This document shows, in pieces, positions 1-64,000 of a stretch of 64,000 nucleotides of DNA. The first letter of the stretch is position 1, and the number at the start of each line of letters is the position of its first letter. The DNA lies in contig OZ024742.1 of assembly GCA_964016885.1 (NCBI GenBank), positions 343,604,001 to 343,668,000 on the forward strand, read 5' to 3'. Both the position numbers and the translations under genes were made by a program. Source of the stretch: Eledone cirrhosa. Taxonomy: Eukaryota. The notes beneath the pieces were generated by a model that saw only the letters and a list, made by a program, of their open reading frames with translations, made no database searches and had not been told where the DNA came from.

Positions 1-3000
1 ATCACCACACAACATACCCATCCCACACGCCCCTGATGACGATTCATCACCAGACGAAGCTACTTCTCCAACCCCAAATGAAGATGAAGGAGAGCCTCGT
101 AAATAAAAAAACAAAACAAAAAAGAGACACCACAAAGCCACAAAAACAACAATCACCAACACAAACATACAACCACCAACACAAATAACAACACAAACAC
201 CACCACAATCAACTCCCCCTACCAACAAAACAAACACCTACACCACCCCATACACAAATGCCCACCATAAAAAGAAAACTACAAAATGAACAACAAACCA
301 AAACAACACAACAAAAATACAAACAACAATACACATACATTAACACAAACAACAAAAACCTAATGGAGGTCATCTCCCAAGACCCCAAAGTAGAAACAGG
401 GGAAAACTTTTGTAAAAGCAAACTCTCAACCACACCTAAAACTAATAAGGGTTTCGATAGAGACCTATCAGACATTGAAAGAAAAGTTTTCACAGGACGT
501 TGGCAACCCCTGCCAAAAACAAATAAACCGTGTCCTGTTGAAATGTTTCCCCACCCCACTCAACACCCCCACCAGAACTGAAATGGAGATTGAACAACCC
601 GATCTCCAGGAAACAAAAATGTAAGTGAACCTTTTCGTCCTTTTTGCCAACTCTTCTCCACCAACATGGCTGACTTAAGAGTTGGAAGCGTGAATGTGCG
701 TGGCCTAGGGATGCCCTGGAAATAGGGCCAACTTTTAAACGACCTTAGGTCACACTGTATAGTTGTAATAGCCATCTCCGAGTCCATGATCCACAATAGG
801 CAGCAACTAACCCCCATCTTCAATGACTTTGAGATCTACGCATTTCTCTGTCAGCCGGGAGGTGGAGGGGGAGTGACTGTTATGTTTCAGAAAAACCTGG
901 ATCTCGAAGTACAGCAAGTACACTTGGACCCGGAAGGTAGACTGGTAGTCCTAGACGTGAACAGTATTGGAGGTGGAGCCTTCAGACTGGTGGCCGTTTA
1001 TGCCCCGACCGGGCAATCACAATCGCGGCCAGACTTCTTAAAGCGTCTGGAGTCTTTTCTGTGAACGTCTCGCTCCTTGCTTTTAGTGGGGGACTGGAAT
1101 GGTATCCTAGATGCACGATGGGACTATGTGGGAGCATGTCCCAGTAGAGTGGGGTGCCCCAGCCTCAAAAATCTAATCGGCCAATTCCAACTGGCCGATA
1201 GATATCGACTAGATTTCCCAACTGTACCACAGTGGACGTGGGCAAACCGCAGCGGGACATCTAGATCGTATTTAGATAGGTTCTTCATTAGAGAAAAGGA
1301 CAAGGAGATGTTAAGCTGTCCACGAATGCACATAGTTGCCTACTCAGATCACAAATTAGTCGTCTGCTTAGTCAATCGTAATAGAATACATAGACAGGGA
1401 CCCGGATACTGGAAGCTGAACGTGTCGTTGCCGGCACGTATAGCTTACAGTGACGGATAAGTAGACTAGTCAAGCAACAGTTAACGGGAGCCATCATCAA
1501 CAATAGATGGTGGTACTCTCTCAAGAGAGCAATTAGAGTAGAATCGATAGGGTTTAGCAGAGAATTAGCTTTAGAGAAAAACAAATCAGAAACAGAACAA
1601 GTAGCCAAAGTAGAAGAAGCGCTTAGGAGTGGTAACGCAAATAGAGTGCTAGCATTGAGAACGGCACTAGACCAGTTCTTCGACGCGAAACACGAAAGCT
1701 GCGTGGACAGAAGTAAATAACGTGCTCTAGGAAACGAGGGGGCAAAAGCTGTTAGCTGGGCCCGAGTGGCGGAAGCGAAAAGTGGCAACAAGTCCACGAT
1801 TCGGTCTTTGAAAGACCAAAACGGACGCGTGCTACTTAACCCCAGGCAGATGTGCGCGGCCTTTCAGTGGCACTTTGCGCGACTGTTTGAGCAGAACGAT
1901 GGTGCACCGAACGGGGTAATGGACTTTGGTTCATACCTTGACGGCCTGCCGCGTCTCTCGGGCATGGACGCCGAGTTCTGCGAAAGACCGATCACAGTCA
2001 CTGAGATACGGGACGCTCTGGGCCGCTGCGGGAAACGCAAATCACCCGGTCTAGATGGTCTACCCTATGAGTTTTAGATAGGCATGCCGAACTTGTTCTC
2101 TGGCGTCCTCGAATCCGTCTACTGTAATTGGCAGTAGAACGGGACAATTCCCAGTTATGCAGGCAAAGGCGTAGTAAGGCTGATCAGGAAATACGAGAAC
2201 ACGGGGAACGAAATAAACAATTTCAGGCCCATAACTCTGCTCAACACAGAGTTAAAGATTTTGGCCAAGGTGCTAGCAACGAGCTGGCGCTTGTCGTCGA
2301 AAACCTGGTAGGGAAAGCGCAAACGTGTGCAATCCCGATCAGGTCCATACACGACAACCTCCACCTCATGAGATATATCATAGAGAGGGTGGGGTGTAAA
2401 CCCGGCTTCGGTCGGGCTCTGATTAATTTAGATCAGTCTAAGGCATTCGATAGGGTCGACCATCGATACTTGGAAGCTGTTCTCAAGGCGGCAGGTTTCG
2501 GTCCCGTTTTCAGAGGCTGGATCAAGGCGATGGACACCAGAATCTGCTCGAAGGTCAAGGTGAACGGCTACCTATCGGAGCCGTTCGCAATCAGGCGTTC
2601 CATTCGACAGGGATGCCCTCTCTCCTCCATTCTGTACGTATTAACTCTAGAGCCACTACTGTGGAAGTTGGAGCTTTTTCAAGGTATCCCTTTAGAATCG
2701 GGACTGCGAAAAGCGGCGTCGGCTTATGCCGACGACGTGACGGTATTGGTGTCGAAAACCTCGGAAATCGAGGTAATCGGCAACCTACTACAGGAATTCG
2801 AAAGGTTCACAGGAGCAAAACTAAACCCGGACAAGTCTGTCGGTTTGCAACTCGGAACGTGGAGAGGCAAACCGATGCCATCCGACAGCGTCGTCGGACG
2901 CTGACGGAAGGACCGGTGAAATTGCTCGGGGTCTGATTCGGTCCAAACCTCCAGGTGGAGAAACACTGGAACGAGGTCTGTCTTTGAAAGGTCGAGCGGA

Positions 3001-4303
3001 GGTGGCCAACACTTTCATAGCGCCCGTCATCTACTACCGCTTGACAGTCGTGCCTTGTCCCCGTGAATACCTCACAAAGATGGAACGCATGCTCTTCCAG
3101 TTCCTCTGGAAGAAGCAGGCTCCACTGGTGAGGAGATCCGTCTGCTGTCAACACCCTTCCAACGGAGGGCTGGGCATGCCGTGGCTAATGATGCGCAAAC
3201 ATGCGCTGAGGCTACGGCATCTTCAGCTATTCCTCACCGACCAACCGGTGTGGGCACCGTTTGTGAGACAGGCCTTCCCACAACATGTTTCGCTGACGGA
3301 GCTGCAGTCCAAGGTCAAGCGAAGACCGAAGAAGATGGGCGCCTGGCACATTGAATGCGCCCAGGCGCTCACAGTCCTCTGTCAGGCGGCCACAGCAATC
3401 AGTGGAGACTCAACTTCGACATTCTATAGAAGGTTAATACTTTACAAGTGCGACGACATGCTCAGAGAGACTCTAGGCGTCAAAGACGACGAGCTCACCA
3501 GTCTGTTCGGTAGGACTTTCCGCCCGGGACCTATGGACAACTTCCAGAGGTCCCTGCCCTGGCAGTGCTACCGAGGAGCTCTACCCGTTCGAGATAAGAT
3601 CTACGGGCACGGACGCCCCGGCAGGGATCCTTCCAAGAGGACGTGTCCAAGATGCGAGCAGGACATTGAAACCGTCTTGCATGCAATTGTACACTGCCCG
3701 GGCGTAAGCGACCTGTGGAACTATGCAGAACAACTGCTGTCGCGTATGGGACAAATCCAGTTGACTGCAGAGTCCATAGTAAGGATCAAACCGCCAGCCT
3801 CTTTCAAAAACGAAAGAGAGGCGGTTTTCCTCTGTACAGTGGCTATGGTGAAAGAGGTTATCTGGTGGACGAGATTGAGAGGACTGAGGACAGATGCCTT
3901 TCTCGCCGGACAACAACTGATTCCCTTCTTTAAGTATCACTTTAGAAGAAGAATCAAAGTGGAGAGAGAGGCACTGCACCCCAGTAGGTTTACTGAAAGG
4001 TTGGTGAATGAAGGGAAAATGGCCCGAGTGATTGGGCCTTCTCTGTTTATAAGCCTGTAGGTTAAAGAAGAGAGCAAAAGGAAGAAGGGAGCACTTGCAA
4101 AACACGCTCCTGAAGTTGAGGGTTGTTCTATCGACGGGCTATTAAACAACCCATTTGTGGCGTCTCCCCCCTATTGGGTATTTCGATTGTTATAATTGTT
4201 TGTTTGTTTTATATTTATTTTTTACACGACTGTATGTAAAATCCCCGGCATGTGTCTTTGTATTGTCCCCTTTTCTTGTGCGCCCTTGTGGCAAATAAAG
4301 AAA
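1..4303 (+). mobile_element. Tx1-like (L1 clade) non-LTR retrotransposon, copy A, 5' end outside window, decayed
   Basis: Low-complexity ORF1 tail. ORF2 runs from ATG 666 with APE motifs (SVNVRGL, LLVGDWN, SYLDRF, YSDH), RT motifs (DQSKAFDRV, RQGCPLS, SAYADD) and a C-terminal CPRC..ETVLHAIVHC knuckle, ending at 4060. 3' end AATAAAGAAA abuts (TATC)n. Confidence 0.93.
666..4060 (+). pseudogene. Tx1 ORF2 (APE-RT-zinc knuckle), with multiple stops and frameshifts
   Basis: ORF track pieces 786-1064, 1077-1460, 1766-2077, 2128-2904 and 2984-4060 are collinear parts of one ORF2. Confidence 0.9.
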
Positions 4304-4807
4304 TATATCTATCTATCTGTTTATCTGTCTATCTATCTATCTATGTATCTATCCATCTATACATACATCAGATCTAGCTGTCGTCTGTTCTACAGCGTAG
4401 ATGTAATTCACTTCGCGCAGAAGTTTTGTTCAAATTTATTGCGGAAATTTTGTAAGTTCAATTTTAATTTTGATACTATTGTGTAGCTTGACCCCTCGTC
4501 TGAACTGTCAGGCGGTGGGTCAGCTCATCTTTGCCCCTCCCAGGGGTGAAAAACCTGTTTTTAAAAATTTTGTGGCATAAAAATTCAATCGTCTGACAGA
4601 AATCTTAAACGAAGCTAACGAAAATAATGGTGGCGGGACAGCGGTAAGAGTTGTAAGCCCGCACGCTTTAGTCCCCCCCCTTCCTTCCCAACTAACGTCA
4701 TAGAGAAGGAAAGAAAAAATAAAATAAAAACAGACGAATGTGCGGAGAAAAATGACGAAAACACAAATCTGAACATTGATTCCAACAACAAAAAAAAATT
4801 TGAAAAA

Positions 4808-6504
4808 TTGCATGACAATATTAATACCACAAACAAAGACACAACAAACACAAAAATAACATTTGAAAACAACATCATAACAGAAAGCAAAGCAGACGAC
4901 AAAGTCAACACCAATAATATTTCATTTGCACAAACAACAAAGAAATCTTTGACATATATACCTGAAAATATTTCAGATGTGGCACAAAGAATTAAAAACG
5001 CCAAACAATACATAACTCAAGGGGAAAATGGTATTTTATCGGTAAAAATGCCTCAAGAACTCACCAAAGACATTGAAAGTCGGACGGTCGTTTTCCGCGT
5101 CATCAACAACATTTCTAAAAAACCTCAACAACCAACACAAACAGAAATCAAAGCAGTACTTACAGAAGTACTTAATGAAACCACTTTCATAAGAAGAGAC
5201 AGACTGTATGGAAGCCTAGCGATTATTATGAAGAACGAATCGGCGGCAAAAAAAATGTGCTTTGTCGCCGATTCGTTCGACAAATTTTACCTTTTATCCA
5301 TCTTATATGGGTAAAAGAACTCAGCGCATATGGCTGGATGCGATGATGCCAGATGTGGACTACTGCTGGCTCATAGCTGGCTTCATCGATCCAGCGAATG
5401 ACAACGTGATTTCCATTGGGAAAACCACAGGCAATGCGTTCAGTGGAACAGGTATAGAACTTGTAGTGCAAATGAAGCCTGAACGCATTGCCCAAATACC
5501 CGACAGAATCCTATTAGAGGGCCACGGGTATATACAAATTAGCGTAGAGGGGAGAAGGCCGTCCTGTCATATCTGTGCATGCAGGCAGAGGGAACCTGAA
5601 GGCGGCTTGTCCCCAACTCAACAAGAAGAAAACCCTGCTACCAACACCAGGTCCACCACCATCACAACAGATAAACAAACAACAAAACTCAGTCCCACCC
5701 AACCCGTCCCTCAGTAAAACTACACCACCACCACCACAACACAAACAGTCACAACACATTACCCCAAAACAAAACACAGTCCCACCCAACCCCTCACTCA
5801 ATAAAACAACACAACCACCGCAGCCACAACACACAACACAGTCTAACATAGTGACATCCATCTCCCCCACAAAGAAAACCAACACGGAAACATTACCAGC
5901 AAACATACCTCTTCTCTCCAACACTGAAGATAACCCAACGAATTCGGAGGAAGAAACGGAGTCCTTCAGACAGATTAAAAGGAAAAAAAGAAAACATGTG
6001 CAAAACACACAAGGCCAAACAACCCCTACCCAAATATCAACACAATCCAACAAAACACAAAACAACCCTCCAGCAACAAACAAAACCAAACCTGCCACTC
6101 CCCTCTTCGAAACACTCACACAATCCGAAAAAAAGACATTACACTATACTTACATCAACAGAAACAATAATAAATTAAATGAACTCATAAACAATAACCC
6201 TTCGGTACAAACCGAAGGTGTAAACTTTGTTTCTTCAGAAAACTACCCACATTTAAAATTAATAAAGATCCCAATGAACCTCTACCAAAAACTAAAAAAG
6301 GATTTTAAGGAGGACGTAGGACCACCCTCTGTCAAACCCATAAACCGCGTCCTACTAAAAAGCTTTCCCCTCCCCAACACAACTCCAAACACCCCAACCC
6401 CACCACACACTGACGACACCACACCACCACAAGACACCCCTTCACCCAACACCCCCGACCCCATGGAAGTCGTGCGACCCGAACCCCGGGAAGCGGAAAG
6501 GTAG
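4808..6504 (+). pseudogene. Tx1 ORF1 (gag-like), frameshifted
   Basis: Three overlapping ORFs (4808-5314, 5262-5717, 5575-6504) with a CCHC-like knuckle followed by a Pro/Thr/Gln-rich tail. Confidence 0.75.
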
Positions 6505-6537
6505 ATCTCTACACTCTCCTTTGGCTTTGCCGCCCAC

Positions 6538-9500
6538 ATGGATGTGTTAAGAGTAGGATGTTTGAATGCACGTGGCCTGGGCTCAACTTGGAAGCAAGCA
6601 AAGCTTCTAAATGACCTTAGGTCACGTGGTATAAATGTAATGGTTATCTGTAAGACTCGGATCAGCGTCGTGCGGCAGCTGGCCCCTACCTTCGATGACT
6701 TTGAGGTGCATGCATCTCTCTGTCAACCTGGAGGTGGGGGTGGGGTTGTCGTACTGCTGGAAAAACACCTGGGTCTCGCCGTACAGGTTGTTCACTCGGA
6801 CCCGGAGGGCCGTTTGTTGGTGCTAGACGTTGGCAGTAGTGAAGGTGCGGCCTTGAGACTGGTCGCCGTCTACTCCCCTTTCGGAGCTGAACGACCCGAC
6901 TTCTTCCAGCGTCTGGAGACTTTTCTGGGAACGTCGCGTTCCCTGCTTCTAGCGGGGGATTGGAATGACATCCTAGATGCACGTTGGGACTATGCAGGAG
7001 CATGTCCTAATAGAAGGGGGTGTAACAGCCTCAAGGGGTTACTCGACTGTTTTAACTTGGTCGATAGATATCGACTAGATTTTCCAACTGTGCCAACCTG
7101 GACTTGGACGAACCACAGTGGTCAATCTAGATCGTACTTAGATAGATTCTTAGTTAGAAGTAAGGATAGGGACATATTAAGCTGTCCAGAAATGCTCACG
7201 GTTGGCTATACGGATCACAAATTAGTGACCTGCGTAGTCAATCTCGAGAAAACACATAAACAGGGTCCCGGTTACTGGAAACTTAATTTGTCTTTACCGG
7301 CAAAAGAGACTTACAGAAACCGGATTAGCAGACTAGTTAAGGAGAGGTTGACGGGTGCAATCGTCAACAACCGATAGTGGGCATCTGTCAAAAGAGAGAT
7401 TAGAACAGAATCAATAAGTTATAGCAAGATGTTAGCTGCCGATAGGAATAGAAACGAGAAAGAATCAACAGGTAAATTAGAAGAGGCAATCAAGAGCGAA
7501 GATGTGGCCAGAGTGCTGGCATCGAGGACGGCCTTGAGCCATTTTTTCGTTGCAAAGCACGAAGGCTGCGTCATTCGAAGTAAAATACGTGCTCTAGGTA
7601 ATGAGGGGGCCAAAGCCGTTGGCTGGGCCCGCGTGACAGAAGCTAAGAGTGGAAATCGATCCACCATCCGGTCTTTGCAAGACGAGGATGGACGGGTGAT
7701 CCGGGAGCCTAAGCAGATGTGCGAGGCCTTTCAAAGGCACTTTGTCCGATTATTCGGGGGAGGCGAGGGTCCGGGCGGGGTCGTGGATTTCGGTCCATAC
7801 CTCGACGGCCTGCCGCGTCTCTCGAGCGAAGAGGCAGAGTCCTGCGAGGGACCAATCTCGGCTGATGAGATCGGGGATGCGCTGAGCCAATGCAGCAGAC
7901 GCAAATCTCCAGGTCTCGATGGTATACCTTACGAACTTTATTTAGCAATGCCGGTCTTCTTCTCCGAACTCCTCGAAGCGGTCTACTGCAATTGGCATCA
8001 GAACGGGAGAATTCCTTGTTCTGTAGCCAAGGGCGTAGTCTCGCTGGTGAGGAAGGACGAGAACAAGGGGGATAGTATAAATAATTTTCGGCCCATAACC
8101 CTGCTAAACACAGAGTTAAAGATTTTGGCCAAGGTGTTAGCAAAGAGGTTGGCGCTTGTCGTGGGTGGCCTGGTGGGAGATGCGCAGACATGTGCTATCC
8201 CATCCAGGTCCATTCACGATAACCTCCACCTCATGCGATACATTATAGAGAGGGTTGGCAACAAACCCGGCTTCGGTGGGGCCCTGATCAACTTGGATCA
8301 GTCTAAGGCATTCGATAGGGTCGACCATGGTTACCTGGATGCGGTGCTAGCGGCGGCTGGGTTCGGTCCTGATTTCAGAGGCTGGATCACTGCCTTACAT
8401 AGCAGCCACATCTGTTCTAGGATCAAGGTGAACGGCTACCTTTCGAAGCCGTTCGAAATCACACGATCCATTCGACAGGGGTGCCCTCTCTCCTCCCTTC
8501 TGTACGTATTGACTCTCGAGCCTTTACTGAGGAAGTTGGAGTTGTTGCAGGGTATCCCCCTGGAACCTGGATTGAGCAAAGCGGTGTCGGCCTACGCCGA
8601 TGACGTAACAGTAATGGTATCGACCGACTCGGAGATCGAGGCGATCGGTACCTTACTGGAGGATTACGAAAGGTTGTCAGGAGCGAAACTGAGCCGGGAA
8701 AAATCCATCGGGCTGCAACTCGGAACGTGGAGAGGCAGACCGATGCCTCCCGACGGTGTCGTCGGACACTGGACGGAGGGCCCGGTGAAGTTGCTTGGGG
8801 TCTGGTTTGGACCGCTTCTCCAGGTGGAAAAGAACTGGGACGAGGTTACGAACAAGGTGTTTGCACTAACCCAGATATGGGCCAAGTGTAAGCTGTCCCT
8901 AAAAGGTCGGGCGGAGGTGGCGAACATTTACATAGCGTCCGTCACTTACTACCGCCTGACTGTCGTGCCTTGCCCTAAGTAAACACTCACCACCATGGAA
9001 CGCATGCTCTTCCAATTTCTTTGGAAGAAGCGCCCTCCTATGGTGAGAAGATCCATCTGCTGCCAACAACCTTCGAAAGGAGGGTTGGGGATACCGTGGT
9101 TGATGATGCGTAGGCACGCATTAAGGCTACGGCACCTACAGGTATTCCTCACTGGTCAACCGGTGTGGGCTCCGTTCGTGGAACGAGCCTTTCCGAGACT
9201 CGTCTCGCTCACCGAGCTGCAGTCCTGGGCCAAGCAAAGATCCGGAAAACTGGGAGACTGGCACACTGAGTGTGCCCAGGCGCTCAGGGCTCTCTGGCAA
9301 GCGGGCCAGGCCATCGGTGGAGAATCCACCTCATCATTCTATAGAGGGCTGGTGGTTAGCAGGGGCGTTGACACCCTTGGAGAGTCACTGGACATAGAAG
9401 AGGACGAGCTGGCCAGCCTGCTCGGTAGGACTTTCGGCCCGGGACCAATGGACAACTTCCAGAAGTCACTAGCCTGGCAGTGCTACCGGGGGGCTCTACC

Positions 9501-9967
9501 CGTTTGAGAGAGGCTCTACAGACACGGGCGCCCGGGCAGGGATCCCTCGAAAAAGATCTGCCCTAGATGCGTGTGTCACGAAGAAACCGTTGCGCACACA
9601 TTGGTGCAATGTAAGGGCGTGGCTGATCTGTGGGGCTACGCTGAACGACTGGGTGGCGCCGATTCGATTGACCGCCGAGTCCGTGATGACAATCAAGCCG
9701 CCTCCCCTCTTCACAAAGGAAGCAAAGGCGTTTTTTCTGTGCGTAATAGCCATGTTGAAAGAGGTTGTTTGGTGGACACGATTGAAAGGTCTGAGGTCAG
9801 GAAACTTCCTCTCTGGCCATAGTCTGGTCTACTTCTTCCGATATCACTTCGGAAGAAGGATAAGAATGGAGAGAGAGGTGCTTGGCCACAGGCAGTTTTA
9901 TGAAAGGTGGGTGATAGTGGCGAGAATGGCTCGTGTAAATGGGCCTTCTCTGTATACCATCCTGTAG
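6538..9967 (+). pseudogene. Tx1 ORF2 (APE-RT-zinc knuckle) with a few in-frame stops
   Basis: MDVLRVGCLNARGL, GDWND, YTDH, KSPGLDG, NFRPITLLN, RQGCPLS, AYADD; ORF pieces 6538-7377, 7429-8982, 8995-9507, 9590-9967. Confidence 0.92.
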
Positions 9968-10451
9968 GTAAAGAAGTGAAGGAGAGGGGAGCACCTTCTC
10001 CATGTGCTCCCCGGGCAAAGGATTGCACACTTTTTCGGGGGTGTGTGCAACCTCCATCACGTCCCCTCCCTTTTGAGGTTGTTTTCGATTATTTTCATTT
10101 TATACCCTTTTTACTTGGTTTTATGTAAACTCCCCCTTTGTATTTGTCCCTTCTTTTTATGCCTTTATGGTAAATAAAGAAATATATCTATCTATACATA
10201 CATACACACACTTACATACATTCATAAATACGTACACAAATACATACATATATACATACATATATACGTACAAACATATATACATACATGATGGCTGCCC
10301 CCTCGTTATCGAGTATGGCCGTTGCACTATCAAAATACACACACACACATCTACTAATATATAATGCTATTGTGCTTTTGTACGTCACTCAAAGGGAGGT
10401 AACTCATCTATTTTTCGCTGGGGTTTGACGTTAAACTCCGCCAGTTGCAAA

Positions 10452-10500
10452 CTGCGCATCAACATGAGATATTTTAAAAATATCTCATGTTGATGCGCAG
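10452..10500. repeat. Perfect palindrome, 24-bp arms with 1-nt spacer
   Basis: ctgcgcatcaacatgagatatttt-a-aaaatatctcatgttgatgcgcag. Confidence 0.95.
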
Positions 10501-10529
10501 AGTTTAAAGAGTAAAGATCAAGTCCGGTT

Positions 10530-11460
10530 CATAGGTTGACATTATCAAGCCATCGTTTTGGCTGCCGGCCTCTGCTTCTCTTACCAACCAACCTTCCTTC
10601 CAGGCATAACCTACTCACACCACGAGTTGATCTTTTTATATGGCCGTATATTTTGAGTACTCTTGACTTGACAATTGATGTAATTGGTCTAAGTTTGGTA
10701 ATGTTGAGCAGCTCAGTGATACAGATACGGTCGCTGAGCGGCTCACTGATACAGATATGGTCGCCGAGCAGCTCACTGATACAGATACGGTCGTTGAGCC
10801 GCTCACTGATACAAATATGGTCGCTGGGCAGCTCACTGATACAGATACGGTCGCTGAGCAGCTCACTGATACAGATACGGTCGCTGAGCAGTTCACTGAT
10901 TCAGATACAGTCGCTGAGCCGCTCACTGATGCAGATACGGTCGCTAAGCCGCTCACTGATACAGATATGGTCGCTGCTGAGTCACTCACTGATACAGATA
11001 GGGTCGCTGATACAGATATCATCGCTGAGCAGTTCACTGATACAGATATGGTCGCTGAGCAGCTCACTCATACAGATATGGTCGCTGAGCAGCTAACTGA
11101 TACAGATACGGTCGCTGAGCCGCTCACTGATACAGATATGGTCGCTGGGCAGCTCACTGATACAGATACGGTCGCTGAGCCGCTCACTGATACAGATATG
11201 GTCGCTGAGCAGCTCACTGATACAGATACGGTCGCTGAACCGCTCACTGATACAGATACGGTCGCTGAGCCGCTCACTGATACAGATACGGTCACTGAGT
11301 CGCTCACTGATACAGATACGGTTGCTGAGCCGCTTGCTGATACAGATACGGTCGCTGAGCCGCTCACTGATAGAGATACGGTCGCTGAGCCGCTTGCCAG
11401 TCATAAGTCTCATGATGTGGTTCTGGAATGTAGAGAGCTTCTGAAGTAACTTTGTCGTCC
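10530..11460 (-). mobile_element. RTE-clade LINE fragment (post-RT region) interrupted by an internal minisatellite
   Basis: Minus strand reads TTKLLQKLSTFQNHIMRLMTGKRLSDRI...[repeat]...LSDRICITELLNITKLRPITSIVKSRVLKIYGHIKRS...LEGRLVGKRSRGRQPKRWLDNV, a typical RTE C-terminal segment. Confidence 0.85.
10713..11397. repeat. 30-bp minisatellite, about 23 units (gctcactgatacagatacggtcgctgagcc)
   Basis: Direct tandem periodicity; translates as (LSDRICISER)n on the minus strand and (TDTDTVAEPL)n on the plus strand. Confidence 0.95.
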
Positions 11461-11514
11461 AATTAATAAGTTATATAAATATAAATACATACATATACAT
11501 AAACATATACATTA

Positions 11515-11960
11515 TCCACTTCGCCAGCAGCCTGGTAGTGAACCACTGGTCTCACTTTATGACTGCCAAGATGACTTTTGAATCCAGCTTTGCTGAGGCA
11601 GAATATGTACAGACGCTGCATGTCAGCACCATAGAAGGATCTTTGCTCTCTGGAAATGCAACAGCAATGCCCTTCCTCACATCCATTTTAACTTTCTCGT
11701 ATGCGAGTCGAGATGCTCCAAAAGCAACTTTACCCTCATGTACAGTATTTCTCCATTTATTACGACCAGCAGCTACGCTTTCCCATGTATCAGCAGAGAT
11801 GTTAGCGTCTTTCAAAGAGGCTTTCACAGAATCCTTATACCTCTTTTTTTTTGTTTATGTAGAGGTCATTTTCCTTTAACTAACTCTCTATAAAAGAGTT
11901 GTTTTGGTATCCTAGAATCCTTCATCCTGGCAAGGTGACCACTCCATCAGAGACATTGCT
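11515..11960 (-). mobile_element. RTE/BovB-like LINE 3' fragment
   Basis: GHLARMKDSRIPKQLFY...KRYKDSVKASLKDANISADTWESVAAGRNKWR...TCSVC. Confidence 0.8.
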
Positions 11961-12047
11961 GATCCTCGTCACTAAATACCAGGATCAGCGTCTTACTGAT
12001 TGAATTACTGGTACTCATTTTACTCAAATCTACGTGGCGGATGTGAC

Positions 12048-12350
12048 GGCGTGTGGCTTTGTGGTCAGGGAATTTAGCTCACGAACCCAAAGTCGTGAGT
12101 TCGATTCCCTGCGGTGCGCTGTGTCCTTGAGTAAGACACTTTATTTCACGTTGCTCCAGTTCACTTAGCTGGCAAAAATGCGTCAGCCTTGTCACATTCT
12201 GTGTCACGCCGAATCTCCCTGAGAATTACGTTAAGGGTACGTGTGTTTGTGGAATGCTCAGCCACTTTCACGTTAATTTCACGAAAGGCTGTTCCATTGA
12301 TTGGATCAACTGGAACACTCGTCGTCGTAACCGACGGAGTGCCTTCCATG
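12048..12350 (+). mobile_element. tRNA-derived SINE (second family); inverted copy at about 27360-27632
   Basis: Pol III A box (tggctttgtgg) and B box (gagttcgattcc), followed by the central motif gtgtccttgagtaagacactt seen in V/Meta-type SINEs. Confidence 0.75.
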
Positions 12351-12521
12351 ATTCCACGTGCTGGCTGTCCCTTTGGTCCAACAATCGGAACACTGTGTTC
12401 CAACCCATGCTTATACACTTATACAGCCCCCTAAGAAGACGGGTGTAAATTCAATGATGTTCATTTCTTTGCATTATCGATACCGATGATGATTGATTCA
12501 TAGCAAGAAATCAATACTTAC

Positions 12522-12607
12522 TAATCACAATGTTTAAGACAGTAGTAATAATCAATGATAAAGATCCAATTGAGAAATGACACACAAGCGTCCTTTTTCG
12601 CCCGAAC
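12522..12607 (-). CDS. SLC22-like transporter internal exon (about TM9): (W)FGRKRTLVCHFSIGSLSLIITTVLNIVI
   Basis: Polypyrimidine-cag acceptor and gtaagt donor; second MFS GRK motif; phase fits the 14841-14975 exon (TG|G). Confidence 0.85.
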
Positions 12608-12739
12608 CTGTTGTGGATAGAAAGGGAGATTTTGAAAGGTAACTTTGAATTGAAAATAAAATGATGTTTATACATCTCTCTCTCTCTCTACACACACATA
12701 TCTATCTCTACCTCCCTCTCTCTCTCTATATATATATAT

Positions 12740-12930
12740 AATTGTTTCTACTTTTGGCACAAGGCCAGCAATTAACCAGTGCATTACTGGTACTTATTTT
12801 ATCGACCCCGTAAGGATGAAAGGCAAAGTTAACCTCGGCGGGATTTCAACTCAGATCATACAGGGAGGTAACTCTATGCTTCAAAGCATGGCGTCCGACT
12901 CTCTACCGATACTGGCAATCCACCGCAGTA
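12740..12930 (-). mobile_element. tRNA-derived SINE with Nin/Deu-like core (main family)
   Basis: Core gcctttcatccttacggggtcgataaa. Other copies at about 14590-14750, 15215-15380, 15990-16090, 24885-25072, 30100-30250, 31230-31400, 34790-34945, 39505-39610, 40840-41040, 41053-41237, 46355-46450, 52075-52165 and 54330-54400. Confidence 0.85.
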
Positions 12931-13014
12931 ATAATAATAAATTTGAAGACTAAAATCCAAAGAGGGCTCGATAAGGATAAATATATATCAAATATATAAG
13001 AACCGTAGAGCAAA

Positions 13015-13056
<42 letters not shown>

Positions 13057-13084
13057 CTAGAAGTGAATTGCATCCCTGTATGCC

Positions 13085-13164
<80 letters not shown>

Positions 13165-13167
<3 letters not shown>

Positions 13168-13432
13168 GAGGTTATATTTAATTTGTTGGGATTCAACAAG
13201 CTTAAAATGTTTATAACTGATATAAAGCACTCAACAGATAAGTGGAGTAAATACACAATACATTAATTAATGGAAACTATATTTATAAAACCATATTTAT
13301 TTTATTATACATATTTCAAGGGCCACCAAGGGAAATTATGGTGCGCTTTCATCAGATAAAATACAGATTTGTTTTATGAATAAATATTGACATACCCGGA
13401 AAAAAAGACAACCTTAACGGTTGGAACTTCCT

Positions 13433-13435
<3 letters not shown>
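13165..13435 (-). mobile_element. Solo Penelope pseudo-LTR between (TA)n tracts
   Basis: Homologous to 20865-21125 and 27040-27235; contains the hammerhead motif. Confidence 0.75.
13298..13363 (-). ncRNA. Minimal type I hammerhead ribozyme (Penelope type)
   Basis: Minus strand: tattttat-CTGATGA-aagcgcacca...tggtggccctt-GAAA-tatgta-TA-ataaaata; stems I and II pair. Confidence 0.8.
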
Positions 13436-13471
<36 letters not shown>

Positions 13472-13738
13472 GCATACAGGGATGCAATTCACTTCTAGCA
13501 CTCAACGCCATATTCCTAAGATCAGGGGTGACGGAATATATTAATAAAGATGGAAATGCGAAGTTGAAGATGTTAGATTCCTCTATTAATTGAGCCGTTA
13601 TACATATTTCAATGACGATAAACATCGTATCTCTTCAGACAGCAAAAATTGATTAAAATTTATGAGGCAATTTTATGTGGAAGGGATGGACTAAAAAAAA
13701 ATGTGTTTTTGCTTTGGTTGTCCGCCCCCTTCTTAAAT

Positions 13739-13802
<64 letters not shown>

Positions 13803-13806
<4 letters not shown>

Positions 13807-13954
13807 ATATAGAAATGTCTTCTACAGGACTAGAACTGTTTCATTGGAAGGAAATCATATTATGGACTGTATCTCACAACAGGGCTTTGCTTTCCTGATG
13901 ATTTCCTTCGAATGAAAACAGTTCTACTCCTGAAGAAGTCATTTCTATATTAAA
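13803..13954. repeat. Imperfect inverted repeat (about 56-bp arms) whose loop is a copy of exon sequence
   Basis: Arms 13803-13858 and 13898-13954; 13854-13884 is the exact reverse complement of 14930-14960. Confidence 0.9.
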
Positions 13955-14026
13955 CATTTTTACTCTGCTATGTATTGAGTTCCTAACTTACTGTGGTTAC
14001 CCCCGATTGAATCCGGGATTCACACT

Positions 14027-14070
<44 letters not shown>

Positions 14071-14840
14071 CATTTTGTATTTGTTTTGCAAGATTTCTCA
14101 TCTGAAAATGTGTTTTCTCTCCTTTGTTCTGAGACACAAAATGACAACAAAGATAGTCACCGAGGAGGTCACAGAATGTGTGACAAAAGAGCTTTGACAA
14201 TCAACAACTAAACAACCATCTGGTTATTAAACTAACGGACTAGGAGTTTATAATAAATTGAAGAAAAATCTAACAGGTACCTGTGTTTTTATTGGCAGCA
14301 GGACCCCCTCCCCTCGTATAACTACATACATGTATATAAATATATAAACGCTTAACTTAAGAAGTATTGGGAAACTTTGAAATTTGTAATATAGTCATCC
14401 AAACACAAAATACTATAATAATAATCAATAACAATTAAAATGGCCGAGAAAACCTCGTAAAGTACCCCAGGAAAATGGGATAAAGGCACCTAATAATGGG
14501 ATAATCTGCACCTCTCTGATACCGGGCGAGTGAATTTAACCTTTACGCTAAAGAGCTGCTGGCCACTAATTTTGGGAGAAGGAAAAGTCGATAACATCTG
14601 TCCTTGTACTTGAATGGTGCTTTCTGTTATCGACTTCAGAAAGATGAAAGACAAAGTTGACCTCAGCAGGATTTAAACTCAGTATGTAAAGAACCGGAAC
14701 AAATACTGCTAAGCATTTCTCTGACTCTCTACCGACTCTGCCAAATCATGGTAAATAAAATAATGGCCTTGTTTGACACAAGTTTTTTAATAAACTACAA
14801 TGTGACATAATCAATGCAAAAATAATTATTTTGTACGCAC

Positions 14841-14975
14841 CATTCAAAGCCTTTCCATAAGGTAGACACGGCTAGGAACTCACATAAAGCGTTCATGAAA
14901 AAGTTGAAATAATGACTTCCTTCCAAAGACCCTGTTGTGAGATACAGTCCATAATATGATAGAGATGTCATGAAC
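14841..14975 (-). CDS. SLC22-like transporter internal exon (TM7-TM8): (W)FMTSLSYYGLYLTTGSLEGSHYFNFFMNALCEFLAVSTLWKGFE(W)
   Basis: ttcctctag acceptor and gtgcgt donor; SLC22 motifs YYG and NFF...E; phase 2 at both ends matches the neighbouring exons. Confidence 0.9.
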
Positions 14976-15416
14976 CTAGAGGAACAAATAAAGAGATTAT
15001 AGATTAAATGAGAGGTTTTATGATATAGCTATTGAATTGGAATGTTCCCGTAACTCCTGAAGGAGTCGTAGAGGCGCCATATTGACATACGGAGTCTCTA
15101 GTGCATTTTAAAACCTGGGGGAGCCCCATCTTCCTCCAGGTCTGAATACAGCAGATTTCTTTCAGAGAAGGATAGACAGTAAAAGAGAGGAAGTGAGAAA
15201 GAGATATAGAGGAAAAATCGAACCCAGTACTAGACTGGTACTTTTTTTATCGACCTCGAAAGGATGAAAGGCAAAGTTGACCTCAGCGGGATTTAATCTC
15301 AGGGAGTAGATAGTCGAAACGTATACCGCAAAGCATTCTATCCGACGTTCTAACGACTCTGGCAATTCGCCGCCTTCTACAATGAATTAGATATCTATAA
15401 AATAGTTAGAATAAAT

Positions 15417-15418
<2 letters not shown>

Positions 15419-15506
<88 letters not shown>

Positions 15507-15541
15507 AGAGAGAGAGAGAGGGCGAGAGAGAGGGTGAGAGA

Positions 15542-15586
<45 letters not shown>

Positions 15587-15782
15587 AGAGAGAGAGAGAG
15601 TGAGAGAGAGAGAGAGAGAGAAGGAGAGAGAGAGAGGGAGAGAGAGAGGAAGAGAGAGAGAGTGAGAGATGAAGAGAGAGAGAGAGGGCGAGAGAGAGGG
15701 TGAGAGAGTGTGTGTGTGAGAGAGAGAGAGAGAGAGCGAGAGAGGGTGAGAGAGTGTGTGTGTGAGAGAGAGAGAGAGAGAA
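15419..15782. repeat. (GA)n compound microsatellite
   Basis: Direct reading. Confidence 0.95.
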
Positions 15783-18047
15783 GGTAGGAACGGGTGGCCA
15801 AGAAAGCGAGACGAATTTAACTGTCACAAGTTTTGGACAGAAATGTAGGCTTTGGAGCAGAGAAAGTAGATTGTTTGAACATGACATAATTTGACCACCT
15901 CGTTAACATATGAATATTGGATAGAGGTAGATTAATGTCTGACACATTATCAAATTGAAGGTGTCAAAGTAAAATAACATTAATTAATATCGGTTGACTT
16001 TGCCTTTCATCTTTACGGGGTCGATAAAATAAAGTACCAGTAATGCACTGGGTAATTGCTGGCCTTGTGCCTAAAGTAGAAACAATTAATTAATATCCGC
16101 TGCCGGATTTGGATTTGGTAAGGTCTTAAACAATTTAAAGTTTGGTGGACTTTTGAAAAAAACAGCACAACGTTTGAAAGCAAACCTTCATATAGGAGTA
16201 TCTTCCTAATTTCATTTTATTTAACGTCTATCTTTTCATTGTCCGCGGGGCACAGACCCAACACCACCGCGCCCTAGGCCAATATCCCCTCCCCTCCCCA
16301 TCTCCCTCCCTTTTTTCTCTGCCCCAGAGTCCTTGCCTCTCCCCTCTTTTTCCTCTCATTTATGGCTTTCATGGTCCTTTACTCTACTTTCCCATACAGT
16401 CAGATCTGCCCTTCTTTACCCCTTCCCATGTTCTCATTGCTAGATTTTGCTTTTGTCTTTCTTTCTCATATTTATTTATCTTTTCAATTAATTATGACTT
16501 GTCGAAAATATCACTCGTATTTATTTACATTTGAAATTATATTTTGTAAAATATCTGAGATTTAGCGAGACAATATATCTTTCAAAATGTCGCCTCATTG
16601 GATGTCATTTAATTTTCATATTGTCTTCCAGAATAAAATGGTTCCTCACCCTTGCTCCAAGCTCTAGCTTGCTAAGCTTATCTCTAAATTCGCCACTATG
16701 ACCATTTCTTTGACAAGTACGATGGAATTATTCCCTTCTTAACAAATACCAATTTAGTGTTAAATGGATTGGGCTTCTTGAGAGATAATTATTGTGATTA
16801 CAGACACAATGCACTGCTGGTAACACGAGTCACGTATGGAACCTCTACACGGGCGCTTAACATTTTAGAAATGGCCTCCACATTTCTCTTAATCCCAAGA
16901 GCATAATCTTTTTAAAAAAGAAAGCTACAGTTAACGTAGTCCCAGGCATCAAAACGAAAGGGTGATATAATAACCTTAGATCATATGTCTGTCTGTTCGA
17001 ACCAAGTTTAAACCTGGACAAAGTAACAAAATCAGAGTGACCGAGGAGAAGATACGAACCGCTATGCTTTCTCTGCTGGTTATCTATTACCCTATCAACT
17101 GGGCTATATCGGCGAGTAACATGCTGGCTGATTCTTACAAACTTAATGATTCAATCAAATGGTATTTGTAGTTTCATAGATTTGCTCAATCTAGACAGAT
17201 GTAGAAATAAATAACAACAACAACAAATAGGTTTTAAAATCTGTTGATGGATTTAAACGACACAGTGCAATACACGAGAGTATACTTAGCATAAATAAAA
17301 ACTAAGGTTGTAATTGAAAATCACGTATCACTTGATAGTATGTACCATGCTTTCGCTGAGAGTTTTAGACGTCCATGCAGACACATACACACTCTTGTAC
17401 CTCTCTCCGTTGATCCAACAGAACAACCAAGATGTGACAGCTAGAAGTAGAAAGGACGGCATAAGCAATGGATTGGTACTTTCTTTATCAACCTCAAAAA
17501 TATGTAAAGCAAATTGGGTCTCGGTGGGATTTGAACTCGGGGAAACTATTCATCGCTCTAACAGCTCTGCCAAATCGACTGCCACTACAACCTCATATGC
17601 TTATACGTAGCTTTGTTTGTAAGATCTACCAAAAGACATGTAGGAGTTAGGGGAGAAGGCTTAAACAACTGCCATAGAAAACATGGTTGTTGTTGCTGTT
17701 GTCCTTGTTTAACGCCAGACTAGTTCTGTTTAAGATGGTCTATCAATCTATGATCAAGTATTCCAGCCATAGCCATCCCATGTTATTTTTTAAAGCGTTA
17801 TCTTGGATTACATTATGTAATGTGTCCTTCCACTTTTGATACGGTAATGTGTAGTTTTAGGAAAATTCATTTGGTATTTTTAGCGGATCCGGTGACGCCG
17901 TAGTGACATGCAATTTAGGATAGCTGTACATAAAGATAAAGTTAAAGGAAATACAAAACAGATAAACACATGTATTATCTCAAATAAAGTGAGCAGTTTA
18001 AGTAAGTAACCGAACAATATCGAATATAATGTTGTGCAATATTGTAA

Positions 18048-18156
<109 letters not shown>

Positions 18157-18559
18157 TTTAAGGTATCATAACATATCAATTATATCTGATATTTGTGCTT
18201 CTCAGTGGATACTCGTTCAGAGCATCAATAATTCAAATTTATAGATATATATATATAGAGAGAAAGAAGCATACATCTTATGAGAAGACAGTATTTTGTA
18301 CACACACAAAAAGCACATATATCTAGGAAGAATACGTACTTCAGATGGAAAAAAGTTCTTATTTCCTTATGGCCATTTCATGATTAAAAGAAAACCACAA
18401 CTTTAAATCGATCTAAGCAATTGGTCATCGATCACCAACTATCAAAATTGGTTAAGTTATGCAAATATTAGAGATATTCACATTTAGAAATATTAAAATA
18501 TTAAAAATATTAAACATTTTAAATTGTTAAAGAGGATAGGATCATTTTGAGGGTTTATA

Positions 18560-21550
18560 GGAATATTATAAATTAAACATAGTTCTGAACGTGGAATTTT
18601 GGCGATGTCTGCAAGAGAAAATAACTCTGTTCTGGATTAATAGAGTTTTGCCAGTTAATTATATAAAAAAATTCTTCGTTACACAATTTACAGAATCTTG
18701 ATAAAGCCATATTGCAGTAAGCAGGTGCTTTCGAAATCGTTTTCCAAGATATTGAATAGTCTGTATTATTGCCTTTTAAGTTCCATATAAGATGTGAAAG
18801 TGAAGTAGGAGATTTTTTATCAGATCTTTTAAATGTATGATTATGGTTATTCCAGCGTTCTTTAAATTTTGTAGAAGTGGCACCAACTTAGTTAAATATT
18901 TTATCTTTAGTTTTAACTGTGCATTTATAAACTACGTTTTTATCTAAACAATTATTTTGTAAAGGGCAGTTTGATTTGATTCTACAGTTACATTTTATGG
19001 AGTTGTTGTTGCTCGGAACGGTACTATTATACTGAATATTGCTAGAAATATTATTATTGTTATTTTGGTTATTTTGGTTAGGGTTTAAATTTAAGTTTCT
19101 ATTATTAATTCTATTTATATTTTGTGCTATGTTCATAGTAGTAGAGTAGGATAGTTTTATAGTATGTCTGTTAAAAATAGAGTGGTATCTGTAGGCTTTA
19201 GGAAAACATTTATCTAGTGCTTTAAAGAATAGCTTCGATAAAGGTGTTTTAACGCTTAATGAGAATGGAGGAGGGGGGACCAAATAATATTTCTAGTTCT
19301 TGTTTTGATGTTGGGTTTAGTGTTTAAGTTAAATTGTTTATTATTATTATAATTAATACTAGGATGATTTGCCATGTTATTGTTATCAATGTATTTAATT
19401 TTATTCGAATATCCTGATCTATGTAAAGCTTCATTATAATATTCAGCCTTATCATCAACAATATTTTTATTAGCAGAGATGCGTGAAATCCGTTGTTGGA
19501 CACTATTTACAATAATGTTTTTAATACTTCTAGGATGATTAGAGTTAAAACTTACGTAATTTAGATTTTCGTTAATTTTATGGAAAGGATAGTAAAGAAC
19601 TGTGCTAAGGTTTAAGGTTACATCTAAGAAGTTAACGATTTTGTAGTTATTCTCTATTTCTAACTTAAGGTTGTAGTTATTAAAGTATTGTATTATGAAT
19701 TTCCTATTAATTTCACAATTGCTATGGTTTTCAATTAAAAGCAGCATATCGTCACGATATAAACCACCGGTCATCTCTGGCATTTTTCTATGCAGTACGT
19801 TATTAATAAATAAACCAACGAGATCCGTTATTTGCGCCGATTCAGATGATCCCATAGTGATATCAAAATTGTTTTTTCTGTTGGCTCTTGTCCAGAGATG
19901 ATTATTGAATTCTATTAGGGTTTTACGTGCTGTTAGAATTGTATTCATTTCATCACTAGATAGATCTGTATGTTTAGACGCGTAGATAAGAGCCTTATTA
20001 AGTAAACTAGGAGTAATAGAGGAGTAGTAATTTGCAATATCCATTTGAATACATTTTTTGTTATGTTTTAATGTTATGCTATTGAACCAATCTATAACTT
20101 CGTTAGTACCGTTCCATAGTTTAAGGTGTGATTTTTCTTTAAGTTGTGATATAATTCTATCTAATAAATGTTTGCTAATTATGCCAAAGTCTGATTTAGA
20201 TGGTGCTATGAGTCTGACTGGTAGTTCTATTTCAAAATTTCTTTTGTGGTCTTTCAGGTTAATTTTCGGTTTTCTAGGTATAAAGGGTTCAGTCCTATTT
20301 TGGATACCTAATTTATGAATAATTTCAGAAGTCTCTCTATTTAACGTTGAAAGATCTTCATTTGATGTTATTTTGTAGTTTTTTTTCAGAGTTCTTTCAA
20401 TATTAGGTTATTATATTCGTCCTTTTCCATCCCATATAAATTATTAGTTTTATCAGATTTTACGAGGATCTTCTTAGTTTTTTCAAGATTGTCTATTTTA
20501 TTCTTGAGGCCTTTAAGGTACTCCTGGCCTATAAATTGTTTTTTTTTTAAATTTAATGTTTTGTATAATAGATATTACTTCATTCTCAAATTCGGCAAGT
20601 AGTTTGCTGTTAGGTGGATTCTTCTTAGATTTGAAGATGAGATCAAAGTTGTAACTGGATTTATTTATTTTTTCATCCGATTTTCTATCGAAATGAAAGG
20701 CACGCCATCTAAGTCTCGTATAAAGGAGTCAGATTTCTCAATGAGTTGTTTTAGATATTCCTTATTTTTAGGTAAGGTACATCCTTTAGAGAAGAAGAAA
20801 TCCTAAAGAATTCCATTATTTTGCAATCAGTTATATTTTAAAGTGCTCAACATTAAAGGAGCTATTTATAAGCTGAAGGGATATTCAATTTGTTGGTAAT
20901 TCAACAAATATAAATGTTTATAACTGATTCAGAGCGCTCGACAGTTTTTCTGGAGTATAATATTCAATGAAATTAAATAAATGGAAAATATATTTATTCT
21001 ATTATATATATTTCAAGGGTACCAAAAACTTTGGTACGCTTTCATCAGATAAAATACAAAGTGTGTTTTATAAATTTTGACATAATCAAGGAACATATCT
21101 TAACGGTTGAAGTTTTCCTTGGATAGTGGAGTTAAAGACAGATTTTTTCAAAAATGTTAAGATGAGTATGCAAATGAATATGTAAATGAGGTTCGGGTAT
21201 AGGTTTGAAAAAACGTTATTGTAGACGCTATGGAGAATTTAGATATGTGTTTGTATGGGTAGGAAAGAAAGAAAAAAGAAAAAGAAAAAAGAAAAAGAAA
21301 AAAGAAAAGAAGACCTCGTATTTACGTTAATTTTGTGGAAAAAATTTGAATATTTACCTATATTATGTATATACTTATATGGAGAATTATGTTTGTAAGT
21401 ATTTATCTTATTACAATATTGTAGTAGGTTATATGTATAAATATCTGTATATATTAATAATCGCATATGTATTAGTATAGAGTGCTCTGAATCAGTTATA
21501 AACATTTATATTTGTTGAATTACCAACAAATTGAATATCCCTTCTGCTTA
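18560..21550 (-). mobile_element. Penelope-like element (RT + GIY-YIG), decayed, with 5' pLTR and inverted partial pLTR
   Basis: MDIANYYSSI, TMGSSESA, GLYRDDM, VNFLDVTL, SNHP, CNCR..CPL...C, VVYKC...VGATSTKFKERW. 20870-20940 is inverted at 21480-21550. Confidence 0.92.
20995..21056 (-). ncRNA. Minimal type I hammerhead ribozyme in Penelope pLTR
   Basis: Minus strand: tattttat-CTGATGA-aagcgtacca-aagtttt-tggtaccctt-GAAA-tatata-TA-atagaata. Confidence 0.82.
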
Positions 21551-22195
21551 TATATATATTAATGAAATAAACTAATAAAAGTGAATACAATTTGTCTGTC
21601 TCGATACAAGTCAATAAAGACAAGGTTATATTGGCAACTGCCATGATTCCTGGACATATTTAAATTTCAAAATTCAAACCTGTTCTGTAGACGAATTTGA
21701 ACCTCGAAACCCAAATAAGTTTCGCAATGGTGGAATGTAAATTGAAAAATAAAGAGAATCGAAATGGAATAGAAATAAAAGAGTGAAATATCCAAATCAT
21801 CTGTGCATATCAACAGGAATCCAGTAAGATTAGTCTATCACACATCAAAAATTTTGCAGGACTGACTACACGTGGGTAGGCAGGCCAAAACTAGCTATCC
21901 CACATTCACGGTGCTAGAAATAACAGCCGCTTATGCAGGATTAAGGATCAGCTCTTACAATAAAGGAGCTATACATTATATTATATTTTGAGAATAAACT
22001 CTTTTTTGACTTGTATCGAGACAGACAAATTGTATTCACTTTTATTAGTTTATTTCATTAATGGCTAACTTTGTCTGTTGCAATGTAAACACATTTCGTG
22101 TTTATCATATACTTTAAATGTATTTAACTGCTCGGAAGAGCCCCTTCCTGGAGCTTAATTATTGTAAACGACTGAGAGTTTATTCTCAAAATATA

Positions 22196-22242
<47 letters not shown>

Positions 22243-22413
22243 CCTGATTAGTTTCTTCGTTACTTTGGTATGTATTGTGTGTTAGTTTAGCCTACCACAA
22301 TGTCCGATTTGTCAAGCTATTTAAACGTATGTTATAACTCTGAGACCTATCTTATCGAGTGCTTCGCTAACCCATCACTTCATATAGGTAGGCCGAATTA
22401 CTTGCAAACCGCC

Positions 22414-22497
<84 letters not shown>

Positions 22498-22531
22498 ATG
22501 TGTGTGTGTATATCTATGTATATATATATAT

Positions 22532-22643
22532 ATAGGAACAAGTAAGACCCCGACGGCTGAGCTCAAGCCGTTTCGACGGCTAATTCCAGAATTAGCCGTT
22601 GAAACGGCTTGAGCTCAGCCGTCGGGGTCTTACTTGTTCCTAT
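22532..22643. repeat. Near-perfect hairpin, 55-bp arms with 2-nt loop
   Basis: 22532-22586 is the reverse complement of 22589-22643 with one G.T wobble. Confidence 0.95.
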
Positions 22644-22720
22644 TACCATATCTACTACCCTAAGTATTGAGTACTTTGGTGCGTTATGGTCCACCTGGTT
22701 CCTTACCACATTTCCTTCGT

Positions 22721-22752
<32 letters not shown>

Positions 22753-23334
22753 CCGAGAAAATATCTATGTGTTTCATCAAGCGATGCGCACATATAGTTA
22801 TTTTTTCAAACCCAATTGAGTTCTAGCACGTGGCTTGAATTCTTTTCAGAATTCATTGTCCTGCGCATGTATTGTTTTTTGGCGGTAATCTCCTTCCTCC
22901 TTTCTTGAGACAGTGTGAGATTTTCTTTAGAACTGCTGGACTAACAACCTAGTAGCTACCTCAAGCACTGATGGTGATTATCGCTAAATATTGATGTTGA
23001 TTTGGTTATCAATATTAATATTATTGGGCACCCACTGAAGAATTATAAGAGCCCACTTGAATAAGTATCTGTTGATCTTATACAAGCTTCTACATAAATT
23101 GGTATAATTTCACCCAACTTGTAGAAATCTTATAATGAAACAAGACGTTCGTCTGGGAAGAGATATATTTGATATATCTCATATGAAATGATTCAGCCAA
23201 TTTTCGACACAATACAAGCTAGCACCCCGAACGTTTAATTGGGAATATACTCAGGTATTTCCTAATGTTTGTTGAGCGAGTTGGGATTTGGCAGGAGTAT
23301 CGCTATTAGCTTTCTTCGATTATGTATTTATATT

Positions 23335-23804
<470 letters not shown>

Positions 23805-23807
<3 letters not shown>

Positions 23808-26800
23808 CTTGACTGGTATGTCTGCTTCAAAATTTCTTTTATGGTCTTTGATATTTATTTGCGGTTGCCTTGGTATAAAGGATTCGGTCCTACGCTCAAT
23901 TCCTAATTTGGTGATAATTTCAAAAGCTTCGTTGTTTATGGTTGATAGATCTTCTTTACAGATGTTTTTTTATTCTTTCAGTATTAAATTATTATACTCT
24001 TCTATCAAGGCTTATAGTACCTTTTAAATCCGATCTCGGAATTATTAGTAAAAGTATACTTGACAAAATTATACTAATACTTAAACAAAAATCACATTTC
24101 AAACTTTGGAACGGTACAAATGAAGTAATAGATTGCTTTGTAAACATTAAATCTAAAAATAATACTAAATTTATACAAATGAATATTGCTAATTATTATT
24201 CTTCCATAACTCCTAATTTACTTAATAAAGCACTAATATACGCATCAAAGCATACTGACTTATCTAGCGAAGAAATAAACATTATATTAACTGCACGAAA
24301 AACTCTTATTGAATTTAATAACGATCTCTGGACTAGAGCTGATAGACCGAAGAATTTTGATATTACGATGGGTTCTTCGGACTCAGCTCGGGTTACAGAC
24401 CTCTTTGGCATCTTCATTCTTAACTCTTTACTTAGGAAATTGCCGGAAATTGCCGGAGGTTTGTATCGCGACGATGCATTATTCATAGTAGATAAATATA
24501 ACAATAGTGAACTTAACAGGAAAAAGAAAATTATTATAGGCTTCTTTAATAATTACGACCTTAAGTTAGAAATAGAAAACAATAATAAAATAGTTAATTT
24601 CTTAGATGTTACATTAAACCTTAACTCAGGCCTATATTATCCATTCCTTAAGATTAATAAAACCTAAATTATGTCAGCTTCTACTCAATCCACACTAAAA
24701 ACGTTAAAAAAGATATAGTCAATAGTGTCCAGCAAAGAATCTCTAGACTCTCAGCTAATAAAAATATAGTTGATAACAAAACAGAATATTATAATGACGC
24801 TCTACACAGAGCTGGATACACTAATAACATTAATTACATAGATAAGAATAGTAAAACCCAACCTCTTAAAGTATATTATAATAATAATTGCTTCTACTTT
24901 TTGGCACAAGGCCAGCAATTATTCCAGTGTATTACTGGTACTTTATATTATCGACTCCGTAAGGATGAAAGGCAAAGTTAACCTCGGCGGGATTTGAACT
25001 CAGTCCGTATAGGGACGTAACTGTGCTGCAAAGCATGGCGTCCGACCCTCTACCGATACTGCCAATCCACCATGAATATAAACCACTTAATCAAAATAAG
25101 AAATCAAATAGAAAAGCCAGAACTAGAACTATAATTTGGTATTCACCCCCAGTATCCTTAGGAATTAGGGCACCTTTAGCACACCAATTCTTTAAAGCTC
25201 TAGATAAATGTTTTGCTAAGTCCCACAAGTATCACTCCATTTTTAACAGATATACAATCAAGCTCTCTTACTCTACAACTATGAATGTAACCCAGAATAT
25301 AACAAGAATTAATAATAGGAATTTAGAATTAAACCAAACTGAAGTAAACCCATATAATAATAACAATAGCTTTACGAATAATAGCGCTTACATGAATAAT
25401 AATACGGTATCTTCAAGTAACAATATAAAAGAATGTAATTGCAAGAATAACATCTTATGCCCTTTACAGAATAATTGCCTAGATAGAAATTTAGTATATA
25501 AATGCACCATTAAAACTAAGGATAAGCTGTATAACTATATAGGAGCAACTTCATCAAAATTTAAGGAGCGTTGGTATAATCACAAACATACTTTTAAACG
25601 GTCGGATAAAAAATTCTCAACTTCACTGTTACAACTAATTTGGTCTTTAAAAGACAATAAAACTGACTATTCAATCTCTTGGAGAAAAATTACGAACGCT
25701 CCAGTTTACCAAAATTCGGCATTCTCAGGAATTTGTCATCTTTGTATTGAAGAAATATTTCATATAATTACCAATCCTGGTAATATTATAAAAAAAGGAA
25801 ATATTTAATTCCTGTTTGCACCGTTTCTCCAAGACATTTCACAATGTTTATAATTTATAGAACCTACTATATTATGATCTATATAAGTTGCCTATTTACA
25901 ATATGAATATAAATCCTTTTAAACCTAATACATAGAAACATTTCTTATACAATGTAAAAACCTATTATCAAAACCATATTTAGTATATGGTGCTCTGAAA
26001 TCTTATATAAATTATTTACTTATAATATAAATAATAATTAATAATTATGGTAAACATTAGATGAAACAATATATTATTAAATGTTTATCGTAAGCACACC
26101 TGTAACACATTACTTAAAATACATAATCTAGAGTTACTTCCTCTTTTTTTGTTTACACCGTCAAAATTCATATATACGATATATTTCAACTTACACAACT
26201 GTTTAAATATTATATTACTAACCATATACAATAATAGATTATACTATAATACTGTACATGTTTACTTAAGAAATATAATTAGTTTCACATTCTTAAAATA
26301 TATGTAAAAAATACATATCTATAGGTACTTGATCTCTCTTACGTTTATTTATAGATCTATGTATATATACATAAATGCGATGTATATTCACGCATAATCA
26401 CATATGTACTGAATAATTATTTATTATTTTAATTAACGATATACAGTAATGGCTTATAATATACTACAATACATTATATTTCTCATGTAAACATTATAGT
26501 TACATTTATAGTATTAAAATATATGCTAAAAAATAAATACACTCATATATAAATCTATGTATATATATATATGTGTGTAAATACGATGTACATTCTATCA
26601 CATAACCACATAAGTATTGAATTGTAATTACTTTAACTAACCATATAGAATAATAGCTTACAATATACTACAATAGATTACATTTCTCATGTAAACATTA
26701 TAAATACATCCACATTCTTAAAATATATATTTAAAATAAATACGTATAATTATGTGATTCCTTCCAAACTTATGTATATATCTTTGCGAGTATATGTCTA

Positions 26801-27240
26801 TAATTAACTCTACACTAAGTCTACATTAACTTTTCACCCTATAATAACAACTCCATAAACAATATAAACAAGGGTTTTTTCCAAAATTTATCAAGCGTCT
26901 AAATTTAACGGCTCTTTTCTGTTTTAACGTATCCTCATTAACATATATCCCTGGGATTTGAATTCTTCAATCACTACCTTCATTGGGCTTATACCATTAA
27001 GATGACACGATGGTATGTCACTATCTTAACACCAAATATTATATTTTATCTGACGAAAGCGTACTAAAATGTTAGTACCCTTGAAATTCGTATAATAAAA
27101 TAAATATGGTTTTGTAAAGATATTTTCCATTTATTAATATTGTTAATAGTAATGATACTCTAGATAAATACTGTAGAGTGCTTCTAATCTATTGTAAAAT
27201 TAACTTTGTTGAATAATCAACAAACCATATAACTCATTGT
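23805..27240 (+). mobile_element. Penelope-like element, 5'-truncated with an inverted 5' segment, internal SINE and 3' pLTR
   Basis: RT ORF 23942-24667 (GLYRDDA, NFLDVTL) and GIY-YIG ORF 25023-25808 (LVYKC...YNYIGAT); pLTR with hammerhead at 27042-27102. Confidence 0.9.
27042..27102 (+). ncRNA. Minimal type I hammerhead ribozyme in Penelope 3' pLTR
   Basis: tattttat-CTGACGA-aagcgtactaa-aatg-ttagtaccctt-GAAA-ttcgta-TA-ataaaata. Confidence 0.82.
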
Positions 27241-28148
27241 TTTATTACATATATACATAGATACATTCATACATACACGCATACATACATGTAATACATA
27301 CATACATGCATGCAATACATACATAGTATACATAGTATAATACATACATATATACATTAAAAAGGTCACTCCGTCGGTTACGAAGATGAGTGTTCCGGTT
27401 GATCTGATTAACAGAACAGCCTGCTCATGAAATTAACGGATACGTGGCTGAGCATTCCACAAACCCGCATACCCTTAACGTAGTTCTCTAGGAGATTCGG
27501 CGTGACACAGAATATAACAAAGCTGGTACTTTGAATTACAGGTACAACTTATTTATGCCAGCTGAGTGGACTGGAGCAACATGAAATAAAGTGTCTTGCT
27601 CAAGAACACAGCGCGCAGCCGAGAATCGAACTACATACATACATGATGATGATGGTTGCAACTCGATTTCGAGTAATGCCATCGCTTGATACTTAAGCAC
27701 GAGCATCACATACATGGCTTTTTAGTCCTGGTAAGGACTTGCCTATGGCCAGCAATACCATGCATCGCATAAGAATGTCACATATCAAGCGATGTGTGTG
27801 TTTGAAGCTTTTTTAAGTGAGGAAAGGCTTTGCTCGGGGCAAATCCCATTCTCTGAACATCGAATGCATTTGCCCCAAAAAGAAGAACTGGTCTACATCA
27901 TTGGATGCAAATGAAGTCTCAGGTTTTATATAAGAGTGACCTTCTGCTAGAGAGACGTCTTAATGAAGACTAGGAGTCTCTTGCTCCACAAAAACAAATC
28001 TTTATTGGATGGCCCTTGCCTCTCTTGAGTCATGATACGGAAGGAATACACAAGGAGACTGAGACTGGTAACAAAAAAGTGAGGTAAACTGCAACAATTT
28101 CAAAGCCATTAACACTCTAGCAGTACCAGTAGTAACATACATACATAT

Positions 28149-28760
28149 ATGGTGGCTGCCAACTCGTTTTCGAGTACGGCCACTACTTTATATCCATGTA
28201 GAAGAACCCCTACCGATACGCTGAACGAGTGTGACTTTTTAGTCCAGCCAGCGACTTGAAAACTCTGGTACAAACACTACACTTGTGACAATTAGTGACA
28301 TATAATGCTGGGTCCATAGTACCATGTGACGACAAGTGCAGAGAGATCTCCAGATATAAAGCAATGCCTGTGCCGTGAAGCTTTTATAGTGAGCAAAGGC
28401 ACTGCACAAAGCCAGTCCCACTCTCTTAACCAAGATGATATTTACCAAAAAGAAGAACAAGTCAACATCATTGGATACCATCAGGGTTGCAGGTGTTATA
28501 TCAGAATTTTCCTTCTCCTAGAATTCTGCATTGACACAGGCTAAGGGGTCATCTCTCCCGGTGATTTTGGATGGCCATTGACTCTTAAGAACTCCTTTGC
28601 CCTTTGAAAGGTTTTGTTTTTAGTCCTGCAGGATGTCCAAAGTCACCCTCCTCACCAAGAAACCTTGGTGGGGTTGCCAGTTTAGTCGCCAACGACCCGA
28701 CCATATGACAGGTTGTACTGGGATACATGTTACCAGTAGCACCAACTGGTGACCTGTCCA
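28149..28760 (-). mobile_element. About 600-bp non-coding retroposon, probably RTE-derived, with (ATGT)n tail
   Basis: Closely similar inverted copy at 50590-51198; related copies at 46558-47176 and 47189-47716; partial copies at 39195-39360, 42493-42630, 42790-42915 and 10288-10330. Shared 3' hairpin ggccrtactcga..acgag..ggcagccayc. Confidence 0.7.
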
Positions 28761-28869
28761 TACATACATACATACATACATACATACATACATACATACA
28801 TACATACATACATACATACATACATACATACATACATACATACATACACACATAGATACACACATACAC

Positions 28870-29555
28870 GTATAAGAGGAGGGCCATCAGCTGACAATAA
28901 ATGTAGGCTATGTAAAACAAAGATCGAAGATGTAAGCCACATTGTTGCCAGCTGCGAAAGAATGTCATCTCGCTACTACCTCCCCATGAGACACGATGGG
29001 ATAGCTAGAACCATCTGGAACGCACTTCGGAAAACAAAATTAACAACAAACGAGGAAGAATATATTGAGACAGATGGCACTAAGGAATACTGGTGGAACC
29101 TGAAAATAAAAACTGCCACCAAATTAAAGCACAACCGGCCTGATATTGTTGTTTGGGACCATACATTGAAAACGTGTTCTGTTGTGGAGATCAGCTGCCC
29201 ACTTGATGTAAGCGTTGTCAGAAAAATACAGGAGAAGGAGGACATCTACGGACCATTGATGAGGAGTTTACAAATCCAGTATCCAAGATACACCTTTAGC
29301 TTCATACCCATCATTATTGGAGCTACGGGTTATATACCAACCCGCTTGGACCAAAGTATGACTGAACTTGGATTTGCGGACAAAAAGCGCAGCTCCCTAA
29401 TTCATAGTCTACAAATGGCTGCGATAGCTGGCACCTTCAACATTTGCAAAACATTCTTGCGATTCAAGGGATGACAATTTCTTTTCTTTTACAACCTTGC
29501 CACCAGGAAGGTGACGGTCAAAAAAATATACTCGAAATTAAGAGAAAGAGATAAT
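28870..29555 (+). mobile_element. R4/Dong-like RLE LINE 3' fragment
   Basis: CRLC...HIVASC, RHD, RPDIVVWD, EISCP, K..Y restriction-like endonuclease motifs; flanked by (TACA)n. Confidence 0.88.
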
Positions 29556-29675
29556 ATACATACATTTACGTATGTATATAACTATGCATTTGCTAGTGGT
29601 GAAGTTGCCCATAAAGTCTAGAAAACATTAGACTGTAAAAGGAATAATTTTGGAGCGAACCAATTGAGTACTTAC

Positions 29676-30071
29676 CAACAATACAAATGAATGCACAAGA
29701 TGAAGCGTAACGTGGGATTAGTAAACAATATCAATACATGGCCCTTTTCCGATTTTGTTGAAGTTTTGCTTTCAAATTTGCTTTCTTCAGGATCATGTTC
29801 AGAATGTTTTGATGTATTACTGTATAAAAATGAACTTGTTTCATTGTCTTGTTGAAGAATAGATTGTTGTGGTTTAGAATTGAAGTGCATATCTTCAGCT
29901 GGAATTTCCTGTTTTGGAAGAATATCAAGCTCATTGGATGCAGTAACTACGTGGGTATTCCAGATGTTGTTAAAATCCAACTTATTCATCTTTGCTGCCT
30001 TTCGAATTGTTGATTTCGCTCTCTTGGTATAACCCTTAGCGAAAAGCCACCGTAAGGATTCTTGCAGGAAA
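29676..30071 (-). CDS. SLC22-like transporter internal exon (ESLRW motif, large cytoplasmic loop, start of TM7)
   Basis: tttcag|T TTC CTG CAA GAA TCC TTA CGG TGG gives (C)FLQESLRWLFAKG...LFTNPTLRFILCIHLYC(W)|gtaagt; 396 nt, phase 2/2. Confidence 0.9.
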
Positions 30072-30279
30072 CTGAAATATTATAAAATAATAGTGATTTA
30101 TAATTTTGGCACAAAGACAACGATATATGTAGAGGGGTAAGTCTATTATATCGACCCAGGGGGGATGACAGCAGAGTTGACCTCGATGAGAATTGAACAC
30201 AGAAAGTAAAAGGCCGGAAAAAGTACCACAGCCTAAATATTCTGCCAATCAATCACGTTTATGTTCATAATAATAATAT

Positions 30280-30339
<60 letters not shown>

Positions 30340-30341
<2 letters not shown>

Positions 30342-31200
30342 GGAGAAAGAGCAGCCTTCATGAAAAATCCCTTCATAGTACCTTCTTTGAGAAAACTGAA
30401 TTCAGAGATCCACAGACATGGAACTGGTTGAAAAGAGGAGACCTTAAAAAGGCTACAGAAGGAATGCTAATGGCTGCGCAAGAGCAGGCCCTCAAAACGA
30501 AGTGGTTGAAACACCATATTTACAAGGAGGAAGCTAGCCAACTGTGCAGGATCTGTGGAGAGAGAGAGAGAGGAGACTGTGGCTCACATTGTATCCGAGT
30601 GTAAATACCTAGCCCAGACTCACTATAAGGGCTGGAGACATGATGTGATGGGCAGGATGATCCACTGGCACCTATGCAAAGTAAATAATTTACCACATTC
30701 TGAGAAGTGGTATGAGCATAAGCCAGAGTCGGTGATAGAAAACGATCAGGGGAAGGTGCTGTGGGATTTTAGGATACAGACGTACAAGAAACTGGAACAC
30801 AATAGACCTGACCTGGTAGTTTTGGACAAGGAAAAAAGATGGTGCCTGATTGTGGATGTGGCCTGTCCATTCGACACGAGAGTACAAGAGAAGGAGAGGG
30901 AGAAAATTAACCGATACCAGGACTTAAAGTGGGAGGTAAAAAGGATTTGGAACTGCCATGAAGTCAAAGTGGTCCCGATTGTCATAGGCGCACTAGGTAC
31001 TATCTCAAAAAGTTTCCAGGTATGGTTAAAGAAAATTGGCCCCGCCACGCTTTTTGGAACGCTTCAAAAGGCATGCTTGCTGGGAACAGCAAGAACCCTC
31101 CGATACGTCCTGAATATCTGAGGCTGCAGGTAGTGGCTTGATATTCATTTCAACAAACTTTCCAGTTAACTAACATCAATGACTGAGACTCAAAGAACAA
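30340..31200 (+). mobile_element. R4/Dong-like RLE LINE 3' fragment inserted in (TAA)n
   Basis: AAQEQAL, CRICG..EETVAHIVSEC, RHD, RPDLVV, DVACP; (TAA)n on both sides, the known Dong target type. Confidence 0.9.
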
Positions 31201-31402
31201 TAATAATAATAATAATAATAACAATAATAATTGTTTCTACTTTTGGCACAAGGCCAGCAATTACTCAGTATATTACTGGTACTTTATTTTTTATCGACCC
31301 CGTAAGGATGAAAGGTAAAGTTAACCTCGGCGGGATTTGAACTCGGACCGTAACTATGCTGCAAAGAATGGTGTCCGACTCTCTACCGATACTGCCAATA
31401 AT

Positions 31403-33450
31403 GGTTTCTTTATTGGCTACAAGGGCTAACATGAAGAAAAACATTACAGACAGCACAGAACGGCACAGGACGATACAAAGTGGGTTTTGGCCGTGTAAAA
31501 AGGTTATAACAAGAAAATAGAAATGTGTAAAATCAAATCATGAAAATTCAAACAACAAAAATTCCCCAAAAGGGGAGAAACCCCTGAGGGTCACTCGTGG
31601 TGAAAACCACCCAAAAGACCACGGCCAAGCGCCCTCTCTCAGTTCTCCCACTCCTCAGTATACAGGCGCATACTCAGATTGGGTCCGTTTACTCGGACCA
31701 GACTCGCCACTTTCACCCACCTTTCAACAAACTTACTAGAAGACAGCACTTACCTCTCCACCCTGATTTTCCTCTTCAAATGAAATTTGAAAAAGTTAAT
31801 CAGGGATTGGCCGAAGAGGAAAGTGTCCGTCTTCAAACCTTTCAACCTTGTCCACCACACAATCTCTTTCGCCATGGCCACCAGGCAGATGAAAACTGCT
31901 TGCCCTTCCTCCTCCATAAAGGAGGATGGCGGGGCTATCTGCACAATGGACTCAGTCGATAATCGGATCCGCCCTACACGTGACAGCAACTGTTCGACAT
32001 AGCTCCACAAGTCAGCAATCCTCGGGCATTAAACGAGTTCGTGCACGATGGTTTCGTCGCCCTGCGCGCATCTCGGAATGTTCGGCTGACGGCACTTCCG
32101 TGCCTGTAGAGCTTATCTTGAACCGGCAACGCTCCCCGGTAGCACTGCCAGGCCAGGGATTTCTGGAAGTTGTCCATAGGCCCCGGGCTGAAAGTTCTCT
32201 TGAAGAGAGCGAACAGCTGATCGTCTTCGACACCCAGGGTCTCCCCGAGAACGTCGCTCTTCCCCTCCACTAGCCCTCTATAGAACGCCGAGGTGGATGT
32301 TGCACCGATACTAGTGCCCAGCTGGTAGAAGTCTGTGAGCGCTTGGAGACATTTCAGCTTCCAAGCGCTATCCCTCGGTCTTTTCCTGATCCAGGACTGC
32401 AGCTCAGTTAATGAGACGAGCTGGGGAAGAAACGGTGACCACACCTGTTCTCCGTCAAGGAAGCACCAGTGATGTCGCAGCCTCAGCGCATGTTTGCGCA
32501 TCATCAGTTACGGCATGCTCAGTCCTCCACGCAACGGGTGCCGACAGCAGACGGATCGTCTGACCACGGGCGCACGTCTTTTCCATAAAAAGCGGAGGGG
32601 ACGCGCTCCATTTTTGTCAGAGTTAGGCCAGGGCAAGGCACAACAGTTAGGCGGTAGCAGATGACGGATGCGATGAACGCATTCACCACCTCTGCCCTAC
32701 CTTTTAGGGACAGTTTCCTCTCAGCCCATTTTTGGGTGAGAGAAGCCACCCTGCTTGTCACCTCGCTCCAGTTTTTCTCCATCTGGAGGTCCGAACCGAA
32801 CCAGACCCCGAGCAATTTAACCAGTCCTTCCGTCCAGCGCCCCACGACGCTGTCGGACGGCATGGACTTGCCTCTCCAGGTGCCGAGTTGCAAGCCCACC
32901 GATTTTTCCTGGTTTATCTTTGCTCCTGTCACCGCTTCGTATTCCTTGAGAACGGTGCCGAGCATTTGGACATGTCCGGTGTTTGATACCACCACGGGAC
33001 GTCATCGGCGCAAGCTGATACGGATCTCCCACATCCCAGTTCGCGTGGGACGCCTCTCATACCTCTAATTTGTGCAGTAACGGCTCGAGGGTCAATACGT
33101 ACAAGAGCGACGAGAGAGGACAATCCTGGCGGACCGAGCACATAATGCTGAACGGCTGTGACATGTAACCGTTCACCCTCACAACTGAGCAGATGTCGTT
33201 GTGCATCGCAGCGATCCAACCCCTGAAAATGGGCCCGCCAGGTACCGATGGTTGACCCTATCAAATGCCTTAGATTGATCGAAGTTGATCAGGGCCCCAC
33301 CAGTGTCAGGTTACTTAACCACCCTCTCTTTGATGTATCGCATGAGGTGGAGGTTGTCGTGGATGGATCTGTCCGGAATGGCGCATGTGTGCGCCTCTCT
33401 CACCAGATCACCGACGACAAGCGCCAATCTCGTTGCTAACACCTTGGCCA
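31403..33450 (-). mobile_element. Tx1-like LINE, 5'-truncated, decayed
   Basis: GLQLGTWRGK, LSLKGRAEV, PMDNFQKSLAWQCYRGALPV; 3' end aataaagaaac followed by cattatt. Confidence 0.9.
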
Positions 33451-36400
33451 TATGTATGTTAGTATGTATGTGTGTGAGTGTGTGTTTATGTTATGTAACC
33501 TAGCGGTTGGACAAAAAGAGGACGATAAAATAATTACCAGACTTAGATCGACTAAATCAATGTGGTGTTCAAGCATGGCAGCAGTCTAATGTCTGGAACC
33601 AGTAGAAGACTAGATGAATAGTAGGCTACTGTACTGCGTCTGTTACTCTTTATAAACCCACGGATTTGAGAAAATATTTGTCTATTATTCATAGTAGGGT
33701 GAATGACTACATAGGCCATAGGTTCTCTTATTATTTTCAGAATTAAGAAACTCCATGTGCTCGGAAACCTTCTCCCTGGGACACAGATTTCGAAAATAAA
33801 ATCCGTTTTTCTCTTGGACGCACCATTTCAGAGCCTTCTGGTAACATACATACATACATACATACACATACCTACCCACCTACCTACCTACATACATATA
33901 TACACACATACCTACCTACCTACTTACCTACTACCTACCTACCAACATACATAAATACATACATACCTGCATACATACATCCACATATATACTTATCTAC
34001 ATACATACGTAGTCCGTCAACGCGACTAGTCGCATATTTTGGTGTGGGAGACTATTCATTAAATTTAAGATGAATACTATCTCCGACAGTAATGCCACAA
34101 CTACCAGTCATGTTGAATAACTGGATATTCTTCTAACTATATCCACTGAAGACACCTTTTATTCGAATTCGTAGAGATATCCGACCAAATACATAATTCA
34201 TTTTACAAGGATTTGCTACAAACAGCATGGCTGAACACAACATCAAGGAAGTACCGAAGAAAAACAACGAGAAAGGTAAACAAAATTTATTCAGTTGTAG
34301 CTACAGAAGAAACCGAAATTATAAATCGCATTTCTCTTGGAGTTGCGAACTTAATGATGATTTATTTAATTGTTATAAAATGGCAAAAAAACAATCCCTC
34401 CATTGGCTATATGAACAGAATGAAGCTACACTGGGACGAAATACACCCAGAGCTAAATCACTTCACAGCGAAACAATTACGCCAACAAACGACGTTTGTT
34501 GAACGTAAAAATAAGATAAATAGTATTAATTGTAAGTCCCCCACAACAAACATGGAATCAACAACACATGCCTCAGGTCGCCATGCTACTAGAGTTCCTA
34601 GCAGCCAGGTCGAACAGCGCCTTGAAACAACTATGCCTATAAGAAATTTGACACCACCTGTACCATCTAAGTCTACCTCGAATGCTGGGGAAAACACTAT
34701 CGATAATGATAATAATCGAAGAAATTTGACACCACGTGTACCATCCAAGTCTACCTCGACTATTGTGGAAAATACTATCGATAATGATAATAATTGTCTC
34801 TACTTTTGGCACAAGGCCAGCAATTACTGGTACTTGATTTTATCGACCCCGTAAGGATGAAAGGCAAAATTGTCCTCGGCGGGATTTGAACTCAGATCGT
34901 AAAGGGACGTAACTATGCTGGAAAGCATGTCTGACCCTCTATAGCAATAATGCCAATTATAAGGATAATAATCAAGAGTATAAACAATTGAAAATTTCCC
35001 TGAACGAAATCTTCAAGAGAGAAATTAATTCATGTATAAACATTTCTCTTGCTGAACGTATTAAAACGACAATATTTAATAAAAAAAACAAATAATGAAA
35101 TATTACGTGTTATTGGCGAAATAAGCGATGAATATTTACGACGGATAAAATCCCCAACATTTTGGCAAATCAACGCCTGTTTATATGCCTTAGCAACGAC
35201 AGTGAAGCATTATCTTGGTGATAGCAGAGATATTAACAAGAGTAGAACACCACCAAAAATACCATCATATATAACCGCCATAGAAAAAAAGATTTCTGAC
35301 CTACGAAAAACCATAGGATATGTGACAATGCTCCTTACATGCAAACAAACACAAAAAAACCTCACTCCTCACCAACAAAGAGTGAAAAATGAAATAAAGA
35401 CGATGTTTGGTAACAATAGAACTAGAACTCTTCAATATAAGCTGATCACCCTCAAACAAGAATTGAGAGCTGTTAGCGAAAAACGCCGATACCTGAAGAA
35501 GGTGGATGAAAGAAAGGTGCTTAATAAAAGATTCAGACGAAACCAAACATCAGTATATAGAGATATGGAGGGCAAAATAATAAGTGTCACTGAGGCCCCA
35601 TCCCAGAAAGACATAGATTCCTTTTGGAGAAAAATATGGGGTGCAAAGAAGAATTTCAACCAAGATGCAGTGTGGCAAAAAGAAATCCGAAAGAACTATT
35701 GCTCCTACACTACAACAAAAACATACGAAATAAGTGAGGGTACCCTTGAGACTGTGATAGGAAAAGTCCAAGATTAGAAAACACCAGGAAGAGATATGAT
35801 TGCGGCTACTGGTACAACAAACTGATATTCTATCGGAGGTATTTTACTAATCTCTACCAGTTTACTAACCTCTACAAGTTCTTAAGGGAGACACACTTAT
35901 ACCAGAATGGTTGACATCAGCACAAACATTACTGGTACCCAAGAACAAAGACACCCACTTGGCAAAAGAAAACTACCGACCCATTGCATGCCAGAACCTG
36001 ATGTATAAGATGTATAGAGCCTGCCTGAACCTATTCTTCCAAGATCACTGTGAAAATAATAACATCATCACAGATGAACAAGCAGCTGGAAAGAAAGGGG
36101 TTTGGGGATGTGCTGAACAACTTCTAATCAACAAAACTGCGATGTCGGTGGTACGACAACTTAGGAGGAATATGATTACAGTCTGGCTGGACTACAGGAA
36201 AGTTTTCGATTCTGTTCCCCACTCTTGGATGATAGAGGCCCTCCGACTTGCTAAAGTCCCAGACATTATTATCAGAGCCATAAAGAAGATGTCTTCTTCT
36301 TGGGCTACTACGCTAAGGTTAAAGACAGAGAAGGAGGACTCTATTTTCACTGATAAAATAAAAAAATCGCAGGGGTATATTTCAGGGAGACAGTCTCTCT

Positions 36401-37172
36401 GTGATATTATTCATCTTGTCATTAAACCCCTTGTCCTTTCTGCTCAAGAAATGTGAAGGATACATCATTGGCTCACAGGAGGACAGATATACGAACCTAA
36501 CCCATAATTTCTTTGTGCCTGATCTGAAACTCTATGCCAAGACCATGGATGGGATGAAGAAAAATCTTGACCTGGTTACAACGTTCTCAAAGTATATAGG
36601 AATGGAGTTTGGCCAAGATAAATGCTCATATATTACTGGAACGCGGGGGAAAACTACAACCCAATCTAGCAACACTGTCATCAATGGCCTAACTGTTTCA
36701 CCGATATCTGATGAGGACTGCTACAGATAACTGGAGATAGATGAGAATATATCCTATAATGGTATCTGTAATAAGGAACGCGTAACCAGGGAATACTACA
36801 CCCGATTAAGAAAGATTTGGTCATCGGAACTCTCTGCGCAAAACAAAACAGTGGCTCACAGTGTGTTTGCTGTGCCTGTCCTAACACCAACGTTTGGAAT
36901 ATTCAATTGGACGATAGACGAGATCCGAACAGTTGATGTTAGAACTCGAAAAATACTAAACAATACCGGAAACTTCCAGATCAACAGTGACATAGACCGC
37001 CTTTACTTGAAACGTAAGCAGGGAGGCAGTGGCCTAACATCAGACCAGACAACATTTGAATGTCGCATCATATCTCTCCGACAACATCTACGAACCCCGA
37101 AGCGTAGGAGTTCGCTTCTCGAGCAAGTCTATCTGCATGAAACAGATAAGATCATGAGAGTTGGGAAGGAAC

Positions 37173-37376
37173 GGGTCTGCGATAACAGGTCTGTGATGCC
37201 CTTAGATGTCCGGGGCCGCACGCGCGCTACACTGGAGGTATCAGCGGGCGCCACTCCCCCGGCCCGAGAGGGTCGGGAAACCTCTGAACCACCTCCCGTG
37301 ATAGGGATCGGGGCCTGGAACCAACCCCGTGAACGAGGAATTCCCGGTAAGCGCGGGTCATCAGCCCGCGTCGATC

Positions 37377-37419
<43 letters not shown>

Positions 37420-37620
37420 CGAACGGTCCGGTAAGGTCCTCGGATCTGGCCGACGAGTTCGCAGGCCGTGCGGCGGCGTTTCGAGTCGGCCGTCAGGTCG
37501 GTTCGTTGCCGTCGTCGGTGCGCTCTCTGATGGCCCGGAGAAGACGACCGAACCCGATCGCTTAGAGGAAGTAAAAGTCGTAACAAGGTTACCGTAGGTG
37601 AACCTGCGGAAGGATCATTA
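37173..37620 (+). rRNA. 18S rRNA 3'-terminal fragment (about 450 nt), pseudogenic insert
   Basis: Universal motifs ataacaggtctgtgatgcccttagatg, ccctgccctttgtacacaccgcccgtcgct and gtaaaagtcgtaacaaggtt.ccgtaggtgaacctgcggaaggatcatta. Confidence 0.97.
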
Positions 37621-37975
37621 CCGCGTATCTATCGTTTATCGTTTATCGCCGCCGCCGCCGCCAACGAAAGCCGCCTTTTTTTCGTTGATCTTCGGTGATC
37701 ACGACAACAACGGTCGGGTTCGTCATCTGCCGCCGCCTAGCGGACGGCGTAACCCGTTAAATGGAGCGAGCGCCGTTTGCGAAATCGCCGCCAACATCGC
37801 TTACTTCGCGTCTACCGCCGCCTAACCGCTCCTACCGTTTTTTTTCTCTTTTTCTTTCGAAAGAAGGAAAAATTAAAAGAAATCTTTTGCCGGCGCCAGC
37901 ACGGCGCTCGGCCGATAACATCGCGCATCGTTCGATTTCGTATCCGAAAGAACGTTTTTTTCGACGTGCGCTTCT
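37621..37975 (+). other. Probable ITS1 5' part contiguous with the 18S fragment
   Basis: GC/CpG-rich non-coding sequence directly after ggatcatta; no 5.8S reached. Confidence 0.75.
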
Positions 37976-39915
37976 CATTTGAATGTCGCATCATATCCCC
38001 CCGACAACATCTACGAACCTCGAAGCGTAGGAGCCCGCCTCTGGAGCAAGTCTATCGGCATGAAACAGATAAGATCATGAGAGTTGGGAAGGAACACCTC
38101 GAGAAATATTCCGTGTGATAATCAAAAACTCACACCCAGAAAAGTTGCTCAGCAGCATCGCAGTGAATCCATGGATGAAAAACTGCATGATTATCAGCAA
38201 AACATCATGCATGGATATGTTGCCAGGAAGCTCCAGAGTGAAAGTAATATAGATAAGGAAAGTAGTCTATCTTGGACCAACAACCGCTATATTGGCTCCC
38301 ACTTTGAAGGATATGCTTTTGCAATCCAAGAACAGGAAATTAACACGAAATACCTGATTCACAACAGAGACAGGGATGCAGGCAAAACACCTAGATGTGA
38401 TAAAAAATGCAGACTCTGCAGAATTAACTTGGAAGATGTCACCCATGTCACCAGCAGCTGTCCAAAGATGTCATCGCGGTAATATCTACCTATGAGGCAT
38501 GATGTAGTGGCCAAAACACTGTACAATGCAATCTGTAAAAAAGATAGCCCCGATAATAAACACATTAAAAGCTACAGCAATGTGGAAGACATCGATATAC
38601 ATAATATGAAAGAACACTGGTGGAATGTTCCAGTAAAAACCCCAATAAAATGCAGGCATAACAGACCAGATATTATGATATGGGACAGGGAGAAGAAAGC
38701 ATGCACAGTAGAGGAAATTAGTTGCCCAGCAGATGCCAATATAATATCAAAGATTAGCGAAAAGGAGAATACTTATGCAGAATTGATGAGAAATCTGCAG
38801 ATACTCCACCCTGATTACACCTTCAGATTTATGCCTGTGATTATTGGGGCACTGGGATATGTTAGTAACTGCCTCAATAAAAATCTTGAGAAACTGGGCT
38901 TCACAGGAACAGAAAGAACACAACTAGTTAGGAAATTACAAGTACAATCCATTAATGGAACAGTAAAATATGCAAAGCATTCCAAAAATTTTGCATCTAA
39001 TAACTGCATATACACATGTACAGATACAAAGCATATACACATGCACACATACAACTCAAAACATCCACATCCACACATACAATAACATCAATATCTACAC
39101 ATACATGCATGTAGGCATGCATACATAATCTACCTAGTTGATGTTGTGACAACAACTGGGGGCCTTTCACTCCTAGGTAAATTAAAAAAAGTACCATTTG
39201 GATGGCCGTTGACTCTGCTGAGTTCCTCCGCCCTTTGCCGGGTCTTGTATTTCATCCTGTGTTCAAATATCACCCTCCTCACCAAGCAAGCTTGGTGGGG
39301 TTGCTGGTTTAGTCGCCGACGACTCGACCATTAGACAGGTTGTACTGGGTTACATGTTACATGTTACATACATGCACACTTACATACATACACACATATA
39401 CACTCTAATATATATATATTAGATATTACTGTATTTTCTTTTACCCAAAGCCAGAAACTTCTTAGCACCCTCTCGTACAATACTCGCTTCGTTGGGTCTA
39501 ATTAATTGTTTTTGCTTTAGGCACAAGGCCAGCAATTATCTCAGTGCATTACTGGTACTTTATTTTATCGACCCCATAAGGATGAAAGACAAATTTAACC
39601 TCGGCGGTTAACGTCCATTTACAGATGATGAAATGGCTTAGTCGTTAGGACGTCAATTACCACGCTTTTGTAGTATACATTCTGACGTTCTGAGTTCGAA
39701 TCCCACCAACGTCAAATCTACCTCTTCATTTTTTTTGTACTTGTTTGTATGGATTTTTTTTAAGTTTTTCTTTGTTTCTTTCTTGCGGGAAGAAATCGGC
39801 TACGGTAATCTTGGAAAGGGATGGATGCTTTCAGGTTTAAAATCTCCTAGACGACAACCTAAACAATCCATTAGGATCGTAAATATTTAAAACTACAACA
39901 ACAAAAACAACTTAC

Positions 39916-40118
39916 CATATTTGGATAATGACAACTGTACTGTTACATGCGATAGCTAAAGCTATAGCTCTCCAACCATAAATATAAAATATGTAAGCCT
40001 CTAACACTAGAATCATACAACCAACAACCCAGTTAAATCCGTAAAGCATAGCAACCAATGCACGATGTTCAGTTGAGAATATCTCTATGGCCATATTTTG
40101 GGTTGGAACGGCAACACC
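39916..40118 (-). CDS. SLC22-like transporter internal exon (TM4-TM6): GVAVPTQNMAIEIFSTEHR...GWRAIALAIACNSTVVIIQI
   Basis: ttttcag acceptor and gtaagt donor; E.F....R and WR motifs; phase 0/2. Confidence 0.92.
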
Positions 40119-40553
40119 CTGAAAAGCAAATACAAATATTGGTTGTGTTAAATAAACGAAGTATTCGCTGGTCTCGAATAACCCCCCTCGCTTCCCCGAA
40201 TATTCATTTTTCATTTTTTTTTGCATAGTCTCCTCGCTTATTAAATTTTGCTCGTCAGACTCCGGCGAAATTTTATTTTAAGTGGTAGCATTCCTGCGAC
40301 AATTAATTTTCTTTACACATTAAAAAAACAATCACGACTAAAAAATTCTTCTTCTTCTTCTTTTTCTTCTTCTTCTTCTTCTTTCACTTATTCCCGAAGA
40401 GAGGAGAGGGCGGTGGTCTTCTATTTTAAAGGTTATTATATTCTTGAAATTCCAGATGTAAAGAGCCGGATATACATTGAATTCAGAAGCGTTAGTAGTA
40501 TTAAAGAAGACGACCGTAGTATTAGATGAATGGATTTAAATTGAGTTACTTAC

Positions 40554-40784
40554 CTGTTGAAAAAAACCCACGAAAACCTTCAAACCTGTGAACACATTAA
40601 AATTTGGTGAAAAGGTCACACCAAAAGACGCAGCTCCTAACAACAGCTGGCATATAATCATCACAGGCTTACGTCCATATCTATCTGCAAAAATTGGTAC
40701 CAGTGCTGCTCCAAGAGCCATTCCAACAGTTTGCATAGTCTGAGTAAACGGTCCTAAAGCTGCTTTGTCACAGACCAGATCCCA
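40554..40784 (-). CDS. SLC22-like transporter internal exon (TM2-TM4): WDLVCD...ADRYGRKP...VFVGFFQQ
   Basis: WDLVC and DRYGRK SLC22/MFS signatures; ttacag acceptor and gtaagt donor; 231 nt. Confidence 0.95.
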
Positions 40785-41052
40785 CTGTAATGAGAGAAAT
40801 TGTAACATTTTATGTAGTTTTTTAGAAGAATTATTTACTCGGTAGAGAGTCGGACACCATGCTTTGCAGCATAGAGTTACGGCCCTTTATGATCTGAGTT
40901 CAAATTCCGCCGAGGTTAACTTTGCCTTTCATCCTTACGGGGTCGGTAAAATAAAGTACCAGTCACACACTGGGGTCGATTTAATCGACATTCCCCTCCT
41001 CCCAAATTGCTGGCCTTGTGCCTATATAAGAAACCATTATTTACTTAATAAA

Positions 41053-41237
41053 GGCAGTGGATTGGCAGTATCGGTAGAGGGTCGGACGCTATGCTTTGCA
41101 GCAAAGAGTTCCGGCCCTTTATGGTCTGAGTTCAAATCCCGCCGAGGTTAACTTTGCCTTTCATCCTTATGGGGTCGATAAAATAAAGTACCAGTAATGT
41201 ACTGAGATAATTGCTGGCCTTGTGCCAAAAGTAGAAA
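41053..41237 (+). mobile_element. Full-length copy of the main tRNA-derived Nin-core SINE
   Basis: A box tggcagtatcgg, B box gagttcaaatcc, Nin-like core, tail ggccttgtgccaaaagtagaaa. Confidence 0.85.
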
Positions 41238-41676
41238 TCATTTTTTACTTAATATTAGAATTTATTGAGCACATATATACTTACATACACACACGCACAC
41301 ACACACGCACACGCACGCACACACGCATGCACACACATAAACACACACATAGGCACAGATACTCAGACACACACACACACACACACATATATATGTATAC
41401 TCCAAGAGATGCCAATGGACCTGTTATTTTTCTCCGATTCCGCACTGTCCGTTCCCTCAATCTTTCTAATATCTCATTCTTTCACCCGATGAAGGATTAG
41501 TGTCCGAAATGTTGAGACCCTTCCATATACTGTACCGTTTGTGTTGTTATTTCTGTTTACCTTTTAAATATATATATATATGATTGGTTCAGGGTCACAA
41601 TTTATGGACTCGATTCCATTGTCGGTCTCATCTTCAGACTGGCGATGTGAGAAAAAGTAAAGTGTTTGTCGCATCG

Positions 41677-41765
41677 CCAGTCTGAAGAGCACATCTATAA
41701 TGGAGTCGGGTCCATAACTTCTATGGATGACCTGAGCCAATCCTCTGCGAAACGCGCGTAACAGG
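41677..41765 (+). ncRNA. Hammerhead-like motif with extended stem II and palindromic stem III
   Basis: ccagt-CTGAAGA-gcaca...tctgc-GAAA-cgcgcg-TA-acagg, with one mismatch in each of stems I and II. Confidence 0.6.
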
Positions 41766-41905
41766 TCGATACACAATAAAACACTAACATCATAAAGAAA
41801 CGAAATTTCATCGTTCAATCGTAGCCTTCTGTTTCGGACGGACCACTCTATGGCTAGTTTGTTGACTAGCTCTTCCCTCTTCCTTACCCCCTCTCTCTCT
41901 GTCAA

Positions 41906-41978
<73 letters not shown>

Positions 41979-42459
41979 ATTTGCAACAACACAGCACAGC
42001 ACGCCATTTTTCATTCCTATATGCTTTCCCCTTCGCTGTGACCTGTTTTTTTCTCTTCCCTTACTGCTATCCTCTTTCTCGCTCCCCTTCTCTCCATCGT
42101 CCCACACCGTGCGAAATTCTTTCCTCGCTTACTTTCGCACGGTTAAGATGTGTCTTTCGTCTTCTCGTCAATATTCGCAAGTTCTTATGTTCAAATGAAT
42201 CATTGACTTGATTTTCTCATTTTTTCCTCTCTTTACGTTGGCTCACCATTCGCGTTTGTTTACCTGTCTCTCTTTCTCCACCCAATTCTTTTATCCCAAT
42301 AACTTATTTTAGTTATTGTTCGCGCTAGCCTGAGGTATCTGGTCATTAATGCGAAGAAATACCTATGATGGCTAGTAGACCACTGATGATGGATAGTCCT
42401 GGCTTCTATTTCTAATTCTTCATTTTAATTTGCAACAACTCAACACGCCATTTTTCATT

Positions 42460-42500
<41 letters not shown>

Positions 42501-42630
42501 TGCCACCTCGTTATCGAGTATGGCCATTGCACGATACAACATCATTATTAATGATTATCAATTAATGCTATCGTGTAATGCCTGTGCGTGAAGATATTTT
42601 TAAAGCGAGGAAAGACTGTGCACTTATATG

Positions 42631-42755
<125 letters not shown>

Positions 42756-42920
42756 ATATATATATAATATAAAATTTAAGCCCAAATCACACTTTGAGTG
42801 GGGATACAAGTCTTTCCTCACTTTAACAAACTCTTCACACGCAGGCATTACACGATAGAATTAATAATGCTATATTGTGCAATGGCCATCCTCGATGATG
42901 AGGGTGCAGCCATCATCCTC

Positions 42921-42953
<33 letters not shown>

Positions 42954-42995
42954 TGTATGTATGTATGTATGTATGTATGTATGTATGTATGTATG

Positions 42996-45900
42996 TTCTT
43001 CTGGTTTTATAATTTTATAAATTTTTACTAATGGAGAGTCGGTTTCTAACATAGATAGAAGACTCTCTCATTGGAATTTACACAACATCAACTAGGTAGA
43101 TATGTCTGCATGTCTGCATGCATGCATGTGTAGGTATGGATGTTATTGTATGCATGGATGTGTATCTTTTGAGTTATATGTGTGCATATGCATATGTTTT
43201 GTATCTGTACATGTGTATATGCAGTTATTAGATGCAGACTGTTTGAAATGTTTTACATATTTTTACTGTTCCATTAATGGATTGTACTTGTAATTTCCTA
43301 ACTAGTATTATTTCTGTTTCTGTGAAACCTAGCTTCTCAAGATTTGTACTGAGGCAGTTACTCACATAACCTACTGCCCCAATAATCACAGGTATAAATC
43401 TGAAAGTATAGTCAGGGTGGAGTATCTGCAGATTTCTCATCAGTTCTGCATAGATATTCTCCTTTTCGCTAATCTTTGATATTATATAGGCATCTGCTGG
43501 GCAGCTAATTTCCACTACAGTGCATGCCTCCTTTTCCCTGTCCCATATCATACTATCTGGTCTGTTTTGCTTGCATTTTATTGGGGTTTTGACTGGAACA
43601 TTCCACAGTACTCTTTTATATTATGTATGTATATGTCTTCCACATTGTTGTAGCCTTTAATGTATTTATTGTTGGGGCTATCTTTTCTACGGATTGCATT
43701 GTACAGTGTTTTGGCCACTACATCATGCCTCATAAGTAGATAGTACCGCGATGACATCTTTGGAAAGCAGCTGATGACATGGGTGACATCTTCGATGTTA
43801 ATTCTGCAGAGTCTGCACTTGTTATCACATCTAGGTGTTTTCCCTATCTCTTTTGTGAATCAGGTATGAATTGGTCCAAGATAGACTACTTTGTTTATCT
43901 ATATTACTCTCACTCTGGAGCTTCCTGGCAACAAATCCATGCATAACATTTTGCTGATAAGCGTGCAGTTTTTCATCCATGGATTCACTGCGGTACTCCT
44001 GGGCAATTTCCCTGGGTTTGAGTTTTTGATTATCGTGCTGGGCGTATCTTTCAAGGAGTTCCTCCCCAACTCTCATGATCTTATCTGTCTCATGCAGATA
44101 GACTTGCTAAATAGATGGGCTCCTACGTTTGGAGGTTCGTAAATATTGTCGGAGGGATATGATGCGACATTCAAATGCTGTCTGGACTGATGTTAGGCTT
44201 CTGCCTCCCTCTTTACGTTTCAAGTAGAGGCGGTCTATGTCACTGTTGATGTGGAAGTTTCCGGTGTTGTTTAGTATTTTTCGAGTTCTAACATCAATTG
44301 ATCGGATTTCATGTATCGCCAATCGAGTATTCCAAACACTGATGTTATGACAGGCACAGCAAACACATTGTGAGTCATTGTTTTATCGTGCGCAGAGAGT
44401 TCCAATGACCACATTTTTCTTAATCGGGTGTAGTATTCCCCGGTTACGTGTTCCTTATTACAAATACCATTATAGGATATATTTTCATCTATCCCCAGGT
44501 ATCTGTAGCAGTCCTCATCAGATATCGGTGAAATAGCTAGGCTATTGATAAAAATGTTACTAGATTGGGTTGTCGTTTTCCCCACTTTACAATCATATAT
44601 GAACATTTATCTTGGCCAAACTCCATTCCTATATCCTTTGAGAATGTTGTAACCAGGTCAAGATTTTTCTTCACCCCATTTATGCTCTTGGCATAATTTC
44701 ACATCATCCACAAAGAAATTATGGGTTACGTTCGTATTTCTGTCCTCATGTGAGCCAATGATGTATCCTTCACATTTCTTGAGCAGAAGGCACAAGGGGT
44801 TTAATGACAGGATGAATAATATCACCGAGAGACTGTCTCCCTGAAATATACTCTTGTGATATTCTTTTTTTATCAGTGAAAATAGAGTCCTCCTCTGTTT
44901 TTAACTTTATGATAATAGTCCAAGAAGAAGACATCTTCTTTATGGCTCTGATAATAATGTCTGGGACTTTAGCGAGTCGGAGGGCCTCTATCATCGAAGA
45001 GTGGGGAACAGAATCGAAAGCTTTCCTGTAGTCCAGCCAGACTGTAGACATATTCCTCCTACGTTGGTATACCTCTGACATCGAAGTTTTGTTGATTAAT
45101 AGTTGTTCAGCACATCCCCAAACCCCTTTCTTTCCAGCTGCTTGTTCATCTGTGATGATGTTATTATTTTCACAGTGATCTTGGAGAGATAGGTTCAGGC
45201 AGACTGTATACATCTTATACATCAGGTTCTGGCATGTAATGGGTCGGTACTTTTTTTCCAAGTGGGTGTATTTGTTCTTGGGTACCAGTAATGTTTGTGT
45301 TAATGCCAACCATTGCGATACATATGTATCTCTCTTGAGAGTTTGTTGGTAGAGGTCGATAAGATACATCCGATAGAATATCATTTTTTTGTACCAGCAA
45401 CCGACAATTATGTCTCTTCCTGGTGTTTTCTTATTTTGGAGGTTTTCTATCACAATCTCAAGGGTATCCTCATTTATTTCGTATGCTTTTGTTGTAGTGT
45501 AGGATCAATAGTTCTTTTGAATTTCTTTTATCCACACTGCATCTTGGTTGAAATTTTTATTTTCATCCCATATTTTTCTCCAAAAGGAATCTATGTCTTT
45601 CTGGGATGGGGCTTCAGTGACATTTATTATTTTGCCCTTCATATCTCCATAGACTGATGTTTGGTTTTGTCTGAATCTTTTATTAAGCACTTTTCTTTCA
45701 TCTACCCTCTTCAGGTATCGGTGTTTCTCGCTGACAGCTCTCAATTCTTGTTTGAGGCTGATCAGTTTATATTGAAGAGTTCTAGATCTATTGTTACCAA
45801 ACATCGTCTCTATTTCATTTTTCACTCTTTGTTGGTGAGGAGTGATGTTTTTTTGTTTTTGTTTGCATGTAAGGAGCATTGTCACATATCCTATGGGTTT

Positions 45901-46530
45901 TCGTAGGTCAGCAATCTTTTTTTTTCTATTGTAGTTATATAAGCTGGTATTTTTGGTGGTGTTTTCTTCTTGTTAATAACTCTGCTATAACCAAGATAAT
46001 GCTTCACTATCGTTGCTAGGGCATATAAACAGGCGTTGATTTGCCAAAATGTGGGGAATTTAATTCATCGAAAATATTCAAACCCTATTTTGTCAATAGC
46101 ACATAAGATTTCATTATTTGGTTTTATTTTATTAAATATTGTTGTTTTATTACGTTCAGCAAGAAAAATATTTTTACATTCTCTCTGGAAGATTTCGTTG
46201 AGGGAAATTTTCAAATGTTTATACTTTTGATTATTATTATCAATAGTGATAATAATAATCTATTGATAAAAATGTTGCTAGATTGGGTTGTCGTTTTCCC
46301 CACTTTACAATCATATATGAACATTTATCTTGGCCAAACTCCATTCCTATATCCGAGGTTGACTTTGCCTTTCATCCTTACGGGGTCGATAAAATAAAGT
46401 ACCAGTAATGTACTGGTTAATTGCTGGCCTTGTGCCTAAAGTAGAAACAATTATTATTATCAATAGTGTTTTCCACAACATTCGAGAAAAGAGTCAGATG
46501 GTAATCGTGGTTTCAAATTTCTTACCGGCA
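42996..46530 (-). mobile_element. R4/Dong-like RLE LINE, same family as 34008-39148, decayed
   Basis: Collinear ORF pieces 45505-45885, 44770-45453 and 43228-43551; 3' end ccagaagaa followed by (CATA)n. Confidence 0.92.
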
Positions 46531-46557
46531 TATATGTATGTGTGTATGTATGTATGT

Positions 46558-47716
46558 GTCGGGTCACTCTTGAGTGCTATTGGTAACATGTAACCCAGTA
46601 CAACCTGTCACATAGTCGGGTCGTCGGCGACTAAACCGGCAACCCCACCAAATTTACTTGGTGAGGAGGGTGATTTAGGATACCCTGCAAGACAAAGAAA
46701 CAAAACCTGACAAAGGGCGGAAGAACTCATAAGAATCAACGGCCATCCGAAAGTGTGTAAATATGTATATGCACATGTACATATGTATGTATATGTATAT
46801 ATACATGGGTGCATGTGTATGTATATACGCGGGGACATAGAAATAATCGGGTTGGACACCCGATCACGCGGTTAAACCACTGGGAGTGAAGGACCCCTAG
46901 CCTTTGTCAGGGCATTCTTCTAGGAGAAGGCAACTCAAGAAACTGGGATAACTCCGATATAAAACCAGCTGCTCAGTAGTTACCGATGATGTTGATCTTT
47001 TCTTTTCGGGTTATATCTACTGTCGCTCAGAGAGTGGGATTGGCTCAGTGCACAGTCTTTTCTCACTTTAAAAAACATCTTCATGCACAGGCATTGCACA
47101 ATAGAATTAATTAATAATTATTAATAGTGTTATATCGTGCAATGGCCATACCCGAGGACGAGGGGGCAGCCATCATGTATGTATGTATGTCGAGTCACTC
47201 TTGAGGGCTAATGGTAACCCAGTACAATCTGTCGCATGGTCAGGTCGTCAGCAACTAAACTGGCAACCCCACCAAGTTTATTTGGTGAGGAGGGTGATTT
47301 TGGACGCCCCGCAGGACAAAAAACAAAACCTGACAAAGGGCGGAAGAACTCATAAGAGTAAACGGCCATCCGAAAGTGTGTAAATATGTATATACACATG
47401 TACCGCGTGGTTAAACCACTGGGAGTGAAGGCCCCTAGCCTTTGTCTGGGCATTCTTCTAGGAGAAGGCAACTCAGGAAACTGGGATAACTCCGACATAA
47501 AACCTGCAGCTCAGTAGTTACCGATGATGTTGATCTTTTCTTCTTTTCGGGTTATAGCGACTGTCGCTCAGAGAATGTGACTGGCTCAGTGCGCAGTCTT
47601 TCCTCACTTTAAAAAAATCTTCACGCTCAGGCATTGGACGATAGCATTAATTGGTAATTATTAATAATGTTATATTGTGCAATGGCCATACTCGATAACG
47701 CGGGGGCAGCCATCAT
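46558..47716 (+). mobile_element. Two tandem copies of the RTE-derived non-coding retroposon
   Basis: 46558-47176 and 47189-47716 are homologous; each ends in the ggcagccatc hairpin followed by (ATGT)n. Confidence 0.7.
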
Positions 47717-47733
47717 GTATGTATGTATGTATG

Positions 47734-50508
47734 TTCTTCTGGTTTTATAATTTCACAAAGTTTTACCAATAGAGAGAGAGAGTGGGTTTCTAACATAGGC
47801 ACAAGACTCTCTCATTGGAATTTACACAACATCAACTAGGTAGATATGTATGGATGTCTGCATGCATGCATGCATGTGTGTTTTGAGTTGTATGTGTGCA
47901 TGTGTATATGCTTTGTATCTGTACATGTGTATATGCAGTTATTAGATGCAACATTTTTGGAATGTTTTACATATTTTTACTGTTCCATTAATGGATTGTA
48001 CTTTTAATTTCCTAACTAGTTGTGTTCTTTCTGTTCCTGTGAAGCCTAGCTTCTCAAGATTTGTATTGAGGCAGTTACTAACATATCCCAGTGCCCCAAT
48101 AATCACAGGCATAAATCTGAAGGTGTAATCAGGGTGGAGTATCTGCAGCTTTCTCATCAGTTCTGCATAAATATTCTCCTTTTCACTAATCTTTGATATT
48201 ATATTGGCATCTGCTGGGCAGCTAATTTCCACTATAGTGCATGTTTTCTTCTCCCTGTCCCATATCATAATATCTGGTCTGTTATGCCTGCATTTTATTG
48301 TTGTTTTTACTGGAACATTCCACCAGTATTTTTCATATTATGTATCTGGATGTCTTCCACATTGTTGTAGCTTTTAATGTGTTTATTATCGGGGCTATCT
48401 TTTTTACCAACTGCATTGTACAGTGTTTTGGCCACTACATCATGCCTTATAGGTAGATAGTACCGCGATGACATCTTTGGGCAGCTGCTGATGACATGGG
48501 TGATATCCTCGATGTTAGTTCTGCAGAGTCTGCACTTGTTATCACATCTAGGTGTTTTGCCTGCATCCCTATCTCTTTTGTGAATCAGGTATTTCGTGCT
48601 AATCTCCTGTTCTTGGATTGCAAAAGCGTATCCTTCAAAGTGGGAGCCAATATAGCGGTTGTTGGTCCAAGATAGACTACTTTCCTTATCTATATTACTC
48701 TCACTCTGGAGCTTCCTGGCAACATATCCATGCATGATTTTTTGCTGATAGGCATGCAGTTTTTCATCCATGGATTCACTGCGATACTGCTGAGCGACAT
48801 CCCTGGGTGTGAGTTTTGTATTATCACATAGGGAATATCTCTCAAGGAGTTCCTTCTCAACTCTCATGATCTTATCTGTTTCATGCAGATAGACTTGCTC
48901 GAGAGACGGGCTCCTACGCTTCGAGGTTCGTAGATGTTGTCGGAGAGATATGATGCGACATTCAAATGTTGTCTGGTCTGATGTTAGACCTCTGCCTCCC
49001 TGCTTACGTTTCAAGTAAAGGCGGTCTATGTCACTGTTGGTCTGGAAGTTTCCGGTGTTGTTCAGTATTTTTCGAGTTCCAACATCAACTGCTCGGATTT
49101 CGTCTATCGTCCAATTGAGTATTCCAAACGTTGGTGTTAGGACAGGCACAGCAAACACATTGTGAGCCACTGTTTTGTTTTGTGCAGAGAGTTCCGATGA
49201 CCAGATCTTTCTTAATCGGGTGTAGTATTCCCTGGTTACGCGTTCTTTATTACAGATACTATTATAGGATATGTTCTCATCTATCCCCAGGTATCTGTAG
49301 CAGTCCTCGTCAGATATTGGTGAAACAGTTAGGCCATTGATACAAATGTTGCTAGATTGGGTTGTAGTTTTCTTCTGCTTTACAGTCATGTATGAGCATT
49401 TATCTTGGCCAAACTCCATTCCTATATCCTTTGAGAATGTTGTAACCAGGTCAAGTTTTTTCTTCATCCCATCCATGTTCTTGGCATAGAGTTTCAGATC
49501 GTCCACAAAGAAGTTATGGGTTAGGTTCTTATTTCTGTCCTCCTGTGAGCCAATGATGTATCCCTCACATTTCTTGAGCAGAAAGGACAAGATGTTTAAT
49601 GACAAGATGAACAATATCACAGAGAGACTGTCCCCCTGAAATATACCCCTGCAATATTTTATTTTATCAGTGAAAATAGAGTCCTCCCTCTCTGTCTTTA
49701 ACCTTAGGATAGTAGCCCAAGAAGAAGATAGCCTCTCTATGGCTCTGACAATAATGTCTGGAACTTTAGAAAGTCGGAGGGCCTCTATCATCGAAGAGTG
49801 GGGAACAGAATCGAAAGCTTTCTTGTAGTCCAGCCAGACTGTAGTCATATTCCTCCTAAGTTGTCGCACCTCCGACATCGCAGTTTTGTTGATTAGGAGT
49901 TGTTCAACACATCCCCAAACCCTTTTCTTTCCAGCTGCTTGTTCATCTGTGATCATGTTATTATTTTCACAGTGATCTTGGAGGAATAGGTTCAGGCAGA
50001 CTGTATACATCTTATACATCAGGTTCTGGCATGCAATGGGTCGGTAGTTTTTTGCCAAGTGGGTGTCTTTGTTCTTGGGGACCAGTAACATTTGTGCTAA
50101 TGTCAACCATTCTGGTATAAGTGTATCTCCCTTAAGAACTTGTTGGTAGAGGTCAGTAAGATTCCTCCGATAGAATATTAGTTTTTTGTACCTGTAGCCG
50201 ACAATCATGTCTCTTCCTGGTGTTTTCTAATCTTGGAGTTTTCCTATCACAGTCTCAAGGGTCCCCTCAATTATTTCGTATGTTTTTGTTGTAGTGTAGG
50301 AGCAATAGTTCTTTCGGATTTCTCTTAGCCACACTGCATCTTGGTTGAAATTCTTCTTTTCACCCCATATTTTTCTCCAAAAGAATCTATGTCTTTCTGG
50401 GATGGGGCCTCAGTCACACTTAATATTTTGCCCTTCATATCTCTATAGACTGATGTTTGGTTTCGTCTGAATCTTTTATTAAGCATTTTTCTCTCATCTA
50501 CCTTCTTC
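47734..50508 (-). mobile_element. R4/Dong-like RLE LINE, 5'-truncated, best-preserved copy
   Basis: 633-aa ORF 48307-50208 with GIFQGDSLS, FFVDDLKLY, CRLC..HVISSC and RHD; RLE tail in 47942-48268; (TATG)n on both sides. Confidence 0.93.
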
Positions 50509-50589
50509 TGTATGTATGTATGTATGTATGTATGTATGTATGTATGTATGTATGTATGTATGTATGTATGTATGTATGTATGTATGTAT

Positions 50590-51198
50590 TAAGTCAGGTC
50601 ACCAGTTGGTGCTACTGGTAACATGTATCCCAGTACAACCTGTCTCATGGTCGGGTCGTTGGCGACTAAACTGGCAACCCCACCAAGGTTTCTTGGTGAG
50701 GAGGGTGACTTTAGACATCCTGCAGGACTAAAAACAAAACCTGTCAAAGGGCAAAGGACCTCTTAAGAGTCAATGGCCATCCCAAATCACCGAGAGATGA
50801 CCCCTTAGCCTTTGTCAAGGCAGAATTCTAGGAGAAGAAAACTCTGATATAACACCTGCAACCCTGATGGTATCCAATGATGTTGACTTGTTCTTCTTTT
50901 TGGTAGATATCATCTTGGTTAAGAGAGTGGGACTGGCTTTGTGCAGTGCCTTTGCTCACTATAAAAGCTTCACGGCACAGGCATTGCTTTAAATCTGGAG
51001 ATCTCTCTGCACTTGTCGTCACATGGTACCATGGGCCCAGCACTATGTGTCACTAATTGTCACAAGTTTAGTGTTTGTACCAGAGTTTTCAAGTCGCAGA
51101 CTGGACTAAAGAGTCACACTCGTTCAGCGCAACGGTAGGGGTTCTCCTACATCGATATATAGTAGTGGCCGTACTCGAAAACGAGTTGGCAGCCACCA
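50590..51198 (+). mobile_element. RTE-derived non-coding retroposon
   Basis: Inverted close copy of 28149-28760, flanked by (TATG)n. Confidence 0.7.
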
Positions 51199-51445
51199 TG
51201 TATGTATGTACGTATGTATGTATGTACGCATGTATGTATGTATGTTTGTTTCTATTTGTATGTATGTGCCTGTGGGTATGTGAGTCTGTGTATGTTTAAT
51301 ATTTATCTATTTCCTATTTTCTATACGAATTTATTCAAAAGAAATTCTTACTTCTCTGTTCGTCCATAAACTATAGCCAAAAATGAAAGAAAAAAACTTG
51401 CCTACATTCCTATTTCTTTATCGATAAATCAATCCACAATTTTAC

Positions 51446-51678
51446 CTCTGACACAAAGGAGTTTTGTCTGGAGTCATTATAGACGTATCCATTGGTGCAA
51501 GGAAGCGTTTTTATCTTTGATTTCGTAGAATTTTCGCTTGACATGACATTTACAGAACATTTCTCGTATTGAAGCCAAGTGTTGTTCTCGATATCATCAT
51601 ATTTCCTGAGCTGTTCTATCTCATTTGACCGGGTACTGCTGTTGTCATAGGGACGGCATTGATGTTCTGGATAAACAC
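51446..51678 (-). CDS. SLC22-like transporter internal exon (large extracellular loop 1): (G)VYPEHQCRP...CTNGYVYNDSRQNSFVSE
   Basis: H.C, conserved cysteines, several N-x-S/T sites and the C..G..Y.....S.VSE motif, which joins WDLVC in phase 0; tcaaatcag acceptor, gtaaaa donor. Confidence 0.92.
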
Positions 51679-51736
51679 CTGATTTGAAAAGAGAACAATT
51701 TCGAAATTGAGTAATTGGGTAATGACCGAAAGAATA

Positions 51737-52053
51737 CGATCGCGAATAGAAGGGGCCGAAATGGGATTCATCCGAAAGTCTTTGGAGTAACGTTACTCGA
51801 TAAAGTGCGTAACTCAATTCCGATACTATGGACATGTGGTTAGAATGCCTAAGGGAAGAATCGTTAGACAGATTTTACGAGCAAAACCAACCGGCAGGAG
51901 ACCCAGGGGTAGACACCGAGCAAGACGGCTGGATAAGATTCATGAGCTTGGCTGGTAACGCCGGATCAGTTAGAAATGGTTGCTTCTGACAGGACCCGCT
52001 GGAAGGAGTATTTGAGGACTTTGACCCCACGACTCTCCCAGGAATAAGTGGGC
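51737..52053 (+). mobile_element. RTE LINE 3' fragment with (AAT)n tail
   Basis: RIEGAEMGFIRKVFGVTLLDKVRN...YYGHVVRMPKGRIVRQILRAKPTGRRPRGR. Confidence 0.8.
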
Positions 52054-52179
52054 GAATAATAATAATAATAATAATTGTTTCTACTTTAGGCACAAGGCCA
52101 GCAATTACCCAGTACATTACTGGTACTTTATTTTATCGACCCCATAAGGATGAAAGGCAAAGTTAATGATAACAATAAT

Positions 52180-53712
52180 GCTTCCTTTATTAACCACAAG
52201 GGTTTACACACAGTAAGACATTAAGGACAGTACAGGACGGTACAAATGGGCATTTCTGCGTGTAAAAAAACAAAAACAAAGGATGTAACAAAAAAGAAAC
52301 AATGAAAAATTCCCCAATAGAGGTGAGACTTCCGAGGGCTATCGTGGAGAAAGCCCATTAAAAAAAGCCACAGTGACCCTGACCACCAGGGCAATGCCCT
52401 CTCCCAGTTTTTCACCTTCAATTTACAGGCACATACTCAGAGTAGGCCCATTCACTCAGGCCATTCTTGCCTCTCTCACCCATCTTTCAACAAAATGCTG
52501 GGAAGAGAGCACTTCTCTCTCTACCCTGATTTTCCTTTTTAAATGAAATTTGAAAAAGTTAATCAGGGCATCACCGAAGGGGTAAGTGCTCGTCTTCAGC
52601 CCTTTCAAACGCGTCCAGCATACTATCTCTTTCGCCATGGCCACCAGACAGATAAAAATTGCCTGCCCTTCCCGGCTAAAGTAAGAGGGCGGGGCAATCC
52701 TCACAAGGGACTCAGCTGATAGCCGGATCCGTCCTACACGCTACAGCAGGTGTTCGACATAAACCCACAAGTTAGCAATGCTCGGACACTGGACGAGTGC
52801 GTGCAGGACGATTTCGTCGCCCTGCGCGCATCCCGGACATGCCCGACTGACGGCACCTCCATGCCTGTAGAGTTTATCCCGAACTGGCAAAGCTCCTCGG
52901 TAGCACTGCCAGGCCACGGATTTCTGGAAGTTGTCCATAGGCCCCGGCCCGAAAGTTCTTCCGAAGAGATTGGCTAGTTGATTTTCGTCGACGCCCAGAG
53001 TTTCTCCAAGTACGTCGTCGCTCTTCCCCTCCACTAATCCTCTATAGAACGCCAAGGTGGAGTTTCCACCGACCACATTGCCCGATTGGTCGAGGGCTGT
53101 GAGCGCCTGAAGAAATTCCAGTCTCCAAGCGCTCCCTCTTGGTCTTCGCTTGACCCAGGACTGCAGCTCCGTCAAGGAGACGAGCTGGGGAAAGACGCGT
53201 CTAGCAAACGGCGACCACACCTGATAACCGTCGAGGAAGAGGTGGAGATGTCATAGTATGAGCGCGTGTATGCGCATCATCAGCCACGGCATACCCAGCC
53301 CTCCACGTAGCGGGTGTTGACAGCAGATGGACAACCTGACCATCGGAGCGCGTCCCTTCCACAAAAAGCGAAAGAGCAAACGCTCCAGCGCAGTCAGGCG
53401 GTAGTAGATGACAGACGCGATGTAAGTATTCGCCACCTCCGCTCGACATTTCAGGGATAGCTTCCTCTCTGCCCATTTCTGGGTGAGATGCCACTCTGCT
53501 CGTCAACTCGTCCCAGTTTTTGTCCTATTGGACGGCATGGACCTGCCTTTCCAGGTGCCGAGCTCTTCCTGGTTGATCATTGCTCCTGTCACCGCCTCGA
53601 TGTGTTTGGCGTTCGACACCACTACGGTGACATCGTCCGCATATGCTGACACGGATCTTCCGCATCCTAGTTCGCGCGGCACCCCCCTCAACGTCTCCAG
53701 TTTATGTAGCCG
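52180..53712 (-). mobile_element. Tx1-like LINE, 5'-truncated, decayed
   Basis: SAYADDVTVVV, GPMDNFQKSVAWQCYRGALPVRDKL; 3' end aataaaggaag followed by cattatt. Confidence 0.9.
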
Positions 53713-54677
53713 GTAAGAGTGTCAGACACCATGAGTTGCGGCCCTTTACGGTCTGAGTTAAGACAATTAAAAATCTTTACCACCATCAATTGTTAAAAAC
53801 AAGTTAAAATCATGTAGTCGTCCATTCATAACGTACGTTACGCTTTAGTTACATACACACACATCTACAGGTAAATACATAAACAGATGCAGACAACAGA
53901 AGTGCAAACCCACACGTACATCTACTCATACATATTCATAAATATACACATTATAGAAAATAATTATTACATACCCACACATCGATGTAATGATTGAAAA
54001 AGGGGCTGGTGAAAGGCGATAGCGATATGTGTGTTGGGTCTCTTTAGGGTTACAGGCTACATAGCCTATTCCTATTATACATTGGGACAACTTTATCCCA
54101 GTAGTATCCACATTCTTCAATATGATTAACAATAACAATAAAAATATGAAAAATAATTACTTATTACTACATTATGATAAATATTGGAAAAAAGAATTCA
54201 GCAGAATGTAAACTTTGTTTTGGGATATCTATATCACAATGGAGGAGGAAAATTAGGGAGAGGTGTGGGTACACTGTATCGAATGTTTTGTGATATTCGT
54301 CCCAGCTTTCTGCGCCGTAAGATCATATCCAACTGAGGTTGCCTTTCCCTTTCATCCTTCCAAGGTCGATAAAAGAAGTACCGGTTTAGTATCGGGATCG
54401 ATTCTTTTTTTATATCACTTTCCAAACACCCCCCACACACTCTGAAAGAACTTGGCTGTGCGCTCCATCAGGTTTAAAATGCCCAAGATACGCAGTATGT
54501 CCCTATGATGCTCCTTAATTTCTATCAGGAGTTACGGATCCATATATACCAGAACATCTTAAAAAGTGTTAAGGGAAAGAATAAAAACTTGCGTTGTCAT
54601 TTCCAAAGGGACATAAATGAAGTGAAGTGAAGTGGTTTCAAGTGGAAGAGTAAGAAAAAGGTGTGTGGCAAAGTAGG

Positions 54678-57600
54678 ATATAGACACAGTATGATGTGAT
54701 ATACAGAGATAAAATCACAGTATGGTGTAATATAATGGGATACACCCACAGTATGGTGTGAAAAACTAGGATATAGTCAAAGTATAGTGTGATAAACTGA
54801 GATACACTCACAGTATGGTGTGGTGTTCTGAGATACAGTCACAGTATGGTGTGATATACTGAGATACAGTCACAGTATAGTGTGATAAACTGAGATACAC
54901 TCACAGTATGGTGTGAGATACTGAGATACACTCACAGTATGGTGTGATAAATTAGGATATAGTTACAGTATGGTGTTAATCACTGAGATACAGTCACAGT
55001 ATGGTGTGATATAGTGAGATACACCCACAGTATGGTGTGATATACTGAGATACAGTCACAGTATGGTGTGATATACTGAGATACTGTCACAGTATGGTGT
55101 GATATACTGAGATACAGTCACAGTATGGTGTGGTATACTGAGATACTGTCACAGTATGGTGTGGTACACTGAGATACAGTCACAGTATGGTGTGATATAC
55201 TGAGATACAGTCACAGTATGGTGTGGTATACTGAGATTCTGTCACAGTATGGTGTGATATACTGAGATACTGTCACAGTATGGTATGGTATACTGAGATA
55301 CAGTCACAGTATGGTGTGATATACTGAGATACAGTCACAGTATGGTGTAGTATACTGAGATACAGTCACAGTATGGTATGATATACTGAGATACACCCAC
55401 AGTATGGTGTGGTATACTGAGATACAGTCACAGTATGGTGTGGTATACTGAGATACAGTCACAGTATGGTGTGGTATACTGAGATAACGCCACAGTATGG
55501 TGTGGTATACTGAGATAGAGTCACAGTATGGTGTGGTATACTGAGATACAGTCACAGTATAGTGTGGTATACTGAGATACAGTCACAGTATGGTATGATA
55601 TACTGAGATACAGTCACAGTATGGTATGATATACTGAGATACACCCACAGTATGGTGTGGTATACTGAGATACAGTCACAGTATGGTGTGGTATACTGAG
55701 ATACAGTCACAGTATGGTGTGGTATACTGAGATAACCCCACAGTATGGTGTGGTATACTGAGATAGAGTCAGAGTATGGTGTGGTATACTGAGATACAGT
55801 CACAGTATGGTGTGGTATACTGAGATACAGTCACAGTATGGTGTGGTATACTGAGATAACCCCACAGTATGGTGTGATATACTGAGATACAGTCACAGTA
55901 TGGTGTGGTATACTGAGATACAGTCACAGTATGGTGTGGTATACTGAGATACAGTCACAGTATGGTGTGGTATACTGAGATACAGTCACAGTATGGTGTG
56001 GTATACTGAGATACAGTCACAGTATGGTATGATATACTGACATACACCCACAGTATGATGTGGTATACTGAGATAGTCACAGTATGGTGTGGTATACTGA
56101 GATACAGTCACATTATGGTGTGATATACTGAGATACAGTCACAGTATGGTATGATATACTGACATACACCCACAGTATGGTGTGGTATACTGAGATAGTC
56201 ACAGTATGGTGTGGTATACTGAGATACAGTCACAGTATGGTGTGGTATACTGAGATACAGTCACAGTATGGTGTGGTATACTGAGATACAGTCACAGTAT
56301 GGTGTGGTATACTGAGATACAGTCACACTATGGTGTGATATACTGAGATACAGTCACAGTATGGTATGATATACTGAGATACAGTCACAGTATGGTATGT
56401 TATACTGAGATACACCCACAGTATAGTGTGGTATACTGAGATACAGTCACAGTATGGTGTGGTATACTGAGATACAGTCACAGTATGGTGTGGTATACTG
56501 AGATAACCCCACAGTATGGTGTGATATACTAAGATACAGTCACAGTATGGTGTGATATACTGTGATACAGTCACAGTATGGTGTGGTATACTGAGATACA
56601 GTCACAGTATGGTGTGGTATACTGAGATAACCCCACAGTATGGTGTGATATACTGAGATACAGTCACAGTATGGTGTGGTATACTGAGATACAGTCACAG
56701 GATTGTGTGATATACAGAGATACAGTCAGAGTATGGTGTGATATACTGAGATACAGTCACAGTATGGTGTGGTATACTGAGATACAGTCACAGTATGGTG
56801 TGGTATACTGAGATACAGTCACAGTATGGTGTGGTATACTGAGATACAGGCACAGTATGGTGTGGTATACTGAGATAACCCCACAGTATGGTGTGATATA
56901 CTGAGATACAGTCACAGTATGGTGTGGTATACTGAGATACAGTCACAGTATGGTGTGGTATACTGAGATACAGTCACAGTATGGTGTGGTATACTGAGAT
57001 ACAGTCACAGTATGGTGTGGTATACTGAGATAACCCCACAGTATGGTGTGATATACTGAGATACAGTCACAGTATGGTGTGGTATACTGAGATACAGTCA
57101 CAGTATGGTGTGGTATACTGAGATACAGTCACAGTATGGTGTGGTATACTGAGATACAGTCACAGTATGGTGTGGTATACTGAGATAACCCCACAGTATG
57201 GTGTGATATACTGAGATACAGTCACAGTATGCTGTGGTATACTGAGATACAGTCACAGTATGGTGTGGTATACTGAGATACAGTCACAGTATGGTGTGGT
57301 ATACTGAGATACAGTCACAGTATGGTGTGGTATACTGAGATAACCCCACAGTATGGTGTGATATACTGAGATACAGTCACAGTATGGTGTGGTATACTGA
57401 GATACAGTCACAGTATGGTGTGGTACACTGAGATACAGTCACAGTATGGTGTGGTATACTGAGATACAGTCACAGTATGGTGTGATATACTGAGATACAG
57501 TCACAGTATGGTGTGGTATACTGAGATACAGTCACAGTATGGTATGATATACTGACATACACCCACAGTATGATGTGGTATACTGAGATAGTCACAGTAT

Positions 57601-60600
57601 GGTGTGGTATACTGAGATACAGTCACAGTATGGTGTGGTATACTGAGATACAGTCACAGTATGGTGTGGTATACTGAGATACTGTCACAGTATGGTGTGG
57701 TATACTGAGATACAGTCACAGTATGGTGTGATATACTGAGATACAGTCACAGTATGGTATGATATACTGAGATACACCCACAGTATGGTGTGGTATACTG
57801 AGATACAGTCACAGTATGGTGTGGTATACTGAGATACAGTCACAGTATGGTGTGGTATACTAAGATAACCCCACAGTATGGTGTGATATACTAAGATACA
57901 GTCACAGTATGGTGTGATATACTGTGATACAGTCACAGTATGGTGTGGTATACTGAGATACAGTCACAGTATGGTGTGGTATACTGAGATAACCCCACAG
58001 TATGGTGTGATATACTGAGATACAGTCACAGTATGGTGTGGTATACTGAGATACAGTCACAGGATTGTGTGATATACAGAGATACAGTCACAGTATGGTG
58101 TGGTATACTGAGATACAGTCACAGTATGGTGTGATATACTGAGATACAGTCACAGAATGGTGTGAGATACTGAGATACAGTCACAGTATGGTGTGATATA
58201 CTGTGATACAGTCACAGTATGGTGTGGTACACTGAGATACACTCACAGTATGGTGTGATATACTGAGATACAGTCACAGTAAGGTGTGCTATACTGAGAT
58301 ACACCCACAGTATGATGTGGTACACTGAGATACAGTCACAGTATGGTGTGGTATACTGAGATACAGTCACAGTATGGTGTGGTATACTGAGATACAGTCA
58401 CAGTATGGTGTGATATACTGAGATACAGTCACAGTATGGTGTGGTATACTGAGATACAGTCACAGTATGGTATGATATACTGACATACACCCACAGTATG
58501 ATGTGGTATACTGAGATAGTCACAGTATGGTGTGGTATACTGAGATACAGTCACAGTATGGTGTGGTATACTGAGATACAGTCACAGTATGGTGTGGTAT
58601 ACTGAGATACAGTCACAGTATGGTGTGGTATACTGAGATACTGTCACAGTATGGTGTGGTATACTGAGATACAGTCACAGTATGGTGTGATATACTGAGA
58701 TACAGTCACAGTATGGTATGATATACTGAGATACAGTCACAGTATGGTATGATATACTGAGATACACCCACAGTATGGTGTGGTATACTGAGATACAGTC
58801 ACAGTATGGTGTGGTATACTGAGATACAGTCACAGTATGGTGTGGTATACTAAGATAACCCCACAGTATGGTGTGATATACTAAGATACAGTCACAGTAT
58901 GGTGTGATATACTGTGATACAGTCACAGTATGGTGTGGTATACTGAGATACAGTCACAGTATGGTGTGGTATACTGAGATAACCCCACAGTATGGTGTGA
59001 TATACTGAGATACAGTCACAGTATGGTGTGGTATACTGAGATACAGTCACAGGATTGTGTGATATACAGAGATACAGTCACAGTATGGTGTGGTATACTG
59101 AGATACAGTCACAGTATGGTGTGATATACTGAGATACAGTCACAGAATGGTGTGAGATACTGAGATACAGTCACAGTATGGTGTGATATACTGAGATACA
59201 GTCACAGTATGGTGTGGTACACTGAGATACACTCACAGTATGGTGTGATATACTGAGATACAGTCACAGTAAGGTGTGCTATACTGAGATACACCCACAG
59301 TATGGTGTGGTACACTGAGATACAGTCACAGTATGGTGTGGTATACTGAGATACAGTCACAGTATGGTGTGGTATACTGAGATACAGTCACAGTATGGTG
59401 TGGTATACTGAGATACAATCACAGTATGGTGTGAGATACTGAGATACAGTCACAGTATGGTGTGGTATACTGAGATACAGTCACAGTATGGTGTGAGATA
59501 CTGAGATACAGTCACAGTATGGTGTGATATACTGAGATACAGTCACAGTATGGTGTGGTACACTGAGATACACTCACAGTATGGTGTAGTACACTGAGAT
59601 ACAGTCACAGTATGGTGTGAGATACTGTGATACAGTCACAGTATGGTGTGATATACTGAGATACACCCACAGTATGGTGTGATATATTGAGACACAGTCA
59701 CAGTATGGTATGATATACTGAGATACACCCACAGTATGGTGTGATATACTGAGATACACCCACAGTATGGTGTCGTATACTGAGATACAGTGATAGTATG
59801 GTGTGGTTTACTGAGATACAGTCACAGTAAGGTGTGATATACTGATATACACCCACAGTATTGTATGGTATACTGAGATACAGTCACAGTATGGTGTGAT
59901 ATACTGAGATACAGTCACAGTATGGTGTGGTATACTGAGATACAGTCACAGTATGGTGTGATATACTGAGATACAGTCACAGTATGGTGTGGTATACTGA
60001 GATACAGTCACAGTATGGTGAGATATACTGAGATACAGTGATAGTATGGTGTGGCTTATTGAGATACAGTCACAGTAAGGTGTGGTTTACTGAGATACAG
60101 TCACAGTATGGTGTGGTATACTGAGATACAGTCACAGTATGGTGTGGTATACTGAGATACAGTCACATTACGGTGTGATAAACTAAGATATAGTTACAGT
60201 ATGGTGTTAATCACTGAGATACACTCACAGTATTGTGTGATATACTGAGATACACCCACAGTATGGTGTGGTATACTGAGATACACTCACAGTATGGTGT
60301 TAGATACTGAGATACACTCACAGTATGATGTGATATACTGAGATACACTCACAGTATGGTGTGGTATACTGAGATACAGTCACAGAATGGTGTCGTATTC
60401 TGAGATACAGTCACAGTATGAAGTGGTATACTGAGATACCCCCACAGTAGGGTGTGATATACTGAGATACAGTCACAGTATGGTGTAATATACTGAGATT
60501 CAGTCACAGTATGGTGTGAGATACTGAGATACAGTCACAGTATGGTGTGGTATACTGAGATACAGTCACAGTATGGTGTGGTACACTGAGATACAGTCAC

Positions 60601-63600
60601 AGTATGGTATGGTACTCTGAGATACAGTCAGAGTATGGTGTGGTATACTGAGATACAGTCACAGTATGGTGTGAGATACTGAGATACAGTCACAGTATGG
60701 TGTGATATACTGAGATACAGTCATAGTATGGTGTGGTACACTGAGATACAGTCACAGTATGGTGTGGTACACTGAGATACAGTCACAGTATGGTGTGATA
60801 TATTGAGATACTGTCACAGTATGGTGTGATATACTGAGATACAGTCACAGTATGGTGTGGTATACTGAGATACACCCACAGTATGGTGTGGTCTACTGAG
60901 ATACAGTCACAGTATGGTGTGGTATACTGAGATACAGTCACAGTATGGTGTGATATATTGAGATACTGTCACAGTATGGTGTGGTATACTGAGATACAGT
61001 CACAATATAGTGTAGTACACTGAGATATACCCACAGTATGGTGTGGTTTACTGAGATACAGTCACAGTATGGTGTGGTTTACTGAGATACACTCACAGTA
61101 TGTTGTGGTATAATGAGATACAGTCACAGTATGGTGTGGTACACTGAGATACAGTCACAGTATGGTGTGGTACACTGCGATATAGTCACAGTATGGTGTG
61201 GTTTACTGAGATACAGTCACACTATGGTGTGATATACTGAGATACACCCACAGTATGGTGTGGTATACTGAGATACAGTCACAGTATGATGTGGTACACT
61301 GAGATACAGTCACAGCATGGAGTGGTACACTGAGATACAGTCACAGTATGGTGTGATAAACTGAGATACACTCACAGTATGGTGTGAGATACTGAGATAC
61401 AGTCACAGTATGTTGTGGTATACTGAGATACAGTCACATTACGGTGTGATAAACTAAGATATAGTTACAGTATGGTGTTAATCACTGAGATACACTCACA
61501 GTATGGTGTGATATACTGAGATACACCCACAGTATGGTGTGGTATACTGAGATACACTCACAGTATGGTGTTAGATACTGAGATACACTCAGAGTATGAT
61601 GTGATATACTGAGATACACTCACAGTATGGTGTGGTATACTGAGATACATTCAGAGTATGGTGTGGTATACTGAGATACAGTCACAGTATGGTGTGGTAT
61701 ACTGAGATACAGTCACAATATGGTGTGATATACTGAGACACAGTCACAGTATGGTGTAATATACTGAGATACAGTCACAGTATGGTGTGAGATACTGAGA
61801 TACAGTCACAGTATGGTGTGGTATACTGAGATACAGTCACAGTATGGTGTGGTATACTGAGATACAGTCACAGTATGGTGTGAGATACTGAGATACAATC
61901 ACAGTATGGTGTGAGATACTGAGATACAGTAACAGTATGGTGTGGTACACTGATATACAGTCAGAGTATGGTATGGTACTCTGAGATACAGTCAGAGTAT
62001 GGTGTGGTATACTGAGATACAGTCACAGTATGGTGTGAGATACTGAGATACAGTCACAGTATGGTGTGATATACTGAGATACAGTCACAGTATGGTGTGG
62101 TATACTGAGATACCGTCACAGTATGGTGTGAGATACTGAGATACAGTCACAGTATGGTGTGGTATACTGAGATACAGTTACAGTATGGTGTAGTACACTG
62201 AGATACAGTCACAGTATGGTGTGGTACACTGAGATACAGTCACAGTATGGTGTGATATATATAGAGATACTGTCACATTATGGTGTGATATACTGAGATA
62301 CAGTCACAGTATGGTGTGGTATACTGAGATACACCCACAGTATGGTGTGGTCTACTGAGATACAGTCACAGTATGGTGTGGTATACTGAGATACAGTCAC
62401 ACTATGGTGTGATATATTGAGATACTGTCACAGTATGGTGTGGTATACTGAGATACAGTCACAATATAGTGTGGTACACTGAGATACACCCACAGTATGG
62501 TGTGGTTTACTGAGATACAGTCACAGTATGGTGTGGTTTACTGAGATACACTCACAGTATGTTGTGGTATAATGAGATACAGTCACACTATGGTGTGGTA
62601 CACTGAGATACAGTCACAATATGGTGTGGTATACTGAGATACCCCAACAGTATGGTGTGATATACTGAGATACAGTCACAGTATGGTGTGTTATACTGAG
62701 ATACAGTCACAGTATGGTGTGGTATACTGAGATACAGTCACAATATGGTGTGATATACTGAGATACAGTCACAGTATGGTGTGAGATATTGAGATACAGT
62801 CACAGTAAGGTGTGGCTTACTGAGATACAGTCACAGTATGGTGTGATATACTGAGATACACCCATAGTATGGTGTGGTACACTGAGATACAGTCACAGTA
62901 TGGTGTGAGATACTGAGATACAGTCAGAGTATGGTGTGGTATACTGAGATACAGTCACATTATGGTGTGGTATACTGAGATACAGTAACAGGATGATGTG
63001 GTATACTGAGATACAGTCACAGTATGGTGTGGTACACTGAGATACAGTCACAGTATGGTGTGGTACACTGCGATACAGTCACAGTATGGTGTGGTTTACT
63101 GAGATACAGTCACACTATGGTGTGGTATACTGAGATACACCCACAGTATGGTGTGGTATACTGAGATACAGTCACAGTATGGTGTGGTACACTGAGATAC
63201 AGTCACAGCATGGTGTGGTACACTGAGATACAGTCACAGTATGGTGTGGTATACTGAGATACAGTCACAGTATGGTGTGGTATACTGAGATACAGTCACA
63301 GTATGGTGTGGTACACTGAGATACAGTCACAGTATGGTGTTGTATACTGAGATACAGTCACAGTATGGTGTGATATAGTGAGATACACCCACAGTATGGT
63401 GTGATATACTGAGATACACCCACAGTATGGTGTGATATACTGAGATACAGTCACAGTATGGTGTGATACACTGAGATACGGTCACAGTATGGTGTGGTAC
63501 ACTGAGATACAGTCACAGTATGGTGTGGTTTACTGAGATACAGTCAAAGTATGGTGTGATATACTGAGATACAGTCACAGTCTGGTGTGATATACTGAGA

Positions 63601-64000
63601 TACACCCACAGTATGGTGTGGTAGACTGAGATACAGTCACAGTAAGGTGTGATATACTGAGATACAGTCACAGTCTGGTGTGATATACTGAGATACACCC
63701 ACAGTATGGTGTGGTATACTGAGAAACAGTCACAGTATGGTGTGGTACACTGAGATACAGTCACAGTATCGTGTGATATATTGAGATACAGTTAGAATAT
63801 GGTGTGGTATACTAAGATACAGTCACAGTATGGTGTGATATACTGAGATACACCCAGAGTATTGTATGGTATACTGAGATACAGTCACAGTATGGTTTGA
63901 TATACTGAGATACAGTCACAGTATGGTGTGGTTTACTGAGATACAGTCTCAGTATGGTGTGTTATACTGAGATACAGTTACAGTATGGTGTGGTACACTG
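54678..64000. repeat. 31-bp tandem satellite (tactgagatacagtcacagtatggtgtggta), about 300 units, runs past the window end
   Basis: Direct periodicity, a degenerate left edge and recurring variant blocks. Confidence 0.98.

Follow-up and report, generated by a model that had tools for sequence, protein, structure and literature searches.

EN+ Penelope-like elements (PLEs) are described as carrying inverted, 5'-truncated pLTR copies, junction palindromes, a 30–40-bp tail and a type I hammerhead (PMC8557442, PMC3846280, PMC11167929), and the formation of their inverted 5' junction is presented as an open problem (PMC8557442, PMC11167929). The hairpin repeat family analysed here resembles these elements in several ways: a truncated copy is inverted head to head, an extension occurs on one side only, the layout of a hammerhead is present, and the targets are simple repeats. 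No ORF is linked to the family, however. Its traits also match those of Penelope-like elements as given in a retrozyme preprint (10.64898/2026.07.22.740005). For squid, the sections of PMC6962438 drawn on here give only hammerhead counts. The PLE reports, in the parts used here, describe host-DNA spacers of 0.9–1.5 kb and gene capture, whereas the centres of the hairpin family hold 27–77-nt copies of DNA from 0.3–2.4 kb away, positioned at the centre of the inversion. Searches of the open-access literature yielded no account of short, locally derived inserts in the inversion centres of PLEs.

Partial parallels exist for such junctions. In the 'snap-back' and 'extra template' 5' junction classes of R2 PRINT, the 3' end of the R2 cDNA finds its priming site either within the cDNA or in target DNA close by before it is joined, and noncoding RNA can be fused at the junction (PMC11371274). 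The hairpin family is comparable in these respects; R2 PRINT is engineered and uses one rDNA site, whereas the hairpins are natural germline copies in which a single junction unites a fold-back arm with a foreign insert. Templated insertions of L1 also copy non-element genomic DNA into a retroelement insertion, but their templates typically lie within 15 bp of the site, in contrast to the 0.27–2.4 kb that separates the hairpin-family inserts from their donors (10.1101/2024.08.27.596794, PMC11702581). Pol theta (MMEJ) insertions likewise show microhomology at both ends, patchwork or iterative junctions and a template in the flank, and are usually under 25 bp (PMC12426944). The hairpin-family inserts (27–77 nt) and donor distances (0.3–2.4 kb) exceed these typical values, which counts against a templated insertion from nearby DNA.

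The locus lies in a window of 64,000 nt from Eledone cirrhosa (the window denotes this whole stretch of analysed DNA) within an SLC22 organic-ion transporter gene. A tblastn search with the SLC22 proteins of Octopus bimaculoides and Argonauta hians yielded nine exon blocks, in order and on the minus strand, that extend from position 51679 to some 10 kb beyond the window's left edge. A 77-aa upstream exon matches the SLC22 proteins of O. bimaculoides (83%) and A. hians (74%), which marks the genome as octopod-like. The coding exon at 14841–14975 (135 nt, minus strand; translation starting FMTSLSYYGLYLTTG...) covers TM7-8. Its product exhibits 78–80% identity to octopod SLC22 proteins, and the YYGLYLT segment is unchanged in two orthologues. 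The next coding exon (FGRKRTL...; 12522–12607, minus strand) follows after a 2,233-nt intron (12608–14840, minus strand) that holds the element. The 44-aa donor exon alone gave no match in a homology search and no Pfam family. A PDB search with the same exon returned three weak matches (E 0.11–0.38), all of them SLC22, and aligned the first Tyr of the YYG motif with OCT1 Y361, which we take to be a substrate-binding residue. The same intron contains a second inverted repeat (13051–13120 and 13435–13504; 70 nt including a TA run, 97% complementary, 314 nt apart) that belongs to another repeat family and is a further source of dsRNA.

In this intron, positions 13854–13884 are an exact 31-nt reverse complement of exon positions 14930–14960, which is the maximal exact inverted match, and a gapped extension (13854–13889 against 14924–14960) matches at 36 of 37 positions with one base skipped. 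The inverted exon copy is real. A pattern search of the whole 3.0-Gb genome, allowing at most one mismatch, located the 31-mer at two places, 13854–13884 and 14930–14960 (control, 0), and the 31-mer is thus not part of the repeat consensus. The donor segment inside the exon (14924–14960, minus strand) comprises codons L-S-Y-Y-G-L-Y-L-T-T-G-S-L, and the templated insert (13854–13889, plus strand) is the reverse complement of 14924–14960 and reads as mRNA sense on the plus strand. The copy is thus antisense in the SLC22 pre-mRNA, where it is located 951–986 nt into the intron. These results agree with the first-pass annotation of this DNA, which had described a 31-nt exact inverted match, extending to 36 nt with one gap, to the TM7 transporter segment SYYGLYLTTG, placed antisense about 1 kb into the intron after the exon.

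The insert is enclosed by a hairpin that follows a (TA)n tract (13742–13802), the likely insertion target. The left arm (13803–13858, minus strand) is an inverted, truncated copy of the right-hand repeat segment. The right arm (13889–13954, plus strand) displays a minimal type I hammerhead layout with CTGATGA at 13895–13901 and GAAA at 13914–13917. Pairing between 13803–13858 and 13899–13954 extends over 56 bp with four substitutions and one indel, so that the inverted repeat of ~56 bp after a (TA)n tract, with the exon copy as its loop, is present as first described. The family 3' extension, or tail (13955–14020, plus strand), occurs on one side only, with (CA)n and (TA)n beyond it as far as ~14070; both element ends at this locus fall in simple repeats. 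Only about 21 nt of the 31-mer are foreign to the repeat, because its first five bases are the repeat's own arm end and its last five fit a junction form present in other family copies. Both insert ends are microhomologies, and a 5-nt duplication follows the 31-mer at its junction. Chance alone would be expected to match these 21 bases about 1e-8 times in the surrounding ±5 kb. Moreover, the left-arm end (13844–13858) matches exon positions 14912–14926 at 14 of 15 bases (p = 0.003 against random stretches of the locus), a resemblance to the sequence adjoining the donor that had been pointed out earlier. This arm-like stretch (14912–14926, minus strand) matches the inner arm end, lies directly beside the donor and is the likely capture or priming site.

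The repeat family is large, with 1,977 first-look candidates, of which 40 were scored. Three pattern searches with slightly overlapping ranges detected 498, 153 and 97 long-centre hairpins. Family copies have the arms and the one-sided extension in common and differ in their centres; the arms vary in length around the variable centres and are arranged head-to-head at the 5' end. The extension spans ~60 nt and is mostly one-sided, compared with 30–40 bp in reported Penelope-like elements. Most copies abut TA or other simple repeats, as judged by inspection without a background rate. Longer copies reveal a linear parent of ~480 nt, in which no ORF was found, and the palindromes are therefore head-to-head truncated copies of the parent's 3' part. 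A CUGANGA/GAAA/UH core with three stems is present at the family level. The hammerhead core letters are kept in 43 of 56 tail-bearing units, and an alignment of 39 core-intact units plus the 13803–13954 copy pairs in 96.1% of its cells, values to be read with the extraction pattern itself fixing part of the motif. Loop II varies freely in this alignment, and one stem I column is compensatory, largely through one subfamily change. The degenerate hammerhead of the earlier description is thus sound in its layout at the family level; the core letters of the 13803–13954 copy are damaged, with A instead of the family T at 13933 and one extra A. An Rfam hammerhead search gave no match in window positions 12000–17000 or in L093 positions 4900–5200.

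The structural traits of the family make it likely that it is Penelope-like. A search of 60 loci around longer copies, using the PLE proteins of the window as the query, linked no autonomous RT/GIY-YIG parent to the family, which, like the absence of an Rfam match, counts against the Penelope-type reading. At L119, L125 and L138, RT or EN fragments are present alongside the repeat, with orientations that disagree, and a TA run lies in between in L125 and L138. The window itself contains two broken RT/GIY-YIG remnants (18573–20407, minus strand; 23918–25808, plus strand) that lack the 13803–13954 family repeat; they are identified as Penelope-like by their motifs and a weak RVT_1 match. The two ORF remnants and the hairpin family have no non-simple sequence in common. 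As a separate observation, arm-versus-arm mismatches in 61 family copies comprise 152 transitions, 120 A/T or C/G swaps and 81 other transversions, a tally that includes some flanking TA bases, and all four arm substitutions in the 13803–13954 hairpin are complement swaps.

Local inserts were also observed at other family copies. Every long centre was compared by alignment with the masked ±5 kb around it and, as a control, with 35–40 other flanks. The 77 copies tested comprise 41 chosen by centre length alone, including the 13803–13954 copy, and a further 20 and 16 chosen by eye, the 20 being drawn from 100 listed long-centre hairpins. A local donor outscored all 35–40 control flanks in nine of the 77 copies, a count that does not represent a rate because 36 of the 77 were picked by eye. 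The length-chosen copies contributed four clear donors (13803–13954 copy, L037, L048 and L067), the 20 by-eye copies three more (L078, L085 and L093) and the 16 by-eye copies two (L195 and L196). The nine inserts match their donors at 36/37, 36/41, 23/27, 46/55, 61/67, 39/47, 67/70, 77/77 and 65/68 positions. The donors are located 0.27–2.4 kb away, six in direct and three in inverted orientation, five on the tail side and four on the head side; inserts at copies other than the SLC22 one likewise occur in both orientations. No clear donor was found between 2.4 and 5 kb for any of the 77 copies. Short templated inserts at the inversion junction are thus a feature that recurs in the hairpin family.

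Several candidates were discarded. The L072 insert passed the flank test narrowly (28 vs 26) and was dropped because its centre is parent repeat sequence, the L052 insert was dropped because its score tied its null, and L077, L087 and L090 were set aside because their centres contain fragments of a common repeat for which no local donor stood out. When ten unexplained centres were extended to ±15 kb (null of nine loci), six misses and two ties were obtained, L076 gave a weak match ~13.8 kb away (34 vs 29), and L092 gave a marginal, low-complexity one; none was counted. The centres of L091, L086, L092, L194 and L070 are foreign and have no clear donor within ±15 kb, possibly reflecting distant or RNA templates. 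In general, the centres are mosaics in which parent sequence is mixed with short self-duplications and TA runs.

Of the eight donors besides the SLC22 exon, none was identified as exonic. Six of them were inspected and contain no exon-like frame, whereas for those of L195 and L196 the coverage consisted of an exon scan of low sensitivity. A home-made exon scan combined with Pfam on 84 picked candidates identified only the L037 gene as a host gene at the other donors. The suggestion that other hairpin centres might match flanking exons thus found one recognised case, the SLC22 exon, among nine local donors in 77 copies, and the idea that an exon donor is special or functional was not supported. 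The use of an exon as the donor is likely to be luck, because local inserts recur from donors not recognised as exons, and an occasional exon donor would be expected with hundreds of long centres. An arm-like stretch directly after the donor is present in two of the nine copies (13803–13954, p = 0.003; L085, p = 0.005) and absent in the other seven. Insert decay roughly tracks arm decay, with L067 as the exception: L078 combines 48 exact nucleotides with 0/51 arm mismatches, and L048 combines a 23/27 insert with 11/78 arm mismatches. This relationship favours formation at or near insertion. L078, L093, L195 and L196 are young subfamily copies with near-perfect arms and 48–77-nt near-exact local inserts and are the best suited to junction analysis; the L195 donor carries a short tandem duplication missing from its insert.

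With moderate confidence, the inverted exon copy is interpreted as a microhomology-primed templated insertion from nearby genomic DNA that occurred during a Penelope-type insertion and is presumably a neutral by-product. Synthesis would run from the tail through the hammerhead segment and stop early, leaving a free 3' end. This end would pair with the exon ~1.1 kb away, aided by the arm-like stretch with its 14/15 match, and copy 31–36 nt. Re-priming on its own strand via a 5-nt ATCAT match would then produce the inverted arm, which would be joined to the (TA)n target. The junctions are equally compatible with priming from the other arm, and the insert may have been made by the element RT or by Pol theta. 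The family traits, the 14/15 stretch and the junction microhomologies largely bear out the template switch of a Penelope-type hairpin onto the nearby exon that the first-pass annotation had put forward. The copying of flanking DNA with junction microhomology also corresponds to an MMEJ-type signature. Selection on the insert, considered on the basis of its 31/31 identity, was rejected as within neutral expectation: by our own estimate, ~1.3 changes are expected in 31 nt, given arms ~9% apart and a constrained donor, and the perfect identity is therefore unremarkable.

Two further copies bear on the nature of the template. L037 sits in an intron of a GLUT-type sugar transporter gene encoded on the minus strand (L170–L173 and L037; G000:C2:263.07–263.12 Mb), which is identified by Pfam Sugar_tr in two upstream exons and by motif in the downstream exon, and the intron with this copy carries a direct local insert. 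On the hammerhead strand, the L037 insert is antisense to the host pre-mRNA, which suggests a DNA template there if the first strand runs from the tail. As a direct repeat, it is unable to pair with its donor in the pre-mRNA. The centre of L089 (G000:C2:319598265–319598374) contains 61 nt of tRNA-Ala(AGC) with the genomic 3' trailer. This piece matches L163 at 60 of 61 positions, with A37>G as the sole difference (40 of 257 candidate tRNA copies scored), and no tRNA gene was found within ±15 kb of L089. Reads of precursor tRNA-Ala are reported to carry G37 (PMC4446420). The L089 insert looks RNA-templated, a hint that rests on one base; the copy may be a fossil of the reverse transcription of an edited pre-tRNA, with A37>G at the known I37 site.

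The main competing origin, which is considered unlikely, is that the element RT jumped from its own RNA to the nascent host pre-mRNA, copied 31–36 nt of the exon and snapped back. On the hammerhead/tail strand, the exon insert reads in the mRNA sense, the orientation needed for a first-strand jump, and it consequently fits either a DNA or an RNA template. The RNA-like L089 insert and the exon insert (13854–13889) are both RNA-sense on the hammerhead strand, which counts against copying from DNA, and R2 'extra template' junctions include noncoding RNA (PMC11371274). However, two sense cases have a chance of one in four, A37>G may be an ordinary transition given the 40 of 257 candidate tRNA copies scored, and the L037 insert is antisense to its host pre-mRNA. 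It is rather improbable that the palindrome inserted first and that its centre later broke through cruciform formation or replication stress, with end joining copying the flanking DNA. The hypervariable centres with iterative micro-duplications are consistent with such repair, all four side and orientation classes are present, as resected ends permit, and templated patchworks are a hallmark of Pol theta (PMC12426944). Nevertheless, the inserts are not younger than the arms, as insert–donor divergence equals or exceeds arm–arm divergence in L037, L048, L067, L085 and L093, and many centres contain parent or tail sequence, which indicates formation during insertion. An assembly or polishing artefact at the palindrome is extremely unlikely. 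Palindromes assemble poorly, and none of the contigs listed bridges the centre, but the insert exhibits a skipped base and microhomology junctions, and sister inserts diverge by up to 17% from their donors, unlike the product of an artefact.

Sites of the GRIA2 Q/R type use a downstream intronic editing-complementary sequence (ECS). The SLC22 locus resembles the GRIA2 Q/R ECS and the Gabra3 inducer stem (PMC3479170) in that a downstream intronic antisense coding copy is placed beside a long stem. Unlike the GRIA2 Q/R ECS, the SLC22 copy is perfect, lineage-specific, buried in the loop of a competing hairpin and known from sequence alone. Intronic sequence complementary to the exon is present in the same SLC22 pre-mRNA. 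It is improbable that the insert now functions as an ECS, with the 56-bp hairpin recruiting ADAR and with appreciable Tyr>Cys or Thr>Ala recoding in TM7 or altered splicing as the outcome. The perfect 31-bp exon–intron duplex has a predicted energy of −53.8 kcal/mol, and its predicted probability is about 1 when the transcript stops short of the second arm. Nested folding of 13803–14975, however, favours the local hairpin: the exon pair probability is 0.003 at 37 °C, and imposing the exon pairs carries a penalty of +5.0 kcal/mol at that temperature and of +8.3 to +9.6 kcal/mol at 20–12 °C. The exon–intron duplex envisaged in the first-pass annotation is accordingly predicted before the second arm is made and disfavoured in the complete nested fold. 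Leaving aside pseudoknot and threading penalties, an outer stem (−56.9) combined with a 26-bp loop duplex (−45.8) is more stable than the plain hairpin (−71.7 kcal/mol).

Intronic stems are able to induce nearby editing (PMC3479170), and coleoids edit heavily, but robust recoding is described as rare outside the squid nervous system, with repeats edited everywhere (PMC9068888). Because both orthologues retain the editable Tyr codons and the alignment pairs the first of these residues with OCT1 Y361, recoding would more likely be harmful. The equivalent inserts at other copies come from non-exonic DNA, which also argues against a function of the SLC22 insert in editing. The predicted dominant structure in the pre-mRNA is the 56-bp hairpin, which would be edited as ordinary intronic repeat dsRNA, and any exon editing would be transient and low. 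A wider proposal holds that Penelope-type insertions routinely write short copies, taken from DNA or RNA as far as 2.4 kb away, into the hairpin centre, that an upstream exon donor creates a one-event editing cassette consisting of a perfect ECS and a 56-bp ADAR-recruiting stem, and that the conserved YYG motif of the SLC22 transporter is recoded in this manner here. This proposal has little chance of being correct; if true, new recoding sites could arise in coleoids in a single step. No report of a retroelement-made ECS for coding sites was found in the open-access literature. Absent recoding, the SLC22 locus is a lucky member of a mostly junk class.

Under the preferred reading of a templated insertion from nearby DNA, the locus illustrates a concrete process that is able to put an antisense exon copy into an intron. 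The hairpin centres would record the junction-forming step of PLEs, with local copies in both orientations and an apparent pre-tRNA copy that bears an editing mark. They provide a genome-wide, countable handle on the use of DNA versus RNA templates and on the reach of the junction. The window contains additional repeats. A 30-nt minisatellite at 10705–11394 has long open frames on both strands. At 37227–37628, a stretch embedded in a LINE remnant has a translation like that of what is presumably the 3' end of 18S rRNA. Positions 54677–64000 are occupied by a 31-nt satellite array of about 301 copies with 89% matches, which runs past the window end.

Follow-up and report, generated by a model that had tools for sequence, protein, structure and literature searches.

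An old, decayed LINE copy in the window (the whole 64,000 nt stretch of Eledone cirrhosa DNA analysed here) carries a younger patch at nt 37053–37975, consisting of 120 nt of LINE sequence from a different, young subfamily, a 6 nt filler and 797 nt of host 18S–ITS1 sequence. The patch was probably written by a single, later reverse-transcription event copying RNA (probability about 0.6), likely with the LINE's own enzyme. The locus is a single dead LINE copy, with no sign of function or spread, and is not a new mobile element. It is a datable fossil of one rare insertion.

The first-pass annotation had described an 803 bp interruption (nt 37173–37975) between two 120 bp LINE segments, and this anatomy is real in the assembly. 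All parts lie on the forward strand. The 5′ flank is a CATA-type microsatellite (nt 33846–34008), recognised by its sequence and by the flanks of family copies, and is the usual target of this LINE family. It is followed by the decayed left part of the resident LINE (nt 34009–37052, the 5′ start being approximate), identified by a match to RVT_1 and placed in an old subfamily by its diagnostic sites. The left 120 bp segment (nt 37053–37172) has young-subfamily alleles and belongs to the later patch. Next come the filler (nt 37173–37178), a near-repeat of the adjoining 18S sequence that looks like a locally templated slip, the 3′ 442 nt of host 18S rRNA (nt 37179–37620; Rfam RF01960 and alignment to rDNA units of the same genome), and the first 355 nt of an ITS1 of about 548 nt, in an older variant (nt 37621–37975; alignment to the same units). 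The right part of the resident LINE (nt 37976–39148), also of the old subfamily by its diagnostic sites, begins with CATTT and holds the right 120 bp segment (nt 37976–38095). The 18S had been correctly recognised, but its start is at nt 37179 rather than nt 37173, the intervening filler being absent from rDNA units. What had been called probable ITS1 is indeed ITS1, ending about 194 nt before the 5.8S gene (2296 versus 2491 in the coordinates of rDNA locus L002). The rRNA sequence is in the same sense as the LINE ORF, the Rfam match to eukaryotic SSU rRNA being on the plus strand, which is that of the reverse transcriptase (RT) frames.

Two sister LINE copies on the minus strand align straight through the insertion site and lack the insert, as had been noted. 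One (nt 42996–46530, by alignment) is old-type, with 6.8% private divergence; the other (nt 47734–50508, by alignment and translations) has an RT, a CCHC knuckle and a PD..E-type endonuclease motif, and provided the coordinate frame for the LINE alignments. Within the first of these, nt 46260–46354 are identical at 94 of 95 positions to the copy's own nt 44542–44636, and at most 92.6% identical to 87 other family matches, indicating a recent, local, self-templated patch. A SINE-like block occurs in an AAT-rich stretch at the same LINE position in the interrupted element (about nt 34795–34958) and in this sister copy (about nt 46353–46460); it is absent from the other family copies covering that site, and reflects either shared descent or a hot spot. 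A 78 nt tandem repeat in the N-terminal region of the LINE (nt 34641–34796) has both of its units matched by other family copies. The resident element lacks the last 90 nt or so of the family 3′ end, and from nt 39149 another repeat takes its place; this repeat is also found at nt 46643–46751, 47267–47374 and 50678–50785.

The chimera occurs once. Its right junction (33 nt, allowing up to two mismatches) has a single match in the 3.0 Gb assembly (1796 contigs), so the search for further copies sharing the junctions, which the first-pass annotation had proposed, indicates that the chimera has not been amplified. When the whole region was used as a query against the genome, this locus alone covered it, and the others were rDNA or LINE alone (best 40 of 1970 candidates). 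An rRNA-derived SINE or amplified composite element would be present in multiple copies with shared junctions, and none were found in the 3.0 Gb assembly, among the best 40 of 1970 candidates or among all 24 of the ITS1 candidates. A shared 803 bp mobile unit was also rejected: many matches end at common query positions only because the rDNA of the query stops there.

The RT domain of the LINE matches Pfam RVT_1 with E = 8e-24, and the top five PDB sequences for the sister-copy RT are R2 or R2-like proteins. In the sister-copy translations a CCHC knuckle followed by a PD..E endonuclease motif can be seen by eye at the C-terminus; a CCHC knuckle with a PD..D/E motif is the signature of the R2-group, restriction-like endonuclease (RLE). 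CAT follows 76 of the 87 exact family 3′ ends, and the 5′ truncations of family copies mostly abut CATA repeats. With all three membership features present, the family is, as judged from its sequence, an R2-group (RLE) non-LTR retrotransposon with a sequence-specific target, in agreement with the earlier assignment. A homolog search for a clade name gave none assigned to a clade among the 120 matches listed. Dong-R4 families have been reported in octopus in the available text of two papers (PMC13282606, PMC9115989), and the features of the present family would fit them. Family copies were the best 30 matches of each of four queries, which is not a random sample. Self matches and same-locus or tandem duplicates were left out before counting (L031 and 11 loci in the divergence set; 10 duplicate loci for the counts of family 3′ ends, flanks and internal inserts).

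The insert derives from host pre-rRNA or rDNA, as had been supposed, since it aligns to the genome's own 18S–ITS1–5.8S–28S units; this also rules out a contaminant or symbiont 18S. Five rDNA loci were scanned, and all carry 18S and 5.8S (four also 28S). The 18S part has four substitutions over 435 columns relative to the majority of 22 own-genome rDNA loci, three of them private, and the ITS1 part has three private substitutions over 344 columns relative to 18 loci, four truncated loci being left out of the ITS1 count. The ITS1 belongs to an older variant, marked by a block of about 33 nt that tandem array-type units lack, and therefore was not refreshed by the present rDNA arrays. The identity of the insert to other assembled rDNA is 94% at most (best 40 of 1970 candidates), and that of its ITS1 at most 90% (24 ITS1 candidates). 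The 120 bp piece is not native ITS1, because in rDNA units other sequence continues on both sides.

The suggestion that nt 37975 marks an ITS1 processing site is not borne out. All 24 ITS1 candidates were scored for their end points, and none of the 23 besides this locus ends at that base, the nearest stopping 14 nt short; at this end the sequence briefly matches the target. To our knowledge, pre-rRNA cleavage sites have not been mapped in this animal. Internal priming would account for the ITS1 end without a cleavage site, and the presence of ITS1 would point to a precursor before processing only for an RNA template. Elsewhere in the genome (G000), tandemly spaced rDNA units lie at 25.07–25.17 Mb of C12, 22.1–23.0 Mb of C25 and 352.07–352.15 Mb of C4; these are probably what is left of arrays. 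The genome contains at least two ITS1 types, with and without the block of about 33 nt. Among dispersed pieces, L025 (G000:C28, about 80.90 Mb) is a 290 nt 18S fragment between perfect inverted repeats of at least 43 nt, and L023 and L027 are fold-back 18S fragments.

The two 120 bp segments differ at exactly 8 of 120 positions, as the first-pass annotation had estimated; its view that one copy had been duplicated did not hold, as the segments come from two subfamily haplotypes. Old and young groups were defined by sites outside the 120 bp segment. Of nine diagnostic sites in the left part of the LINE (nt 36416 to 36958), eight carry the old allele, as do 13 of 14 in the right part. The left segment has the young allele at all four of its sites (nt 37052, 37075, 37115 and 37116). 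None of 30 old-type copies has this four-site haplotype, and for 23 of them the duplicated segment played no role in the choice. Among copies far from the left part it is present in 28 of 32, a share that is inflated, as many of these were chosen with the left segment. Runs of four young alleles are absent from all 30 old-type copies. The old-type loci L062, L064, L074 and L117 have scattered runs of two or three, and are subfamily mosaics. The possibility that the left and right LINE parts belong to different subfamilies found no support: both are old-type (their rank correlation, 0.77, falls among the values for intact copies), and the left 120 bp alone differs. Two details count against so simple a picture: the young segment has three non-majority bases in 120 (two of them adjacent) where 1–1.4 would be expected at the age of the insert, and a single young allele occurs in each of the old parts (nt 36416 and nt 38038, the second also present in L065). 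The apparent 120 bp target duplication is a patch from a different subfamily, and serves as a warning about long duplications inside repeats.

The insert and the LINE around it are of different ages. Relative to 110 family copies, the LINE halves have 78 private substitutions over 2800 columns (2.8%), 48 over 1659 in the left part and 30 over 1141 in the right; the resident left part (nt 34009–37052) has 46 over 1539. The insert has six over 779 columns (0.8%). The difference in decay is significant (Fisher p = 4e-4), also for the 18S alone (p = 0.007). Of the private coding changes in the LINE, 15 of 66 are synonymous, where 24–28% are expected, and three are stops; among family polymorphisms, 28 of 51 are synonymous. 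The private changes of the LINE are neutral, i.e., they are decay in place. Unsampled variation of the source copy was considered and ruled out, as the changes are neutral and include the stops and six private indels. Had the insert entered with the LINE, about 22–24 private substitutions would be expected, and six are seen (P = 7e-5; for the 18S part alone, P = 0.002–0.007), a comparison that assumes similar mutation rates in the GC-rich insert and the LINE (class-corrected expectation, 23.8). Other rDNA-derived fragments in the genome reach 4–5% decay. Young-type LINE copies have a median private divergence of 1.1–1.2%, close to the 0.8% of the insert, and four private changes at nt 36964–37044 carry the old-type decay right up to the break. 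Given the two levels of decay and the young left segment, the 120 nt of young LINE and the rRNA sequence entered an older resident copy later. The haplotype and age patterns together indicate that this copy once ran directly from about nt 37052 to nt 37976, and that the later patch is nt 37053–37975.

At the right junction the target reads CATTT where ITS1 continues with TATTT, so that a primer ending there would pair at four bases and a G-U wobble. CAT makes up 2.2% of positions in the LINE body, and follows the insert just as it follows most family 3′ ends; the CAT at the break was noticed after the fact. At the left junction, nt 37170–37183 repeat nt 37184–37197 at 12 of 14 bases (the next best of 240 placements matches at 8 of 14; chance about 0.004). 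The near-repeat reads as a 14 nt slip that created a three-base match to the LINE end. The anchor for such a slip is a match at four of five bases if synthesis ran from right to left and one base if it ran from left to right, which favours the direction of reverse transcription.

The anatomy, the two subfamily haplotypes, the two ages and the single copy are observed; the RNA template, the enzyme and the sequence of steps are deduced from them. In the favoured history the patch was copied from RNA, probably as follows. The family endonuclease, or another break, would open the resident copy at 37975|37976, before CAT. The exposed end would pair with the near-matching five-base ITS1 stretch in unprocessed pre-rRNA and prime cDNA synthesis, internally and without a tail. 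The RT would proceed through 355 nt of ITS1 and then 442 nt of 18S before slipping back by 14 nt on this template, which would give it the three-base match to LINE RNA. A single jump would then take it to an RNA from the young subfamily active at the time, at a point 120 nt downstream of where the break would fall in that RNA. Finally, an extended stretch of homology would let the cDNA anneal to the resident copy's left end, so that the joint is invisible. The signs that point to RNA are the shared sense, the confinement of the insert to a transcribed unit, the CAT after it, the short match between ITS1 and target, and the direction favoured by the slip. The RT template jump of the first-pass annotation is kept as probable, as one jump. 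Each step has precedent in the available text of the papers cited: R2 RT jumps between RNAs (PMC12203849), a heteroduplex of cDNA and target gives precise 5′ joints (PMC3774820, PMC2718515), tailless retropseudogenes prime internally through target complementarity (PMC5322556), and LINE RNA patches breaks together with other RNAs (PMC1920257). Singly, all of these steps are known from R2 or L1; their combination in this order was not found in the literature consulted, mainly open-licence texts. Against this history, a free jump would come down so close to the homologous position (120 nt or less) only by a coincidence of about 5–10%; an RNA tethered to the resident copy would explain it. Microhomology and templated filler are also described as signatures of polymerase theta repair (PMC2895639). 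A clear target duplication was not found at ten other dispersed rDNA fragments examined; the long inverted flanks of one of these ten and the fold-back structure of two look like the work of DNA repair.

The main alternative, possible though doubtful, is that DNA repair completed the same two-step history, with the two ends of a break in the old copy each contributing to the patch. On the left, the end would have invaded a young genomic LINE copy and taken 120 nt from it before SDSA was aborted. On the right, either 797 nt of rDNA would have been copied or an rDNA fragment captured, and polymerase theta-type joining with templated filler would have sealed the two. The start of the young segment at the break then needs no coincidence, the filler and microhomologies fit, and both end joining after aborted SDSA (PMC2895639) and templated insertions (PMC11724301) are described in the accessible text of those papers. 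DNA-type patching has also left traces in this genome, in the 95 nt self-copied patch of the sister copy and the fold-back rDNA fragments. However, repair requires different donors at the two ends, and the sense, the confinement to a transcribed unit, the donor of a then-active subfamily and the CAT at the break all become coincidences. The first-pass annotation had instead proposed a single target-primed event at the insertion of the LINE, switching from LINE RNA to pre-rRNA and back, which would explain the shared sense. The eight segment differences fit two tracts each decayed by about 2.8%, and the left and right parts are of the same old subfamily. This co-insertion is very improbable, because decay in the insert is lower than in the LINE by a factor of about 3.5 (P = 7e-5), its old ITS1 variant excludes a refresh from present arrays, and the left segment alone is young-type, which would need a third switch or later conversion.

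Long target duplications occur in some non-LTR elements, such as R9 (about 126 bp), and a retroposed or captured rRNA fragment flanked by a true 120 bp target-site duplication of one resident copy would have a parallel there. Late duplication of one copy would leave about two differences, and eight are seen (P = 7e-4); the segments have no non-majority base in common and belong to different family haplotypes, so that this origin, hardly credible, is refuted unless a later conversion is added. Overlaps at the seven internal inserts in 109 family loci are also 24 nt or less. An assembly or library chimera would be expected at a single locus, as seen here, but is highly unlikely: there is no assembled donor (the identity limits given above, from the best 40 of 1970 candidates, apply), and the joints show templated filler, microhomology and a coherent pattern of haplotype and age. 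Of 22 public sequencing runs listed, 21 contain part of the stretch, with at most a 0.44 share of the sampled words, which speaks neither for nor against a chimera.

If the patch was copied from RNA, its closest relatives are the primate rRNA/LINE-1 chimeric insertions (28S/L1, 5S/L1 and U6/L1; bioRxiv 10.1101/2025.02.02.635956), in which, as far as the text of that preprint goes, an rRNA fragment likewise lies in sense with a LINE by inferred template switch or ligation, at single dead loci. In the primate chimeras the foreign RNA is 5′ of the LINE 3′ end and a target duplication surrounds the whole, whereas here the rRNA would have been copied first and the LINE second. The present insert includes ITS1, is 797 nt long and would be the work of an RLE-type enzyme; the primate chimeras are 50–482 nt, and the main text does not mention ITS1, 18S or pre-rRNA. 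As in the U6/L1 type, foreign RNA lies in sense, with the insert and young segment of similar age, a likeness that holds for the patch only and not for the whole element; unlike that type, the order in the patch is LINE then rRNA, there is no LINE 3′ end, and the 120 bp segments come from two sources.

Tailless retropseudogenes (PMC5322556) are similar in having no tail and a 3′ end set by target complementarity to an internal stretch of RNA, matching the tailless right end seen here, with its short match of ITS1 TATTT to target CATTT. In the sections available, they are made by L1, primed at A-rich sites and flanked by short target duplications, and rRNA sources are rare (two 18S, ten 28S). 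The present locus differs in its U-rich ITS1 site and second template, there is no short flanking target duplication, and the 5′ joint would have formed by homology. That joint resembles the 5′ joining of R2 and R1, where, in the available descriptions, cDNA homologous to the upstream target anneals and gives a precise joint (PMC3774820, PMC2718515); the homology in R2/R1 is 9–36 nt of 28S carried on the transcript, while here the element's own body matches a resident copy. Endonuclease-independent L1 insertions (PMC1920257) also combine LINE and other cellular RNA to patch a break, with microhomology at both ends, and 3 of 21 lie in a pre-existing L1. According to the accessible text, most of them delete target sequence and depart from the endonuclease motif; here there is no visible target loss, and the site resembles the family junction. 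Aborted SDSA with theta end joining (PMC2895639, PMC11724301), as described there, shares a homology-started tract, templated filler and insertions from several donors, but would carry no bias towards sense orientation, transcribed donors or the active subfamily.

Should the RNA-copied history be true, the locus would show that, in vivo, an R4/Dong-like enzyme primed on pre-rRNA before its processing, jumped to a second template and closed the 5′ joint through homology. A wider conjecture, which is unlikely, is that internal CAT sites in older genomic copies of this microsatellite-targeting LINE are nicked by the element itself, which then fills them with RNA-copied sequence and completes the 5′ end via homology. 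The rRNA piece would then be a rare tag, untagged events would leave seamless mosaics of old and young sequence, and RT-driven conversion of resident copies would be a source of subfamily mosaicism.

Elsewhere in the window, APE-type LINE frames (Exo_endo_phos, RVT_1 and zf-RVT) lie near its start (nt 2825–9507), and a repeat with a 31 nt period begins at about nt 54630, with a strongly G-skewed stretch that extends to the window end (nt 54600–64000).
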